Assembly: GCA_044222065.1 (NCBI GenBank)
Contig: JBGAOA010000034.1
Coordinates: 1 to 47,950, forward strand
DNA from: Candidatus Eiseniibacteriota bacterium
GTDB taxonomy: Bacteria > Eisenbacteria > RBG-16-71-46
Direction: 5' to 3'
DNA length: 47,950 bases
Of the stretch, positions 1 to 47,950 are shown in pieces. Numbering within the stretch: position 1 is the stretch's first letter; the number at the start of each line of letters is the position of its first letter. The position numbers and the translations under genes were made by a program. Below the pieces are notes generated by a model. That model searched no databases, was not told the DNA's origin, and was given only the letters and a program-made list of their open reading frames with translations.

Positions 1-2
1 AG

Positions 3-3000
3 GCCTCGGGCATCACGAAGTACAAGGCGCGGAAGAAGGAGGCGCTCAACAAGCTCGACGCCACCGAGACCGACCTCACGCGCCTCAACGACATCGTGTT
101 CGAAATCGAGCGCGAGCTGCGCTCGCTGGCGCGTCAGGTGGGCAAGGCGCGGCGCTTCCAGCGCCTGCGCGACGAGATCCGCGACCTCGATCTGCGCCTC
201 ACCGCGGGGCAGGTGCAGTCGCTGCTCGCGCGCGAGACCGAGGCCAGGGACCAGTGGCAGGAGGAGGCGGTGCGGCGCGAGGGCGTCACCGCGAACCTCG
301 GCCAGATCGAGGCGCGGCTGAACGACATGAAGCTGGCGCTGCTCGAGGTCGAGCGCGAGCTGTCCACCGCGCAGGGGGGCCTGCGGGACCGGGAGGAGGC
401 GCGCACCGAGGCCGAGCACCAGGTGGTGCTGCTGCGCGAGCGCGCGGCCGGGCTCACGCGCCGCGCCGACGAGGCGGCGGCCGAGGCCGCGCGCATGCGC
501 GAGCGCCTCGCCGAGGTGACGGCCCGCGAGCAGGAGGCCGACGCGAAGCGCGCCGAGGTCGCGCGCGAGCGCGAGACCGCGCAGTCCACCGCCGAGTCGC
601 AGGAACGCGCGCTGCAGGCGGTCGAGTCCGAGCTGCGCGGCCGCCGCGACGTGGCGTCCGACCACAAGCAGCTCTCGCTCGACCTGTTCTCGGCCGAGGC
701 CGAGAAGCGCGGGGCGTGCGAGCGCATCCGCGAGCGCCAGCTCGCGCTCACCGAGCGGCGGGATGCGGCGTCGCGGCGTCGCGACGAACTCGCGGCGCGG
801 CTCTCCGAACTCGCGGCGGCGTTCGAGTCGGGCGGCGGACGCCGCGCCGGGCTCGAACTCGAACTCGACGAAGCGCGGCGCGCGCTCGCCGAGGTGGAAG
901 CCGACATCGAGTCGCTCACGGCGGCGGCGCGCGACGCGGCCGCGAGCGTGGCGGTGCTGCGCCAGGAGTCGGCCGCGACCGAGTCCCGGCTGCACACGCT
1001 GCTCGACCTCAAGCGCAACTTCGACGGCGTCTCGGAGGGCGTGCGCGCGCTGCTGCAGGAAGGCGCGGCGCTGCCCGGCGTCGTCGGGCTCGTCTCGGAC
1101 GTGATCGAAGTGCCGGCGCGCTACCTCGACGCGCTCGAAGCCTCGCTCGGCGAGGCGGCCGCGTTCGTGCTGGTCGAGCGGCGCGACGCGCTCGCGCCCG
1201 CGCTCGATCGGCTGCGCGGGCTCGAGAGCGGCCGCGCGACGCTCGTGGACCTGTCGGCGATCGACACCGGCGCGGCGCCCGCGGTTCCCGAGGCCGCCGG
1301 CGTGCTCGGCCGCGCCTCGGAACTCGTGCGCTGCGAAGCGCGCTTCCGTCCGCTCGTGGACCGGCTGCTCGGTTCGGTCGTCGTGGTCGAGACGCGCGAG
1401 GCGGCCGCGTCGCTCGCCGTGCACTCCGAGGGCGGGCTGCGCTTCGTGAGCCTCGATGGCGAAGTGTGGGAGCGCGGCCGCGTGCGCGCGGGCTCGGCGC
1501 GAAGCCTCACCGGCCTGCTGCACCGCGAGACGCAGATCCGCGAACTCACGGGCGCGCTCGCCGAACAGGCGCTCGGGATCGAGGCGGGCGCGCGCGCGCA
1601 GCAGTCGATCGAGTCGCGCCGCGAAGCGCGCCTCGCCGACCGCATCGCGGCGCAGGGCGAGGTGGACGCGCGGCGCGGGGCGCTCGAGGCGCTCGGCCGC
1701 GAACTCGAGGCGCTCGAGCGCGACCGCCAGTGGGCCGAGACCGAGTCGGGCGAGCGCGCGAACGAGATGGCGACGTTCGAGGCCGAACTCGAGACGCTCG
1801 GGCGCTCGCTGCTGCAGGCCGAGCAGGACCTCGGCGACTTCCAGCGCCAGCTCGACCAGGCCCGCGTGCAGCTCGCCGACCTGGACGGCGCCGTGCGTTC
1901 GCTCGAGTCGCGCCGCGACGAGTCGCTCGCCACGGCCCAGCAGGCGCGCGAAGCGCTGCTGCGGCTCTCGCGCGAAGAGGGCGAGTGGCAGACGGCGTGG
2001 GCGCGCGCGGAGCAGACGCGCCGCGAACTCGAGTCCGGGATCGCAGCGCGCGTCGAGGAAGAGCGCCAGTCGCGCTCCCAGGTCGGCGAGCTCGAGGCGC
2101 AGGTCGCGGGGCTCGAGTCGGGGCTCACGGGCCTGCTCGAATCCGAGAGCTCGCAGCGCGACCGCGTCGTGGAGCTGCAGAAGCGCTACCAGGCGCTCAA
2201 GGAAGAGGTGCAGGTCGCCGAGGACGAGGCGCGCCAGCGACGCTTCGAGCAGACCGAACTCGGCGAGCTGCTGCACCAGATCGAACTCGACCGCGTGCAG
2301 GCGCGCGCCGAACTCGACAAGACGTTCGAGCGGCTGCGCACCGAGTACGAGATGGATCCCGAGCGCTGGGAGCCCGCGCCGCCGCCCGAGGGCTTCGAGC
2401 CCGCGGCCGCGAAGGCGCGGCTCGACGAGTCGCGTGACCGCCTGCGCGGCATCGGCATGGTGAACCTGCTCGCGCTCGAGGAGTACGGCAAGAAGAAGGA
2501 GCGCTACGAGTTCCTCACGCAGCAGCGCGAGGACCTGCTCAAGGCGAAGGCGCAGCTCATCGAGGCGATCGAGAAGATCAACGTCACCGCGACGCAGCTC
2601 TTCACCGAGACGTTCGAAAAGGTGCAGGACCACTTCCGCGACCTGTTCAAGACGCTGTTCGAAGGGGGCGACGCGGAGCTGCGCATGATCGGCGAAGATC
2701 CGCTCGAGGCCGAGATCGAGATCGCCGCGAAGCCGCGCGGCAAGCACCTGCAGAGCATCAGCCTGATGTCGGGCGGCGAGCGGGCGCTCACGGCGATCGC
2801 GCTGCTGTTCGCGATCTACCTCGTGAAGCCGTCGCCCTTCTGCCTGCTCGACGAGGTGGACGCGCCGCTCGACGACGCGAACGTGGACCGCTTCCTGCGG
2901 ATGCTCGAGCGCTTCAGTGATCGCACGCAGTTCGTGGTCATCACGCACAACAAGAAGACCATGGAAGCGGCGCGCTGCCTGTACGGCGTCACGATGCAGG

Positions 3001-3083
3001 AGCTCGGCGTCTCGAAGCTCGTCTCGGTGAAGTTCGACTCGATCCGCTCCGAGAACCGCGAGCTGGCCGAAGCGAACGCCTGA
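3..3083 (+). CDS. smc: Chromosome segregation protein SMC (5' end lies outside the window)
   Basis: Frame is open from position 3 (ASGITKYKARKK...). Long coiled coils flank a hinge (GVVGLVSDVIEV...FVSLDGE). C-terminal ABC signature MSGGERALTA, Walker B/D-loop FCLLDEVDAPLD and VITHNK. Confidence 0.97.
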   Translation, partial: ASGITKYKARKKEALNKLDATETDLTRLNDIVFEIERELRSLARQVGKARRFQRLRDEIRDLDLRLTAGQVQSLLARETEARDQWQEEAVRREGVTANLGQIEARLNDMKLALLEVERELSTAQGGLRDREEARTEAEHQVVLLRERAAGLTRRADEAAAEAARMRERLAEVTAREQEADAKRAEVARERETAQSTAESQERALQAVESELRGRRDVASDHKQLSLDLFSAEAEKRGACERIRERQLALTERRDAASRRRDELAARLSELAAAFESGGGRRAGLELELDEARRALAEVEADIESLTAAARDAAASVAVLRQESAATESRLHTLLDLKRNFDGVSEGVRALLQEGAALPGVVGLVSDVIEVPARYLDALEASLGEAAAFVLVERRDALAPALDRLRGLESGRATLVDLSAIDTGAAPAVPEAAGVLGRASELVRCEARFRPLVDRLLGSVVVVETREAAASLAVHSEGGLRFVSLDGEVWERGRVRAGSARSLTGLLHRETQIRELTGALAEQALGIEAGARAQQSIESRREARLADRIAAQGEVDARRGALEALGRELEALERDRQWAETESGERANEMATFEAELETLGRSLLQAEQDLGDFQRQLDQARVQLADLDGAVRSLESRRDESLATAQQAREALLRLSREEGEWQTAWARAEQTRRELESGIAARVEEERQSRSQVGELEAQVAGLESGLTGLLESESSQRDRVVELQKRYQALKEEVQVAEDEARQRRFEQTELGELLHQIELDRVQARAELDKTFERLRTEYEMDPERWEPAPPPEGFEPAAAKARLDESRDRLRGIGMVNLLALEEYGKKKERYEFLTQQREDLLKAKAQLIEAIEKINVTATQLFTETFEKVQDHFRDLFKTLFEGGDAELRMIGEDPLEAEIEIAAKPRGKHLQSISLMSGGERALTAIALLFAIYLVKPSPFCLLDEVDAPLDDANVDRFLRMLERFSDRTQFVVITHNKKTMEAARCLYGVTMQELGVSKLVSVKFDSIRSENRELAEANA

Positions 3084-3145
3084 CGGACGACGCGTCCGGC
3101 GTTCCCGCGCGCCCGTCGCGCGCGGGAACGCGACGCGAGCCGCGC

Positions 3146-4048
3146 ATGAACCTCTGGAACCGCTTCCGCGACAGCCTGAGCCGCACGCGCACCCGCCTGA
3201 CCGAATCGATCGGCGCGCTGCTCACGCGTTCGGGCCCCGTCGATGCGGCCGCGCGCGCCGACCTCGAGGACGCGCTGCTCGCCGCGGACGTCGGGCCGGC
3301 CACGACCGAGGCGCTGCTCGAGTCGGCCGAGCGGCGGCTCCGCGCCGAGCCTGAGCTCGACCTGCGCGGCGCGCTCGAGCGCGCGGCCGCTGAACTCGTC
3401 GGCCGCCGGCGCGCGGCCTTCGAACCCGCCGGTGAGACGCCGTGGGTCGCGCTCGTCATCGGCGTGAACGGCGCGGGCAAGACGACGCTCGCGGGCAAGC
3501 TCGCGGCGCGCTTCGCGCGCGATGGGCGCTCCACGCTGCTCGTCGCCGCCGACACGTTCAGGGCCGCGGCGGGGGACCAGCTCGAGGTGTGGGCGGGCCG
3601 CGCCGGAGCCGAGATCGTGCGCGCGAAGGACGGCGCCGATCCCGCGGCGGTGACGCACGACGGCCTCGCCGCCGCGCGCGCGCGCGGCACCGAGGTCGTG
3701 CTCGTGGACACGGCGGGGCGGCTGCACACGCGCCACAACCTCATGGCCGAGCTCGAGAAGGTCGCGCGCGTGTGCGGCCGCGTCGTGCCCGGGGCGCCGC
3801 ACCACGTGCTGCTCGTGCTCGACGGCACGCTCGGCCAGAACGGCGTCCAGCAGGCGCGCGAGTTCGGCAAGCTGCTGCCGCTGACGAGCCTCGCGGTGAA
3901 CAAGCTCGACGGCACGGCGCGCGGCGGCGCGGTGCTCGCGATCGCGCGCGAGCTCGAACTGCCGATCAGCCTCGTCGGACTCGGCGAGGGCGTGGACGAC
4001 TGGGCGCCCTTCGACCCCGAGGCGTTCGCGCGCGGACTCTTCGAGTAG
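3146..4048 (+). CDS. ftsY: Signal recognition particle receptor FtsY (short NG-domain form)
   Basis: GVNGAGKTT, DTFRAAA, DTAGR, NKLDGTARGG and GLGE motifs; common smc-ftsY gene order. Confidence 0.96.
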   Translation: MNLWNRFRDSLSRTRTRLTESIGALLTRSGPVDAAARADLEDALLAADVGPATTEALLESAERRLRAEPELDLRGALERAAAELVGRRRAAFEPAGETPWVALVIGVNGAGKTTLAGKLAARFARDGRSTLLVAADTFRAAAGDQLEVWAGRAGAEIVRAKDGADPAAVTHDGLAAARARGTEVVLVDTAGRLHTRHNLMAELEKVARVCGRVVPGAPHHVLLVLDGTLGQNGVQQAREFGKLLPLTSLAVNKLDGTARGGAVLAIARELELPISLVGLGEGVDDWAPFDPEAFARGLFE

Positions 4049-4054
4049 CGCCGG

Positions 4055-4942
4055 TCAGCGCCGCTTCGGCGCCGGGTGGGATGGCGCGGAGGCTGCGGCG
4101 CCCGCCGTGCGAATCGGCGTCTGGTACTTGAGCGGCGTGAGACGGGGCGCGAGCTTCTCGCCGTAGTCGATGAGGCGGGAGACGCCCGACGACCGTTCGC
4201 GCAGGTTCAAGGGCGTCCCTTCCTGCGAGCGCCCGATCTGCCACGTCTGCCGCAGGAACAGCCGCTCGATGTCCTCGCGCACGATGTGCGTGATCGGCAC
4301 GCGGCTCGAGTAGTACACGGTGCGGTTCTCGCGATTCTCGGTGTACTCGGTCGAGTCGCCCAGGTCCTGCGTCGCGCCGATGCCCTGGCGATAGAGCGTG
4401 CGCTCGCACTCGTAGTGCCCCTTCGGCACGTCCGCGGTGTCGGGCAGCAGCTTCTCGGAGCTGTAGCGGACGTTCTCGCCGAGCGTCGCGCGCACGCGCA
4501 ACGAGGCGCCGGGACGCTTGATCAGCTCCTCGCTCGACTCGCCGCGCTCGTTCACGCCCGCGATGGACTTGCGCATGTAGTACTGCATGCGCGCGATCGG
4601 CAGGCTGTCCTGGAACACCGCGTACGACATCAGCGTCGAGATCGCCTTCGGCGGACCGACGCGCGGCTCGGTCCAGGTCTCGACCCAGAAGCAGTCCTCG
4701 CCCCAGAAGCGCTGTTCGCCGGCGATCAGGATGGTCACGACGTAGTCATCGCTGAGTCCCGCGGTGCTGGCGGCCGTCACGTGGTAGCGCGCCCACGAAC
4801 CAATGCGGAAGTCGGGCGGCTTCGAATAGTCCACGAGCCCCACGGCGTTGATGACCTGATCCGCGGCGGTGTGGGCGTCGCGCGCGAGCACGCACAGCGC
4901 GCCCCCGACGACGACGGCGAGCAGCAGGACGGCACGACGCAT
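4055..4942 (-). CDS. Exported hypothetical protein
   Basis: ATG at 4942 opens a signal peptide (MRRAVLLLAVVVGGALCVLARDAHTA). Mature region has ordinary globular composition; no family recognised. Confidence 0.75.
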   Translation of the reverse strand: MRRAVLLLAVVVGGALCVLARDAHTAADQVINAVGLVDYSKPPDFRIGSWARYHVTAASTAGLSDDYVVTILIAGEQRFWGEDCFWVETWTEPRVGPPKAISTLMSYAVFQDSLPIARMQYYMRKSIAGVNERGESSEELIKRPGASLRVRATLGENVRYSSEKLLPDTADVPKGHYECERTLYRQGIGATQDLGDSTEYTENRENRTVYYSSRVPITHIVREDIERLFLRQTWQIGRSQEGTPLNLRERSSGVSRLIDYGEKLAPRLTPLKYQTPIRTAGAAASAPSHPAPKRR

Positions 4943-5023
4943 GCAGCGATCTCCGGGCGGATGGCGTTCTCGAGGTCGGTCGGCCACGAACGAGGTCGGG
5001 GATTATCGCCGAGGAGCGTGCGG

Positions 5024-5785
5024 GTGCAAAACGGGGAAGCGGCGGTGCGAAGGCCGGGGCCGGACGACCCCGAAGGCTCGGGGCCCGGCCCCGGGGCGGG
5101 TCCGCCGGCGCCCGGTGACGCCGGCGCGGCGGCCGTGAGCCGGCGTGCGCGCGGGCCGCGCGAGAAGCTGCGCGAGGTCGGCATCGCGGGGCTCGCGGAC
5201 GGCGAACTGCTCGCGCTCCTCGTGGGCTCGGGGAGCGTGCGGCGCAGCGCGCACCGGATCGGGCGCTCGCTCGCTCGGCACGCGCCCTCGGAGCTCGCGC
5301 GCTGGCCGCCGTCGCGCTGGGGACTCGAGCCCGGCATCGGACCCGCGCGCGCCGCGGCGCTCGCCGCCGCGTTCGAACTCGGGCGGCGCGCTTCGGAGTC
5401 TCCGCCTCCCGGGCTCCCGATCCGCGGCCCGGACGACGTCACGCTGCACGTTCGCGACCTCGTGCGCGCCCGGCGCGAGCACTTCGTCGTGCTGCTGCTC
5501 AACGCGCGCCACGAATTGCAGCGCCGCGAGACGATCTCGATCGGCAGCCTGAACGCCTCGATCGTCCATCCGCGCGAGGTGTTCCTGCCCGCGATCCTGC
5601 ACTCGGCCGCTTCGGTGATCCTCGTGCACAACCACCCGAGCGGGGACCCCGAACCGAGCGAGGAGGACCTGCAGATCACGCGCCGGCTGCACGAGGTCGG
5701 CGACCTCGTCGGCATTCGCGTGCTCGACCACGTGATCGTGGGCGAGCGCGGCACCGTGAGCTTCCGCTCGCGGCAGCTGCTCTAG
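5024..5785 (+). CDS. radC: RadC/JAB-domain (UPF0758) protein
   Basis: PREKL...LADGELLALL, HhH GIGPARA, EHFVVLLLN, VHPREVF, HNHPSGDPEPSEED and LDHVIVG. Start is GTG 5024 (GAGGAG at 5011-5016) or GTG 5135. Confidence 0.92.
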   Translation: MQNGEAAVRRPGPDDPEGSGPGPGAGPPAPGDAGAAAVSRRARGPREKLREVGIAGLADGELLALLVGSGSVRRSAHRIGRSLARHAPSELARWPPSRWGLEPGIGPARAAALAAAFELGRRASESPPPGLPIRGPDDVTLHVRDLVRARREHFVVLLLNARHELQRRETISIGSLNASIVHPREVFLPAILHSAASVILVHNHPSGDPEPSEEDLQITRRLHEVGDLVGIRVLDHVIVGERGTVSFRSRQLL

Positions 5786-5909
5786 GCTCCGCGCGGACCC
5801 GGAGCCGGGCGGTCCGCGAAGACCGCACCCGCGAGCTTCCTGCGCGGCCCCGCGTTCAGGCACCGCGGAGCCCCGCGTCTCGATCGGGACGTGACGGCGG
5901 TCCCTCGAC

Positions 5910-8321
5910 TCACGGACGAATGACGATCCGGCGCGAGCGAGTGACGCCCGCCGCCCGGAGGTGGAGCCAGTAGTGCCCCGGCGCGAGTCCTTCGCGCGCG
6001 AACGACACGGCGTGCTCGCCCGCCGGATAGACGCGTCCCGAGACGAGCGACCGGACGCGTCGTCCGGCGAGATCGAGCAGTCCGAGGCTCACGCCCTGCG
6101 CGGACGGCAACGAGAAGCGGACGACCGCCTGATCGCGAACCGGCATCGGATGGACCGCGGCGAGCGCGAACCCCTCGAGCGCGGGACCCGGTTCGGTCAC
6201 GCTCGCGACCACGCGCGAGTCCGCCAGCTCGACCAGGTTGTCGCGCGCGACGCCTCCGACCGAGGTGAACGAGCCGCCCGCGTAGAGTCGCCCGATCGCG
6301 GGCGCGAGGCACGACACGTCGCCGGTCGGGATCGAGGCGTCCCAGAGTTCGCTGAGCGCGTTCGAACTGTTGAGCATCGCGATCCGTCCGCGGTTCGCAC
6401 CTCCGATCGCCGAGAACGCTCCGCCCGCGTAGATCGTGCCCGCGTTCGCGACGAGCACGAACACCGCGCCGTTCGGATCCGGAATCCAGCCGGTGACGGC
6501 TCCCGTGACGGGATCGAGACCCGCGAGGAACCGGCGCGAGACCCCGCCGACGGTGGCGAAGCTGCCGCCCGCCTGGATGAAGCCGCCCTCGGCGGACAGC
6601 GCCTCGACCGCAGCGCTCGCGTCCGGATTCCACCCCGTCAGCGCGCCCGTGATGGCGTCGAACGCGGCGAGGCGGTTGCGTGTCGCGGCGCCGGCGAGCG
6701 TGAACGTACCTCCCGCGTACACGACGCCGTTCGCGTGCACGAGCGCGTTCACGTTTCCGTTCGAGATCGCGGGGTTCCACGACCGCAGCCCGCCGGTCGC
6801 GAGTTCGAAGCCCGCGAGCCGCGCGCGCGTCTGGCCCGCGATCGAGCCGAACGCCCCGCCGACCCACAGCGTGGAGTCATCGTGGGCGATCACGCTCACC
6901 GTGCCATTCGGGTTCGGGCTCCAGCTCGTGACGGTTCCCGAGGCGTCGAACGCCGCGAGACGCTGGCGCGCGATTCCGCCGTTCACCGTGAGGAAGTTGC
7001 CGCCGGCGTAGACGAGCCCGTTGAGCTTGCGCAGGGACTGCACGCCGCCCGGGCAATCGGGATTCCAGTCGAGCGCGCGGCCCGTCGTGAGATCGAGCGC
7101 CGCGAGGCCGCGACGGGCGACGCCGTTGATGCTCGCGAACGAGCCGCCGACGAAGACGTTCGCTCCGTCCGGAAGGATCGCCTTGACGGCGCCGCCGGGC
7201 AGCGGATTCCAGGGCGTCGGAGCGCCGCTCACCCGATCGATCGCGGCGAGCCCCGGACGATCGGCGCCGCCCACGGTGGAGAACGCGCCGCCCGCGAGCA
7301 GCGTGCCGTTCCGGAGCGCGAGCGTCGCGGGGCCGGCGTCGATATCGGGAATCCACGGCTGCACCGCGGCGGTCGTCGTGCCGACGGCCGCGAGGAAGCG
7401 CCGGGAGTTCCCGCCGAGCAGCGTGAAGACCCCGGCGACGTAGAGGCTGCTGTCCGTCACGGCCAGGGCGTTGACGGCGTTGTTCGCGTTCGCATCCCAC
7501 GGCAGCAGGGCGCCGTCGGCGAGCGAGGCCGCGGCCAGGCGATTGCGCGAGGAGCCTGAGACGCTCGTGAACGAGCCGCCGAAGAACACGGTCTCTCCGA
7601 GCAGCGCGATCGCGTTCACGCTGCCGTCGGCCGAGGGCGCGAACGCGGTGGGCAGGCCGCTTCCGAGCCCGACCCCGGCGATGAAATTCCGAGTCAGCCC
7701 GCCCATCGTCGTGAAGAAGCCGCCCACGATCAGCGTGGTGTCGGCGAGCGCCATCGCGTTCACGGTGCCGCCCGAGTTCGGGTTCCACAGCGTCACGGAG
7801 CCGGTCGTCGCCATGCAGGCGGCGAGTCGCGAGCGGGATTGTCCGCCGACCTGCGAGAACTGACCGCCGACGTAGACGACGCCGTTCGAGACGAGCAGCG
7901 AGAACACGACGTTGTTGGCCTCCGGATTCCATCCCGAAACCGTGAGGTCCGAACGAATGTGCGCGAGGTTGAGGCGCTGGTGACCGCCGACCGAGTCGAA
8001 CGAGCCGCCGATGAACCAACCCCCCGATCCGTCCGAGGCGACCGCGTTCACGGTGCCGTGGACGTCGGGCGCGCCGAGCAGCCGCTGTCCCGTCGTCGCA
8101 TCGAGCGGCACGCCGCCCCCGGTGCGCGGTCCGACGTGGGTGAAGAGTCCGCCGATGTACAGCGTGTCGGCGGCCCGGTCCATCGCGTCCACCCGGCCGT
8201 TGGCGACCCACAGCGCGGGGTTCACGGGCTGCGCGTGTGCGACGCGAGGGGGGATGGCGGCGAGCCCCAGCGCGATGACGATCACTCGCCCCGCGCAGAC
8301 AAGTTGAAAGCGGAAATTCAT
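5910..8321 (-). CDS. Secreted beta-propeller repeat protein with C-terminal FlgD/T9SS-like tail
   Basis: GGAGG then ATG 8321, signal peptide ending AHA-QP. 14 repeats of about 50 aa (LYxGGxFxxxGGxxRxxLAAxDxxTG...WNP). C-terminal HPMP...FSLP...DLAGRRVR tail. Confidence 0.88.
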   Translation of the reverse strand: MNFRFQLVCAGRVIVIALGLAAIPPRVAHAQPVNPALWVANGRVDAMDRAADTLYIGGLFTHVGPRTGGGVPLDATTGQRLLGAPDVHGTVNAVASDGSGGWFIGGSFDSVGGHQRLNLAHIRSDLTVSGWNPEANNVVFSLLVSNGVVYVGGQFSQVGGQSRSRLAACMATTGSVTLWNPNSGGTVNAMALADTTLIVGGFFTTMGGLTRNFIAGVGLGSGLPTAFAPSADGSVNAIALLGETVFFGGSFTSVSGSSRNRLAAASLADGALLPWDANANNAVNALAVTDSSLYVAGVFTLLGGNSRRFLAAVGTTTAAVQPWIPDIDAGPATLALRNGTLLAGGAFSTVGGADRPGLAAIDRVSGAPTPWNPLPGGAVKAILPDGANVFVGGSFASINGVARRGLAALDLTTGRALDWNPDCPGGVQSLRKLNGLVYAGGNFLTVNGGIARQRLAAFDASGTVTSWSPNPNGTVSVIAHDDSTLWVGGAFGSIAGQTRARLAGFELATGGLRSWNPAISNGNVNALVHANGVVYAGGTFTLAGAATRNRLAAFDAITGALTGWNPDASAAVEALSAEGGFIQAGGSFATVGGVSRRFLAGLDPVTGAVTGWIPDPNGAVFVLVANAGTIYAGGAFSAIGGANRGRIAMLNSSNALSELWDASIPTGDVSCLAPAIGRLYAGGSFTSVGGVARDNLVELADSRVVASVTEPGPALEGFALAAVHPMPVRDQAVVRFSLPSAQGVSLGLLDLAGRRVRSLVSGRVYPAGEHAVSFAREGLAPGHYWLHLRAAGVTRSRRIVIRP

Positions 8322-8516
8322 GTCGAAATACCTCCGGACGAAGGGCCGCCCCAGGCGGAAGGGTGCAAGCGCCTGCGCGGACGCGGGCCGGCCTGCGGTC
8401 GAGCAGCCCGACGCCGGGCCACTCCGAAGCTGGCGTCGAAGCGGACCGTGAGCGGACATGGCGATCCGCGCTCCGGACTTCGCGCGGCGCGCCGATGCGC
8501 TAGCTTCAGCGCGCCC

Positions 8517-8939
8517 ATGGAGCGCTTCCGGACGTTCGATCACACCGGCGACCTCGGGCTCGAGGTCCACGCGCCGGACTGGAGCCGACTCTTCGAGCTC
8601 GCGGCGATCGCCGTGCTCGCGCAGGTCGCCGAGGTCCCGCCGGGCTCCGCGATCGAGGAGCGTCACGCGCGCGTCGAACTCGAGGGAACCGACCTCGAGG
8701 ACGTGTTCGTGGCCTGGCTCAACGCGGCGCTGCTCGAGTCCGAGCTCGCGGGCGCGATCTGGACGCGGGCCAGGATCGAAGCGCTGAGCGATCGCGGCGT
8801 CCGGGGCGACCTGTGGGGGCCGGCTCGCGATGCGAGGAGGCAGACGTTCCTGCGAGAGGTGAAGGCCGTGAGCCACCACGCGCTCGAAGTCGAGCGACTT
8901 CCGGACGGCGTCCGCGCACGCGTCGTTCTCGACCTCTAG
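8517..8939 (+). CDS. Archease
   Basis: N-terminal FDHTGDLGLEV and C-terminal EVKAVSHH...RVVLDL archease signatures; 140 aa. Confidence 0.92.
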   Translation: MERFRTFDHTGDLGLEVHAPDWSRLFELAAIAVLAQVAEVPPGSAIEERHARVELEGTDLEDVFVAWLNAALLESELAGAIWTRARIEALSDRGVRGDLWGPARDARRQTFLREVKAVSHHALEVERLPDGVRARVVLDL

Positions 8940-9034
8940 CCCGTTCTCATCGCCGGCTCGGAGCGGGGCCGGGTTTGTTCCCCGCGAACCACGTTCGGCG
9001 CCTGCAATCGGGTGCAACTTCGCTTGATAAGTCC

Positions 9035-9063
9035 TTGACCCACGACATTGCGGCGACTATTGC
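9035..9063 (+). promoter_or_regulatory. Possible sigma70-type promoter for the S8 protease gene
   Basis: TTGACC (9035-9040), 17-nt spacer, TATTGC (9058-9063) in an AT-richer intergenic stretch. The -10 match is weak. Confidence 0.3.
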
Positions 9064-9247
9064 TTCGGCCTGGCCGTGATCATTCCGCCGAATTCCACCC
9101 CCCGCACAGGAGACCCGCTCCGACCGTCCATCGAACGCCCACCGCAACGAGAACTTCGTCCTAGAGGACCCCCTGCACGGAATCGGTTTCGATCTTCAGG
9201 TCCGCCGTTCGTCACCGTTTCTTCCCCTTCCTCGAGGAGTTCCCCCC

Positions 9248-15322
<6,075 letters not shown>

Positions 15323-15338
15323 CCGGCGGGCCCGTGGA

Positions 15339-15382
15339 AACGACCGGCGGCCGCTCCCTTCTTAGGGGCGGCCGCCGTCGTT
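15339..15382. terminator. GC-rich hairpin between convergent genes (possible bidirectional terminator)
   Basis: aacgac-c-ggcggccgc-t-ccc ttctta ggg-gcggccgcc-gtcgtt inverted repeat between the S8 stop and the anti-sigma stop. Confidence 0.55.
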
Positions 15383-15396
15383 CGCGGTGGTGGGGG

Positions 15397-16272
15397 TCAG
15401 CGAGCGGCGTCGAGTTCGCGCCGCACACGCATCGCGATCGCGGAGTCGCCGCCGCGCAGCGCACGCTCGAGCAGCGCCTGCGCCTCGGGCTCGCGGCCGC
15501 GCTGGCGCAGCACGAGCGCGAGGTCGAGCTGCACGGCGGGATCGCGCGGCGAGCGCTCGAGCGCGCGGCTCAGGAGCCGTTCGGCCGAGGCGAGCCGGCT
15601 GCGGCGGAACTCGACGTCGGCCGCGAGCACGAGCGTCGGCACGTGGTTCGGGTGCGCGGCGAGCAGCTCCTCGACGTAGGTCGCCGCGGCATCGAGCTCG
15701 CCGCCCGCGAGGAACGCGGCGAGGAGCCGCGCGCCCGCCTCGGCGTCGCGCTCTCCGCCCTCGTAAGCGGCCAGCGCACGACGCAACTCGGATTCGAGCT
15801 CCGGCGACTGGATGCCCTGACCCGAGCGCAATCCGCCCGGATCGCGCGCCGCCGCGCGCGCGCCGCCGGGCAGTACGAGCCCTTCGGCGGAACTGCGCTC
15901 GATCGCGCGCCTCACGGCGGGGGAGTGCTCGAGCGGGAGCGAGGGTTCGGGCAGGTTCGCGAGCACGGCCCACGCCCCGAGCGCCGCCGCGCCCGTCGCG
16001 GCGAACGCCATCGGCGCCCAGGAGCGCGTGCGACGCGAGCGCTGCGACGACCTCACCGCCACGCGTCCGGCGAGGTCCACGAGTTCGCCGTCGGGCTCGA
16101 ACGCCTCGGGACGCGAAAGCCACGCCGCGCGGTAGCGCACCGCATCGGCGTAGGCGGCCATACAGGTGCGGCACGTCGCGAGGTGGTCGCGCAACGGCCC
16201 GGCCTCGGCCTCCGAAAGCGCCCCCTCGGCGAGCGCAGCGAGCGCGTCGGTATTCACGTGCGTCCCGGTCAT
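15397..16272 (-). CDS. Zinc-finger (zf-HC2/ZAS) anti-sigma factor with TM helix and C-terminal TPRs
   Basis: HLATCRTC (HxxxCxxC), hydrophobic WAPMAFAATGAAALGAWAVLA segment, TPR-like helices (ALERSPRDPAVQLDLALVL). Lies 6 nt downstream of an ECF sigma gene. Confidence 0.88.
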   Translation of the reverse strand: MTGTHVNTDALAALAEGALSEAEAGPLRDHLATCRTCMAAYADAVRYRAAWLSRPEAFEPDGELVDLAGRVAVRSSQRSRRTRSWAPMAFAATGAAALGAWAVLANLPEPSLPLEHSPAVRRAIERSSAEGLVLPGGARAAARDPGGLRSGQGIQSPELESELRRALAAYEGGERDAEAGARLLAAFLAGGELDAAATYVEELLAAHPNHVPTLVLAADVEFRRSRLASAERLLSRALERSPRDPAVQLDLALVLRQRGREPEAQALLERALRGGDSAIAMRVRRELDAAR

Positions 16273-16278
16273 GAGCTC

Positions 16279-17157
16279 CTATTCCTCGCGGCGAAGACTG
16301 CGGCGCAGCCGCCTCACGATGCGGTCGATCGTCGTGTAGACCCCGCGCGCCTGGTCGAGACCGAGTTCCTCGGCGATCTGCGGCGCGGACCAGCCGCGCT
16401 CGAAGCGCATTTCGAGGACGGCCCGGTCCTTCGGCGGCAGCTCCGCGAGCGCCTCCTGCAACCGGCCCGCGGTGCGCTTCGCCTCTCGCTCCATCAGATG
16501 GTAGTCCGGGCTGAATGCTCCGGAGCGCTGCTCGTATTCGTCCCGAACGTGGTCGAGGTACTCGAGCAGTCGCCCGGACGACGCGCCGACGGACTGCGCG
16601 TAGAGGTCGTACGCGAGCCGGCGAAGCCATCGGTCGCCGAGCTGGCGCTCGATCTGGCGCAGACCCGCCATGAACCGTTCGATCGTCCAGGGATCGCCGG
16701 GGCGGTCGAGCTCGTCCACGACTTCACCCGCAGAGCGCCCTTCCACGTAGTAGAGGCGGAACAACCGCTGCTCGAGCGGGCTCAGGCGCGCGAGCACGCG
16801 AGCGCCGTGCGCCCGTCCGAAGCGGTGGCGCAGGTGGTCCATGACCGCCGATCGCGTGACCAGCGTCAGCCACGTCGAGAGGGACGCGCGGCCTTCGTAA
16901 GTACGCAGCTTGCCGCGACGGACCGCGGCCAGGACGTCGACGAACAGCGTCTGCACCTCGTCCGGATCGCGCGACCTCAGGTAGCGGCGCGCGATCGCGT
17001 GGATCAGCCCGGAGTACCGGGCGATGAAGGACTCCCAGGCGGCTTCGTCTCCGGCCACGACACGTCGAGCGAGCGCCACGTCTTCCGCGTTTCGTTCGGT
17101 ATCGGAGCCGGACGAACCGGTCACCGCGCGTGCCTGCTCAGGGGCTCGGAAGCTCAT
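16279..17157 (-). CDS. ECF-type RNA polymerase sigma factor, extended (start uncertain)
   Basis: Region 2 (GDEAAWESFIARY...YEGRASLSTWLTLVTRSAVMDHLR) and C-terminal region 4 (LAELPPKDRAVLEMRFERGWSAPQIAEELGL). Confidence 0.88.
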   Translation of the reverse strand: MSFRAPEQARAVTGSSGSDTERNAEDVALARRVVAGDEAAWESFIARYSGLIHAIARRYLRSRDPDEVQTLFVDVLAAVRRGKLRTYEGRASLSTWLTLVTRSAVMDHLRHRFGRAHGARVLARLSPLEQRLFRLYYVEGRSAGEVVDELDRPGDPWTIERFMAGLRQIERQLGDRWLRRLAYDLYAQSVGASSGRLLEYLDHVRDEYEQRSGAFSPDYHLMEREAKRTAGRLQEALAELPPKDRAVLEMRFERGWSAPQIAEELGLDQARGVYTTIDRIVRRLRRSLRREE

Positions 17158-17353
17158 GGATGTCGAGTCGCGGTCACCGGGCAAAGGAATGAGCACCGCC
17201 GGCCCACGGGGGGCCGGCGGCACCGAGGGGTCCCAGCTGTCTGATTGGACGGACGGTCCGCGCGGATTACGAGCCTTCGTCGTTCGCCCGGATGGCGAGC
17301 CGGGCGAGCTGGATTCGCTGGCGTGCCCGCCTCGCGGCAGAGTGTAATGAGGC

Positions 17354-20161
17354 GTGCGACGTTTCCGAAGCGCAATCCTGCTGATCCTCGCGGTGGGCAT
17401 CGGCCTCCTCGCGCGGGCGCCGAGCGCCCCGATCCAGGCCTGGCACGTGCGCCGGCTCGAGCAACTCGTTCCGGAACTCGATCCCGAGGTCGCCCGCCGG
17501 GTCGTCGATCGCGATGACGCGAAGTGGCTGACCTTCGCGCGCTCGATCGGCGTTCGCGGCCTCGCCGACGCCTACCAGGCCGTGATCGTCCGGCGGAACA
17601 CCTCGCCGCCGCGGGAACTCCTGGCGACGAGCACCGAACTCGGTCCGATCGCGTTTCGGATCGCCGACGCGTTCGCGCGCCTCTACGACTTCCGGGCGCC
17701 GCTCGAGGTGGAGAAGCAACTGCTCTCGTTCGACGAGTCCCGCAGGCTCGAACTGATGTCCCTCATGAGCCAGCAGTTCCATCTCATCATGGACCAGCGA
17801 CTGCCGCCGCTCGAGCGGCGCCGGCGCCTCGAGCAGGTCGTCGCGGGCATGGAGGCGCTCGGCGCGTGGCGCTCGGCCCTCCACTCCGAGCACGCGCTCG
17901 CGTCCGTGGACGCCGATCTCGGCGAGCCCGAGCGCCACCGCGCGCACCTCGAGTCCATCCTCGCGCGCGCGCGCGTGCTCGGCGAGCCGTACGTCGAAGC
18001 TCAGCTGCTCGGCGAACTCGGCAGCATTCACGCCGCGGCCGGCGAGGACGACTCGGTGCGCTTGTGCTACGACGAGGCCCTCGCGATCGCGCGCCGGCAC
18101 TCGTTCCTCGACCAGGCCGCGCGCATCCTGCGCTTCGACGCCGGATTCCACGCCGACCGGGGCCGGCTCGCGCTCGCGGCCGACCGGCTCACCGAAATGC
18201 TCCAGCTCTGCGACCTGCCGGAGGCGCGCTCCGCGCGCGTCCGCATGCAGATCGACTACGCGGCGTTCCTCGTTCGCACCGGGTGCTGGGACCTCGCCGC
18301 ACGCGTCCTGCGGCGCCTGCCTCCGCTCTTCCGTCAGTACCCGAGCGAGCGGTCGCGCCGCGACACCGAATCCCACCGGTTCGTCGCCGACCGGTTGCTC
18401 GCGCGGCTCGAGTTCGAGGACGGCGACGCGGAGGCGGGAGATCGCCAGATGCGCGAGCTCGCAACGCGCGTTCCGAGCGGCCGCCCGCGCGCGTGGCGCT
18501 ACGACCTGTTCCTCGACTGGACCGCGGGCCTCGTTTCGGTGGAGCGCTGGACGCGCGCGCTCGAGTTGTGTGAGCACGCGATCGTGTACGCCGACACCAC
18601 GCACGCCCCGGGGCAGGTGTTCCGGTACCGCCGGGCGCTCGCGCTCGAGCGGCTCGGTCGCTTCGACGAGCTCGATGGCGCACTCGTGCAACTCCGCGCG
18701 GACCTCGCCCGGGACTCGCTCGCGACCGACGCGCTCGCGCGCGACGTCGAACTGCTCGAGGTCAGCGAGTGCTACCACCGCGGCCGCACGGCCGAGGCCC
18801 GGGCGCGTCTCGGCGATTGCCAGCGGCGTTTCGAGCGCCGGCTCGCGGGGCGACAGAACGGCATGCAGAACTACCTCGAGGTGGATGAGGCGCGCGCGCT
18901 TCGCGCCGCGTGGCACCGGTACGGCGGACTGGATGCGGCGGCCGGCTACCGGCTCGAGTGCCGCTGGCGTTCGCTGTCGCAGCTGCTGCGGGGCGGGGGC
19001 GACACGCGCCTTCCGCCGCTGGAGTCCGATCTCGCGGGGGGCGCGCCGCCGGTGCTCGGCGACGGGGTCCATCTCGTCTATCACGTGGAGGGCGACCGCA
19101 CGCTGCGATGGACGGCGACCCGATCCGGCGTGCGGCTCGACACGCTCGCGCTGTCCTCGCGCGCGTGCCTCGAGCGCGTCAGGCACGCGCTGTCCGCACT
19201 GCAGACGGAGACGCCGCCGCCCGGCGCGCTGCTCGGGCCCGCGGCGCGCGCGGCGCTCGAGCCGCTCGCGCGCCTGCTGCTGCCCGCGCCGATCGCGCGC
19301 GAGGGCGCGAGCGGCCGGGCCGTCTTCGTCTCGGCCGACGGGCCGCTGCTCGCGCTGCCGTTCGAGGCGCTGCCCTTGCTCGCGACTCCCGGCCAGCCGC
19401 CGCTCGCGGCACTCGACGACGTCGCCTACGTGCACGGCTGGCGCGCGTCTCCGCTGCGCATCGGCGGGCGGCCGGTGATCGTCGCGAACCCCGAGATCCC
19501 GGGCGACCTTCGCCGCCGTTACGCGGCGGCGGGGCCGCTCGAGGCCGTGCCGGCCGAGGTCGCGGCGGCGAAGTCGCGCTGGCCGGAGGCGCGGGTCCTC
19601 GAGGGACGCGCGGCGACCAAGGAGAACCTGTTCGCGACCTGGCCCTCCGCGTCGGTGATCTACCTCGCGAGTCACCACGTGCGCGATCCCGACGCGCCCT
19701 TCCTCGGCTTCGTGCCGCTCGCCGTCCCCGAGGGCGGCGCCTCGAGCGACGCGCTGCTCGAGATCGCCGACGTCCACGGGCTCGACCTGTCCGCGTGCCG
19801 GCTCGTCGTGCTCGCCTCGTGCGCGAGCGGCGCGCCGTACCGGCTCGCGCGCCGGCCGGGTCCGAGCCTCGGCGAGGCGTTTCTCGACTCCGGCGCCGGG
19901 GCCGTGATCGAGAGCCTGTGGGAGGTCCGCGACGCCGAGGCCGGCGAGTTCATGCGCCGCTTCCTCGCCGCGGGTGGCGGCATTCGCGAGGACCTCTCGG
20001 CGTTGCAGTCCGCGCGACGACAGATGATGACGCGCGAACAGGGGTGCGCGCCCAGCGTGTGGGCCGCGTGGTCGGTCCACGTTCGGCTGCCGCGAACGAA
20101 CTCGGAATTCGCGCGTGCGCCGCATTCCGGGGTCTTCGCCATCGCCCCGCGCACGCGCTGA
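17354..20161 (+). CDS. TPR-CHAT (caspase-like, clan CD) domain protein with N-terminal signal/TM segment
   Basis: Helical repeat N-terminal half. CHAT motifs DGPLLALPFEAL, ATKENL, IYLASH (His), LVVLASCASG (Cys), AFLDSGAGAVIESLWEVRD and WAAW. Confidence 0.9.
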   Translation: MRRFRSAILLILAVGIGLLARAPSAPIQAWHVRRLEQLVPELDPEVARRVVDRDDAKWLTFARSIGVRGLADAYQAVIVRRNTSPPRELLATSTELGPIAFRIADAFARLYDFRAPLEVEKQLLSFDESRRLELMSLMSQQFHLIMDQRLPPLERRRRLEQVVAGMEALGAWRSALHSEHALASVDADLGEPERHRAHLESILARARVLGEPYVEAQLLGELGSIHAAAGEDDSVRLCYDEALAIARRHSFLDQAARILRFDAGFHADRGRLALAADRLTEMLQLCDLPEARSARVRMQIDYAAFLVRTGCWDLAARVLRRLPPLFRQYPSERSRRDTESHRFVADRLLARLEFEDGDAEAGDRQMRELATRVPSGRPRAWRYDLFLDWTAGLVSVERWTRALELCEHAIVYADTTHAPGQVFRYRRALALERLGRFDELDGALVQLRADLARDSLATDALARDVELLEVSECYHRGRTAEARARLGDCQRRFERRLAGRQNGMQNYLEVDEARALRAAWHRYGGLDAAAGYRLECRWRSLSQLLRGGGDTRLPPLESDLAGGAPPVLGDGVHLVYHVEGDRTLRWTATRSGVRLDTLALSSRACLERVRHALSALQTETPPPGALLGPAARAALEPLARLLLPAPIAREGASGRAVFVSADGPLLALPFEALPLLATPGQPPLAALDDVAYVHGWRASPLRIGGRPVIVANPEIPGDLRRRYAAAGPLEAVPAEVAAAKSRWPEARVLEGRAATKENLFATWPSASVIYLASHHVRDPDAPFLGFVPLAVPEGGASSDALLEIADVHGLDLSACRLVVLASCASGAPYRLARRPGPSLGEAFLDSGAGAVIESLWEVRDAEAGEFMRRFLAAGGGIREDLSALQSARRQMMTREQGCAPSVWAAWSVHVRLPRTNSEFARAPHSGVFAIAPRTR

Positions 20162-20322
20162 GGGCGCGCGCCGGCCCGATTCCGCACTCGTCGGAACGTC
20201 CCGCCCCGCCCGTCGCGCGCGCTGTCTCCCTGCCCCGGCACCTGCTAGCGTGCCCGGGTTCCCGATGCGCCGCCCGCGTCCTTCGTCGCACGGCGTCCGA
20301 CAACCGTCCCCGGGGGGATCCC

Positions 20323-22233
20323 ATGCCGACCGTTCGCATGCGCTGGCTCGCCGCCACGCTCGCCCTGTTCACGTTCACGACCGCCGCGGGTTCGGCGGGC
20401 GGCACCGAGCGCGCCGACGTTCCCGACCGCCTGAAATGGGATCTGACGGACCTGTTCGCGAGCGACGAGGCCTGGACGCGATCACGCGATGCGCTCCGCG
20501 GGCGGCTCGGAGAGTTCGAGCCGTTCCGCGGGCACCTCGGCGATTCGCCCGACGCGCTCTTCCGCGCGCTCGGCGCGATGATGGATTTCAGCCGCGACCT
20601 GCAGCGCGTGATCACCTACGCGAGCCAGAAGAGCGACGAGGACACGCGCGTCGCGCGCACGCAGGAGATGCGGGCGAGCGCCGAGCAGATCGGCGTCGAC
20701 TTCTCGGCCGCGATCTCGTGGGTGCGTCCCGAACTGATCGCGCTCGGCGCCGACAAGGTGAACGGCTTCGTCGCCGCCGACGCGCGCCTCGCGCCGTTCC
20801 GCCAGTACCTCGCCGACGTGCTGCGCTACGCGCCGCACACGCTCACGCCGGGCGAGGAGCGCATCTCGGCGATGGCCGGCCGGCTCGCTCCGGCGGGCGC
20901 GACGATCCGCGGCATCTTCAACAACGCCGAGCTGCCCTGGCCGACGGTCACGCTCTCGACCGGCGAGAAGGTCCGGCTCGACGACGCGGCGTACACGCAG
21001 CACCGCGCCTCGTCCGTGCGCGCCGATCGCAAGGCGGTGTTCGACGCGTTCTGGACCGCGCACAAGCAGTTCGAGAACACGTACGGCGCGATGCTGAACG
21101 CCGGCATCCAGGGCCACGTGTTCGACAGGGACGTGCACCACTTCGGCAGCTCGCTCGAGGCCGCGCTGTTCGCCAACAACATTCCGACGAGCGTGTACCG
21201 GCAGCTGCTCGCGGACGTGCACGCGAACCTGCCGACGCTTCACCGCTACCTGAAGCTGCGCCAGCGCATGATGGGCCTCGACCAGATCCGCTACGAGGAC
21301 CTGTACGCGCCGATCGTCAGCGAGGTGGACCTGCGCTACACGCCGGAGCAGGCGATGGAACTCACGCTCGCCGCCGTGCAGCCGCTCGGCAAGGCGTACG
21401 TCGACACGCTGCGCACCGGCATGACGAGCGGGTGGATCGACTGGCTGCCGTCCACGGGGAAGCGCTCGGGCGCCTACAGCACCGGCGCGTACGGCGTGCA
21501 CCCGTACCAGCTGCAAAACTTCACGGGTCTCTACGACGAGGTCGGAACGCTCGCGCACGAGTCCGGGCACTCGATGCACACGTACCTCGCGAACCTCACG
21601 CAGCCGTACGCGACGAGCGACTACGCGACGTTCGTCGCCGAAGTGGCGAGCACGCTGAACGAGAACCTGCTGTTCCACTACATGCTCGACCGCACGAAGG
21701 ACAAGCCGACGCGGCTCTACCTGCTCGGCAGCTTCCTCGACAACCTGCGCGGCACGCTGTTCCGCCAGACGATGTTCGCGGAGTACGAACTCGCGATCCA
21801 CGAGGCGGTCGAGAAGGGCGAGCAGCTGAGCGGCGAGAACCTGACGAAGCGCTACCTGGACCTCGTGCGCACCTACTACGGGCACGATCAGGGCGTGTGC
21901 CCGGTGGACGAGCTGTACGGAGTGGAGTGGAGCTACATCCCGCACTTCTTCTACGACTTCTACGTCTACCAGTACGCGACGAGCATCGTGGCCTCGACCG
22001 CGATCGCGAACGGCATCCGCGACGAGGCGGCCGCGGTGGCGAAGAGCGGGAAGAAGAACGCGCCGCTGCCGAAGCGCGACGCGTACCTCAAGATGCTGTC
22101 GTCCGGTTCGAGCCAGTACCCGATCGACCTGCTGAAGGGCGCCGGCGTGGACATGACGACCTCGGCGCCGTTCAACGCGGCGATCCGCGAGATGAATCTC
22201 GTGATGGACGAGATGGAGAAGCTGCTCAAGTAG
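20323..22233 (+). CDS. pepF: Oligoendopeptidase F (M3B) with signal peptide
   Basis: KWDLTDLF, GKRSGAYS, TLAHESGHSMH (HExxH), AEVASTLNE, FRQTMFAEYE and HFFYDFYVYQYATS. Confidence 0.93.
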   Translation: MPTVRMRWLAATLALFTFTTAAGSAGGTERADVPDRLKWDLTDLFASDEAWTRSRDALRGRLGEFEPFRGHLGDSPDALFRALGAMMDFSRDLQRVITYASQKSDEDTRVARTQEMRASAEQIGVDFSAAISWVRPELIALGADKVNGFVAADARLAPFRQYLADVLRYAPHTLTPGEERISAMAGRLAPAGATIRGIFNNAELPWPTVTLSTGEKVRLDDAAYTQHRASSVRADRKAVFDAFWTAHKQFENTYGAMLNAGIQGHVFDRDVHHFGSSLEAALFANNIPTSVYRQLLADVHANLPTLHRYLKLRQRMMGLDQIRYEDLYAPIVSEVDLRYTPEQAMELTLAAVQPLGKAYVDTLRTGMTSGWIDWLPSTGKRSGAYSTGAYGVHPYQLQNFTGLYDEVGTLAHESGHSMHTYLANLTQPYATSDYATFVAEVASTLNENLLFHYMLDRTKDKPTRLYLLGSFLDNLRGTLFRQTMFAEYELAIHEAVEKGEQLSGENLTKRYLDLVRTYYGHDQGVCPVDELYGVEWSYIPHFFYDFYVYQYATSIVASTAIANGIRDEAAAVAKSGKKNAPLPKRDAYLKMLSSGSSQYPIDLLKGAGVDMTTSAPFNAAIREMNLVMDEMEKLLK

Positions 22234-22616
22234 CGGTCCGGTCCGGGGCGACGCCGGGCGCGCCGCCCCCTGCCGGGCGAGCGCGTCCGGTCGAGTGCGG
22301 CGGAAACACGTCGCGCGGCGGCCCGAACCGTCAGTTCCGCTGACAGAATGGCGGCGGACTACCACGTCTCGGTGCCTCGCGCGGCGAGCCCGGCGCGCGC
22401 TCCCGCCGCTCGGCGACGAAATTCCTCTCGGCGGTTCACTTCGCCTCAACGTCGTACGCCAATCGCGGGCAGCGGGTTGAGGCGTGGTTTGGTGTGACTC
22501 GACCGCTCCGGTCGCGCCGTGCGAGCGCGCGGAGCGCTTTCGGCATCGCGCGGGCACCGCCGCTGCTACGAATGCCTCCCAACTCTGCGCGTTCGGCGCG
22601 GAGCCCGGGAGACTCC

Positions 22617-23453
22617 ATGCGGCACCGACCCGCATCCTCGACTCGCTCGCTCCACCCAATTCCCGTCCGCGCCGTCCTCGCGGCGCTGCTTTGTTCGTGC
22701 GCGCTGAGCCTCACCCTGCGCGCCCAGGAATCGCCGTCCCCCGCCGCGTCCTCCGCCGACTCGATCGCCGCCGTCGAGAGCGTCGCGGACTCGGCCGCGC
22801 AGGATTCGACGGGCGCCGCCGAGGTCACCGAGGAAGCTCCCTCCGGTGACGCCACGACGCCTCCCGCGCAGGTCTCGAAGTCGTTCGGCCACTGGGAGAC
22901 GGGCAAGAACCTGTTCGAGACCACCTGCCAGCCCTGTCACGGCCCCGTGGCCGAGGGCAACGAATCCATCGGTGCGCCGGCGCTCAACCGGCAGGAGCCC
23001 TGGTACCTGCTCGTCCAGCTCCGGAAGTTCCGCGCCGGGGTGCGGGGCGCGAAGGAGGACGACGTCGGCGGCCAGATGATGGCGCCGATGGCGATGTCGC
23101 TGCCCGACGAACAGTCGCTCCTCGACGTGGCGGTCTACGTCGCGAGCCTCGAAGGTCCTCCGCCCGCGCGCACGCTGCGCGGCGACCTCGCCGCCGGTGA
23201 GAAGACGTTCCGGACGATCTGCACGCCGTGCCACGGTCCGAACGGCATGGGCCGCCCGGAGATCCGCACGCCCGCGCTCTACGGGCAAGCGGACTGGTAC
23301 ATCGCGACCCAGCTCCGGAAGTTCCGCCGCGGGTTGCGCGGATACCACGACGACGACATCTCTGGCATGCAGATGCGCGGGATGGCGACGGCCCTCGCTT
23401 CCGATCGCGCGATCGTGAACGTCGCGTCCTACATCGCGAGCCTCGCGAAGTGA
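22617..23453 (+). CDS. Diheme cytochrome c (c4/c553-like), exported
   Basis: GGAG then ATG 22617, signal peptide, acidic linker. CQPCH and CTPCH are each followed by PALxxQxxWY..QLRKFR and a Met-rich axial-ligand region. Confidence 0.92.
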   Translation: MRHRPASSTRSLHPIPVRAVLAALLCSCALSLTLRAQESPSPAASSADSIAAVESVADSAAQDSTGAAEVTEEAPSGDATTPPAQVSKSFGHWETGKNLFETTCQPCHGPVAEGNESIGAPALNRQEPWYLLVQLRKFRAGVRGAKEDDVGGQMMAPMAMSLPDEQSLLDVAVYVASLEGPPPARTLRGDLAAGEKTFRTICTPCHGPNGMGRPEIRTPALYGQADWYIATQLRKFRRGLRGYHDDDISGMQMRGMATALASDRAIVNVASYIASLAK

Positions 23454-24208
23454 CTCATGACGTCCGACTTCGGATTCGCGTCGGCCTCGGTGCGGTGCTC
23501 GCCGCCGTCGTGGCGCTGCCGGCGCTCGTCGCACCGGTCGCAGGGCAGTGGCCCGGCGGCTCCACGATTCCCGAGACGTTCCACGACCTCACGCATCCCG
23601 CGCGGATCTCGCCCATGTCGGGAATGATCTCGAACTACGGTCAGGCCTGCGTCTACTGCCACGCGCCGCACGGCGGCGGCGGCGAGCGACCGCTGTGGAA
23701 TCGGCGGCTCCCGAACGGCCCGTATCGAATGTACGAAGGCCCGCTCGACATGCTCGCCGATCCGCAACCGACCGGAGTCTCGCGCCTCTGCCTGTCGTGC
23801 CACGACGGCACGATCGGGCTCGACGACGTGCAGGTGCGTCCGATCGCCTACAGCGGACCGGGGCCGCGGCGCGAAACGATCGAGCGCTGCGCGACCGACT
23901 GCCACAACGGCGGCGACCCCGAGGCGGGCCTCAACTGGGAGAACGTCTGGTTCCGGCCCGACGACCTGCGCAAGCAGCACCCGATCTCGCTCGTCTACGA
24001 CGCCTCGCGCGACGCGGGGTTCAACCCGGCCGGCGCCGTGCTCGCCGCCGGACTGGTGCTCGAGGACGGCCGGATCCAGTGCGCGACGTGTCACGAGCCG
24101 CACAGCGAGCAGTACCGCCCGTTCCTGCGCATTCCGAACACGAACGGGAGCCTGTGCCTCGTGTGTCATCGCACGACGCCGTCGCGCTCGACCGCCCACT
24201 TCTGGTGA
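23450..24208 (+). CDS. OmcE-like multiheme cytochrome c (4 CxxCH plus one CxxxCH)
   Basis: GTGA overlap with the upstream stop; signal peptide. HDLT, CVYCHAPH, PLWNR, CLSCHDG, CATDCH, DLRKQHPI, CATCHEPH and PFLR...SLCLVCH. Confidence 0.88.
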   Translation: MTHDVRLRIRVGLGAVLAAVVALPALVAPVAGQWPGGSTIPETFHDLTHPARISPMSGMISNYGQACVYCHAPHGGGGERPLWNRRLPNGPYRMYEGPLDMLADPQPTGVSRLCLSCHDGTIGLDDVQVRPIAYSGPGPRRETIERCATDCHNGGDPEAGLNWENVWFRPDDLRKQHPISLVYDASRDAGFNPAGAVLAAGLVLEDGRIQCATCHEPHSEQYRPFLRIPNTNGSLCLVCHRTTPSRSTAHFW

Positions 24209-24212
24209 CGAC

Positions 24213-25421
24213 GTGAACGCTCCGATTCCCCCGCGCTTCCGTGCCGTTCCGCCGCTCGTCCTGCTCGCGCTCGGCGCCGCGCTGTCCGCGGGCGCGGCGC
24301 GTGCACCCGAGGCGCCGCTGCTCGTCTGGCCTCCGCCGCCGGACAGCGCTCGCATCCGCTGGGCGGGCGCGTTCGACCACGGCGAGGGCGCGCGCGCGGG
24401 CGTGTTCGAGTCGCTCAAGCGTTTCGTGACCGGCGCCGGGCCGCGCGCGGAAGAGCGGCTCGTGCGACCCACCGACGTGTACGCCGAGGACAGCGCCTAC
24501 GTGTACGTGACCGACGCCGCGCAGGGCCGGATCCTCGTGCGCGACCGGAACCGGCGTGCGTTGCGGACGCTCGCCGTTCCGGCGGGGGCCGCTCCGGCGC
24601 GCCCGATGGGCATCGGCGGCGACGGCCGCGGGCGGATCTACGTGACGGATCCGCCGAACCGCCGCGTGGTCGTGCTCGAGCGCGACGGACGTTTCGTCCG
24701 CGCCTTCGGCGGTCGCGGCGTGCTGCTCAATCCCGTGGACGTCGCGGTGGACACCGCGGCGGGCCTCGCGTGGGTCGCGGACAGCCACCTGCACCAGGTG
24801 CTCGCGTTCGATTCGGAAGGGCGCTGCGTGCGAGCGCTCGGTCTCGCGAACGGCGATGCGAACGCGAAGCCCGTCGAACACGAGACGCCGGAGACGCCCG
24901 AGGAGCGCTCGCTCGCCGAGGTGCACCGCGCGGCGGCGGGCTCGCGCGACGTGCGCGAGAACCGTGGCGCCGGGCCGGGCGAGTTCCTGTTCCCGTGCGG
25001 CGTCGCCGTCGCCGCCGACGGGACGCTGTTCGTGAGCGACGGGCTCAACGGCCGCGTGCAGGTGTTCGCGCGCGACGGCGCCTTCCGACGCGAGTTCGGC
25101 CACCTCGGCGACGTGCCGGGCACGTTCGCGCGGCCGAAGGGCATCTCGCTCGACCGCGACGGCAACGCCTACGTCGTGGATGCCGCGTTCAACAACGTCC
25201 AGATGTTCGACCCCGAAGGACGGCTGCTGCTCGCGTTCGGCGCGTTCGGCAGCGGCCCCGGGGAGCTGTGGCTGCCGCTCGGCGTGTGGGTGGATCGCGA
25301 CGACCGCATCTACGTCGCCGACCGCTACAACGGCCGGGTGCAGGAGTTCACGAGGCTCGGAGCGGGCGCTCGGCCCGTTTCCGGCGCGGATCGCGGCGCA
25401 GGAGCGCGCGAGTCCCGATGA
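24213..25421 (+). CDS. NHL-repeat beta-propeller protein, exported
   Basis: Signal peptide, WPPPPDSARIRW, repeated PxxxAxDxxGxxYVxDxxNxRVQxF blades. Confidence 0.92.
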   Translation: MNAPIPPRFRAVPPLVLLALGAALSAGAARAPEAPLLVWPPPPDSARIRWAGAFDHGEGARAGVFESLKRFVTGAGPRAEERLVRPTDVYAEDSAYVYVTDAAQGRILVRDRNRRALRTLAVPAGAAPARPMGIGGDGRGRIYVTDPPNRRVVVLERDGRFVRAFGGRGVLLNPVDVAVDTAAGLAWVADSHLHQVLAFDSEGRCVRALGLANGDANAKPVEHETPETPEERSLAEVHRAAAGSRDVRENRGAGPGEFLFPCGVAVAADGTLFVSDGLNGRVQVFARDGAFRREFGHLGDVPGTFARPKGISLDRDGNAYVVDAAFNNVQMFDPEGRLLLAFGAFGSGPGELWLPLGVWVDRDDRIYVADRYNGRVQEFTRLGAGARPVSGADRGAGARESR

Positions 25422-25432
25422 AAGGAGGAGAC

Positions 25433-26119
25433 ATGCGTTCGCTTCACGTCATCCGAGTCGCGTGCGCGGTGGTGAGCGTGCTCGCGGCGATCGCGGTTCC
25501 GGTCTCGGCGCAGGCGCCGGGAGCCTGGCCGAACGGCACGTCGGTCGTCGAGACGCTGCACAACTTGTCGTACGCCGCGTCCTCGGATCGCTACGGTCCC
25601 GGAGCGCTCCGCAACTACGGCGAAGTGTGCGTCTACTGCCACACGCCGCACGGCGGACAGGCGAGCGCGCCGCTCTGGAATCGGAACTTCTCGACCGCGT
25701 CCTACCAGATGTACGACGCGAACCACAGCTCCACGATCAACATGACCGTGGATCCGCAGCCGACGGGCGTCTCGCTCGCGTGCCTCTCGTGTCACGACGG
25801 CACGGTCGGTCTCGACGTCATCGTCAACACTCCGAACAACTACACGGGCGGCCCGGCGGTCGGGACGCGCATGCCGTCGAACATCCTCCCGAATCTCGGC
25901 ACCGACCTGCGGAACGATCATCCGGTCTCGGTGACGTACGACCCGACCGCGGATCCGTTCTTCCGCACGGCGGCGTCGGTTCAGGCGGCGGGGCTGCAGC
26001 TCTACACGGGCAAGGTGCAGTGTGGCAGCTGTCACAATCCGCACACCGCGGCGAATCGACCGTTCCTCAGGATCTCGAACGCGGGCAGCAGTCTGTGCCT
26101 CACCTGCCACATCAAGTAG
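25433..26119 (+). CDS. omcE: OmcE-family tetraheme cytochrome c (candidate nanowire subunit)
   Basis: AGGAGG RBS, signal peptide. HNLS, CVYCHTPH, PLWNR, CLSCHDG, NLGTDLRNDHPV, CGSCHNPH and PFLRISNAGSSLCLTCHIK follow the motif order I recall for Geobacter OmcE. Confidence 0.85.
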   Translation: MRSLHVIRVACAVVSVLAAIAVPVSAQAPGAWPNGTSVVETLHNLSYAASSDRYGPGALRNYGEVCVYCHTPHGGQASAPLWNRNFSTASYQMYDANHSSTINMTVDPQPTGVSLACLSCHDGTVGLDVIVNTPNNYTGGPAVGTRMPSNILPNLGTDLRNDHPVSVTYDPTADPFFRTAASVQAAGLQLYTGKVQCGSCHNPHTAANRPFLRISNAGSSLCLTCHIK

Positions 26120-26120
26120 C

Positions 26121-27032
26121 GTGCGACGCCTCGCCGCACTGATCGTCCTCGGCGCGCTGCTCGCGGGCTGCGGGAGCGTGGTCCGCGCGTTCCTCGACGT
26201 GCCCGCGCCGAAGCCGGCCGCCACGGTGCCGGCGGCGGCGCACGTCGTCGTGCGCGAGGACTCGATCGTCGCGCGGCCTCTGCTCGAGACGACGCTCGAT
26301 CCGGACAGCGTGCTCGCGCTGCTGCCGCGCGACTGGATCGGGCACGCCGACTGGGTGGCCGCGCTCCAGAAGGGCCTGATCCGCCCGCGTCCGGCGATCG
26401 GCGCGCGCTTCGAGGACGGACCGGCGCCGTTCGGATTCGACTTCTACTTCGCCGGCAAGGACTCGTCGTTCGATGCGTTCTTCCCGCACTCGGTCCACTC
26501 GCAGATCATCGCCTGCAATCACTGCCACGGCCGGATCTTCCGCTACCGGAACATGCGTTTCACGATGGAGGACCTGCTCGCGGGGCGCTACTGCGGCGAG
26601 TGCCACAGCAAGGTGTCGTTCCCGGTCGTGTCCGGCTGCGATCGCTGCCATCCGCGCATCAAGCTCCCGGCCCGGCGCACCGAAGCCCGCCTGCTCGGCA
26701 CGGTGCAGATGGCGCGCGTGACGGACGGCAGCGGCATGGCGCCGAACACTCCGGACGCCGATCTGCCGCCGGCGCGCTTCCCGCACTGGGTGCACCGCAT
26801 CCGCTATCAGTGCCGCGTGTGCCACGTGCAGATCTTCGAGCCGCGCGCCGGCGCGAACCGCATGACGATGAAGGACATCTCCGAAGGCCGCGCGTGCGGG
26901 CGCTGTCACGACGGCACGACCGCGTTCCGCGCCGGATTCGGAAACTGCCAGCGATGCCACGTGGCGGGACCTCCGCCCGCGCCGGTGGACACGACCGGGG
27001 TGGATTCGCTGCTGCTCCGGGTGCGGGGATGA
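26121..27032 (+). CDS. Lipoprotein hexaheme cytochrome (two c7-type triheme domains)
   Basis: Lipobox LLAG-C. FPHSVH..CNHCH..CGECH..CDRCH and FPHWVH..CRVCH..CGRCH..CQRCH. Confidence 0.92.
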   Translation: MRRLAALIVLGALLAGCGSVVRAFLDVPAPKPAATVPAAAHVVVREDSIVARPLLETTLDPDSVLALLPRDWIGHADWVAALQKGLIRPRPAIGARFEDGPAPFGFDFYFAGKDSSFDAFFPHSVHSQIIACNHCHGRIFRYRNMRFTMEDLLAGRYCGECHSKVSFPVVSGCDRCHPRIKLPARRTEARLLGTVQMARVTDGSGMAPNTPDADLPPARFPHWVHRIRYQCRVCHVQIFEPRAGANRMTMKDISEGRACGRCHDGTTAFRAGFGNCQRCHVAGPPPAPVDTTGVDSLLLRVRG

Positions 27033-28972
27033 CACGGCGGCGGTGCGCGGCCGCGCTCGCGATCGCCGCGGCGTGCGCGTGCGGCGGCGCCTCCGCCGAG
27101 CCGGTCGGACTGCTCCGCGTCGGCAACGGCGGCGAGGCGGGCGTTCGCTGGGAATGCGCGAACGGTCGCTCGGCCGGGCGCCCGGGCGTGAGCGAGACGA
27201 ACGTGCGCGCGTGGACCGCCGCGTCGCTGGAGGGGCGTCTCGCGAGCCGCCGATGGCTGACGTACGCGTGGGTCGCGCGACCGAGCGTGGTGCGGAGCGA
27301 CGGGAAACTGAACCTCGCTTCGTCCACGACCGAGGAATTCGCGCACGACCTCACGCTCGTCTCGCGGCCCGCACCGTGGATCGGGGCCCAGGCGACCGCC
27401 TCGCGCGACCGGATCGTCGCCGATCGCGGGCCCGACGCGGCGCGCGAGTCGCGCTTCCGGCGCGAGGAGGCGCGCGGCGACCTGCGCCTGCCATTTGCGA
27501 GCCTCGGTGCGATCGGGCGTCGCGAGCGATCCGACGAGCGCTGGACGTCCTCGGCGCTCGCGCCCGAACTCGAGCGCCACGTCGAGCGCTCGAGCGCCGA
27601 GACGTTCCTCGAGTCGAGCCGCATGCGGCTCTCGCACCGCAACGCGCGCGAGCGCGTGCCCGAGAACGCCACGGACGTCGAGACGCGCCAGACGAGCTTC
27701 GACCACACGCTGCCGTGGGGACACGGCAGTCAGCTGCGCACACGGCTCGAATGGGCGGACCAGTCGGGCAACCGGCTCACGTTCGTGGACCGCTCCGCGC
27801 AGGAGAACCTGCGCGTGCGTCACGCTCCGTGGCTCACGAGCGACTACGCTGCTCCGGCGCACGCACAGCCGGCTCGTCGCGGGCGAGGGCACCGATCTCT
27901 CGCACGCCTACGAGATCGCGGCGCGCACGGAGGGCTGGGCGCTCGGTCTCGGCGCGAGCTTGCGTGACGATCGCTCGCCGGGGCGCGCGGGCCGCGCGCT
28001 CTCGTACGGGCCGCGCGTCGGCATCCAGCGCGGATTCGCGAACGGCGTGCGCGTTGCCGCGGACGCCGCGCTGCGCGCCGAGCGCGAGCGCCGCACGGGC
28101 GCGGCGGACGCGCGCCTCGCGGTGCCCGACGAACCGCACGACGTCCCGGCGACGCGCCAGTTCGCACTCGACCTCGAAGGCGTGGACTCGGCGACCGTCG
28201 TCGTGCGCGACGCGCAGGGCTCGCCGCGCTTCGTCGCCGGCCCGGACTACACGATCGTGCGTTCGGGCGAGCGGACCTTCGTCGAGATCCCGCCCGGCAG
28301 CTCGATCGCCGTCGGCGACGTGCTCCGCATCGGCTACGAGGCCGTGCCCCCGGGAACGCCGCGCCGCAGCGGATCGAGCGCCGAGTTCGGCGTCGGCGCG
28401 GACTGGCGCGGCCTGTCGCTGCGCTTCGAGGACCGCCGGCGCTCCTCGCGCGACCGGCCGGTCGATCGCGGCGCCGCCGCACTCGGCTCGAGCGAGCGCG
28501 CGTGGCTCGCGTCGTGGCTCGCGACGCGCGACGCGCCCCCGTGCGCTGGGACGCCGGCGCGTCGCTGCGCGAGCGCAGGATCGAATCCCGCCGTTCGCGC
28601 ACGTCCGACCTGCACGCGGGCCTCACGTGGCGCTGGTCGAACGCGCTCACCGGTTCGCTCGACGCCTCGAGCGCCGCGGCGAGCGAGGCCGCGTCCGAAC
28701 TGACGTCGCGCGTCTACCGCACGAGGCTCGACTGGCTGGCGGGACCGTGCGCGCTCGGCCTCCGCGCGGAGTACTCGAACTTCCGCCGCGCGGGCTCGGC
28801 CGAGACTCGCCAGCGATCGCTCGGCGGCGACGCATCCCTGCGCTGCGGCCGGCTCGACGCGGCGCTGCGGCTCGACCTCGGCTCGCGCGACGGCGCCGAC
28901 GATTCCGAGCCGTGGCATCGTTCCCGCCGGGCATCCGACCGTGCCGGTGGGTCGCTCGTCCGACGGTTCTAG
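27029..28972 (+). CDS. Probable outer-membrane beta-barrel (porin) of the cytochrome cluster; frameshifted near 27848 and 28537
   Basis: ATGA overlap with the upstream gene and a signal peptide. Alternating amphipathic strands run across ORFs 26600.., 27495.. and 28502..; the chain ends in ...SLVRRF (terminal Phe). Confidence 0.65.
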
Positions 28973-29108
28973 TCCGCGACGATTCCGCCCTCCGGCCGTG
29001 GCAACCCTTCGCGCCTCGCGGCCGTCGAACCTCGGGGAGCCCGCCCCGCGCGAATCGCCGCGAATGCGGCTCCGCGACCGTGCCGGTGAGCGAAGGGAAG
29101 GAGGCGAC

Positions 29109-30498
29109 GTGAGACTCGCGATGCGCGCGCTGCCGTTGGCCGCCGCGCTCCCGGCCGTGTTGTCGCTCGCAGCCGGTGCGCGCGAGCGCGCCCGTCTTCG
29201 TGATCGAGCGCGAGGGCGCGGGCTTCCGCGTGTCGCGCGACACGCTCGAGGCGAACCACGTCGCCGTGTACCGCCGCGATCCCGCGCACGGCGTCGTGGA
29301 CGTCGTGCTGCCCGTCGGTCCCGGCCGCTCCGCCGCGCTGTTCCGGGCCGCGGACGCCGAGATGCTCGTGCTGCGCCTCGTAGGCGACAGCCTCACGTGG
29401 TCCGTGCGGCGCGCCGACGGTTCGATGACGCCGATGCCGGCGCGGGCGATCGCCGACCTCGGCGCCGAGGAGACGCGAGTGTCGGTGAGCGCGGGGGAGT
29501 CGCGCGCGGCGTTCGTGATCTCGGGCTGGGACGTGGTCGTGCCCGACACGATCGGTCCGGCGCGGAACATGTTCGCGGGCCAGCTGCCGGCGGAACTCCT
29601 GCGCGAGGCGGTCGTCGTCGAGACCGACACGCAGACGCTCGCGCCGGCGGTGCGCGCGTGCGGGGCCGCCGCGCTCGAGCGCGACCGCTACCTGTTCGTG
29701 AAGTGCGGCCGGGCGGACGGCGTCGAGGGCTGGTTCCTCGTGGACCTCGCGGCCTCGTCCTCGCTCGTCGCGAAGTCGTTCGTCCCCGAGTCGCAGCCGA
29801 TCGAACCGATGTCGGCGATCGAGCATTCGGCGGGCGGAGTCCGGCGGCTGCCGTACAGCCCCGAAGGCGCCACGGGATCGGTGCAGGGCGTGCTCGGCGC
29901 GAGCGCGTTCCCGTCGCTCCGTTTCGGAGACGTCGTCGTCGAGCGCGCGGAACTCACGGTGCTCGACCGGCTCCCGGACGCGTTCGGCCGCCCGGTCGCG
30001 GGCATCCTCGGCATGGACGTGCTGCGCGGCTGCGAACGCATCGCGCTCGAGTTCCCGCGCTCGGGCGCGCCGCGGCTCGCGCTCGGCGCCGCGCCGTCCG
30101 GCGCGCGCCCCGCGGCGGTCACGCCGTTCGCGTGGGTCGCCTCGCACCTGCTCGTCGCGGGCGAGATCGGCGGGCGGCGCGCGCGCTGGATCCTCGACTC
30201 GGGCGCGCCGCGCACCGTCGTGGACTCGGTCGGCGCTCCGGCGTTCGAGGCGCACGCGGCAGCGCCGATCGGCGGACTCGGCGGCCGGAAGCTCGGCGCG
30301 CTGCGGGCGCGGGCCGCGTCGGCGCGCGCGGGCGCGCTCGATCTCGGCGGGCTCGAGTGCGACGTCGCGCCGCTCGACGTGTTCGCGTCGCTGCGCCAGC
30401 CGGGCCTCGCGCTCGGCCTGCTCGGGCTCGCGGATCTCGCGCGCTGCGCGCGGATCGAGGTGGATTTCCGCGCGCGCGTGATCCGCTGGTTCCGCTGA
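29109..30498 (+). CDS. Exported retropepsin-like aspartyl protease, two domains; signal peptide frameshifted near 29175
   Basis: AGGAGG then GTG 29109 with a signal peptide in a different frame from ORF 29176-30498. Motifs FLVDLAA...GILGMDVL and WILDSGAPRTVV...GLLGLADL...EVDFRARVI. Confidence 0.8.
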
Positions 30499-30568
30499 AT
30501 CGGCGCGGAACGGCGACGGCCGCCCGCGGCATCGCGGGCGGCCGTGCGCGCGTCCGATCGGATGCGCG

Positions 30569-31042
30569 TCAGCCGAGGTGCGCCTCGACGAACCAGAGAT
30601 CCTTGTCCACCTCGCGCGAGATCTCGGTCGCGAGGTCGGCGCTGTCCGCGTCACCGAGGCTCGCGAACGCGTCGATCGCCGCGCGCACGTTCGCGCCAAA
30701 CGCGGCGAGCGCGAGCGACAGCCGCTCGACGTGTCCCTTCTCGGCGACGAGGTCGAGCGGGTAGGGCTCGAGCCGCGTCGCGCGCGCCGCGGCCTGCAGC
30801 GTGCCGTGCGGCTGGCCGCCGAGCGCCGCGATGCGTTCCGCGATCGAATCGCTCCATTCGCCGCCGTGCGCGTACACGTCGTCGAACAGCTTGTGGAGGG
30901 CGATGAAATTCGGACCGCGCACGGCCCAGTGCGCCTGCTTCGCCTGCATCGTGATGTCGGCGGCGTCCGCGAGCAGCTGATTCAAGTCCGCGCTGACCTG
31001 CACGCGGATCTTCTCGGCGAGATCGTTGTGGGTGTGGGGCAT
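30569..31042 (-). CDS. dps: DNA starvation/stationary phase protection protein Dps
   Basis: KQAHWAVRGPNFIALHKLFD, DSIAERIAALGG and DKDLWFVEAH. Confidence 0.95.
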   Translation of the reverse strand: MPHTHNDLAEKIRVQVSADLNQLLADAADITMQAKQAHWAVRGPNFIALHKLFDDVYAHGGEWSDSIAERIAALGGQPHGTLQAAARATRLEPYPLDLVAEKGHVERLSLALAAFGANVRAAIDAFASLGDADSADLATEISREVDKDLWFVEAHLG

Positions 31043-31166
31043 GGAGGACCTTTCTTTCCGGCCGCGCCGCCGCCGCCGGAGCGCGGAGTGCGAACCCCGG
31101 CGACGGTCGCGTCGTGCCCGCGCAGGGTACGCCGAAGCGCGCCCGGCGTCGCCCGGCCCCCGCCGC

Positions 31167-32594
31167 TCAGCGCACCCGCACGAGCCGCGCGTACGCGCGC
31201 GCTCCGCCGGCTTCGAGCGTCACGAAGTAGATCCCCGGAGCGGCGGATCTTCCCGACGCGTCGCGCCCGTCCCACGTGAAGTCGTGCGCACCGGCGTCGA
31301 ACGCGCCGCGCGCGGGTTCGGCAACGCGCCGGCCCTGCGCGTCCACGATCGCGAGCCGCGCCTCGCCGGCCCGCTCGAGCGTGAAGCCGAGCCGCACCGC
31401 GCCGCGCGCGGGGTTGGGCGAGGGGCTCGCGAGCGCGAGCGATCCCGTTTTCGCGGACTCGACCGCGACCGGGTCCACGACCGGGATCAGCAGCACCGCG
31501 TGCGCGATGCCGCCCGTCGCGGCGGTCGCGGCGATCCAGCCGTCGGCGTTCACGTCGGACGTGCCGAACACGGTCCAGCCGGCGCCGGAGGCGTCGAGCC
31601 GCGCGTTCAGGTCCCAGAGTCCGTCGGCGTTCCACATCACGACGCGTTCCTCGAGCGTCGGCCACGGGAACACGCTCGTATCGATGAGCCGTGAGAACCC
31701 GAACACGGTCGCGCCCGACGGGTCCACGAGCGTCGCCACGCCCGCGTTGTGGCCGGGCCAGATCGGGAGTTCGGCCGGCACGTGCGCGGCGTCGCGCGAC
31801 CAGCGCGTCGGACGGTCGAGCCCGAACGGGTACATCGTGTAGCCGACGGCGTCCCCGAGTTCGTTCATCGTGCCCGGCATGCTCTGGTCCGAGTTCGCGA
31901 GCGGCTCGAGCAGCACGGGCGTGTGGGCGGCGTCGGCTTCCCAAATCGTCGCGCGGTCGCCGGGATTGAGTCCCGTGCGGCCGAAGACGCGGCCCGTTTC
32001 CGTAATGGACTGCGCCTCGGTCCAGGCCGTGAGCGGATCGCCCGACGGATGCAGCGGGAGGATCGTCCGATCGAAGCGTCCGGGCTGGTTCGGGCGTTCG
32101 ATCCAGATCGCCGCGTCCCAGTTGCCGCCGCCGCCGCTCTTCGTGAGGAAGCCGCACACGACGCCGGCGTCGTTCACGTCGAACGCGTAGATGTTCGCGT
32201 TCCCGTCCGCGCCGGACTCGATGTCGACGACCTGGCCGTTCCGCCAGAGAACCGCTCGCGGCTGAGGATCGGCGGTGTTGCTGTGGCCGGCGATCCAGCC
32301 GCTCGCGTTCATGCCGTAGGCGGAGCTCCAGTCGAAGCCCGGCAATCCGCCGAGGTCGGTGACCTGCAGCACGACTCCTTCGGCGGAGACGTCCCAGCGG
32401 GTGGCGTGGCCGCCGAACGTGGCGGGAACCTCGGAGCGTCCGAGCACGGCGCCGCCGACGCCGAAGCGGGCCGCGGTGGAGGCGGTGGCGCCGGGCGCGA
32501 AGCCCAGGTCCACGAGCCGGTAGAGGGGAGCGGACGCGGCGGGCGTGGCAGTGAGGAGCGCGAGGACGCAGGCGAGCGCGAGCGGACGCGACAT
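31167..32594 (-). CDS. Secreted HAF-like extracellular repeat protein with FlgD-like tail
   Basis: Signal peptide then PLYRLVDLG. Repeats of SAYGMNASGWIAG / AFDVNDAGVVCG, DLN..L....W, HAVLLIP. C-terminal PSPNP...WDGRD...GIYFVTL. Confidence 0.85.
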   Translation of the reverse strand: MSRPLALACVLALLTATPAASAPLYRLVDLGFAPGATASTAARFGVGGAVLGRSEVPATFGGHATRWDVSAEGVVLQVTDLGGLPGFDWSSAYGMNASGWIAGHSNTADPQPRAVLWRNGQVVDIESGADGNANIYAFDVNDAGVVCGFLTKSGGGGNWDAAIWIERPNQPGRFDRTILPLHPSGDPLTAWTEAQSITETGRVFGRTGLNPGDRATIWEADAAHTPVLLEPLANSDQSMPGTMNELGDAVGYTMYPFGLDRPTRWSRDAAHVPAELPIWPGHNAGVATLVDPSGATVFGFSRLIDTSVFPWPTLEERVVMWNADGLWDLNARLDASGAGWTVFGTSDVNADGWIAATAATGGIAHAVLLIPVVDPVAVESAKTGSLALASPSPNPARGAVRLGFTLERAGEARLAIVDAQGRRVAEPARGAFDAGAHDFTWDGRDASGRSAAPGIYFVTLEAGGARAYARLVRVR

Positions 32595-32713
32595 GACGGG
32601 GCCTCCGAACGGTGGGGCCCGCCGAGCGAGGGACGGGCGGTTGGGGATTGCGTTCGGAGAGGTGGGGAGCTCGCCGGAAGAAATACCCGCCGGACCGTGG
32701 CGGCGCCGCGACC

Positions 32714-35170
32714 CTAGGGAAGCCAGACGAGGCGGCGGACGAGCGCGCGCCCTTCGAGCTCGAGCCGCGCGAAGTAGGCACCGGCCGGCAGTCGCGCGCC
32801 GCGATCGTCGCGTCCGTCCCACGTCTCGCGGTGCTCGCCCGCCTCGCGCGCCCCGGCGACGAGCGTGCGCCTCGGCCGCCCCTGCACGTCGTAGAGCGCG
32901 AGCCGAACGACGCCCGCCCGTGGCAGCGCGAACGCGAACGCGACCGGACCCGAGCGCGCGGGGTTCGGCGACGGCGCGGCGAGCGCGAACTCGCCGGGTG
33001 CGGGCTCCGCCGCGGCATCGAGCGTCCCCGCGGGCAGGAGGAACGCGAAGCGGCTCTCGTTGCCGTGCACGTCCACCGCGGTGAGCTTGTAGTACGCGGG
33101 CAGCGCGTCCGGCCCGAACCAGCCGGGGGACGATGGCGCGGCGACGAGGTGGGCGGCGTCGGGAAGGAAGCCGGGATCGTGGCCGGCGTAGAGCCGGTAG
33201 CCCGCGAGGTCCGATTCGCCGTTCGCGTTCCAGAACAGGCTCACGCCCGTGCCGGGGGCGAACACGCCCGCGAACGCGGCCGGGGCGAGCGGCGCGAGGT
33301 TGTCCACCGAATAGCCGCTGTCCGCTGCGGACGACCAGAACGACGCGTCGAACGCGACCGCGTCCACGAAGAACGCGGTCGTGGGCGCGCCGGCGGCGGT
33401 CGAATCGCCCGCGGTCACGGCCGTGAACGAGTAGCTCGGAAGTCCGGACGCCGTCACTTCGCCGGCCGGCTCCCAGAAGGTCTGCACGCCGTCCGTCGTC
33501 GTGGCGCGCAGCGTTCGAGCGCGGCGCGCTTCGGAACTCGCGGGCGTCTCGTCGCGCGCTTCGAGGAGCCGCGCCTCGCCGCGCGCGAGTCGCGCGAGCG
33601 CGAGCGCCGCCGGCACCTGCCGCCACACGCGGTAGATCGCGACCGGGAACTGCGGCTCGACGTCGAGGTAGGACGCGTTCCAGCTCACGCGCACGAATCC
33701 GCCCTGGTCGTTCTTCACGTCCTTCACGCCCGCGATCGCGGGTTCGGGATTGCCGAGCCGGCCGAAGCGTTCGACGCGCTGCGCGTAGATCTCGTTCGTG
33801 CTCACGGTGCGCGGGTCGTTCCAGGCGAGCAGCACCCCGTTCGCTCCGTCGGTCGCGAGTTCGACGCTGTTCTGGTCGCCGGCCGCGCTGCACACGACGA
33901 CCGGGCCGAGCGTGCGCGTGTCGGTCCAGCCGCGTGCAGCCGAACCGTCGTAGTTGAAGCGTCCCGCGTAGACGTCCGAGCCGAATCCCGCCGGCGTGCC
34001 GGCCCAGCCCGCGATCACGCCGCCGCGGCCGTCGGGGAGCAGGCTCCCGGACGTGTTCGATCCGAAGAACGAGCCGTCGGCGACCGTGGTGGACGCGCCG
34101 GTCGAGCGCACGTGCAGCAGCTGGCCCGAGCCGTCGCCCCCGGTGATCGTCGCGAGCAGCCACGCGCCCGCGTGGTCGTCGGTCACCGCGTCGCGCAGTG
34201 AGGCGGGCTCGGGCACGAGCATCAGCCCGTTCACGGGCCAGCCCGCCGGACGCGTGCCGTCGGCGAGCAGCATGAGCCCGTACGCGGCGGGCAGCCCGCT
34301 GCGCTGATCGTCCCAGAACACGAGCGCTCCGCCCGCGCCGTTCGGCACGAGCACCGGATTCGACTGCGTCCCGGTCGCGGCGCACACGATGAAGCCGCCG
34401 GCCGACGCTCCGGCGGCGCTGAAGTACGCGAGGCGAACGTCGTCGTTGCCGGCCGAGGACGAGACGTACGCGACATCGAGCCGTCCGTCCGATCCGACGG
34501 CGGCCGACGGGTCGAACTCCTCCGCGCTCGTCGCGACGAGCGCCTTGCCGTTCGAGGGCCACCCCGAGGCGGGCGTGCCGTTCGACTGCACGCGCACGCC
34601 GTAGAGGTCCTGCCCCGACGCGCCGCTCGTCGCGATGCCCCACACGAGGTAGACGCCGCCCGCGCCATCGGGCAGGAGCTGGATCGAGCCCTCTTCGTCG
34701 GGGCGGGTGCTCACGGCGAGCCCGTTCGCGGGCCAGCCGGCGACGAGCGCACCGGAGGCGCTCACGTGCTGCAGGTAGATGTCGTAGTTCCCGGCGCGGC
34801 GGTCGCGCCACGCGACGTACACGCCGCCCGCGGCGTCGGGTGCGGCGGCGTCCGGAATCTGCAGGTCGGCGGCGTTGCAGATCAGGTTCCCGTTCGCGGT
34901 CCAGCCGGGCGCGACCGCACCTGCGGCCGAGATGCGCTGCAGGTAGACGTCGTTGCCCGTCGCGACGTTCCGGTCGTCGCGCCACGCGACGTAGAAGCCC
35001 CCCGCGAGATCGCTCGCGACGGCGTGTCCGCCCTTGGAGCCCGGCGCGAGCGCGACGGGCAGATTGACGGCGCCGTTCGAAGGCCACGCGGCGAACGCGC
35101 GCGGCGCGGCGAGGGTCGCGAGCGCGACGAGGGCGAGGGCGGGCGTGCGGGCGTGGAGCGGGCGGGTCAT
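32714..35170 (-). CDS. Secreted repeat protein (DGAGG..VAWxDxR repeats) with FN3-like domain and FlgD-like tail
   Basis: AGGAGG RBS and signal peptide. Repeats DxAGGxYVAWRDxR...DIYLQxxSxxG...GWPxNG; DVKNDQGG, SVDNLAP and YKLTAVDVHGNES. C-terminal PSPNP...WDGRDDRG..LPAGAYFARL. Confidence 0.87.
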   Translation of the reverse strand: MTRPLHARTPALALVALATLAAPRAFAAWPSNGAVNLPVALAPGSKGGHAVASDLAGGFYVAWRDDRNVATGNDVYLQRISAAGAVAPGWTANGNLICNAADLQIPDAAAPDAAGGVYVAWRDRRAGNYDIYLQHVSASGALVAGWPANGLAVSTRPDEEGSIQLLPDGAGGVYLVWGIATSGASGQDLYGVRVQSNGTPASGWPSNGKALVATSAEEFDPSAAVGSDGRLDVAYVSSSAGNDDVRLAYFSAAGASAGGFIVCAATGTQSNPVLVPNGAGGALVFWDDQRSGLPAAYGLMLLADGTRPAGWPVNGLMLVPEPASLRDAVTDDHAGAWLLATITGGDGSGQLLHVRSTGASTTVADGSFFGSNTSGSLLPDGRGGVIAGWAGTPAGFGSDVYAGRFNYDGSAARGWTDTRTLGPVVVCSAAGDQNSVELATDGANGVLLAWNDPRTVSTNEIYAQRVERFGRLGNPEPAIAGVKDVKNDQGGFVRVSWNASYLDVEPQFPVAIYRVWRQVPAALALARLARGEARLLEARDETPASSEARRARTLRATTTDGVQTFWEPAGEVTASGLPSYSFTAVTAGDSTAAGAPTTAFFVDAVAFDASFWSSAADSGYSVDNLAPLAPAAFAGVFAPGTGVSLFWNANGESDLAGYRLYAGHDPGFLPDAAHLVAAPSSPGWFGPDALPAYYKLTAVDVHGNESRFAFLLPAGTLDAAAEPAPGEFALAAPSPNPARSGPVAFAFALPRAGVVRLALYDVQGRPRRTLVAGAREAGEHRETWDGRDDRGARLPAGAYFARLELEGRALVRRLVWLP

Positions 35171-35380
35171 GGCGCCTCCTTTCCCGGACGAACGCAATCG
35201 GGCGCTCGAGCGGGACAGGGCGCGAGCGCGCCCGGCGCTCCCGCGGGCTGCGGCCACGCCGCGGCGCGCACCGCCGCGTCGCGAGCGGGGAGATTTCGTG
35301 AAACTGAATGAAACGCGGAATCCCCCGTCGCGGACCACGCACACACGGCCATCCCCACGTGTCCCGACAGGAGGAGTCCC

Positions 35381-36886
35381 ATGTCGCAGACGCTTGCCCG
35401 CCTCACCCGCGCCGCGCTGCTCGCCCTCGTCCTCGCCGTCGCGTCCGGGGTCGCGCCGCCCGGGACGGTTCACGCCGCGCCGTCGCCCCGCACGGAGACG
35501 CCGGCGCTCGGCTCCCACGTCGTGCTGTCGTGGAACGACCTCGGCATGCACTGCATGAACAAGGACCACGCCGACTTCTCGGTGCTGCCGCCGTTCAACA
35601 ATCTCTCGGCCCAGGTGATCGAGCGCGGCGATGACACGCGCCTGCCGCGGATCGTGACGGGCGGCGTCTCGCTCGAGTACTCGATCCCGGGCAACACGAC
35701 CTCGGTCGGGAAGACCGATTTCTGGACCTACGCGCAGGCGATCTTCGGCGTCCAGCTGCCGCCGGACGTGGGCCTCGCGGGCAAGGGCCTCACGGGCTCG
35801 CTCGACCTCGTCGGCACGCACTACGCCGCGATCGGCATTCCCGTGACGCCGTTCACGGACGCGAACCCGACCGTCGAGAACCCCTACCAGCAGGCGCTCG
35901 TGATCGCGCGCGATCCCGTCGGCGCCGAACTCGCGCGCAGCACCCCGGTGATCCCGGTCTCGACCGAGATCAACTGCGTCAGCTCTGGATGCCACTCGAG
36001 CATCAACTCGATCCTGAACGGTCACCCGCGCGTGACCGGTTTCGATCCGAACACGCGTCCGATCCTGTGCGCGCGCTGCCACGCGAGCCCGGCGCTCGGC
36101 ACGACCGGAAACGCGGAAGCGGGCTACTTCTCGTTCCGCATTCACGACCAGCACCAGTTCATCGACACGCAGATCCCGGGCATGGACGGCTGCTACAAGT
36201 GCCATCCCGGTCCGAACACGAAGTGCCTGCGCGGCGCGATGAACGACCGGCACGGACTCACGTGCCAGAACTGCCACGGCACGATGCTCAACGTGGCGCG
36301 CACGATCGAGAACGGACGAGTCCCGTGGGCGAACGAGCCGGCGTGCGGCGGCTGCCACCTGCCGCAGTTCGCGGAGCCCGCGGGGCAGCTCTACCGGAAC
36401 AGCGCCGGGCACGGCGGCGTGATGTGCGAGGGATGCCACAACAGCACGCACGCCGACCTGCCGAGCCGCGAGCCGGCGGACAATGCGAACAACATCGCGC
36501 TCCAGGGCTACGCCGGCACGCTGCGCGAATGCGCCGTGTGCCACGGCACGACGCCGAGCGGTGCGGGGCCGCACGGCGTGCTCGTCGCGGACGTCGAGTC
36601 GCAGGCGCTGGGCGGTGCGATCAGGCTCGCGGTGTCGCCGAACCCGGTGCGCACGTCGTGCAGCATCGAGCTGCCGCGCGGACGCGCGGGCGAAGGCCGA
36701 CTTCTCGTCTTCGACGCGACGGGCCGCACGGTGCGCGCGATGGACGTCACGTCCCGGACGGACGGCGGCCGCGTGACGTGGGACGCGCGCGATCAGCGCG
36801 GCGCGGCGGTCCCCGCCGGCACGTACTTCGTGCGCTGGCAGCAGGACGAGCGGCAGGCGGGCGCGCGCGTCGTCGTCGTGCGCTGA
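35381..36886 (+). CDS. Multiheme cytochrome c (6 CxxCH plus one CX4CH) with C-terminal FlgD/T9SS-like tail
   Basis: AGGAGG RBS, signal peptide, N-terminal SWNDLGMHC domain. CVSSGCH, CARCH, CYKCH, CQNCH, CGGCH, CEGCH and CAVCH. Tail VSPNP...FDATGRTVR...WDARD...AGTYFVR. Confidence 0.92.
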   Translation: MSQTLARLTRAALLALVLAVASGVAPPGTVHAAPSPRTETPALGSHVVLSWNDLGMHCMNKDHADFSVLPPFNNLSAQVIERGDDTRLPRIVTGGVSLEYSIPGNTTSVGKTDFWTYAQAIFGVQLPPDVGLAGKGLTGSLDLVGTHYAAIGIPVTPFTDANPTVENPYQQALVIARDPVGAELARSTPVIPVSTEINCVSSGCHSSINSILNGHPRVTGFDPNTRPILCARCHASPALGTTGNAEAGYFSFRIHDQHQFIDTQIPGMDGCYKCHPGPNTKCLRGAMNDRHGLTCQNCHGTMLNVARTIENGRVPWANEPACGGCHLPQFAEPAGQLYRNSAGHGGVMCEGCHNSTHADLPSREPADNANNIALQGYAGTLRECAVCHGTTPSGAGPHGVLVADVESQALGGAIRLAVSPNPVRTSCSIELPRGRAGEGRLLVFDATGRTVRAMDVTSRTDGGRVTWDARDQRGAAVPAGTYFVRWQQDERQAGARVVVVR

Positions 36887-36940
36887 GCGCCGGAATCGCG
36901 CGGGCCGAGAGAGCGCCGCTCCCCCGGCCCGCGCGGCGTT

Positions 36941-37640
36941 TCAGGGCAGCGACAGCACGCCCGAGCGCGCGACCGCGATCGCGGCGCCGTGCGCGAGGGC
37001 GGTGACCTCGATCTGCACTTCGGCGCCCGGCGCGAGCGCGGCGGGCAGCGCGGCGCGCGGCACGACGAGCGTCGTCTCGGCGCCGGTGTCGCGCGTGAAC
37101 ACGATCTCGAGCGCGGGACCGACGAGCGCGAGCCGGTAGGCGTCCGCGCCCGCGGTCGGGCTCCAGCGGAACTCGACGACGTCGCCCGCGGCGCGCGGCG
37201 GCCACACGGTGGCGGCGGCCTGCGCGGGCGCCGCGCCGCGCACGGTCGCGTACTCGCGCGGACGGGCGGTCCACCACCACGACGCACCCGCGACCACGAG
37301 CACCGCGGCGGCGGCGAGCGCCGGGCGAGCGCCGGCGCCGAAGATCCACTCGGCGAGGCCGCGGCGCGAGCGGGTCGCGCGCCGCGGCGGCACCGCGGGC
37401 CCCGCGGTCCCGGCGCGCCGCGCCGAGCGCCTACCCTCGACCCGCGCGGCGAGCGCCCTCGGCGCTCGCGAGTTCGGGCGACACGGCCGAGTCGCCCGGG
37501 GCGACGAACTCGTCGTGCATCGCCCGCCACGCCTCGAAGGCGGGGGAGACGCTCGCGCACGCGCTCGGATGGTCCTCGGAGGAGCGCGAGCATACGCGCG
37601 AATTCCTCGGGAGTGAACCGGCCGTCGCGCGTCGACGCGC
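36941..37640 (-). CDS. Putative membrane anti-sigma factor, frameshifted (start approximate)
   Basis: Directly downstream of an ECF sigma. Pieces FTPEEFARMLAL / EDHP...FEAWRAMHDEFVAP / RALAARVE join into ORF 36941-37393, which has a TM helix (PALAAAAVLVVAGASWWW) and an FN3-like periplasmic part. Confidence 0.6.
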
Positions 37641-38225
37641 CTCCGTGCGGATTTCGCTCCGCGAGCGCCAGCCCAGCTTGCGGCGGGCGGTCTGGATGAC
37701 GGCCCGCGCTCCCGAGGGCCCTTCGATCCTCAGCAACCGCGTGATGTCGTTCACGCTCATCCCCTCGTAGGACTTGAGCCACAGCGCCCGTCGTTCGACG
37801 GGTTCGAGATGGCGGTTCATCGCCTCCAGCACCCGCTCCAGTTCGAGCGACGTCTCCACGCGGTCGCCCGGGTCGGAACGATCCATTTCGAGGTCGTCCA
37901 CTTCCGCCTCGTCCTCGCGCACGAGCGGACGCTTCCGTAGCGCGAGCAGACAGCGGTTGTGCACGATCGTGAACAGCCACGCCGAGAACCGTCCGCGCGA
38001 CTCGTAGCGCGGCAGGGCCGTGTACATCTGCAGCAGCGCATCCTGCGCCGCGTCGAGCGCCGCTTCGCGCTCGCGCAGCACGCGGAACGCCCACAGGTAC
38101 GCGCGCCCCCGCCAGCGGGCGACCAGCGCCGCGGCCGCCGCTCGCCCGGACTCGCCGTCCGGGTCGCGCTGGAAACCGCGCACCAGTTCGTCGTCGCTCG
38201 GCTCGGGGCCCGGTGCGTTCATCAT
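37635..38225 (-). CDS. ECF sigma factor (3' end frameshifted; computed ORF runs on to 37431)
   Basis: SDDELV, ALDAAQDALL, YESRGRFSAWLFTIVHNRCL, LEPVERRALWLKSYEGMSVNDI and ARRKL. Confidence 0.88.
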
Positions 38226-38236
38226 GGAGAAGCACC

Positions 38237-40961
38237 TTAGCGACGATTCGTCACGGACGATACGGGGGATTCGGCGGTACGGCCGCCGCCGTCAGCGACT
38301 TGCGGCCCCCGGACCCGGGTGTCGGGGTCCCCGAGCAGGACGACCCCCATCCAGTAGTAGGGCGAGGCGAAGCGCGGCAAGGCGCGCAATTCCGCCTGCG
38401 CGGCCCGCAGCGCGGCGCCCACGGTCTCGCCCCGCGCGAGGTGCGCGTAGAGGCGCGACATCAGCTCCGTCATGGCTTCGTCGTCGGCGTCCCACTGGGT
38501 CGCGATCACGGTGCGCACGCCGGCGGCGAGCCACGCGGCCGCGAGGCCGCGCGGAGTCTGCGAACCGCGGCCCGCGGCGCCGAGCGAGCGGCAGCTCGAC
38601 ATCACGCACAGGCGCGCACGCCGCGCGCGCGCGATCGCGTCGGCCCGCAGGTACGCGTCGGGCCGCCGGCGTCGCCGACGAGCAGGCCCAGGCGCCAGGG
38701 GCGCGCGCGGTCCTCGAGCGCGTGCACGGCGAAATGCAGGACGTCGAACCCGCGCAGGTCGCGCGCGAGCAGCGTGCGCGCATCGAGCGGCGGGTCCACG
38801 CGCGCCGTCGCGCCCGGGAACCGCTCGGCGATCGTGCGGACCTCGCGCGCGCCGCGCCCGGCATCGCGCGGCCCTCCTCGTCGCGCGTGCGGGCGAGCGC
38901 GAGCAGTCGCCCCGCGTGCTCCGCCGAACTCGTGCGCGCGAGCGCGAGCAGCGAGGCGGTCGGCACCTCCGCGAACTCCCTCGCGACCGCGAGCGGCTGA
39001 GGAAGCCCGCGCGTGGAGAGCGCGCCGAGCGGGTAGCCCGCGAGCGGGCCGCTCGCGACGAGCACGCGCCGCGCGGCGACGAGTTCCGGCTCGGCCGCGC
39101 CGAAGAGCGCCTGGCCGAGCGCGCGCAACCGAGTCCGCGAACGCCCGTGCCCGCGCCGGGCGATGCGTAGTCGCGCAGCCGCTCGAATCGGGGCCGCAGC
39201 ACGCGGTCGCCCGGCGCGAAGTAGGCGCGGATCGAGCGTGTCGTCAGCACGAACACGACGGTCGTCTCGGGGCACGGGTGCACGTCCGAACACGTCGCCC
39301 GGTTGCAGCACACGCGCGACTGGAGTTCCGCCGCGCCCGGCGCCGAGAACGCGGACGCGGGTCCGCCGGGCCGAGCGCGCGTTCCACCAGCGATCCACGA
39401 ACGGAACCGCTGCAACGCGGCGAACGCCTCGCGCGCCGCGAGCCGGGACTCCCGTCCGCGCACGGGCTCGAGCAGGAACGTCGCGTAGCTGCCGCTGAAG
39501 TCCGCCGCGGCCTCGTCGAACGCCTCGCGCCACGCGGGATCGCTCGTCGCCCGTCGTCCGTGCTCCCAGCCCGTCCGCCGCCTGGCGGAACGCGATCAGC
39601 GCGCTGTCGCGCAGGCCGAGGGCCCGGTAGCAGCCGGCGCGCGTCACGAGCGCGTGCACGCCGCCGTAGCCCAGAACGCCGCTCGTGCGCTCGATCGGCC
39701 CCGAGTTCACGAGCCCCACGAGCGCCTCGCGCGCGCGGCCGAGCGCGAGCAGGCTCGAGCTCCGCTGGCGCAACAGGAAGCTTCCCCGATCGGCGACGCC
39801 CCACCGCGCGAGGCGTGCGCTCTGCGCATCAATCAGACGCACGACCTCTTCGTGTCGCCCGAGCCTCGCGAGCGTGCCCGCGAGCGTGGTCGTCACCTCC
39901 TGGGCGATCGAGACCGGGATCGAGTCGGTCAGCGCGATCGCGCGGCGGCCGAAACGTTCGCCCTCCTCGAAGCGGCCCTGCTGCCGTCGCAGCACTCCCA
40001 CCTGCGAGTAGACCTGCGCCCGCAGCGGGGCCGAGCCCGTGCGCTCGGCTTCGGCGACGAGGGGCACGAGCAGCGAGTCGGCCTCGTCGAGCTGGCCGGC
40101 ATTCACGAGCAGCAGCCCGCGGTTCCGGCGCAGGGCGAGCACGCGTTCCGTCAGGTTGAGGACGCCCGACAGCGACTCGGCCCGCACGTAGTAGACCTTC
40201 GCCTTCGACACGTCTCCGTAAGCGTGCTCGAGTCCGGCGAGATTGCCGAGCGTTTCGGACTGCTGCAGCAGGTCGCGGTTCCTGAGCGCCTCGGCGAGCA
40301 CGTCGAAGTGCGCCCGGCGCGCGCCGTCGAGGTCGCCCGCGACCTGCAGCGTGCGCGCGAGCGAGGCCAGCACCTGGGAGCGGAGCCGCGGGGACGCGCG
40401 CTCGCCGATCCGTTCGACCGCCACCCGGCCGCAGCGCACGGCTTCTTCGAGATCACGCCGTTCCTGCGCGGCGTACGCGAGCAGCAGCCACGACGCCGCC
40501 TCGAGTTCCACGAGCCCCGCGCGCCGGGCGATCGCCTGCATCCGTCGCGCGTGCGCCCGGCCGCGCTCGAAGTCGCGCGCCGCGTTCCCCTGATACGCGA
40601 GCAGCCTCAACGCCGCGCACGCGCTCAGCGAATCGCGCGCGGCGAGCGCCTCGGCCAGCACCCGCCGCGCGATGGCCTCACCATCGCCGCCGCGCCCGCG
40701 GGCGAGACGCGCGGACACGCGCATCACGGACGTGTAGCGCTCGAGATTCGCGTCGAAGCCCGGGAGTGCGCGGACCGCCGCCGAGTCGCAGCGTGCGGAG
40801 ACGAGATCGAAGCGCCCGAGCAGCGCGAGGCTGTCGAGCGTGACGCCGAACGCGAGATGGCGGCGCCAGCCGACGGCGGACGCCGCCCCGTCGCACGGGA
40901 GCAGCGCGGCGAGCACGAGGGCCGCGAGCGCGAGCGCGGCGGGGGAGCGGGACGATCGCAT
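38237..40961 (-). CDS. TPR-CHAT domain protein with signal peptide; several frameshifts between about 38.6 and 39.6 kb
   Basis: Signal peptide at 40961, then TPRs (TLGNLAGLEHAYGD; YSQVGVLRRQQGRFEEG). CHAT pieces in different frames: SGPLAGYPLGAL, FDVLHFAVHA (His), LCVMSSCRS (Cys), AWLAAGVRTVIATQWDADD and PYYWMGVVLLGD. Confidence 0.85.
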
Positions 40962-41119
40962 GTGCACCGATGCTCGCGGCCGAGGACGAGCGGCGTCAAC
41001 GGCGAAGTTTCGTCGCGCACCGGCGCGCGCTCGTCGAATGGTCGTTGCGCACGCCCCGGACGCGGGCGAAGATCGCGCCGGCCCCACGCCGACGCCCGAC
41101 CGCCTCCGGAGATTCCGCC

Positions 41120-42760
41120 ATGCGCGCCGCATGCCTCGCCCTGTTCGCCCTGCTCTGCGCTTCACCCGCCCGCGCGTTCCAGGTCGCGGGGGGGCCCGCC
41201 GCGCCCGCCCCGCCCGCGCTCGAGAACTGCATTCCGGCGGCCGAGACCGCCGCGCTGCGCGCCGCGTTCCCGGCCGTGAAGCGTCCCGCGCCCGCGCGTC
41301 TGTTCGTGCCGCTCTACGCCGATCCGGTGCCGGGCGGGACGAACTCGTTCGGACGCACCGTGACGAACTACGTGGATCTCGATCCCACGGCCGGCCTGCT
41401 CGACTGGAACTGCGGCGCGACGACTTACGACGGCCACGCGGGCATCGACACCGAGATCCGCGACTTCTACGACATGGACGCGGGCGTCCCCGTGCTGTGC
41501 GCCGCGCCGGGGACGGTCGTGGGCGCGCACGACGGCGAGTTCGACCGCCGCACGGCGTGGATCAACGGCGTCGTCGCGAACCACGCGATCGTCCAGCACG
41601 GCGACGGCTCCTACGCCTACTACTGGCACATGCGCAACGGCTCGGTGCGCGTCACGGTCGGACAGCCCGTCGCGACGGGCGACACGCTCGGCATGATCGG
41701 GAGTTCCGGCTTCTCGAGCGGCCCGCACCTCCACTTCGAGACCTGGGACGGCGCGACGCGCGAACCGAACTCGGGCGCCTGCCAGTCGAATCCGTCGCTG
41801 TGGCAGTCGCCGCAGCCCTACGTGTGGACGCATCCGGTCGAGGTCTTCAACCACGGCGCCACGACGCTCGCGCTCAACTGGCCGACGCTGTGCGAGCGGC
41901 CGCCCTCGAAAACGCACGTCGTGGCGGGCTCGACGGTGTACTCGTGGATCCGCGCCCGCAATCTCGCGACCACGGACCTCGTGTCGTTCCGGTTCTGGAG
42001 CCCGCTCGGGCTCTGGGGCTCGGCGAACTTCAATCCCAGCGCCTCCTACTCGAGCAGCTGGTGGTACGTGTCCGGCACGCTGCCGACGAGCCCGACGACG
42101 TTCGGCGCGTGGCACGTGGACGTGCTCGTGAACGGCGTGCTGCGCGCGACGCAGCCCTTCACCGTGAACGCGGCCGCGAACCAGGCGCCGACGATCGCCT
42201 CGCGCACGGTGTACGTGCCGCGGGACGGCTCCGTGCTCGTGGACCTCGCGGGCGCCGATCCCGACGGCTCCGTGTTCTGGCACGACGTGTACCTCGCGCC
42301 GACCCAGGGCGCGGCGACGCTCTCGAACACGCGCCGCCACCTGCTGAGCTACGTGCCGAACCCGGGCTTCCTCGGCGAGGACTCGGTGCTCGTGCGCGCG
42401 CGCGACGACGAGAACGCCGCGGGGCCGGTCGCCGCGATCCGGTTCGTGGTGACGGACCTGCTCGACGCGACGACGGCGCCGGCGGCGGGCCTCGCGCTCG
42501 CGCCGATCGTCCCGAATCCGCTGCGCCGCGACGGACGCATCGCGTTCACGCTGCCGCGGCCCGGCGACGCGCGGCTCGAACTCCTGGACCTCGCGGGGCG
42601 CCGCCTCGCGGAATGGCGCGGCGCGGACCTCGGCGCGGGCGCGCACGAGCTGGCGCTCGGCGCGCTCGCGCCGCGCGCGCCGCTCGGCGCCGGCGTGTAC
42701 TTCGTGCGTCTCACGGCGCTCGGCGAGTCGCGCGCCCGGCGCGTGTGCGTGACGAACTGA
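41120..42760 (+). CDS. Secreted M23 family metallopeptidase with Ig-like domain and FlgD-like tail
   Basis: Signal peptide. YDGHAGID (HxxxD), YWHM and GSSGFSSGPHLHFE (HxH). NQAP...YVPNPGFLGEDS Ig-like domain; PNP...DLAGRR...GVYFVRL tail. Confidence 0.92.
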   Translation: MRAACLALFALLCASPARAFQVAGGPAAPAPPALENCIPAAETAALRAAFPAVKRPAPARLFVPLYADPVPGGTNSFGRTVTNYVDLDPTAGLLDWNCGATTYDGHAGIDTEIRDFYDMDAGVPVLCAAPGTVVGAHDGEFDRRTAWINGVVANHAIVQHGDGSYAYYWHMRNGSVRVTVGQPVATGDTLGMIGSSGFSSGPHLHFETWDGATREPNSGACQSNPSLWQSPQPYVWTHPVEVFNHGATTLALNWPTLCERPPSKTHVVAGSTVYSWIRARNLATTDLVSFRFWSPLGLWGSANFNPSASYSSSWWYVSGTLPTSPTTFGAWHVDVLVNGVLRATQPFTVNAAANQAPTIASRTVYVPRDGSVLVDLAGADPDGSVFWHDVYLAPTQGAATLSNTRRHLLSYVPNPGFLGEDSVLVRARDDENAAGPVAAIRFVVTDLLDATTAPAAGLALAPIVPNPLRRDGRIAFTLPRPGDARLELLDLAGRRLAEWRGADLGAGAHELALGALAPRAPLGAGVYFVRLTALGESRARRVCVTN

Positions 42761-42907
42761 TCGGGAACCTCGGCGCTTCGGCCTACGGGCGAGGCGCCGC
42801 GCGGTGCTAGGTTCCGCGCGCGTCCGCATCCACCCGGACGCGCTCGCGCCGGCACCCCCGTCGTCGCGGGTCCTGACCCCGAACTCCCAGGATGGGAGAG
42901 GTGCCCG

Positions 42908-45290
42908 ATGAGCCGCCGCTTGCCGATCGTCGTGCTGGCTGCCGTGCTTCTCGCGACCCCCCGCTTCGCCGCGAAGAAGGCGCTGTTCGACAACTTCCAC
43001 GCCGAGACCGCCGGCAACGCGCGCGACTGGCAGATCGATACCGATCAGCCCGTGCCGCTGCCCGCGCAGAGCGGCATCACCGCGGGCACGCCGGGCACGT
43101 ACTGGACCGGCGCGATCTCGTCGTGGGCCGTCGCGCTCGTCCAGCGCGGCTACACGGTCGAGACGAACACCGCCGCGCTGACCTACGGCAATTCGGGGAA
43201 TCCGCGCGATCTCGCGAACTACGACGTGCTGATCGTGGACGAGCCGAACACGCTGTTCAGCGCCGCCGAGGCGAGCGCGATCTTCAGCTTCGTCCAGAAC
43301 GGCGGCGGGCTCGTCGCGATCTCGGACCACGCGGGATCGGACCGCAACAACGACGGCCAGGATTCGCCGAAGATCTGGAACGCGATGGACCCGTCGCACC
43401 TGCTCGGCGTGAGCTTCGCCTCGACCGGGAACGCGAACAACAGCATCAGCCAGACGTCCACGAACGTGCGCGCGGTCTCGACCGATTCGATCACGCGCGG
43501 CCCGGTCGGGAACGTCACCGGCTTCGCGTTCCACAGCGGCACGACGATGACGCTCTATCCGGCGGTGAACGCGAGCGTGCGCGGCGAGGTGTGGATGAAC
43601 GGCCTCGCCGAGACGAGCACGACCGGGCTGATGTGCGCCTCGGCCGTGTACGGCAACGGCCGCGTCGTGTTCGCGGGGGACAGTTCGCCGGCCGACGACG
43701 GCACGGCGGCGCCGGGGAACTCGAACATCTTCGACGGCTGGGGCGAAGCGGGCGCGACCGACAGCACGCTGTTCCTGAACGCCACGCTGTGGGTGACGCG
43801 CCGCGACGCGGGCGACCTCACGCCTCCGACCGTCGCCGTGACGTCGCCGAACGGCGGCGAGACGTGGAAGGCGGGTTCGACGCACGCGATCACGTGGAGC
43901 GCGAGCGACAACATCGGCGTGACGGCCGTGGACCTCGCGTACTCGACCGACGGCGGCACGAGCTACCCAAACACGATCGCGACCGGGCTCGCGAACTCGG
44001 GCACGTACGCGTGGGCGGTGCCGAACGCCCCGGGGTCGGCCGTGCGCGTGCGCGCGACCGCGCGCGATGCGGCGGGCAATTCGGCGCAGGACGGAAGCAA
44101 CGCGAGCTTCACGATCGACCGCTGGACGATCACCGCGTCTGCGGGCGCGAACGGTGTGATCGCTCCGAGCGGCGCGGTCGCCGTCGTCGAGGGCGCGAAT
44201 CAGGCGTTCACGATCGCGCCGAACTCGGGCTTCAGCGTCGCCTCCGTGGTCGTGGACGGCGCATCGGTCGGCGCGGTGACGAGCTACACGTTCACGAACG
44301 TCGCGGCCAGACCACACGATCTCGGCGACGTTCTCGGGCGGCTCGACCGGGCCGTACCCGATGGCCTCGGGCGACTACCTCGAGAGCTTCGCGGACGTCG
44401 CGAACTGGGCGAACGGCTTCACGAGCGGCATCGGCGCGACGCGCTGGGCTCCGGTCGCGGTCGGCGGCACCGGCACGATCCCGAACGGTTCGAAGACCAC
44501 GACCAGCACCGCCACGTTCGTCACCGGCACCACGGGTGGCGTGCAGAAGGGCGTGAGCCCGAACCCCGCGGGCACGATCTGCCTGCTGGCGACGGGCACG
44601 ACGGACGAGCGCCGACGCCATCGACCTGCTGCTCGACTTCACCGGGGTCAACGCGGGCACGCTGGGCTTCACGTGGCAGACCGTCTTCAACTCGACGGGC
44701 GACCGCAAGGGCTCGCTGCGCGTCTACACGAGCACCAACGGCTCGACGTTCACCGAGCTGACCGGCGCGGCGGTGCTCAACTTCACGAACAACGTCGCGG
44801 GCTCGGGTACGATCGCCTCGGTCGCGCTGCCGCGTCGTTCAGCAACTCCGCCACGGCGCGCATCCGCTTCTACTACGCCAACGGCACCGGCGGCACGACC
44901 GGTTCGCGGCCCAAGGTCGCGATCGACAACGTGTCGGTGACCGGCGGCGGTGCCTACGGTCTCGCGGCACGCGCCGCGACGACGGAGGCCTCGCGCCTCG
45001 CGCCCGAGGCTCCCGCGCTCGAACTCGCGCTGGCGCGTCCGGCGCCCAACCCGAGCCCGGACCACCACGCTCGCGTTCGCTGCCGCGCGCGGGCACGGCG
45101 CGGCTCGACGTGATCGACCTCGCCGGCCGCCGCGTGTGGTCGCACGAGGGCGCGTTCGCGGCAGGCGTGCAGGGCGTGCGCTGGGACGGCAGCGCGAGTG
45201 ACGGCTCGCCGGTGCGCGCCGGCGTCTACTTCGTGCGGCTCGTCACCGCGCAGGGTGAGCGCAGCGCAGGCAAAAGCGGCTGTAGTCCGC
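42908..45290 (+). CDS. Secreted multidomain protein (GATase/DUF4350-like N-terminal domain, Ig-like and B-repeat-like domains, FlgD-like tail); frameshifted near 44.3, 44.6, 44.8 and 45.07 kb; end approximate
   Basis: LFDNFHAETAGNA.DW, YDVLIVDEPN and FVQNGGGL..ISDH. DLTPPTVAVTSPNGGE and TITASAGANGVIAPSG. Tail PAPNP / DLAGRRV / WDG...GVYFVRL is split over frames. Confidence 0.75.
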
Positions 45291-45311
45291 GCGTCGTCGC
45301 GTCGCACCCGC

Positions 45312-45343
45312 ACCGGCGGGCGGCCTTCGGGCCGCCCGCCGGT
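45312..45343 (+). terminator. Perfect 14-bp hairpin with C(UUCG)G loop
   Basis: accggcgggcggcc-ttcg-ggccgcccgccggt just after the 42908 gene. The U-tail is weak. Confidence 0.65.
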
Positions 45344-45669
45344 CGTCGTTCGGGCGCGAGTCCGCCTCGTTCGTCGGAGCCACTCGTCGTTCGTCGTGCG
45401 AATCGCACGCGAGCGGAACCGCGGTCGGAGCCTTTCCGTAGGTCCGGACGTCGAGAGCAGGCGAGCGAAGCGTACGATCGCGCTCGCCGAAGTGGTTCGG
45501 AGCGGTCGCGAAATCCGGCCGGCGCAAGCCGGCGCCACTCGAGGCTCGCTCCAGTCGGGGACGCACCGAAGCTCGCGATCCCGCACGCGCCGTCGCGACG
45601 ACGGCACGCATCGGAGTGCGAGGCACCGCGAAGCCGCCGGTTCCGTCCCGCAGCAGGGAGGGAACGGTC

Positions 45670-46355
45670 ATGAGGATCACGCGGACTCCGTGGATCGTGG
45701 CCGCGCTCGCGGCCATCGCGGTGTCGGGCACCGCGTCGCGCGCACGTGCCGAGGACGGACAGGCCGTTGCGGCGGCGCGCATCGCGCTGCAGCGCGAGTG
45801 CGTGGCGCGCGAGGCGTATCGCGCCTACGCCCTGCGGGCCGACGAGGAGTGCGTCGCGCCGGCGGCCGTGCTCTTCCGCGCGCTGGCCGCGGCCGAGGAC
45901 GTGCACGTGCGCAACCACGCCCGCGTACTCGAGGCGCTGGGTGCGACGCCCGCGTCCGAGCCCGTGCGCGTCGAGGCCGGCACTACCGCGGCGAACCTCC
46001 AGGCCGCGCTCGACGGCGAGATCTACGAGCGGCGGACCGCGTACGCAGGCTTCATCGCCTACGCGCGGCAGGAGTGCCTCTACGACGTGCTCGCGTCGTT
46101 CCGCTGGGCCCGCGATGCCGAAGCGACGCACGCGATCCGGCTCGCGCTCCTGCTCGCGCAGTTCGACGCCGGGCGCTTCGGGCCGCGCGCGTGGCCGTCG
46201 CGAGCGCCACGCCGCTCGAGGCGCACTACTACGTGTGCTCGGGCTGCGGCCGCGTGACCACCGAGCCGCCCGTGCGTCACTGCGCGTGCGGTACGCCGTC
46301 GGCGCAGTGCGCCGTCTTCACCGGCCCCGGCCTGCTCCCGCGCCGCCGCTGCTGA
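45670..46355 (+). CDS. Rubrerythrin-family protein with signal peptide; frameshift near 46195
   Basis: E..A...Y..YA..ADEE...A.LFRA.A.AEDVH, TTAANLQAALDGEIYE and AEATH diiron motifs. Rubredoxin-like YYVCSGCG...CACG in the next frame. Confidence 0.85.
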
Positions 46356-46528
46356 GCGTGAAGCCGTGAGCGAACCGCGATGCCGACGATGCGCACACCG
46401 GGCGGCGCACGACGCGCCGCCCTGGTTCGTTTCGGCGTCCGGTCCGGTCCACGTCGCGCCGCGTCCGTGACATACTGCGCGCCGCGCGCGGCGATGCCGG
46501 CCGCGCGAATGCTCCGGAGGAAGCACCC

Positions 46529-47335
46529 ATGGCCACCGATACGCCCGCGACGCAGCACCGCATTGCGGTGTTCATCGACTTCGAGAACATCGCCCTCGGC
46601 CTGCCCGAAGGCGGAGCGCCGCTCGACGTGCGCCGCATCCTCGACCGGCTGCTCGAGAAGGGGAAGATCGTCGTCAGGGTGGCCTACGCGGACTGGAGCC
46701 GGTTCCGTTCCTACACGCAGACCCTGCACGAGCACGGCATCGAGCTGATCGAGATCCCGCGGCGCGCGAGCACCGGCAAGAACTCCGCCGACATCCGGCT
46801 CGTGGTCGACGCGATGGACCTCGCCTGGAGCAAGGAGCACATCGACACGTTCGTGGTCGTCTCGGGCGACAGCGACTTCTCGCCGCTCGTGTCCAAGCTC
46901 AAGGAGAACGACAAGCACGTGATCGGCCTCGGCATGAAGGCGTCCACGTCGCCGCTGCTCGCCAACGGCTGCGACGAGTTCATCTACTACGAGGACCTCG
47001 TCCGCGGCACGACGCCACGCCCGGCGAAGGACGCGAAGGCACCGCGCGAGAAGGACGAGGCGTTCGCGCTGGTGGTCGAGACGGTGCGCGCGCTGCAGCG
47101 CGAGGGCTTCGACGTGATCCAGGCGTCGCTCGTGAAGGACACCATGAAGCGCAAGCGCCCCGCGTTCACCGAGGCGGCGCTGGGCTTCGGCTCGTTCAGC
47201 GACCTGCTCGAGGACGCGCGCGACGCCGGCGTCATCGATCTGCGCGAGGATGAGCGCAGCGGCACGTACGTCGTGACGCTCGCCGCGGCGCCGAAGCCCG
47301 CGCGTGGGCGGCGCGGCGGTGGGCGGCGGGGCTGA
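46529..47335 (+). CDS. NYN domain protein with C-terminal OST-HTH/LOTUS domain
   Basis: IAVFIDFENI, AYADW, GKNSADIRLVVDAM, VSGDSDFSPLV and CDEFIYY. C-terminal KDTMKRKRPAFTE..LGF.SFSDLLE. Confidence 0.93.
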   Translation: MATDTPATQHRIAVFIDFENIALGLPEGGAPLDVRRILDRLLEKGKIVVRVAYADWSRFRSYTQTLHEHGIELIEIPRRASTGKNSADIRLVVDAMDLAWSKEHIDTFVVVSGDSDFSPLVSKLKENDKHVIGLGMKASTSPLLANGCDEFIYYEDLVRGTTPRPAKDAKAPREKDEAFALVVETVRALQREGFDVIQASLVKDTMKRKRPAFTEAALGFGSFSDLLEDARDAGVIDLREDERSGTYVVTLAAAPKPARGRRGGGRRG

Positions 47336-47383
47336 GCGTCGCGCTCGGGTGTCCAGCCGAGCGCGTCAGAAGGAGGACGCCGG

Positions 47384-47950
47384 ATGTCATCCCAGACACG
47401 AGTGACCGTTGGACCGCTTTCGCTCCTGCTCGCCCTGGCAGTCCTCACGGGGACGTCGAATCCCGCGCGCGCCGCAGGGGTTGTCCCGGCGGCCCCCGAC
47501 GCCGACCAGTTGCTTCAGGTGCGCGTGCCGGCCCCATCCATGCGCGGCAATCGGCTCGGAACCCCGGATTCGTTGCCGATCGCCGTCTACCTGCCGCCTT
47601 CGTATGGCACGACAGCCCGTCGCTATCCGGTCGTCTATTTCCTGCCCGGCTTCGGCGATCGCGTGCGCGATTTCGTCTCGGGGCCGTACGGGATCTCGCT
47701 ACCCGATTCGATCGACCACCGCATCGCCCGCGGGTCGGTGCAGGAACTGATCGTGGTGGTGGTGAACGGGTTCAACACGTTCGGCGGGAGCTTCTACGCG
47801 AACTCCTCCGTGACGGGTCGCTGGGAGGACTGGGTCGCACGCGACGTCGTCGGTTGGACCGATGCCCATGTGCGCACCGTCGCTCGCCGCGAGGCGCGAG
47901 GCCTCGCGGGGCACTCGATGGGTGGTTCCGGTGCGCTGCGCATCGGCATG
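47384..47950 (+). CDS. Exported alpha/beta-hydrolase (putative esterase family), truncated by the window end
   Basis: AGGAGG then ATG 47384, signal peptide. VYLPPSY...RYPVVYFLPG, GGSFYANS and GHSMGG nucleophile elbow. Absent from the ORF track because it has no stop in the window. Confidence 0.9.
   Translation, partial: MSSQTRVTVGPLSLLLALAVLTGTSNPARAAGVVPAAPDADQLLQVRVPAPSMRGNRLGTPDSLPIAVYLPPSYGTTARRYPVVYFLPGFGDRVRDFVSGPYGISLPDSIDHRIARGSVQELIVVVVNGFNTFGGSFYANSSVTGRWEDWVARDVVGWTDAHVRTVARREARGLAGHSMGGSGALRIGM

Follow-up and report, generated by a model that had tools for sequence, protein, structure and literature searches.

A compact OmcE/Uet-type cluster of multihaem cytochrome and predicted outer-membrane barrel genes in Candidatus Eisenbacteria

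Six consecutive genes in a 47,950-nt stretch of DNA from a Candidatus Eiseniibacteriota bacterium (hereafter, the window) raise the question of whether an organism of this kind encodes a module that carries electrons across its outer membrane, whether that module includes a filament, and in which direction the electrons would flow. The genes, here numbered G1–G6, are as follows.

G1: 22617–23453, + strand, dihaem cytochrome of the c4 type
G2: 23450–24208, + strand, pentahaem OmcE-like cytochrome
G3: 24213–25421, + strand, secreted NHL-repeat beta-propeller
G4: 25433–26119, + strand, tetrahaem OmcE homologue, candidate wire subunit
G5: 26121–27032, + strand, hexahaem lipoprotein with two c7-type trihaem domains, candidate periplasmic relay
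G6: 27029–28972, + strand, outer-membrane beta-barrel gene (predicted) of about 640 amino acids, with two frameshifts in the assembly

The same-strand arrangement and the gene junctions described in an earlier note on this DNA matched exactly on re-reading: G1 and G2 overlap by GTGA (position 23450), G5 and G6 overlap by ATGA (27029), and the intergenic gaps are 4 nt (G2–G3), 11 nt (G3–G4), and 1 nt (G4–G5). A recount of the haem motifs in the translations also agreed with the claimed total of 16 CxxCH motifs and one CxxxCH, with two in G1, four plus CATDCH in G2, four in G4, and six in G5. The families assigned to G1–G5 were recovered as well, namely two Cytochrom_C stretches in G1, Paired_CXXCH/OmcE-like sequences in G2 and G4, NHL repeats in G3, and two nanowire_3heme/c7 stretches in G5. 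No catalytic subunit was found among the six genes with Pfam and NCBIfam.

The two small cytochromes, G2 and G4, proved to be relatives of OmcE by sequence, as had been proposed, and G2 also by its predicted fold. G4 aligned end to end with OmcE (7tfs_A; E = 4.6e-29, residues 21–228 against 13–232) and matched the OmcE of D. soudanensis (9yuq_N; E = 2.7e-25). Among 50 homologues of G4, residues C67/C70/H71, H74, C114/C117/H118, H177, C211/C214/H215, H218, and C236/C239/H240 were invariant, and the N-terminal His45 was kept in at least 90%; the C-terminus read ...CHIK in 15 of 15. The N-terminal histidine of OmcE is the ligand that bridges subunits. Four CxxCH motifs and four further histidines constitute the conserved OmcE set in Petersen 2026 (PMC13712944), where five-haem OmcE-like proteins of uncultured bacteria are also already noted. 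G2 matched 7tfs_A in two stretches (E = 2.5e-17); its CATDCH motif sits in an inserted loop, and its C-terminal tail carries a conserved histidine. The OmcE fold was found in the predicted structure of G2, a model folded without haems and with a low pLDDT of 66.6. The DmsE/MtrA-type models of NCBIfam scored far below their cut-offs on both proteins. The tetrahaem and pentahaem paralogues (G4 and G2) are conserved as a pair.

G1 contained two Cytochrom_C stretches (Pfam; E = 1.2e-20) and, over residues 102–276, matched cytochrome c4 (PDB 1etp_A; E = 1.4e-16), with further matches to the 6q2u c4 (E = 2.6e-14) and to CcoP chains. A low-complexity linker, some 55 residues long, comes after a hydrophobic N-terminal segment; the linker was present in the window and in loci L005–L007 only. 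G1 lies upstream of G2 in all seven Eisenbacteria-type loci (L005–L011). G3 matched the Pfam NHL family (E = 2.5e-22) and the six-bladed propeller DUF5128 (E = 8.3e-15), and no conserved lipobox cysteine was found in its orthologues. In 56 of 76 related loci, drawn from many phyla, an NHL homologue of G3 lay less than 1 kb from an OmcE-like gene. Sequence matches identify G5 as a lipoprotein whose two c7 trihaem domains are related to GSU1996 (PDB 3ov0_A; E = 1.2e-46): TIGR04257 (nanowire_3heme) matched it in two stretches (E = 1.1e-35; 121.7 bits against a cut-off of 40), and its lipobox reads LLAGC. The six CxxCH motifs were invariant in 15 orthologues, and every row long enough to cover the lipobox has a cysteine there.

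The last gene had been described as a beta-barrel. Its assignment to a family of large barrels held, by way of an intact orthologue; the single open frame from 27029 to 28972 did not, as the frame that opens at 27029 stops at 27967. Relatives of G6 are encoded in one frame of 629–643 amino acids ending in ..RRF. The orthologue from locus L007 was modelled with a pLDDT of 85.2 and about 29 long strands, and this model gave 258 Foldseek matches at E ≤ 1e-3; those listed were outer-membrane barrels, except for an S-layer complex, and the best TM-score among the listed barrels was that of MtrB (0.36). The G6 family is thus predicted from the model to be a large outer-membrane barrel of about 28–30 strands. 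Its profile reached 1418 cluster representatives, and the family was present in 14 of 15 Eisenbacteria/Gemmatimonadota loci, the fifteenth of which ends early. None of the three pieces of G6 matched any Pfam or NCBIfam model, including PF11854, and NCBIfam likewise gave no match on the intact orthologues. An Atlas structure search linked the barrel to a cluster that is commonest in Thermodesulfobacteriota (TM-scores of 0.81/0.82), which serves as a lead only.

The break in the barrel frame, which the earlier note overlooked, bears on whether the module works at all in this strain. Tracing with tblastn of the L007/L005 orthologues placed the coding sequence in frame A at 27029–27850, in the +1 frame, here frame B, at about 27851–28527, and in frame A again to 28972, with switches at about 27850 and about 28521–28534.

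Frameshift site 1: 27848–27850, + strand, one extra base relative to relatives (DNA alignment with L005–L007)
Frameshift site 2: 28521–28534, + strand, inside a 7-nt direct repeat (GCGACGC, twice), five bases longer than in other public contigs

At each of the two sites, an in-frame form can be found among public contigs. Across site 1, the sole contig listed (record 7 of run X1; 27533–28471, with four other letters different) is one base shorter at 27850, and at site 2, contigs from runs X1, X2, and X5 are five bases shorter at 28527 or 28534. At site 2, the depth with the shorter form was 4.2 of 16.3 in X1 and 0 of 56.1 in X4; this scarcity means that the form of G6 seen in the window may also exist in nature. 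We consider it fairly likely that the broken frame arose as a fault in assembly or reflects a minority allele; a truly inactive copy is the less probable of the two. A module that is dead in this strain, with the barrel a pseudogene and the cytochromes mere leftovers, would fit the loss of frame near 27850 and again near 28527, the presence of a truncated 312-aa product (P0065) in a public protein library, and the ending or starting of the X4 and X5 contigs at site 1, which may mark a real variant. However, the other five genes are intact and have near relatives (92–94% identity for G4), shorter in-frame forms occur in the contig over site 1 and in three runs at site 2, and the indels of +1 and +5 sum to six bases, as would suit an assembly join between strain variants; a dead module is unlikely.

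Compared with published systems, the six genes match omcE and uet clusters and are a compact variant of these, not a new kind. Clusters of the omcE type, as described in Petersen 2026 (PMC13712944), combine OmcE with beta-propellers, multihaem cytochromes, and a large barrel. The window resembles those of Desulfuromonadia in its OmcE-family tetrahaem gene, its propeller gene (G3, between G2 and G4), its further multihaem cytochromes, and its large barrel gene, recognized through the G6 orthologue because the window copy is frame-broken. In contrast to that description, it has one propeller, not clearly a lipoprotein, instead of two; it has a conserved tetrahaem/pentahaem pair with a c4 gene first; and it has no glycosylation block. 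Eisenbacteria also lie outside the five phyla named there. In an hhalign comparison, the G6 profile did not significantly resemble the 687-aa protein encoded in a Thermodesulfobacteriota cluster (L080; probability 1.2%), which gives no sequence support for homology between the two barrels. The uetABCDEFGHIJ clusters of Candidatus Tenderia electrophaga/Tenderiales and some Gallionella (bioRxiv 10.1101/2022.05.06.490989; Hoover et al. 2023, PMC10734462) combine an extracellular tetrahaem cytochrome with periplasmic c7 trihaems, NHL proteins, and a barrel of 28 strands; they have been proposed to take up electrons and pass them to cbb3 oxidases. By description, the same parts occur together here, including a barrel of about 28 strands, whereas the undecahaem UetJ, the prolyl isomerase UetB (SurA-like in the published clusters), and the cupredoxin UetF are missing from the six genes and a single lipoprotein carries the c7 domains in fused form. 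The omcS-companion (osc) cluster of G. sulfurreducens (Shen et al. 2025, as cited by others) shares the general idea: the gene of a wire-forming cytochrome is reported to stand with those of a beta-propeller-like protein and of channel-like outer-membrane proteins that mount or secrete the wire. As in MtrCAB (PDB 6R2Q) and other porin-cytochrome complexes, the barrel gene adjoins a gene for a periplasmic multihaem cytochrome; unlike MtrCAB, the cluster has no MtrB_PioB match in Pfam and no decahaem MtrA/MtrC homologue, and the modelled barrel is larger (about 29 strands against the 26 given for MtrB). The marks of an MtrAB-type complex are lacking: PF11854 did not match the G6 pieces, and no decahaem MtrA-type partner is present among the six genes.

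From the sequence relationships and the predicted folds, we consider it probable that the cluster encodes an OmcE/Uet-type outer-membrane multihaem-cytochrome module that exchanges electrons between the periplasm and extracellular solids or partners. The homology of the parts and the conservation of the gene set come from the sequences, and the barrel and OmcE folds are predictions; the cellular locations are likewise those that the sequences suggest. In such a module, G6 would form a wide barrel of about 28–30 strands, and G5, whose gene is translationally coupled to that of the barrel, would be a lipid-anchored periplasmic relay. G4 and G2 would form an extracellular OmcE-family haem chain, with G4 as the likely repeating subunit and G2 adding a fifth, probably more exposed haem. 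The NHL propeller may help in assembly or as a scaffold, and the c4 protein G1 would couple the module to the respiratory chain.

Whether the haem chain is a filament is finely balanced, and polymerization of G4 or G2 falls only a little short of being probable. Even in Geobacter, whether cells need OmcE filaments physiologically is a matter of dispute. Two OmcE homologues (7tfs and 9yuq) have been solved as filaments, and G4 keeps all the OmcE features checked, including the N-terminal histidine. These last two points tell against a porin-cytochrome conduit that lacks a filament, in which G5 would lie inside the G6 barrel like MtrA in MtrB, and G2 and G4 would be single docked surface cytochromes, so that electrons would cross the outer membrane only and not travel micrometres. 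Such a conduit, which we regard as possible if rather doubtful, would agree with the ATGA overlap of G5 and G6, with the adjoining of c7 and barrel genes in the uet clusters as described, with the rank of MtrB among the listed barrel matches, and with the retention of two OmcE paralogues as a pair, as would befit a fixed complex. Far less probable is a periplasmic redox system unrelated to extracellular transfer, such as a detoxification or soluble-substrate oxidoreductase chain. The protein locations are indeed read from sequence, and NHL propellers and c7 or c4 cytochromes are found in other contexts too, but the cluster has no catalytic subunit, it does have a conserved, translationally coupled gene for a large barrel, and G2 and G4 are specifically related to an extracellular filament protein of solved structure.

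The module may be reversible. Inward flow, at which the earlier note hinted, is plausible from sequence, given the c4 partner and the cbb3 oxidase encoded in the genome (CcoN, 682 bits against a cut-off of 583). G1 resembles the c4 donors to cbb3 oxidases (PDB 1ETP, 6Q2U, 8SMR, and 8SNH) and differs from the solved c4 proteins in its hydrophobic segment and long linker and in being encoded inside an OmcE-type operon. When c4 takes part, electrons should run inward to the cbb3 oxidase, an expectation that we hold tentatively. Outward flow via a quinol-linked complex seems about as likely. The earlier note called the module self-contained, which does not agree with a genome in which 25 frames carry at least three and up to 42 CxxCH motifs and contig C111 holds a second gene for a hexahaem with two c7 domains, followed by NrfC-like and NrfD-like genes. 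In anoxia, electrons could pass from menaquinol through the NrfCD-type complex and its c7 hexahaem to G5, the barrel, and G2/G4, and onward to Fe(III), Mn(IV), humics, or partner cells, with the c4 as a mere side branch. The C111 genes, the wealth of multihaem frames, the service of Desulfuromonadia OmcE systems in metal and electrode reducers, a reported midpoint of -145 mV for OmcE bundles, and the origin of the runs in which this DNA occurs (metagenomes labelled activated sludge, bioreactor, sludge, and biofilm, and four runs without an organism label) are all in keeping with such outward respiration. Cytochromes of the c4 type donate electrons to oxidases at high potential and would be unable to reduce bis-His haems of low potential. 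This counts against outward respiration, as does the position of the c4 gene, which comes first in the operon and overlaps G2. OmcE-like/NHL pairs are, moreover, common in loci labelled Gallionella, Thiobacillus, Magnetococcales, and Nitrospinota (and occur in Thiohalomonadales), and the related uet cluster has been proposed for uptake. Outward respiration as the main function is somewhat improbable. More specific, and quite improbable, is a two-component inward wire in which G4 is the insulated repeat and G2 the end piece, with electrons reaching the cbb3 oxidase of an aerobic heterotroph. In that case, G2 would be the barrel base or the tip and its extra exposed haem would make contact; the sources of the electrons would be Fe(II) minerals, reduced humics, or partner cells, and their path would lead via the c7 lipoprotein and the tethered c4; and an 'electron-uptake nanowire' would exist outside the classical iron oxidizers.

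The inference that the host is not Geobacter-like was borne out: the nearest loci belong to Candidatus Eisenbacteria metagenome-assembled genomes, with 76–94% identity at G4. The genome, which is 94% complete, yielded no RuBisCO, and this makes autotrophic iron oxidation by the RuBisCO route unlikely. The literature searched held no report of such a cluster for Eisenbacteria or Gemmatimonadota. All six genes occur together in seven of seven Eisenbacteria-type loci, and the Gemmatimonadota loci carry five, in the order G3-G2-G4-G5-G6. The host itself is an uncultured wastewater bacterium.

The six genes of the cluster lie on the + strand of the window, and their reading frames reproduced exactly the overlapping or near-abutting junctions described in the earlier note. 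Its count of 16 CxxCH motifs plus one CxxxCH was also recovered, with 2 + 4 + 4 + 6 CxxCH in the translations and a CATDCH in G2. The family labels proposed for the first five genes were borne out by Pfam and NCBIfam, as listed here together with the sixth.

G1, 22617–23453, + strand: c4 cytochrome with two class I cytochrome c domains (Pfam, NCBIfam)
G2, 23450–24208, + strand: OmcE-like cytochrome with doubled-CxxCH motifs (Pfam, NCBIfam)
G3, 24213–25421, + strand: NHL repeats, giving a 6-bladed propeller (Pfam, NCBIfam)
G4, 25433–26119, + strand: tetrahaem OmcE homologue with doubled-CxxCH motifs (Pfam, NCBIfam)
G5, 26121–27032, + strand: hexahaem lipoprotein with two TIGR04257 "nanowire_3heme" c7 domains after an LLAGC lipobox
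G6, start at 27029, + strand: putative barrel gene, the first frame of which ends at a stop at 27967

The genes flanking the cluster are unrelated to it (CHAT/TPR, PepF, an aspartyl protease, and Dps). Upstream of the PepF gene, the region 16279–20161 contains an ECF-type sigma factor gene (− strand) and the gene for a 935-aa CHAT/TPR protein (+ strand), with no tie to the cluster seen. A sigma-54 −24/−12-like element (GGCAC-N5-CTGCT, 22553–22567, + strand) occurs 50 nt upstream of the G1 start and is the sole match in the window to a relaxed pattern drawn up after the site had been seen. A fair consensus with ≤2 mismatches gave 5 matches, against 8.5 expected (not significant), and anything resembling the element was found in 2 of 9 related upstream regions, i.e., it is not conserved in relatives; no promoter is claimed here. 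Searches for sigma-70 promoters and terminators returned 0 and 1, respectively, neither above the shuffled-sequence level, and an Rfam search of 20000–31000 gave no match.

Both cytochromes labeled OmcE-like in the earlier note aligned with OmcE chains of known structure. For G4, the alignment with OmcE of G. sulfurreducens, a filament subunit (7tfs_A; E 4.6e-29), spanned the entire protein, and it matched the D. soudanensis OmcE (9yuq_N) with E 2.7e-25, and the corresponding values for G2 were 2.5e-17 and 1.1e-16. When 50 OmcE-like sequences, drawn from the window and from loci related to it, were aligned, four CxxCH motifs and three further His residues were invariant, and an N-terminal His was present in at least 90%. 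Because G4 keeps all of the OmcE ligands, including the N-terminal His, which we take to be the inter-subunit ligand, its polymerization is plausible. The predicted model of G2 was of modest confidence (pLDDT 66.6, pTM 0.64), and 7TFS was the single significant match in a Foldseek search with it (E 8.4e-6). A fifth haem motif occurred in the same inserted loop in all 14 G2 sequences (the window and 13 loci), as CxxCH in eight and CxxxCH in six, and a C-terminal tail with a conserved His was present in 14 of 14 G2 sequences and 0 of 15 G4 sequences. Since the fifth motif and the tail His are found in every G2 sequence, the CxxxCH is no stray, and G2 is, judging from these alignments, a pentahaem protein with five candidate distal His. 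In the phylogenetic tree, the G2 sequences formed a single clade (100/100), nested with the G4 sequences (87/92), and five motifs were also found in many distant homologues.

G5 matched the dodecahaem protein GSU1996 (3ov0; E 1.2e-46). All 15 orthologues keep its six CxxCH motifs, and those whose sequences reach the N-terminus also have a Cys at the lipobox position. G1 matched cytochrome c4 (1etp; E 1.4e-16), with further matches to 6q2u and CcoP chains; in the window and in its closest relatives, the N-terminus is hydrophobic, and a ~55-residue linker of low complexity separates it from the haem domains.

The proposal that G6 encodes a beta-barrel held for the fold, as modeled from intact orthologues, but not for the frame in the window, which is broken by the stop at 27967. 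When proteins of two Eisenbacteria-type loci (L007 and L005) were searched against the window with tblastn, the conserved G6 protein switched frame twice: up to 27847 it lay in the first frame, between 27852 and ~28500 in the +1 frame, and by ~28600 it was back in the first. DNA alignment revealed one extra base at the first site (~27848–27850), and the second site (28521–28534) lies inside a 7-nt direct repeat (GCGACGC twice), which is likely a slippage or assembly hot spot. The window's form of G6 may stem from faulty assembly, or it may be a genuine minority allele. Logan contigs of four public runs, from activated-sludge and bioreactor metagenomes of four studies, were aligned to 22400–29200. 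The one contig listed across 27850 (run X1, 27533–28471, 4 other letters) has one base missing there, and contigs of X1, X2, and X5 have five bases missing at 28527 or 28534. Together, these differences amount to six bases and place the whole of G6 in one frame; the shorter forms seen in public contigs at each of the two sites thus indicate that in-frame forms of G6 exist in nature. The shorter form at the second site made up 4.2 of 16.3 of the depth in X1 and 0 of 56.1 in X4, most contigs fitted the region only partly (249 of 266 in X1 and 248 of 264 in X4), and contigs of X4 and X5 start or end exactly at the first frameshift site. A truncated G6 product of 312 aa is recorded in the protein library (P0065). 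The G6 orthologue of another Eisenbacteria MAG (L006) also shifts frame, at 10865–10885, near the C-terminal third; the contig name points to a long-read assembly.

In its relatives, G6 is a single open frame of 629–643 residues with the C-terminal end ..RRF. No Pfam or NCBIfam model matched the three pieces in the window, and the family lacks such a model. The structure predicted from an alignment of 13 intact orthologues was confident (pLDDT 85.2), with 18 + 11 long strands and a small domain at residues 377–438, and Foldseek returned 258 matches at E ≤ 0.001; those listed were outer-membrane barrels except for one S-layer complex, and MtrB had the highest TM-score (0.36) among the barrel matches listed. 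The family is large: its profile matched 1418 cluster representatives at E ≤ 0.001, of which 211 remained at E ≤ 1e-30, and most are ~640 residues long. Its Atlas look-alikes, which serve as leads only, were unnamed proteins of ~650 residues from Pseudomonadota, Planctomycetota, Bacteroidota, and Thermodesulfobacteriota. Conservation is highest in a small beta domain that interrupts the barrel after strand 18 and before strand 19 (residues 372–444 of the L007 orthologue; ~28100–28330 in the window), which alone matched a Gammaproteobacteria locus (L033) and may be a plug, cap, or docking site. Two other labels were rejected: the UniRef label "TIGR03016 fam..." on the protein P0001, for which 0 of 5 orthologues matched such an NCBIfam model at E ≤ 1, and a "tail_tube_6XGR" match of the conserved middle domain (E 0.0023 and 0.00056), which was far under the cut-off and taken as chance.

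The loci closest by G4 were from Candidatus Eisenbacteria MAGs (76–94% identity), followed by Gemmatimonadota (54–70%). On these identities, the host probably belongs to Eisenbacteria. All six genes were present in the same order in 7 of 7 Eisenbacteria-type loci, and the Gemmatimonadota loci had the arrangement G3-G2-G4-G5-G6, lacking the c4 gene. The G6 profile also detected barrels adjoining OmcE-like/NHL genes in three Planctomycetota loci (E 1e-22 to 1e-26). Among 76 related loci, at least 56 had an OmcE-like gene with an NHL gene no more than 1 kb away, at least 44 had two or more OmcE-like genes, and at least 23 had a c7-like gene, these counts being lower bounds because many loci are incomplete. 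Related OmcE-like/NHL pairs also occur in cultured bacteria, namely Piscinibacter aquaticus KACC 15278, Ramlibacter montanisoli B156, and Motiliproteus sediminis HS6. Within the phylum, the distribution is patchy and accessory: a G4 homologue (E ≤ 1e-10) was found in 16 of 201 sampled genomes (10 of 121 of good quality). Of 82 genera, 9 had one, as did 10 of 86 genomes of the host's own family.

These features are shared in part with two described systems. According to the sections of Petersen et al. 2026 (PMC13712944) used here, the minimal omcE cluster of Desulfuromonadia comprises two multihaem cytochromes, two beta-propeller lipoproteins, OmcE, and a large barrel; OmcE homologues with such neighbors are reported there from five phyla, Eisenbacteria and Gemmatimonadota not being among those named in these sections, as are "5-haem OmcE-like proteins" of uncultured bacteria, in which the extra haem is predicted to be exposed. 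Its authors state that none of the omcE operon genes they found looked like a candidate for an anchor or a tip. The uet cluster is described from Tenderiales and some Gallionella (bioRxiv 10.1101/2022.05.06.490989; PMC10734462), and the consulted portion of the preprint lists a tetrahaem, three c7 trihaems, two NHL proteins, a 28-strand barrel, a prolyl isomerase, a cupredoxin, and an undecahaem, and proposes electron uptake for cbb3 oxidases (bioRxiv 10.1101/2022.05.06.490989). As far as these portions go, the window cluster contains the core common to both, lacks the isomerase, second propeller, cupredoxin, and undecahaem, and has an extra c4. It is a real, well-conserved, and compact version of a type of system already known. 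Its two OmcE paralogues, one with four haems and one with five, come as a pair, and a set of only six genes would suit heterologous expression. A Thermodesulfobacteriota MAG (L080, 1428–10443) carries c7, NHL, and two OmcE-like genes together with a SurA-like prolyl isomerase, a 687-aa unannotated protein, and a dihaem cytochrome c, indicating that a dihaem partner is not unique to Eisenbacteria; hhalign detected no similarity between the G6 profile and the 687-aa protein. No earlier description for Eisenbacteria or for Gemmatimonadota was found in a literature search of main papers. This cluster adds both to the phyla named in print for OmcE-type kits, and members of both often turn up in metagenomes from wastewater, soil, and groundwater.

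For the mechanism, the evidence consists of sequence homology, conserved gene linkage, and fold predictions, and the rest we infer. G6 would form the barrel across the outer membrane, and G5, the stop of which overlaps the start of the barrel gene, would be the periplasmic electron relay; G4 and G2 would constitute the outer haem chain, with the G3 propeller as an assembly aid. Cytochromes c4 are high-potential donors to oxidases. Since OmcE bundles titrate at about −145 mV in the part of Petersen et al. 2026 (PMC13712944) used here, electrons could pass from the wire to a high-potential c4, and hardly in reverse; this favors electron uptake whenever G1 is in use. Whether such wires can run inward to oxygen could be tested through the c4 that the operon encodes. 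If they can, ordinary aerobic heterotrophs in soils and iron-dosed treatment plants could supplement their metabolism with electrons taken up at the cell surface.

The host genome (4.2 Mb, 94% complete) encodes two haem-copper oxidases, one of which is a cbb3 CcoN, and the search for haem maturation suggested in the earlier note identified cytochrome c maturation genes. The RuBisCO large subunit was not found, which at this completeness leaves its absence unproven; if the enzyme is indeed lacking, inward flow would add to a heterotrophic metabolism and would not power autotrophy. On host contig C111 (1792–4564 with 4569–8118), a second hexahaem gene of the 2 × c7 type is followed by genes for an NrfC-like 4Fe-4S protein and an NrfD-like membrane subunit. 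Next come the genes of a histidine kinase, the periplasmic part of which has CxxCH-like motifs, and of a response regulator. The c7-NrfCD set is a candidate quinone-linked partner of the operon and would serve outward flow. The host is unusually rich in multihaem cytochromes, with 25 frames containing 3–42 CxxCH, those with 42, 34, 20, 19, 18, and 13 being located on C89 (47283–50441), C85 (17942–22517), and C35 (28660–55713). The module can therefore no longer be called self-contained, as the earlier note had it, since the host genome is rich in cytochromes and encodes candidate partners for flow in either direction.

Elsewhere in the window, 35381–36886 (+ strand) encodes a 501-aa protein with six CxxCH, the C-terminal part of which weakly matches FlgD and type IX secretion proteins, far below the cut-off; it is possibly a surface hexahaem cytochrome using another export route. 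A large secreted protein encoded nearby (31167–33200, − strand) has a C-terminal FlgD Ig-like domain (E 1.2e-11), a kind of C-terminal domain common to the two proteins.

Follow-up and report, generated by a model that had tools for sequence, protein, structure and literature searches.

Two paralogous OmcE-like cytochromes with four and five haem motifs in one operon of Candidatus Eisenbacteria, and a candidate end subunit for a cytochrome nanowire

Gene content of the operon

The window analysed here is a stretch of 47,950 nucleotides from a Candidatus Eisenbacteria genome (GCA_044222065.1, JBGAOA010000034.1:1-47950), and it contains a tightly packed six-gene operon with the order dihaem cytochrome c, A, NHL propeller, B, double c7 lipoprotein and putative barrel (Table 1). 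The products of A and B are paralogues, 44% identical over about 240 residues (E 6e-64), and they have in common the blocks WPxG, NYGxxCVYCHxPH, PLWNR, DPQPTGVSxxCLSCHDGTxGLD and PFLRIxN..SLCLxCH. A sequence-only reading of the window had claimed two OmcE-like paralogues with these blocks, a fifth motif (CATDCH) between haems 2 and 3 plus a C-terminal extension in A, and a B ending in CHIK with its own AGGAGG ribosome-binding site; all of these are borne out by the frames and motifs in Table 1 and by matches to the solved OmcE structures 7TFS and 9YUQ (see below). No third OmcE-like gene was found within the window.

Table 1. Positions of genes, haem motifs and candidate ligand residues, counted from the first nucleotide of the window
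Feature	Position	Strand	Remarks
Dihaem class-I cytochrome c (c4/CcoP-like)	22494..23453	+	likely start ATG 22617
Gene A, OmcE-like pentahaem cytochrome, 252 aa	23450..24208	+	GTG start; predicted signal peptide aa 1-32; mature N-terminus QWP
A His45 (ETFHDL), N-terminal 'donor' His common to OmcE-type subunits	23582..23584	+	invariant, 137/137 rows of alignment A2
A Met56, 11 residues before haem-1 Cys, specific to five-haem forms	23615..23617	+	invariant in alignment A1
A haem motif 1, CVYCH, aa 67-71	23648..23662	+	motif
A haem motif 2, CLSCH, aa 114-118	23789..23803	+	motif
A extra haem motif CATDCH (CX3CH), aa 147-152, insertion between core haems 2 and 3	23888..23905	+	putative, from conservation
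A core haem 3 motif, CATCH, aa 211-215	24080..24094	+	motif
A core haem 4 motif, CLVCH, aa 236-240	24155..24169	+	motif
A 12-residue C-terminal tail RTTPSRSTAHFW	24170..24205	+	follows haem 4 motif
A His250, 10 residues past last motif His	24197-24199	+	invariant in alignment A1
NHL-repeat six-bladed beta-propeller protein, signal peptide	24213..25421	+	Pfam NHL 2.5e-22, DUF5128 8.3e-15
AGGAGG Shine-Dalgarno site of B	25423..25428	+	ATG start 4 nt downstream
Gene B, OmcE-like tetrahaem cytochrome, 228 aa, presumed polymerising subunit	25433..26119	+	ends CLTCHIK
B haem motifs, four CXXCH	25628-25642, 25781-25795, 26021-26035, 26096-26110	+	motif
Lipoprotein, two c7-type trihaem domains, six CXXCH	26121..27032	+	lipobox LLAGC
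Putative large outer-membrane barrel protein, about 640 aa	27029..28972	+	three frames here

With regard to the accompanying genes, the dihaem cytochrome has a hydrophobic anchor at its N-terminus, a low-complexity linker of acidic character and two CXXCH domains whose loops are rich in Met. It matches Pfam Cytochrom_C (1.8e-20, two stretches) and Cytochrome_CBB3 (3.5e-13), and its match to NCBIfam ccoP (1.1e-13) is below the family cut-off. Its TGA stop overlaps the GTG start of gene A (GTGA), and a homologue is found upstream of A in the related loci L001 and L002 as well. Homologues of the NHL propeller were found in most related loci, and the lipoprotein matches NCBIfam TIGR04257 (nanowire_3heme, 1.5e-35) and Pfam Cytochrome_C7 (1.5e-25) in two stretches each. 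The putative barrel protein gave no Pfam match; the Atlas produced only unnamed look-alike clusters of 650-690 aa, with a Porin_4 lead (0.89) below its own threshold. Relative to the single open reading frame in L001, the barrel gene has frame shifts near 27847-27852 and 28496-28616, leaving frames at 27029-27967, about 27852-28496 and about 28616-28972. The C-terminal residue of the putative barrel protein is Phe.

As judged by its gene set, which resembles those of published omcE and uet clusters, the operon would be of the omcE/uet type. Petersen et al. (mBio 2026, PMC13712944) took the presence of a propeller and a barrel as their criterion for nanowire-capable OmcE homologues; here the propeller has its NHL match, whereas the barrel has unnamed look-alikes in place of a family match and is frame-shifted. 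The omcE clusters described in that paper also contain a beta-propeller, further multihaem cytochromes and a large barrel (putative here), but they have two propeller genes as opposed to one, and the class-I dihaem cytochrome and the second OmcE paralogue (A) are particular to the present operon. The host phylum (72% G+C here) is absent from the five phyla listed there for OmcE homologues. The uet (undecahaem electron transfer) cluster, described for Candidatus Tenderia electrophaga and some Gallionella (bioRxiv 10.1101/2022.05.06.490989), comprises according to that preprint the tetrahaem UetA, the barrel UetC, the c7 trihaem proteins UetD/E/G, the NHL propellers UetH/I and the larger cytochrome UetJ. 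Our operon likewise brings together a tetrahaem UetA-like cytochrome, an NHL propeller, a c7 trihaem protein and a barrel (putative and frame-shifted), with A standing at the place of UetJ. However, no undecahaem UetJ, prolyl isomerase (UetB) or cupredoxin (UetF) is present within the window, and the operon is therefore not a strict uet cluster.

Family likeness and haem ligands of A and B

Searches of PDB chains with phmmer matched both proteins to OmcE of Geobacter sulfurreducens (7tfs_A; B 4.6e-29 over residues 21-228, A 2.5e-17) and to the OmcE bundle of Desulfuromonas soudanensis (9yuq_N; B 2.7e-25, A 1.1e-16). The AlphaFold2 monomer model of A has a pLDDT of 91.7, and 7tfs was the only PDB match that Foldseek gave for the model of A (E 6.8e-7, TMq 0.54, TMt 0.66). 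Judged by sequence, both proteins are c-type cytochromes that are secreted and belong to the OmcE family; the likeness is far beyond chance. The superfamily itself is large: a cut-off of E<=1e-3 gives 4560 cluster representatives, and one of E<=1e-10 still gives 1981.

Like the chains of 7TFS and 9YUQ, B has four CXXCH motifs and four further conserved ligand His, one of them in the N-terminal arm, which together make up all eight OmcE haem-ligand His, and its chain ends directly after haem 4. H43, H163 and H204 of B are invariant across 88 rows, and H73 is conserved in at least 90% of them. In sequence and haem ligands, B resembles an OmcE-type nanowire subunit. A departs from the standard subunit, which is tetrahaem with its chain end directly after the haem-4 motif, in having five motifs as well as a tail of 12 residues, where its model is least confident (with a pLDDT of 76 over residues 241-250 and of 54 over 251-252). 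It is also evident that A has kept all four core distal His, and the motif around the donor His, [TS]xH[ND][LFM], occurs in 92 of 93 A-type proteins, 87 of 102 four-haem proteins and 72 of 76 UetJ-like modules.

The sequence-only reading had staked its fifth haem on conservation of the CX3CH motif. C147, C151 and H152 of A are invariant in the alignment (22/22 rows), and the site is occupied in 93 of 96 close matches of A. With the motif conserved, the claim survives, with the amendment that plain CXXCH (62 proteins) is commoner at this site than CX3CH (31 proteins). Conservation thus points to a putative covalent haem at Cys147/Cys151 with His152 as ligand.

Alignment A1 contains exactly ten invariant His for five haems, in addition to the invariant Met56. 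A Met at -13 to -8 before haem 1 is present in 90/93 A-type proteins and 29/44 tail-less five-haem proteins, but in only 8/102 tail-less four-haem proteins and 1/76 proteins with at least 11 haems. The Met consequently follows the extra haem (119 of 137 five-haem forms compared to 9 of 178 forms without it, counted over related, non-independent sequences, for which the Fisher p-values are too optimistic about independence). Four tail-less five-haem relatives (P0093, P0107, P0108 and the protein of L004) have only nine His in the alignment and keep the Met, and either Met or His is found upstream of haem 1 in 36 of 44 tail-less five-haem forms. Met56 is accordingly a candidate sixth ligand of the extra haem, which is probably His/Met-ligated (His152/Met56). 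It should be underlined that the ligand count agrees equally well with His250 binding the extra haem and Met56 serving for packing only.

The tail His is found in 92 of the 96 close matches of A. Counted as a His at +9 to +11 after the last core motif, it is present in all 93 A-type proteins and in 69 of 76 UetJ-like modules. Since these 69 UetJ-like proteins carry the +10 His without an inserted haem, the sequences indicate that the two features of A, the extra haem with its Met and the tail His, are separable. UetJ-like proteins have 16 conserved non-motif His for their 12 haems, and the +10 His could therefore belong to a haem further downstream instead. In the tree, A-type proteins form one clade (SH-aLRT 100) that is nested inside the local B-type clade (98). 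The UetJ-like modules form a separate clade, and the tree thus gives no sign of shared descent of the two tail types.

Co-occurrence, translation signals and the A-B complex

An A-type gene adjoins a B-type gene in the window and in all four other loci with such a gene (5/5). B has a Shine-Dalgarno site and an ATG in 5/5 loci, while A has a Shine-Dalgarno site in 0/5, its start abutting or overlapping the upstream stop; the presence of such a site is a crude proxy for protein abundance. The contrast, together with the coupled start of A, is in line with the earlier suggestion that B is abundant and A a minor initiator, cap or branch subunit, although nothing specific was found in favour of a branch. 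A and B are both present in L003 and L007, Gemmatimonadota loci that gave no dihaem cytochrome match. B-type clusters without A occur in L005, L008, L014, L032 and L076, and a tail-less five-haem protein is the sole OmcE-like gene in L004, L009 and L025.

Prediction of a hetero-oligomer, as the sequence-only reading had proposed, gave ipSAE values of 0.70, 0.71 and 0.74 for the A-B heterodimer in three runs differing by seed only, compared to 0.02 for the best of three controls; these values apply to the one haem-free A-B pair that was folded. The ipSAE mark used is reached by 116 of 157 solved complexes and by 2 of 215 mismatched pairs. Contact agreement between the runs was at least 98%, and partner pLDDT was at least 84. 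In all runs the arm and haem-1 side of A lay on the haem-3/4 end of B (the C-terminal end of B), and the tail end of A was free, which gives the model a B-to-A polarity. The last residues of B (227-228) are interface in this model, and the tail of A begins at the equivalent point. The good score may stem from likeness to the solved OmcE filaments.

A proposed terminal subunit and competing explanations

Our preferred reading, which we hold tentatively and with somewhat less than even confidence, is that B is the abundant polymerising subunit and A a terminal subunit of low copy number, with a tail that closes off A's own acceptor end. B would have four bis-His haems and polymerise head to tail, its N-terminal His arm completing a haem of the neighbour as in OmcE. 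The nested clade indicates that gene A arose by duplication of the local B-type gene; retaining the donor arm (His45), its product could dock on the open acceptor end of B. The 12-residue tail would exit the chain exactly at the docking point of the next subunit, and His250 would ligate A's own acceptor haem, so that the chain is closed much as by the PapH terminator of a chaperone-usher pilus. The extra haem at CATDCH, being more exposed, would provide a side port for electrons, perhaps for the dihaem cytochrome, to whose gene A is translationally coupled. Homology, the conservation of haem motifs and of His/Met, gene order, translation signals and the A-B heterodimer model are what the analysis shows; we infer that the proteins polymerise, which ligands bind the haems, that A caps, which way electrons flow and which end A occupies, and the roles of initiator and terminator would be separable only with the direction of growth known.

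The analogy with PapH, also drawn by Petersen et al. (PMC13712944), is that of a paralogue of the major subunit, encoded in the same operon and present in low amounts, which donates but cannot accept; A as proposed would act likewise. PapH has an unrelated fold and works by donor-strand exchange as opposed to His-haem ligation, and capping by A is a proposal. The start, stop and cell attachment of cytochrome nanowires are an openly stated gap; that paper predicts either an anchor that is OmcE-like and has one surplus His or a tip whose haem is more exposed, and according to its Discussion OmcE operons encode no candidate for either role. The operon and its relatives in two little-studied phyla offer a concrete candidate for such an end subunit, marked by the tail His, the extra haem and the upstream Met.

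An alternative that we regard as unlikely, though deserving serious weight, is that A itself polymerises, either into a separate five-haem 'leaky' nanowire or by random mixing into B filaments, with His250 as sixth ligand of a protruding, solvent-exposed haem. Going by its sequence, A retains every residue that a polymerising subunit needs, donor His45 and the core distal His included, and could still polymerise, and its ten invariant His would match five bis-His haems if subunits exchange one His. The same scheme was proposed from AlphaFold3 models for the five-motif proteins already published as what may be a new family of OmcE nanowires (PMC13712944), which resemble A in their OmcE-like sequence, similar length and one added haem motif, the extra haem being solvent-accessible in those models. 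Moreover, the tail and the fifth motif are nearly always found together among the 96 close matches (92 and 93, respectively), and the loci in which a tail-less five-haem protein stands alone make a five-haem form plausible as a main subunit. Against this, the A-type gene is never alone, its B-type neighbour has the ribosome-binding site that A lacks throughout, and the tail begins at residues that are interface in B. Nor do tail and haem require one another, as the +10 His exists without the inserted haem and the inserted haem without the tail, then mostly with Met or His upstream of haem 1. The published proteins also differ from the A-type in having five CxxCH motifs in a self-polymerising wire, and the main text of that paper describes no C-terminal His tail, Met correlate or in-operon four-haem pairing. 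Five-haem OmcE-like proteins are thus known, while the in-operon A/B pairing, the His tail and the Met correlate appear to be new elements, not found in print in the literature searched.

It appears improbable that A functions outside the filament, as a monomeric pentahaem carrier, periplasmic or lodged in the barrel, that passes electrons between the dihaem cytochrome or c7 lipoprotein and the outside, with its N-terminal His folded onto its own haem. That its start is coupled to the gene of the dihaem cytochrome, as seen in the window and in L001 and L002, would suit such a carrier, as would the cytochrome-in-barrel porin conduit drawn for Uet (bioRxiv 10.1101/2022.05.06.490989), and the surplus His could make A a self-sufficient monomer. 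However, in the heterodimer model the contact runs over the OmcE-type head-to-tail surface, with high confidence relative to controls, L003 and L007 have A and B with no dihaem match, and the arm motif WPxGxxVxET.HNL common to A and B suggests the same docking site.

Very little probability is given to the reading that neither protein polymerises and that both are ordinary small multihaem carriers sharing only the OmcE fold: the superfamily is huge and filaments have been solved for only two members, but B has all eight ligand His and the same C-terminal end, the cluster has the propeller and putative barrel that mark nanowire clusters, and the heterodimer model reproduces the head-to-tail contact. 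Equally slight is the chance that the locus is decaying, with a barrel pseudogene and cytochromes out of use. In favour of decay, the two frame shifts stand among otherwise intact long genes of the window (e.g. open reading frames of 2080 aa and 1026 aa); against it, A, B, propeller and c7 genes are themselves intact and close to L001 (A 81% and B 94% identical), and the shifts would be explained just as simply by two errors of a single base each in an assembly of 72% G+C.

Returning to A as a terminal subunit, a wider and rather doubtful generalisation would be that OmcE-type wires have dedicated end subunits beside the main subunit, that a His at about +10 closing the subunit's own haem and stopping growth has arisen at least twice (A-type and UetJ-like), that a single type of machine underlies both the porin-cytochrome complex of uet and the omcE nanowire cluster, and that the His/Met haem of A forms the junction between wire and periplasm. 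The two forms would then be the five-haem A-type of Eisenbacteria and Gemmatimonadota and the N-terminal module of the 11/12-haem UetJ-like proteins of many phyla. If His/Met-ligated, the extra haem would stand out as a high-potential site, unusual in a wire whose haems are otherwise bis-His, and on this generalisation it would join the low-potential wire to a high-potential periplasmic chain for electron uptake. The operon also links the omcE nanowire and uet electron-uptake literatures; in the literature searched neither uses the names of the other, and no paper contains both the Uet names and OmcE. The 12-motif proteins of related loci are equated with UetJ by their architecture only. Altogether, 57 related loci encode a 9-13-haem protein with an OmcE-matching N-terminal module (e.g. 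8.6e-24), and 35 of them also encode a tail-less four- or five-haem partner.

Two OmcE-like paralogues and their operon

The sequence-only reading had described gene A and gene B as OmcE-like paralogues, A with an inserted fifth haem motif and a C-terminal extension and B with its own AGGAGG, and these observations on motifs, tail and ribosome-binding site were confirmed as written. Across an alignment of ~240 residues A and B share 44% identity (E 6e-64), and every shared block that had been listed is present in it. In sequence searches against the solved OmcE filaments, B matched 7tfs_A (4.6e-29) and 9yuq_N (2.7e-25), and A matched the same two chains (2.5e-17 and 1.1e-16). The AlphaFold2 model of A obtained with a 137-row alignment had a pLDDT of 91.7 and a pTM of 0.84, with 7tfs as its sole hit in a Foldseek search of the PDB (E 6.8e-7, TMq 0.54, TMt 0.66); a 22-row alignment was too shallow for AlphaFold2 and gave an unusable model (pLDDT 51.9). 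An OmcE-specific model is absent from Pfam and NCBIfam, where A and B match only generic haem-motif domains (Paired_CXXCH_1, Cytochrome_C7) and the scores for decahaem and Nrf families all lie far under the cut-offs. The superfamily is very large, with 4560 cluster representatives at an E-value limit of 1e-3, 1981 of which also pass at 1e-10. Since G+C at codon position 3 is a rough guide to genes, the calls in the table were fixed by homology and start-site inspection; the G+C content of the window is 72% throughout.

Coordinates and properties of the genes discussed
Feature	Position	Strand	Properties
Subtilase ORF	9080-15322	+	2080 aa; Peptidase_S8 (8.6e-58), then many Ig-like domains; C-terminal FlgD Ig-like domain
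TPR, sigma-70 family and CHAT-domain proteins	15397-20161		Sigma-70 family protein with long N-terminal extension; CHAT-domain protein of 936 aa (CHAT 2.4e-32)
Dihaem class-I cytochrome c	22494/22617-23453	+	First gene of operon, followed by A
Gene A	23450-24208	+	252 residues; GTG start overlapping TGA of preceding gene (GTGA); CVYCH, CLSCH, CATDCH, CATCH, CLVCH, then tail RTTPSRSTAHFW
NHL six-bladed propeller	24213-25421	+	Between A and B
Gene B	25433-26119	+	228 residues; ATG four bases after AGGAGG (25423-25428); CVYCH, CLSCH, CGSCH, CLTCH, chain end two residues later
Lipoprotein	26121-27032	+	Two c7-type trihaem domains (TIGR04257, 1.5e-35); after B
~640-residue protein	27029-28972	+	Last in operon; ends in Phe; probable outer-membrane barrel
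Ferritin/Dps-like gene	30569-31219	-	Near cytochrome operon
Cytochrome ORF	35312-36886	+	524 aa; six CXXCH, c7-like match (1.3e-7); C-terminal FlgD Ig-like domain (1.4e-7); not related to A or B
Rubrerythrin gene	45442-46257	+	Near cytochrome operon

The operon is tightly packed, its genes overlapping or separated by at most 11 bases, and its order is repeated in two Candidatus Eisenbacteria MAGs (L001 and L002), the first of which encodes proteins 81% (A) and 94% (B) identical to those of the window. Two Gemmatimonadota MAGs (L003 and L007) have the same layout without the dihaem gene, which was found in the Eisenbacteria loci and not in the Gemmatimonadota loci. This gene is c4/CcoP-like, is translationally coupled to A (GTGA overlap in the window, ATGA in L001), and its product carries a long acidic low-complexity linker behind an N-terminal hydrophobic segment. 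With regard to the last gene, neither the family-library searches nor the look-alike clusters provided a named family for the putative barrel. In the window it lies in three frames, with one shift near 27847-27852 and another somewhere between 28496 and 28616, while L001 has the homologue (13567-15456) as a single ORF; the window copy is either a pseudogene or contains two sequence errors. Related clusters lacking a gene of the A type are found in L005, L008, L014, L032 and L076.

The inserted haem and the tail histidine

The CX3CH site, whose conservation in homologues had been named as a check, is indeed conserved. A motif is present at this fifth site in 93 of the 96 closest matches to A (P0003-P0098), 62 of them with CXXCH and 31 with CX3CH; of the other three, two have no fifth motif and one is truncated. 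In relatives with ~80% identity to A, CTSCH or CTGCH takes the place of CATDCH, and C147, C151 and H152 are invariant in the 22-row alignment. The same alignment contains exactly ten invariant His, five within the motifs together with H45 (in the N-terminal donor arm), H74, H177, H218 and H250 (in the tail). One protein, P0074, keeps the tail and has a degenerate fifth motif; as a single sequence it was left out of the evidence.

A Met located 8–13 residues ahead of the haem-1 Cys was found in 90 of 93 A-type proteins (five-haem relatives with the His tail) and in 29 of 44 tail-less five-haem proteins (36 of 44 if His is also counted), and in 8 of 102 tail-less four-haem proteins and 1 of 76 proteins with at least 11 haems; being related, these sequences do not give independent counts. 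As judged by this distribution, the Met tracks the inserted haem. A His at positions +9 to +11 beyond the last core motif, on the other hand, occurs in all 93 A-type proteins and in 69 of 76 UetJ-like proteins, a class named by its architecture (~11–12 haem motifs), whose N-terminal module matches OmcE (8.6e-24 in L012) and has no inserted haem. In an alignment of 53 UetJ-like proteins with 12 motifs, 28 His are conserved versus 12 haems, a count that is uninformative on whether the +10 His is surplus. Four tail-less five-haem proteins (P0093, P0107, P0108 and that of L004) have the same short insertion, with nine His for five haems and the Met kept. Their insertion is CX3CH as in A, and they end in CHNI or CHDI; the gene in L004 (9989-10690) has no second small OmcE-like gene in its locus and adjoins a 21-motif cytochrome.

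Since the Met and the tail His are separable in this way, we prefer His152 and Met56 as the ligands of the extra haem of A, in which case His250 would have another job. The main rival, in which His250 sits on the extra haem and A is a self-polymerising five-haem wire, seems unlikely to us. With His152/Met56 as the ligand pair, our leading but tentative reading is that His250 would close A's own acceptor haem, i.e. the haem otherwise completed by a neighbour's His, and thereby end the chain, while the extra haem would serve as a side port.

Modelled docking of A on B and the proposed roles of the two subunits

The sequence-only reading had also proposed that B is the abundant filament subunit and A a minor one, with hetero-oligomer prediction among the checks, and the A–B dimer model passes its controls. 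Mature B (27–228) and mature A (33–252) were co-folded as one pair, each with its own alignment, and gave ipSAE values of 0.70, 0.71 and 0.74 in three runs compared to 0.02 for the best of three controls. The runs had at least 98% of contacts in common, and the partner pLDDT was at least 84. Of 157 solved complexes 116 attain the ipSAE mark, as do 2 of 215 mismatched pairs; these counts are approximate here, since own alignments were used. It should be underlined that the pass may reflect memory of solved structures, since like complexes have been solved (7TFS, 9YUQ). On B the interface comprises residues 94, 98–101, 152–163, 176, 200 and 209–228 (the haem-3/4 end, final two residues included), and on A residues 39–41, 48, 64–68, 73–82, 129–133, 205 and 218. 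Because the latter lie on the arm and haem-1 side, the tail of A would in this model be directed away from B, at the docking site of a further subunit.

The translation signals also differ between the two types. B-type genes (tail-less, four-haem) have AGGAGG, GGAGG or AGGAG followed by ATG in all five loci compared (the window, L001, L002, L003 and L007), versus none of the five A-type genes, whose start abuts or overlaps the upstream stop. A-type genes are present in 4 of the 79 related loci, each beside a tail-less four-haem gene; about 90 A-type proteins come from metagenomes alone. Most likely, B is the polymerising subunit and A a low-copy partner docking on its open end; whether A is placed proximal or distal to the cell depends on the direction of growth.

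Origin of A and relation to the omcE and uet systems

The tree was built from 120 modules, a seeded random pick from 312 (192 left out), with tails excluded, using a quick IQ-TREE search in which SH-aLRT was the only support measure. The A-type modules form one clade (support 100) inside a larger clade of four-haem proteins from the same phyla (98), and since they lie within this local clade, A is the product of a local subunit gene duplication; descent from UetJ-like modules was rejected on the same nesting. The UetJ-like modules form a separate clade, so that shared descent of the A tail and the UetJ linker is not supported. The sister of the A-type clade is P0096, a tail-less four-haem protein with an A-like N-terminus including the Met ahead of haem 1, which could represent either an intermediate or a reversion. 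A propeller gene is the direct 5' neighbour of 43 of 50 UetJ-like genes and 20 of 60 genes for tail-less subunits; the corresponding 0 of 3 for A-type genes is unreliable, because in L007 the stop-to-stop ORFs run together with the gene preceding them.

Petersen et al. (mBio 2026, PMC13712944) describe a minimal omcE cluster of OmcE, a large barrel, two multihaem cytochromes and two propeller lipoproteins, and five-CxxCH OmcE-like proteins in uncultured bacteria with the extra haem modelled as solvent-exposed. Their Discussion raises the questions of how OmcE filaments terminate and of the nature of the tip. It predicts an OmcE-like anchor in which nine His would serve four haems, and states that OmcE operons hold no such anchor candidate. 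Pentahaem OmcE homologues are mentioned in a Desulfuromonadia survey (PMC11492766). The uet cluster of Tenderiales and Gallionella, which has been linked to electron uptake, contains the same kinds of parts as the operon of the window: tetrahaem UetA, barrel UetC, c7 trihaems, NHL propellers and undecahaem UetJ (bioRxiv 10.1101/2022.05.06.490989, PMC10734462). A whole-word literature search found no paper with both Uet names and OmcE.

A recurrent order of four-haem OmcE-like gene, NHL, NHL and 12-motif cytochrome was seen among L012-L079 (e.g. L020, L036 and L043), in Planctomycetota, Verrucomicrobiota, Ignavibacteria, Calditrichota, Gammaproteobacteria and others. The large 12-motif protein occurs in 57 loci, 35 of which also have the small OmcE-like partner. 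By its architecture it looks like UetJ, and as UetJ it would link the uet and omcE systems. A role in electron uptake, as opposed to metal reduction, is a speculative reading of the c4/CcoP-like dihaem gene coupled to A, of the resemblance to uet clusters and of the ferritin-like and rubrerythrin genes nearby; the ferritin/Dps-like and rubrerythrin genes would also suit an organism exposed to oxygen or iron stress.

The subtilase ORF and the 524-aa cytochrome have the same C-terminal FlgD Ig-like domain, possibly a tag for secretion or sorting that both proteins share. The stretch with the TPR, sigma-70 family and CHAT-domain proteins is closely followed by an M3-like peptidase ORF and the cytochrome operon.
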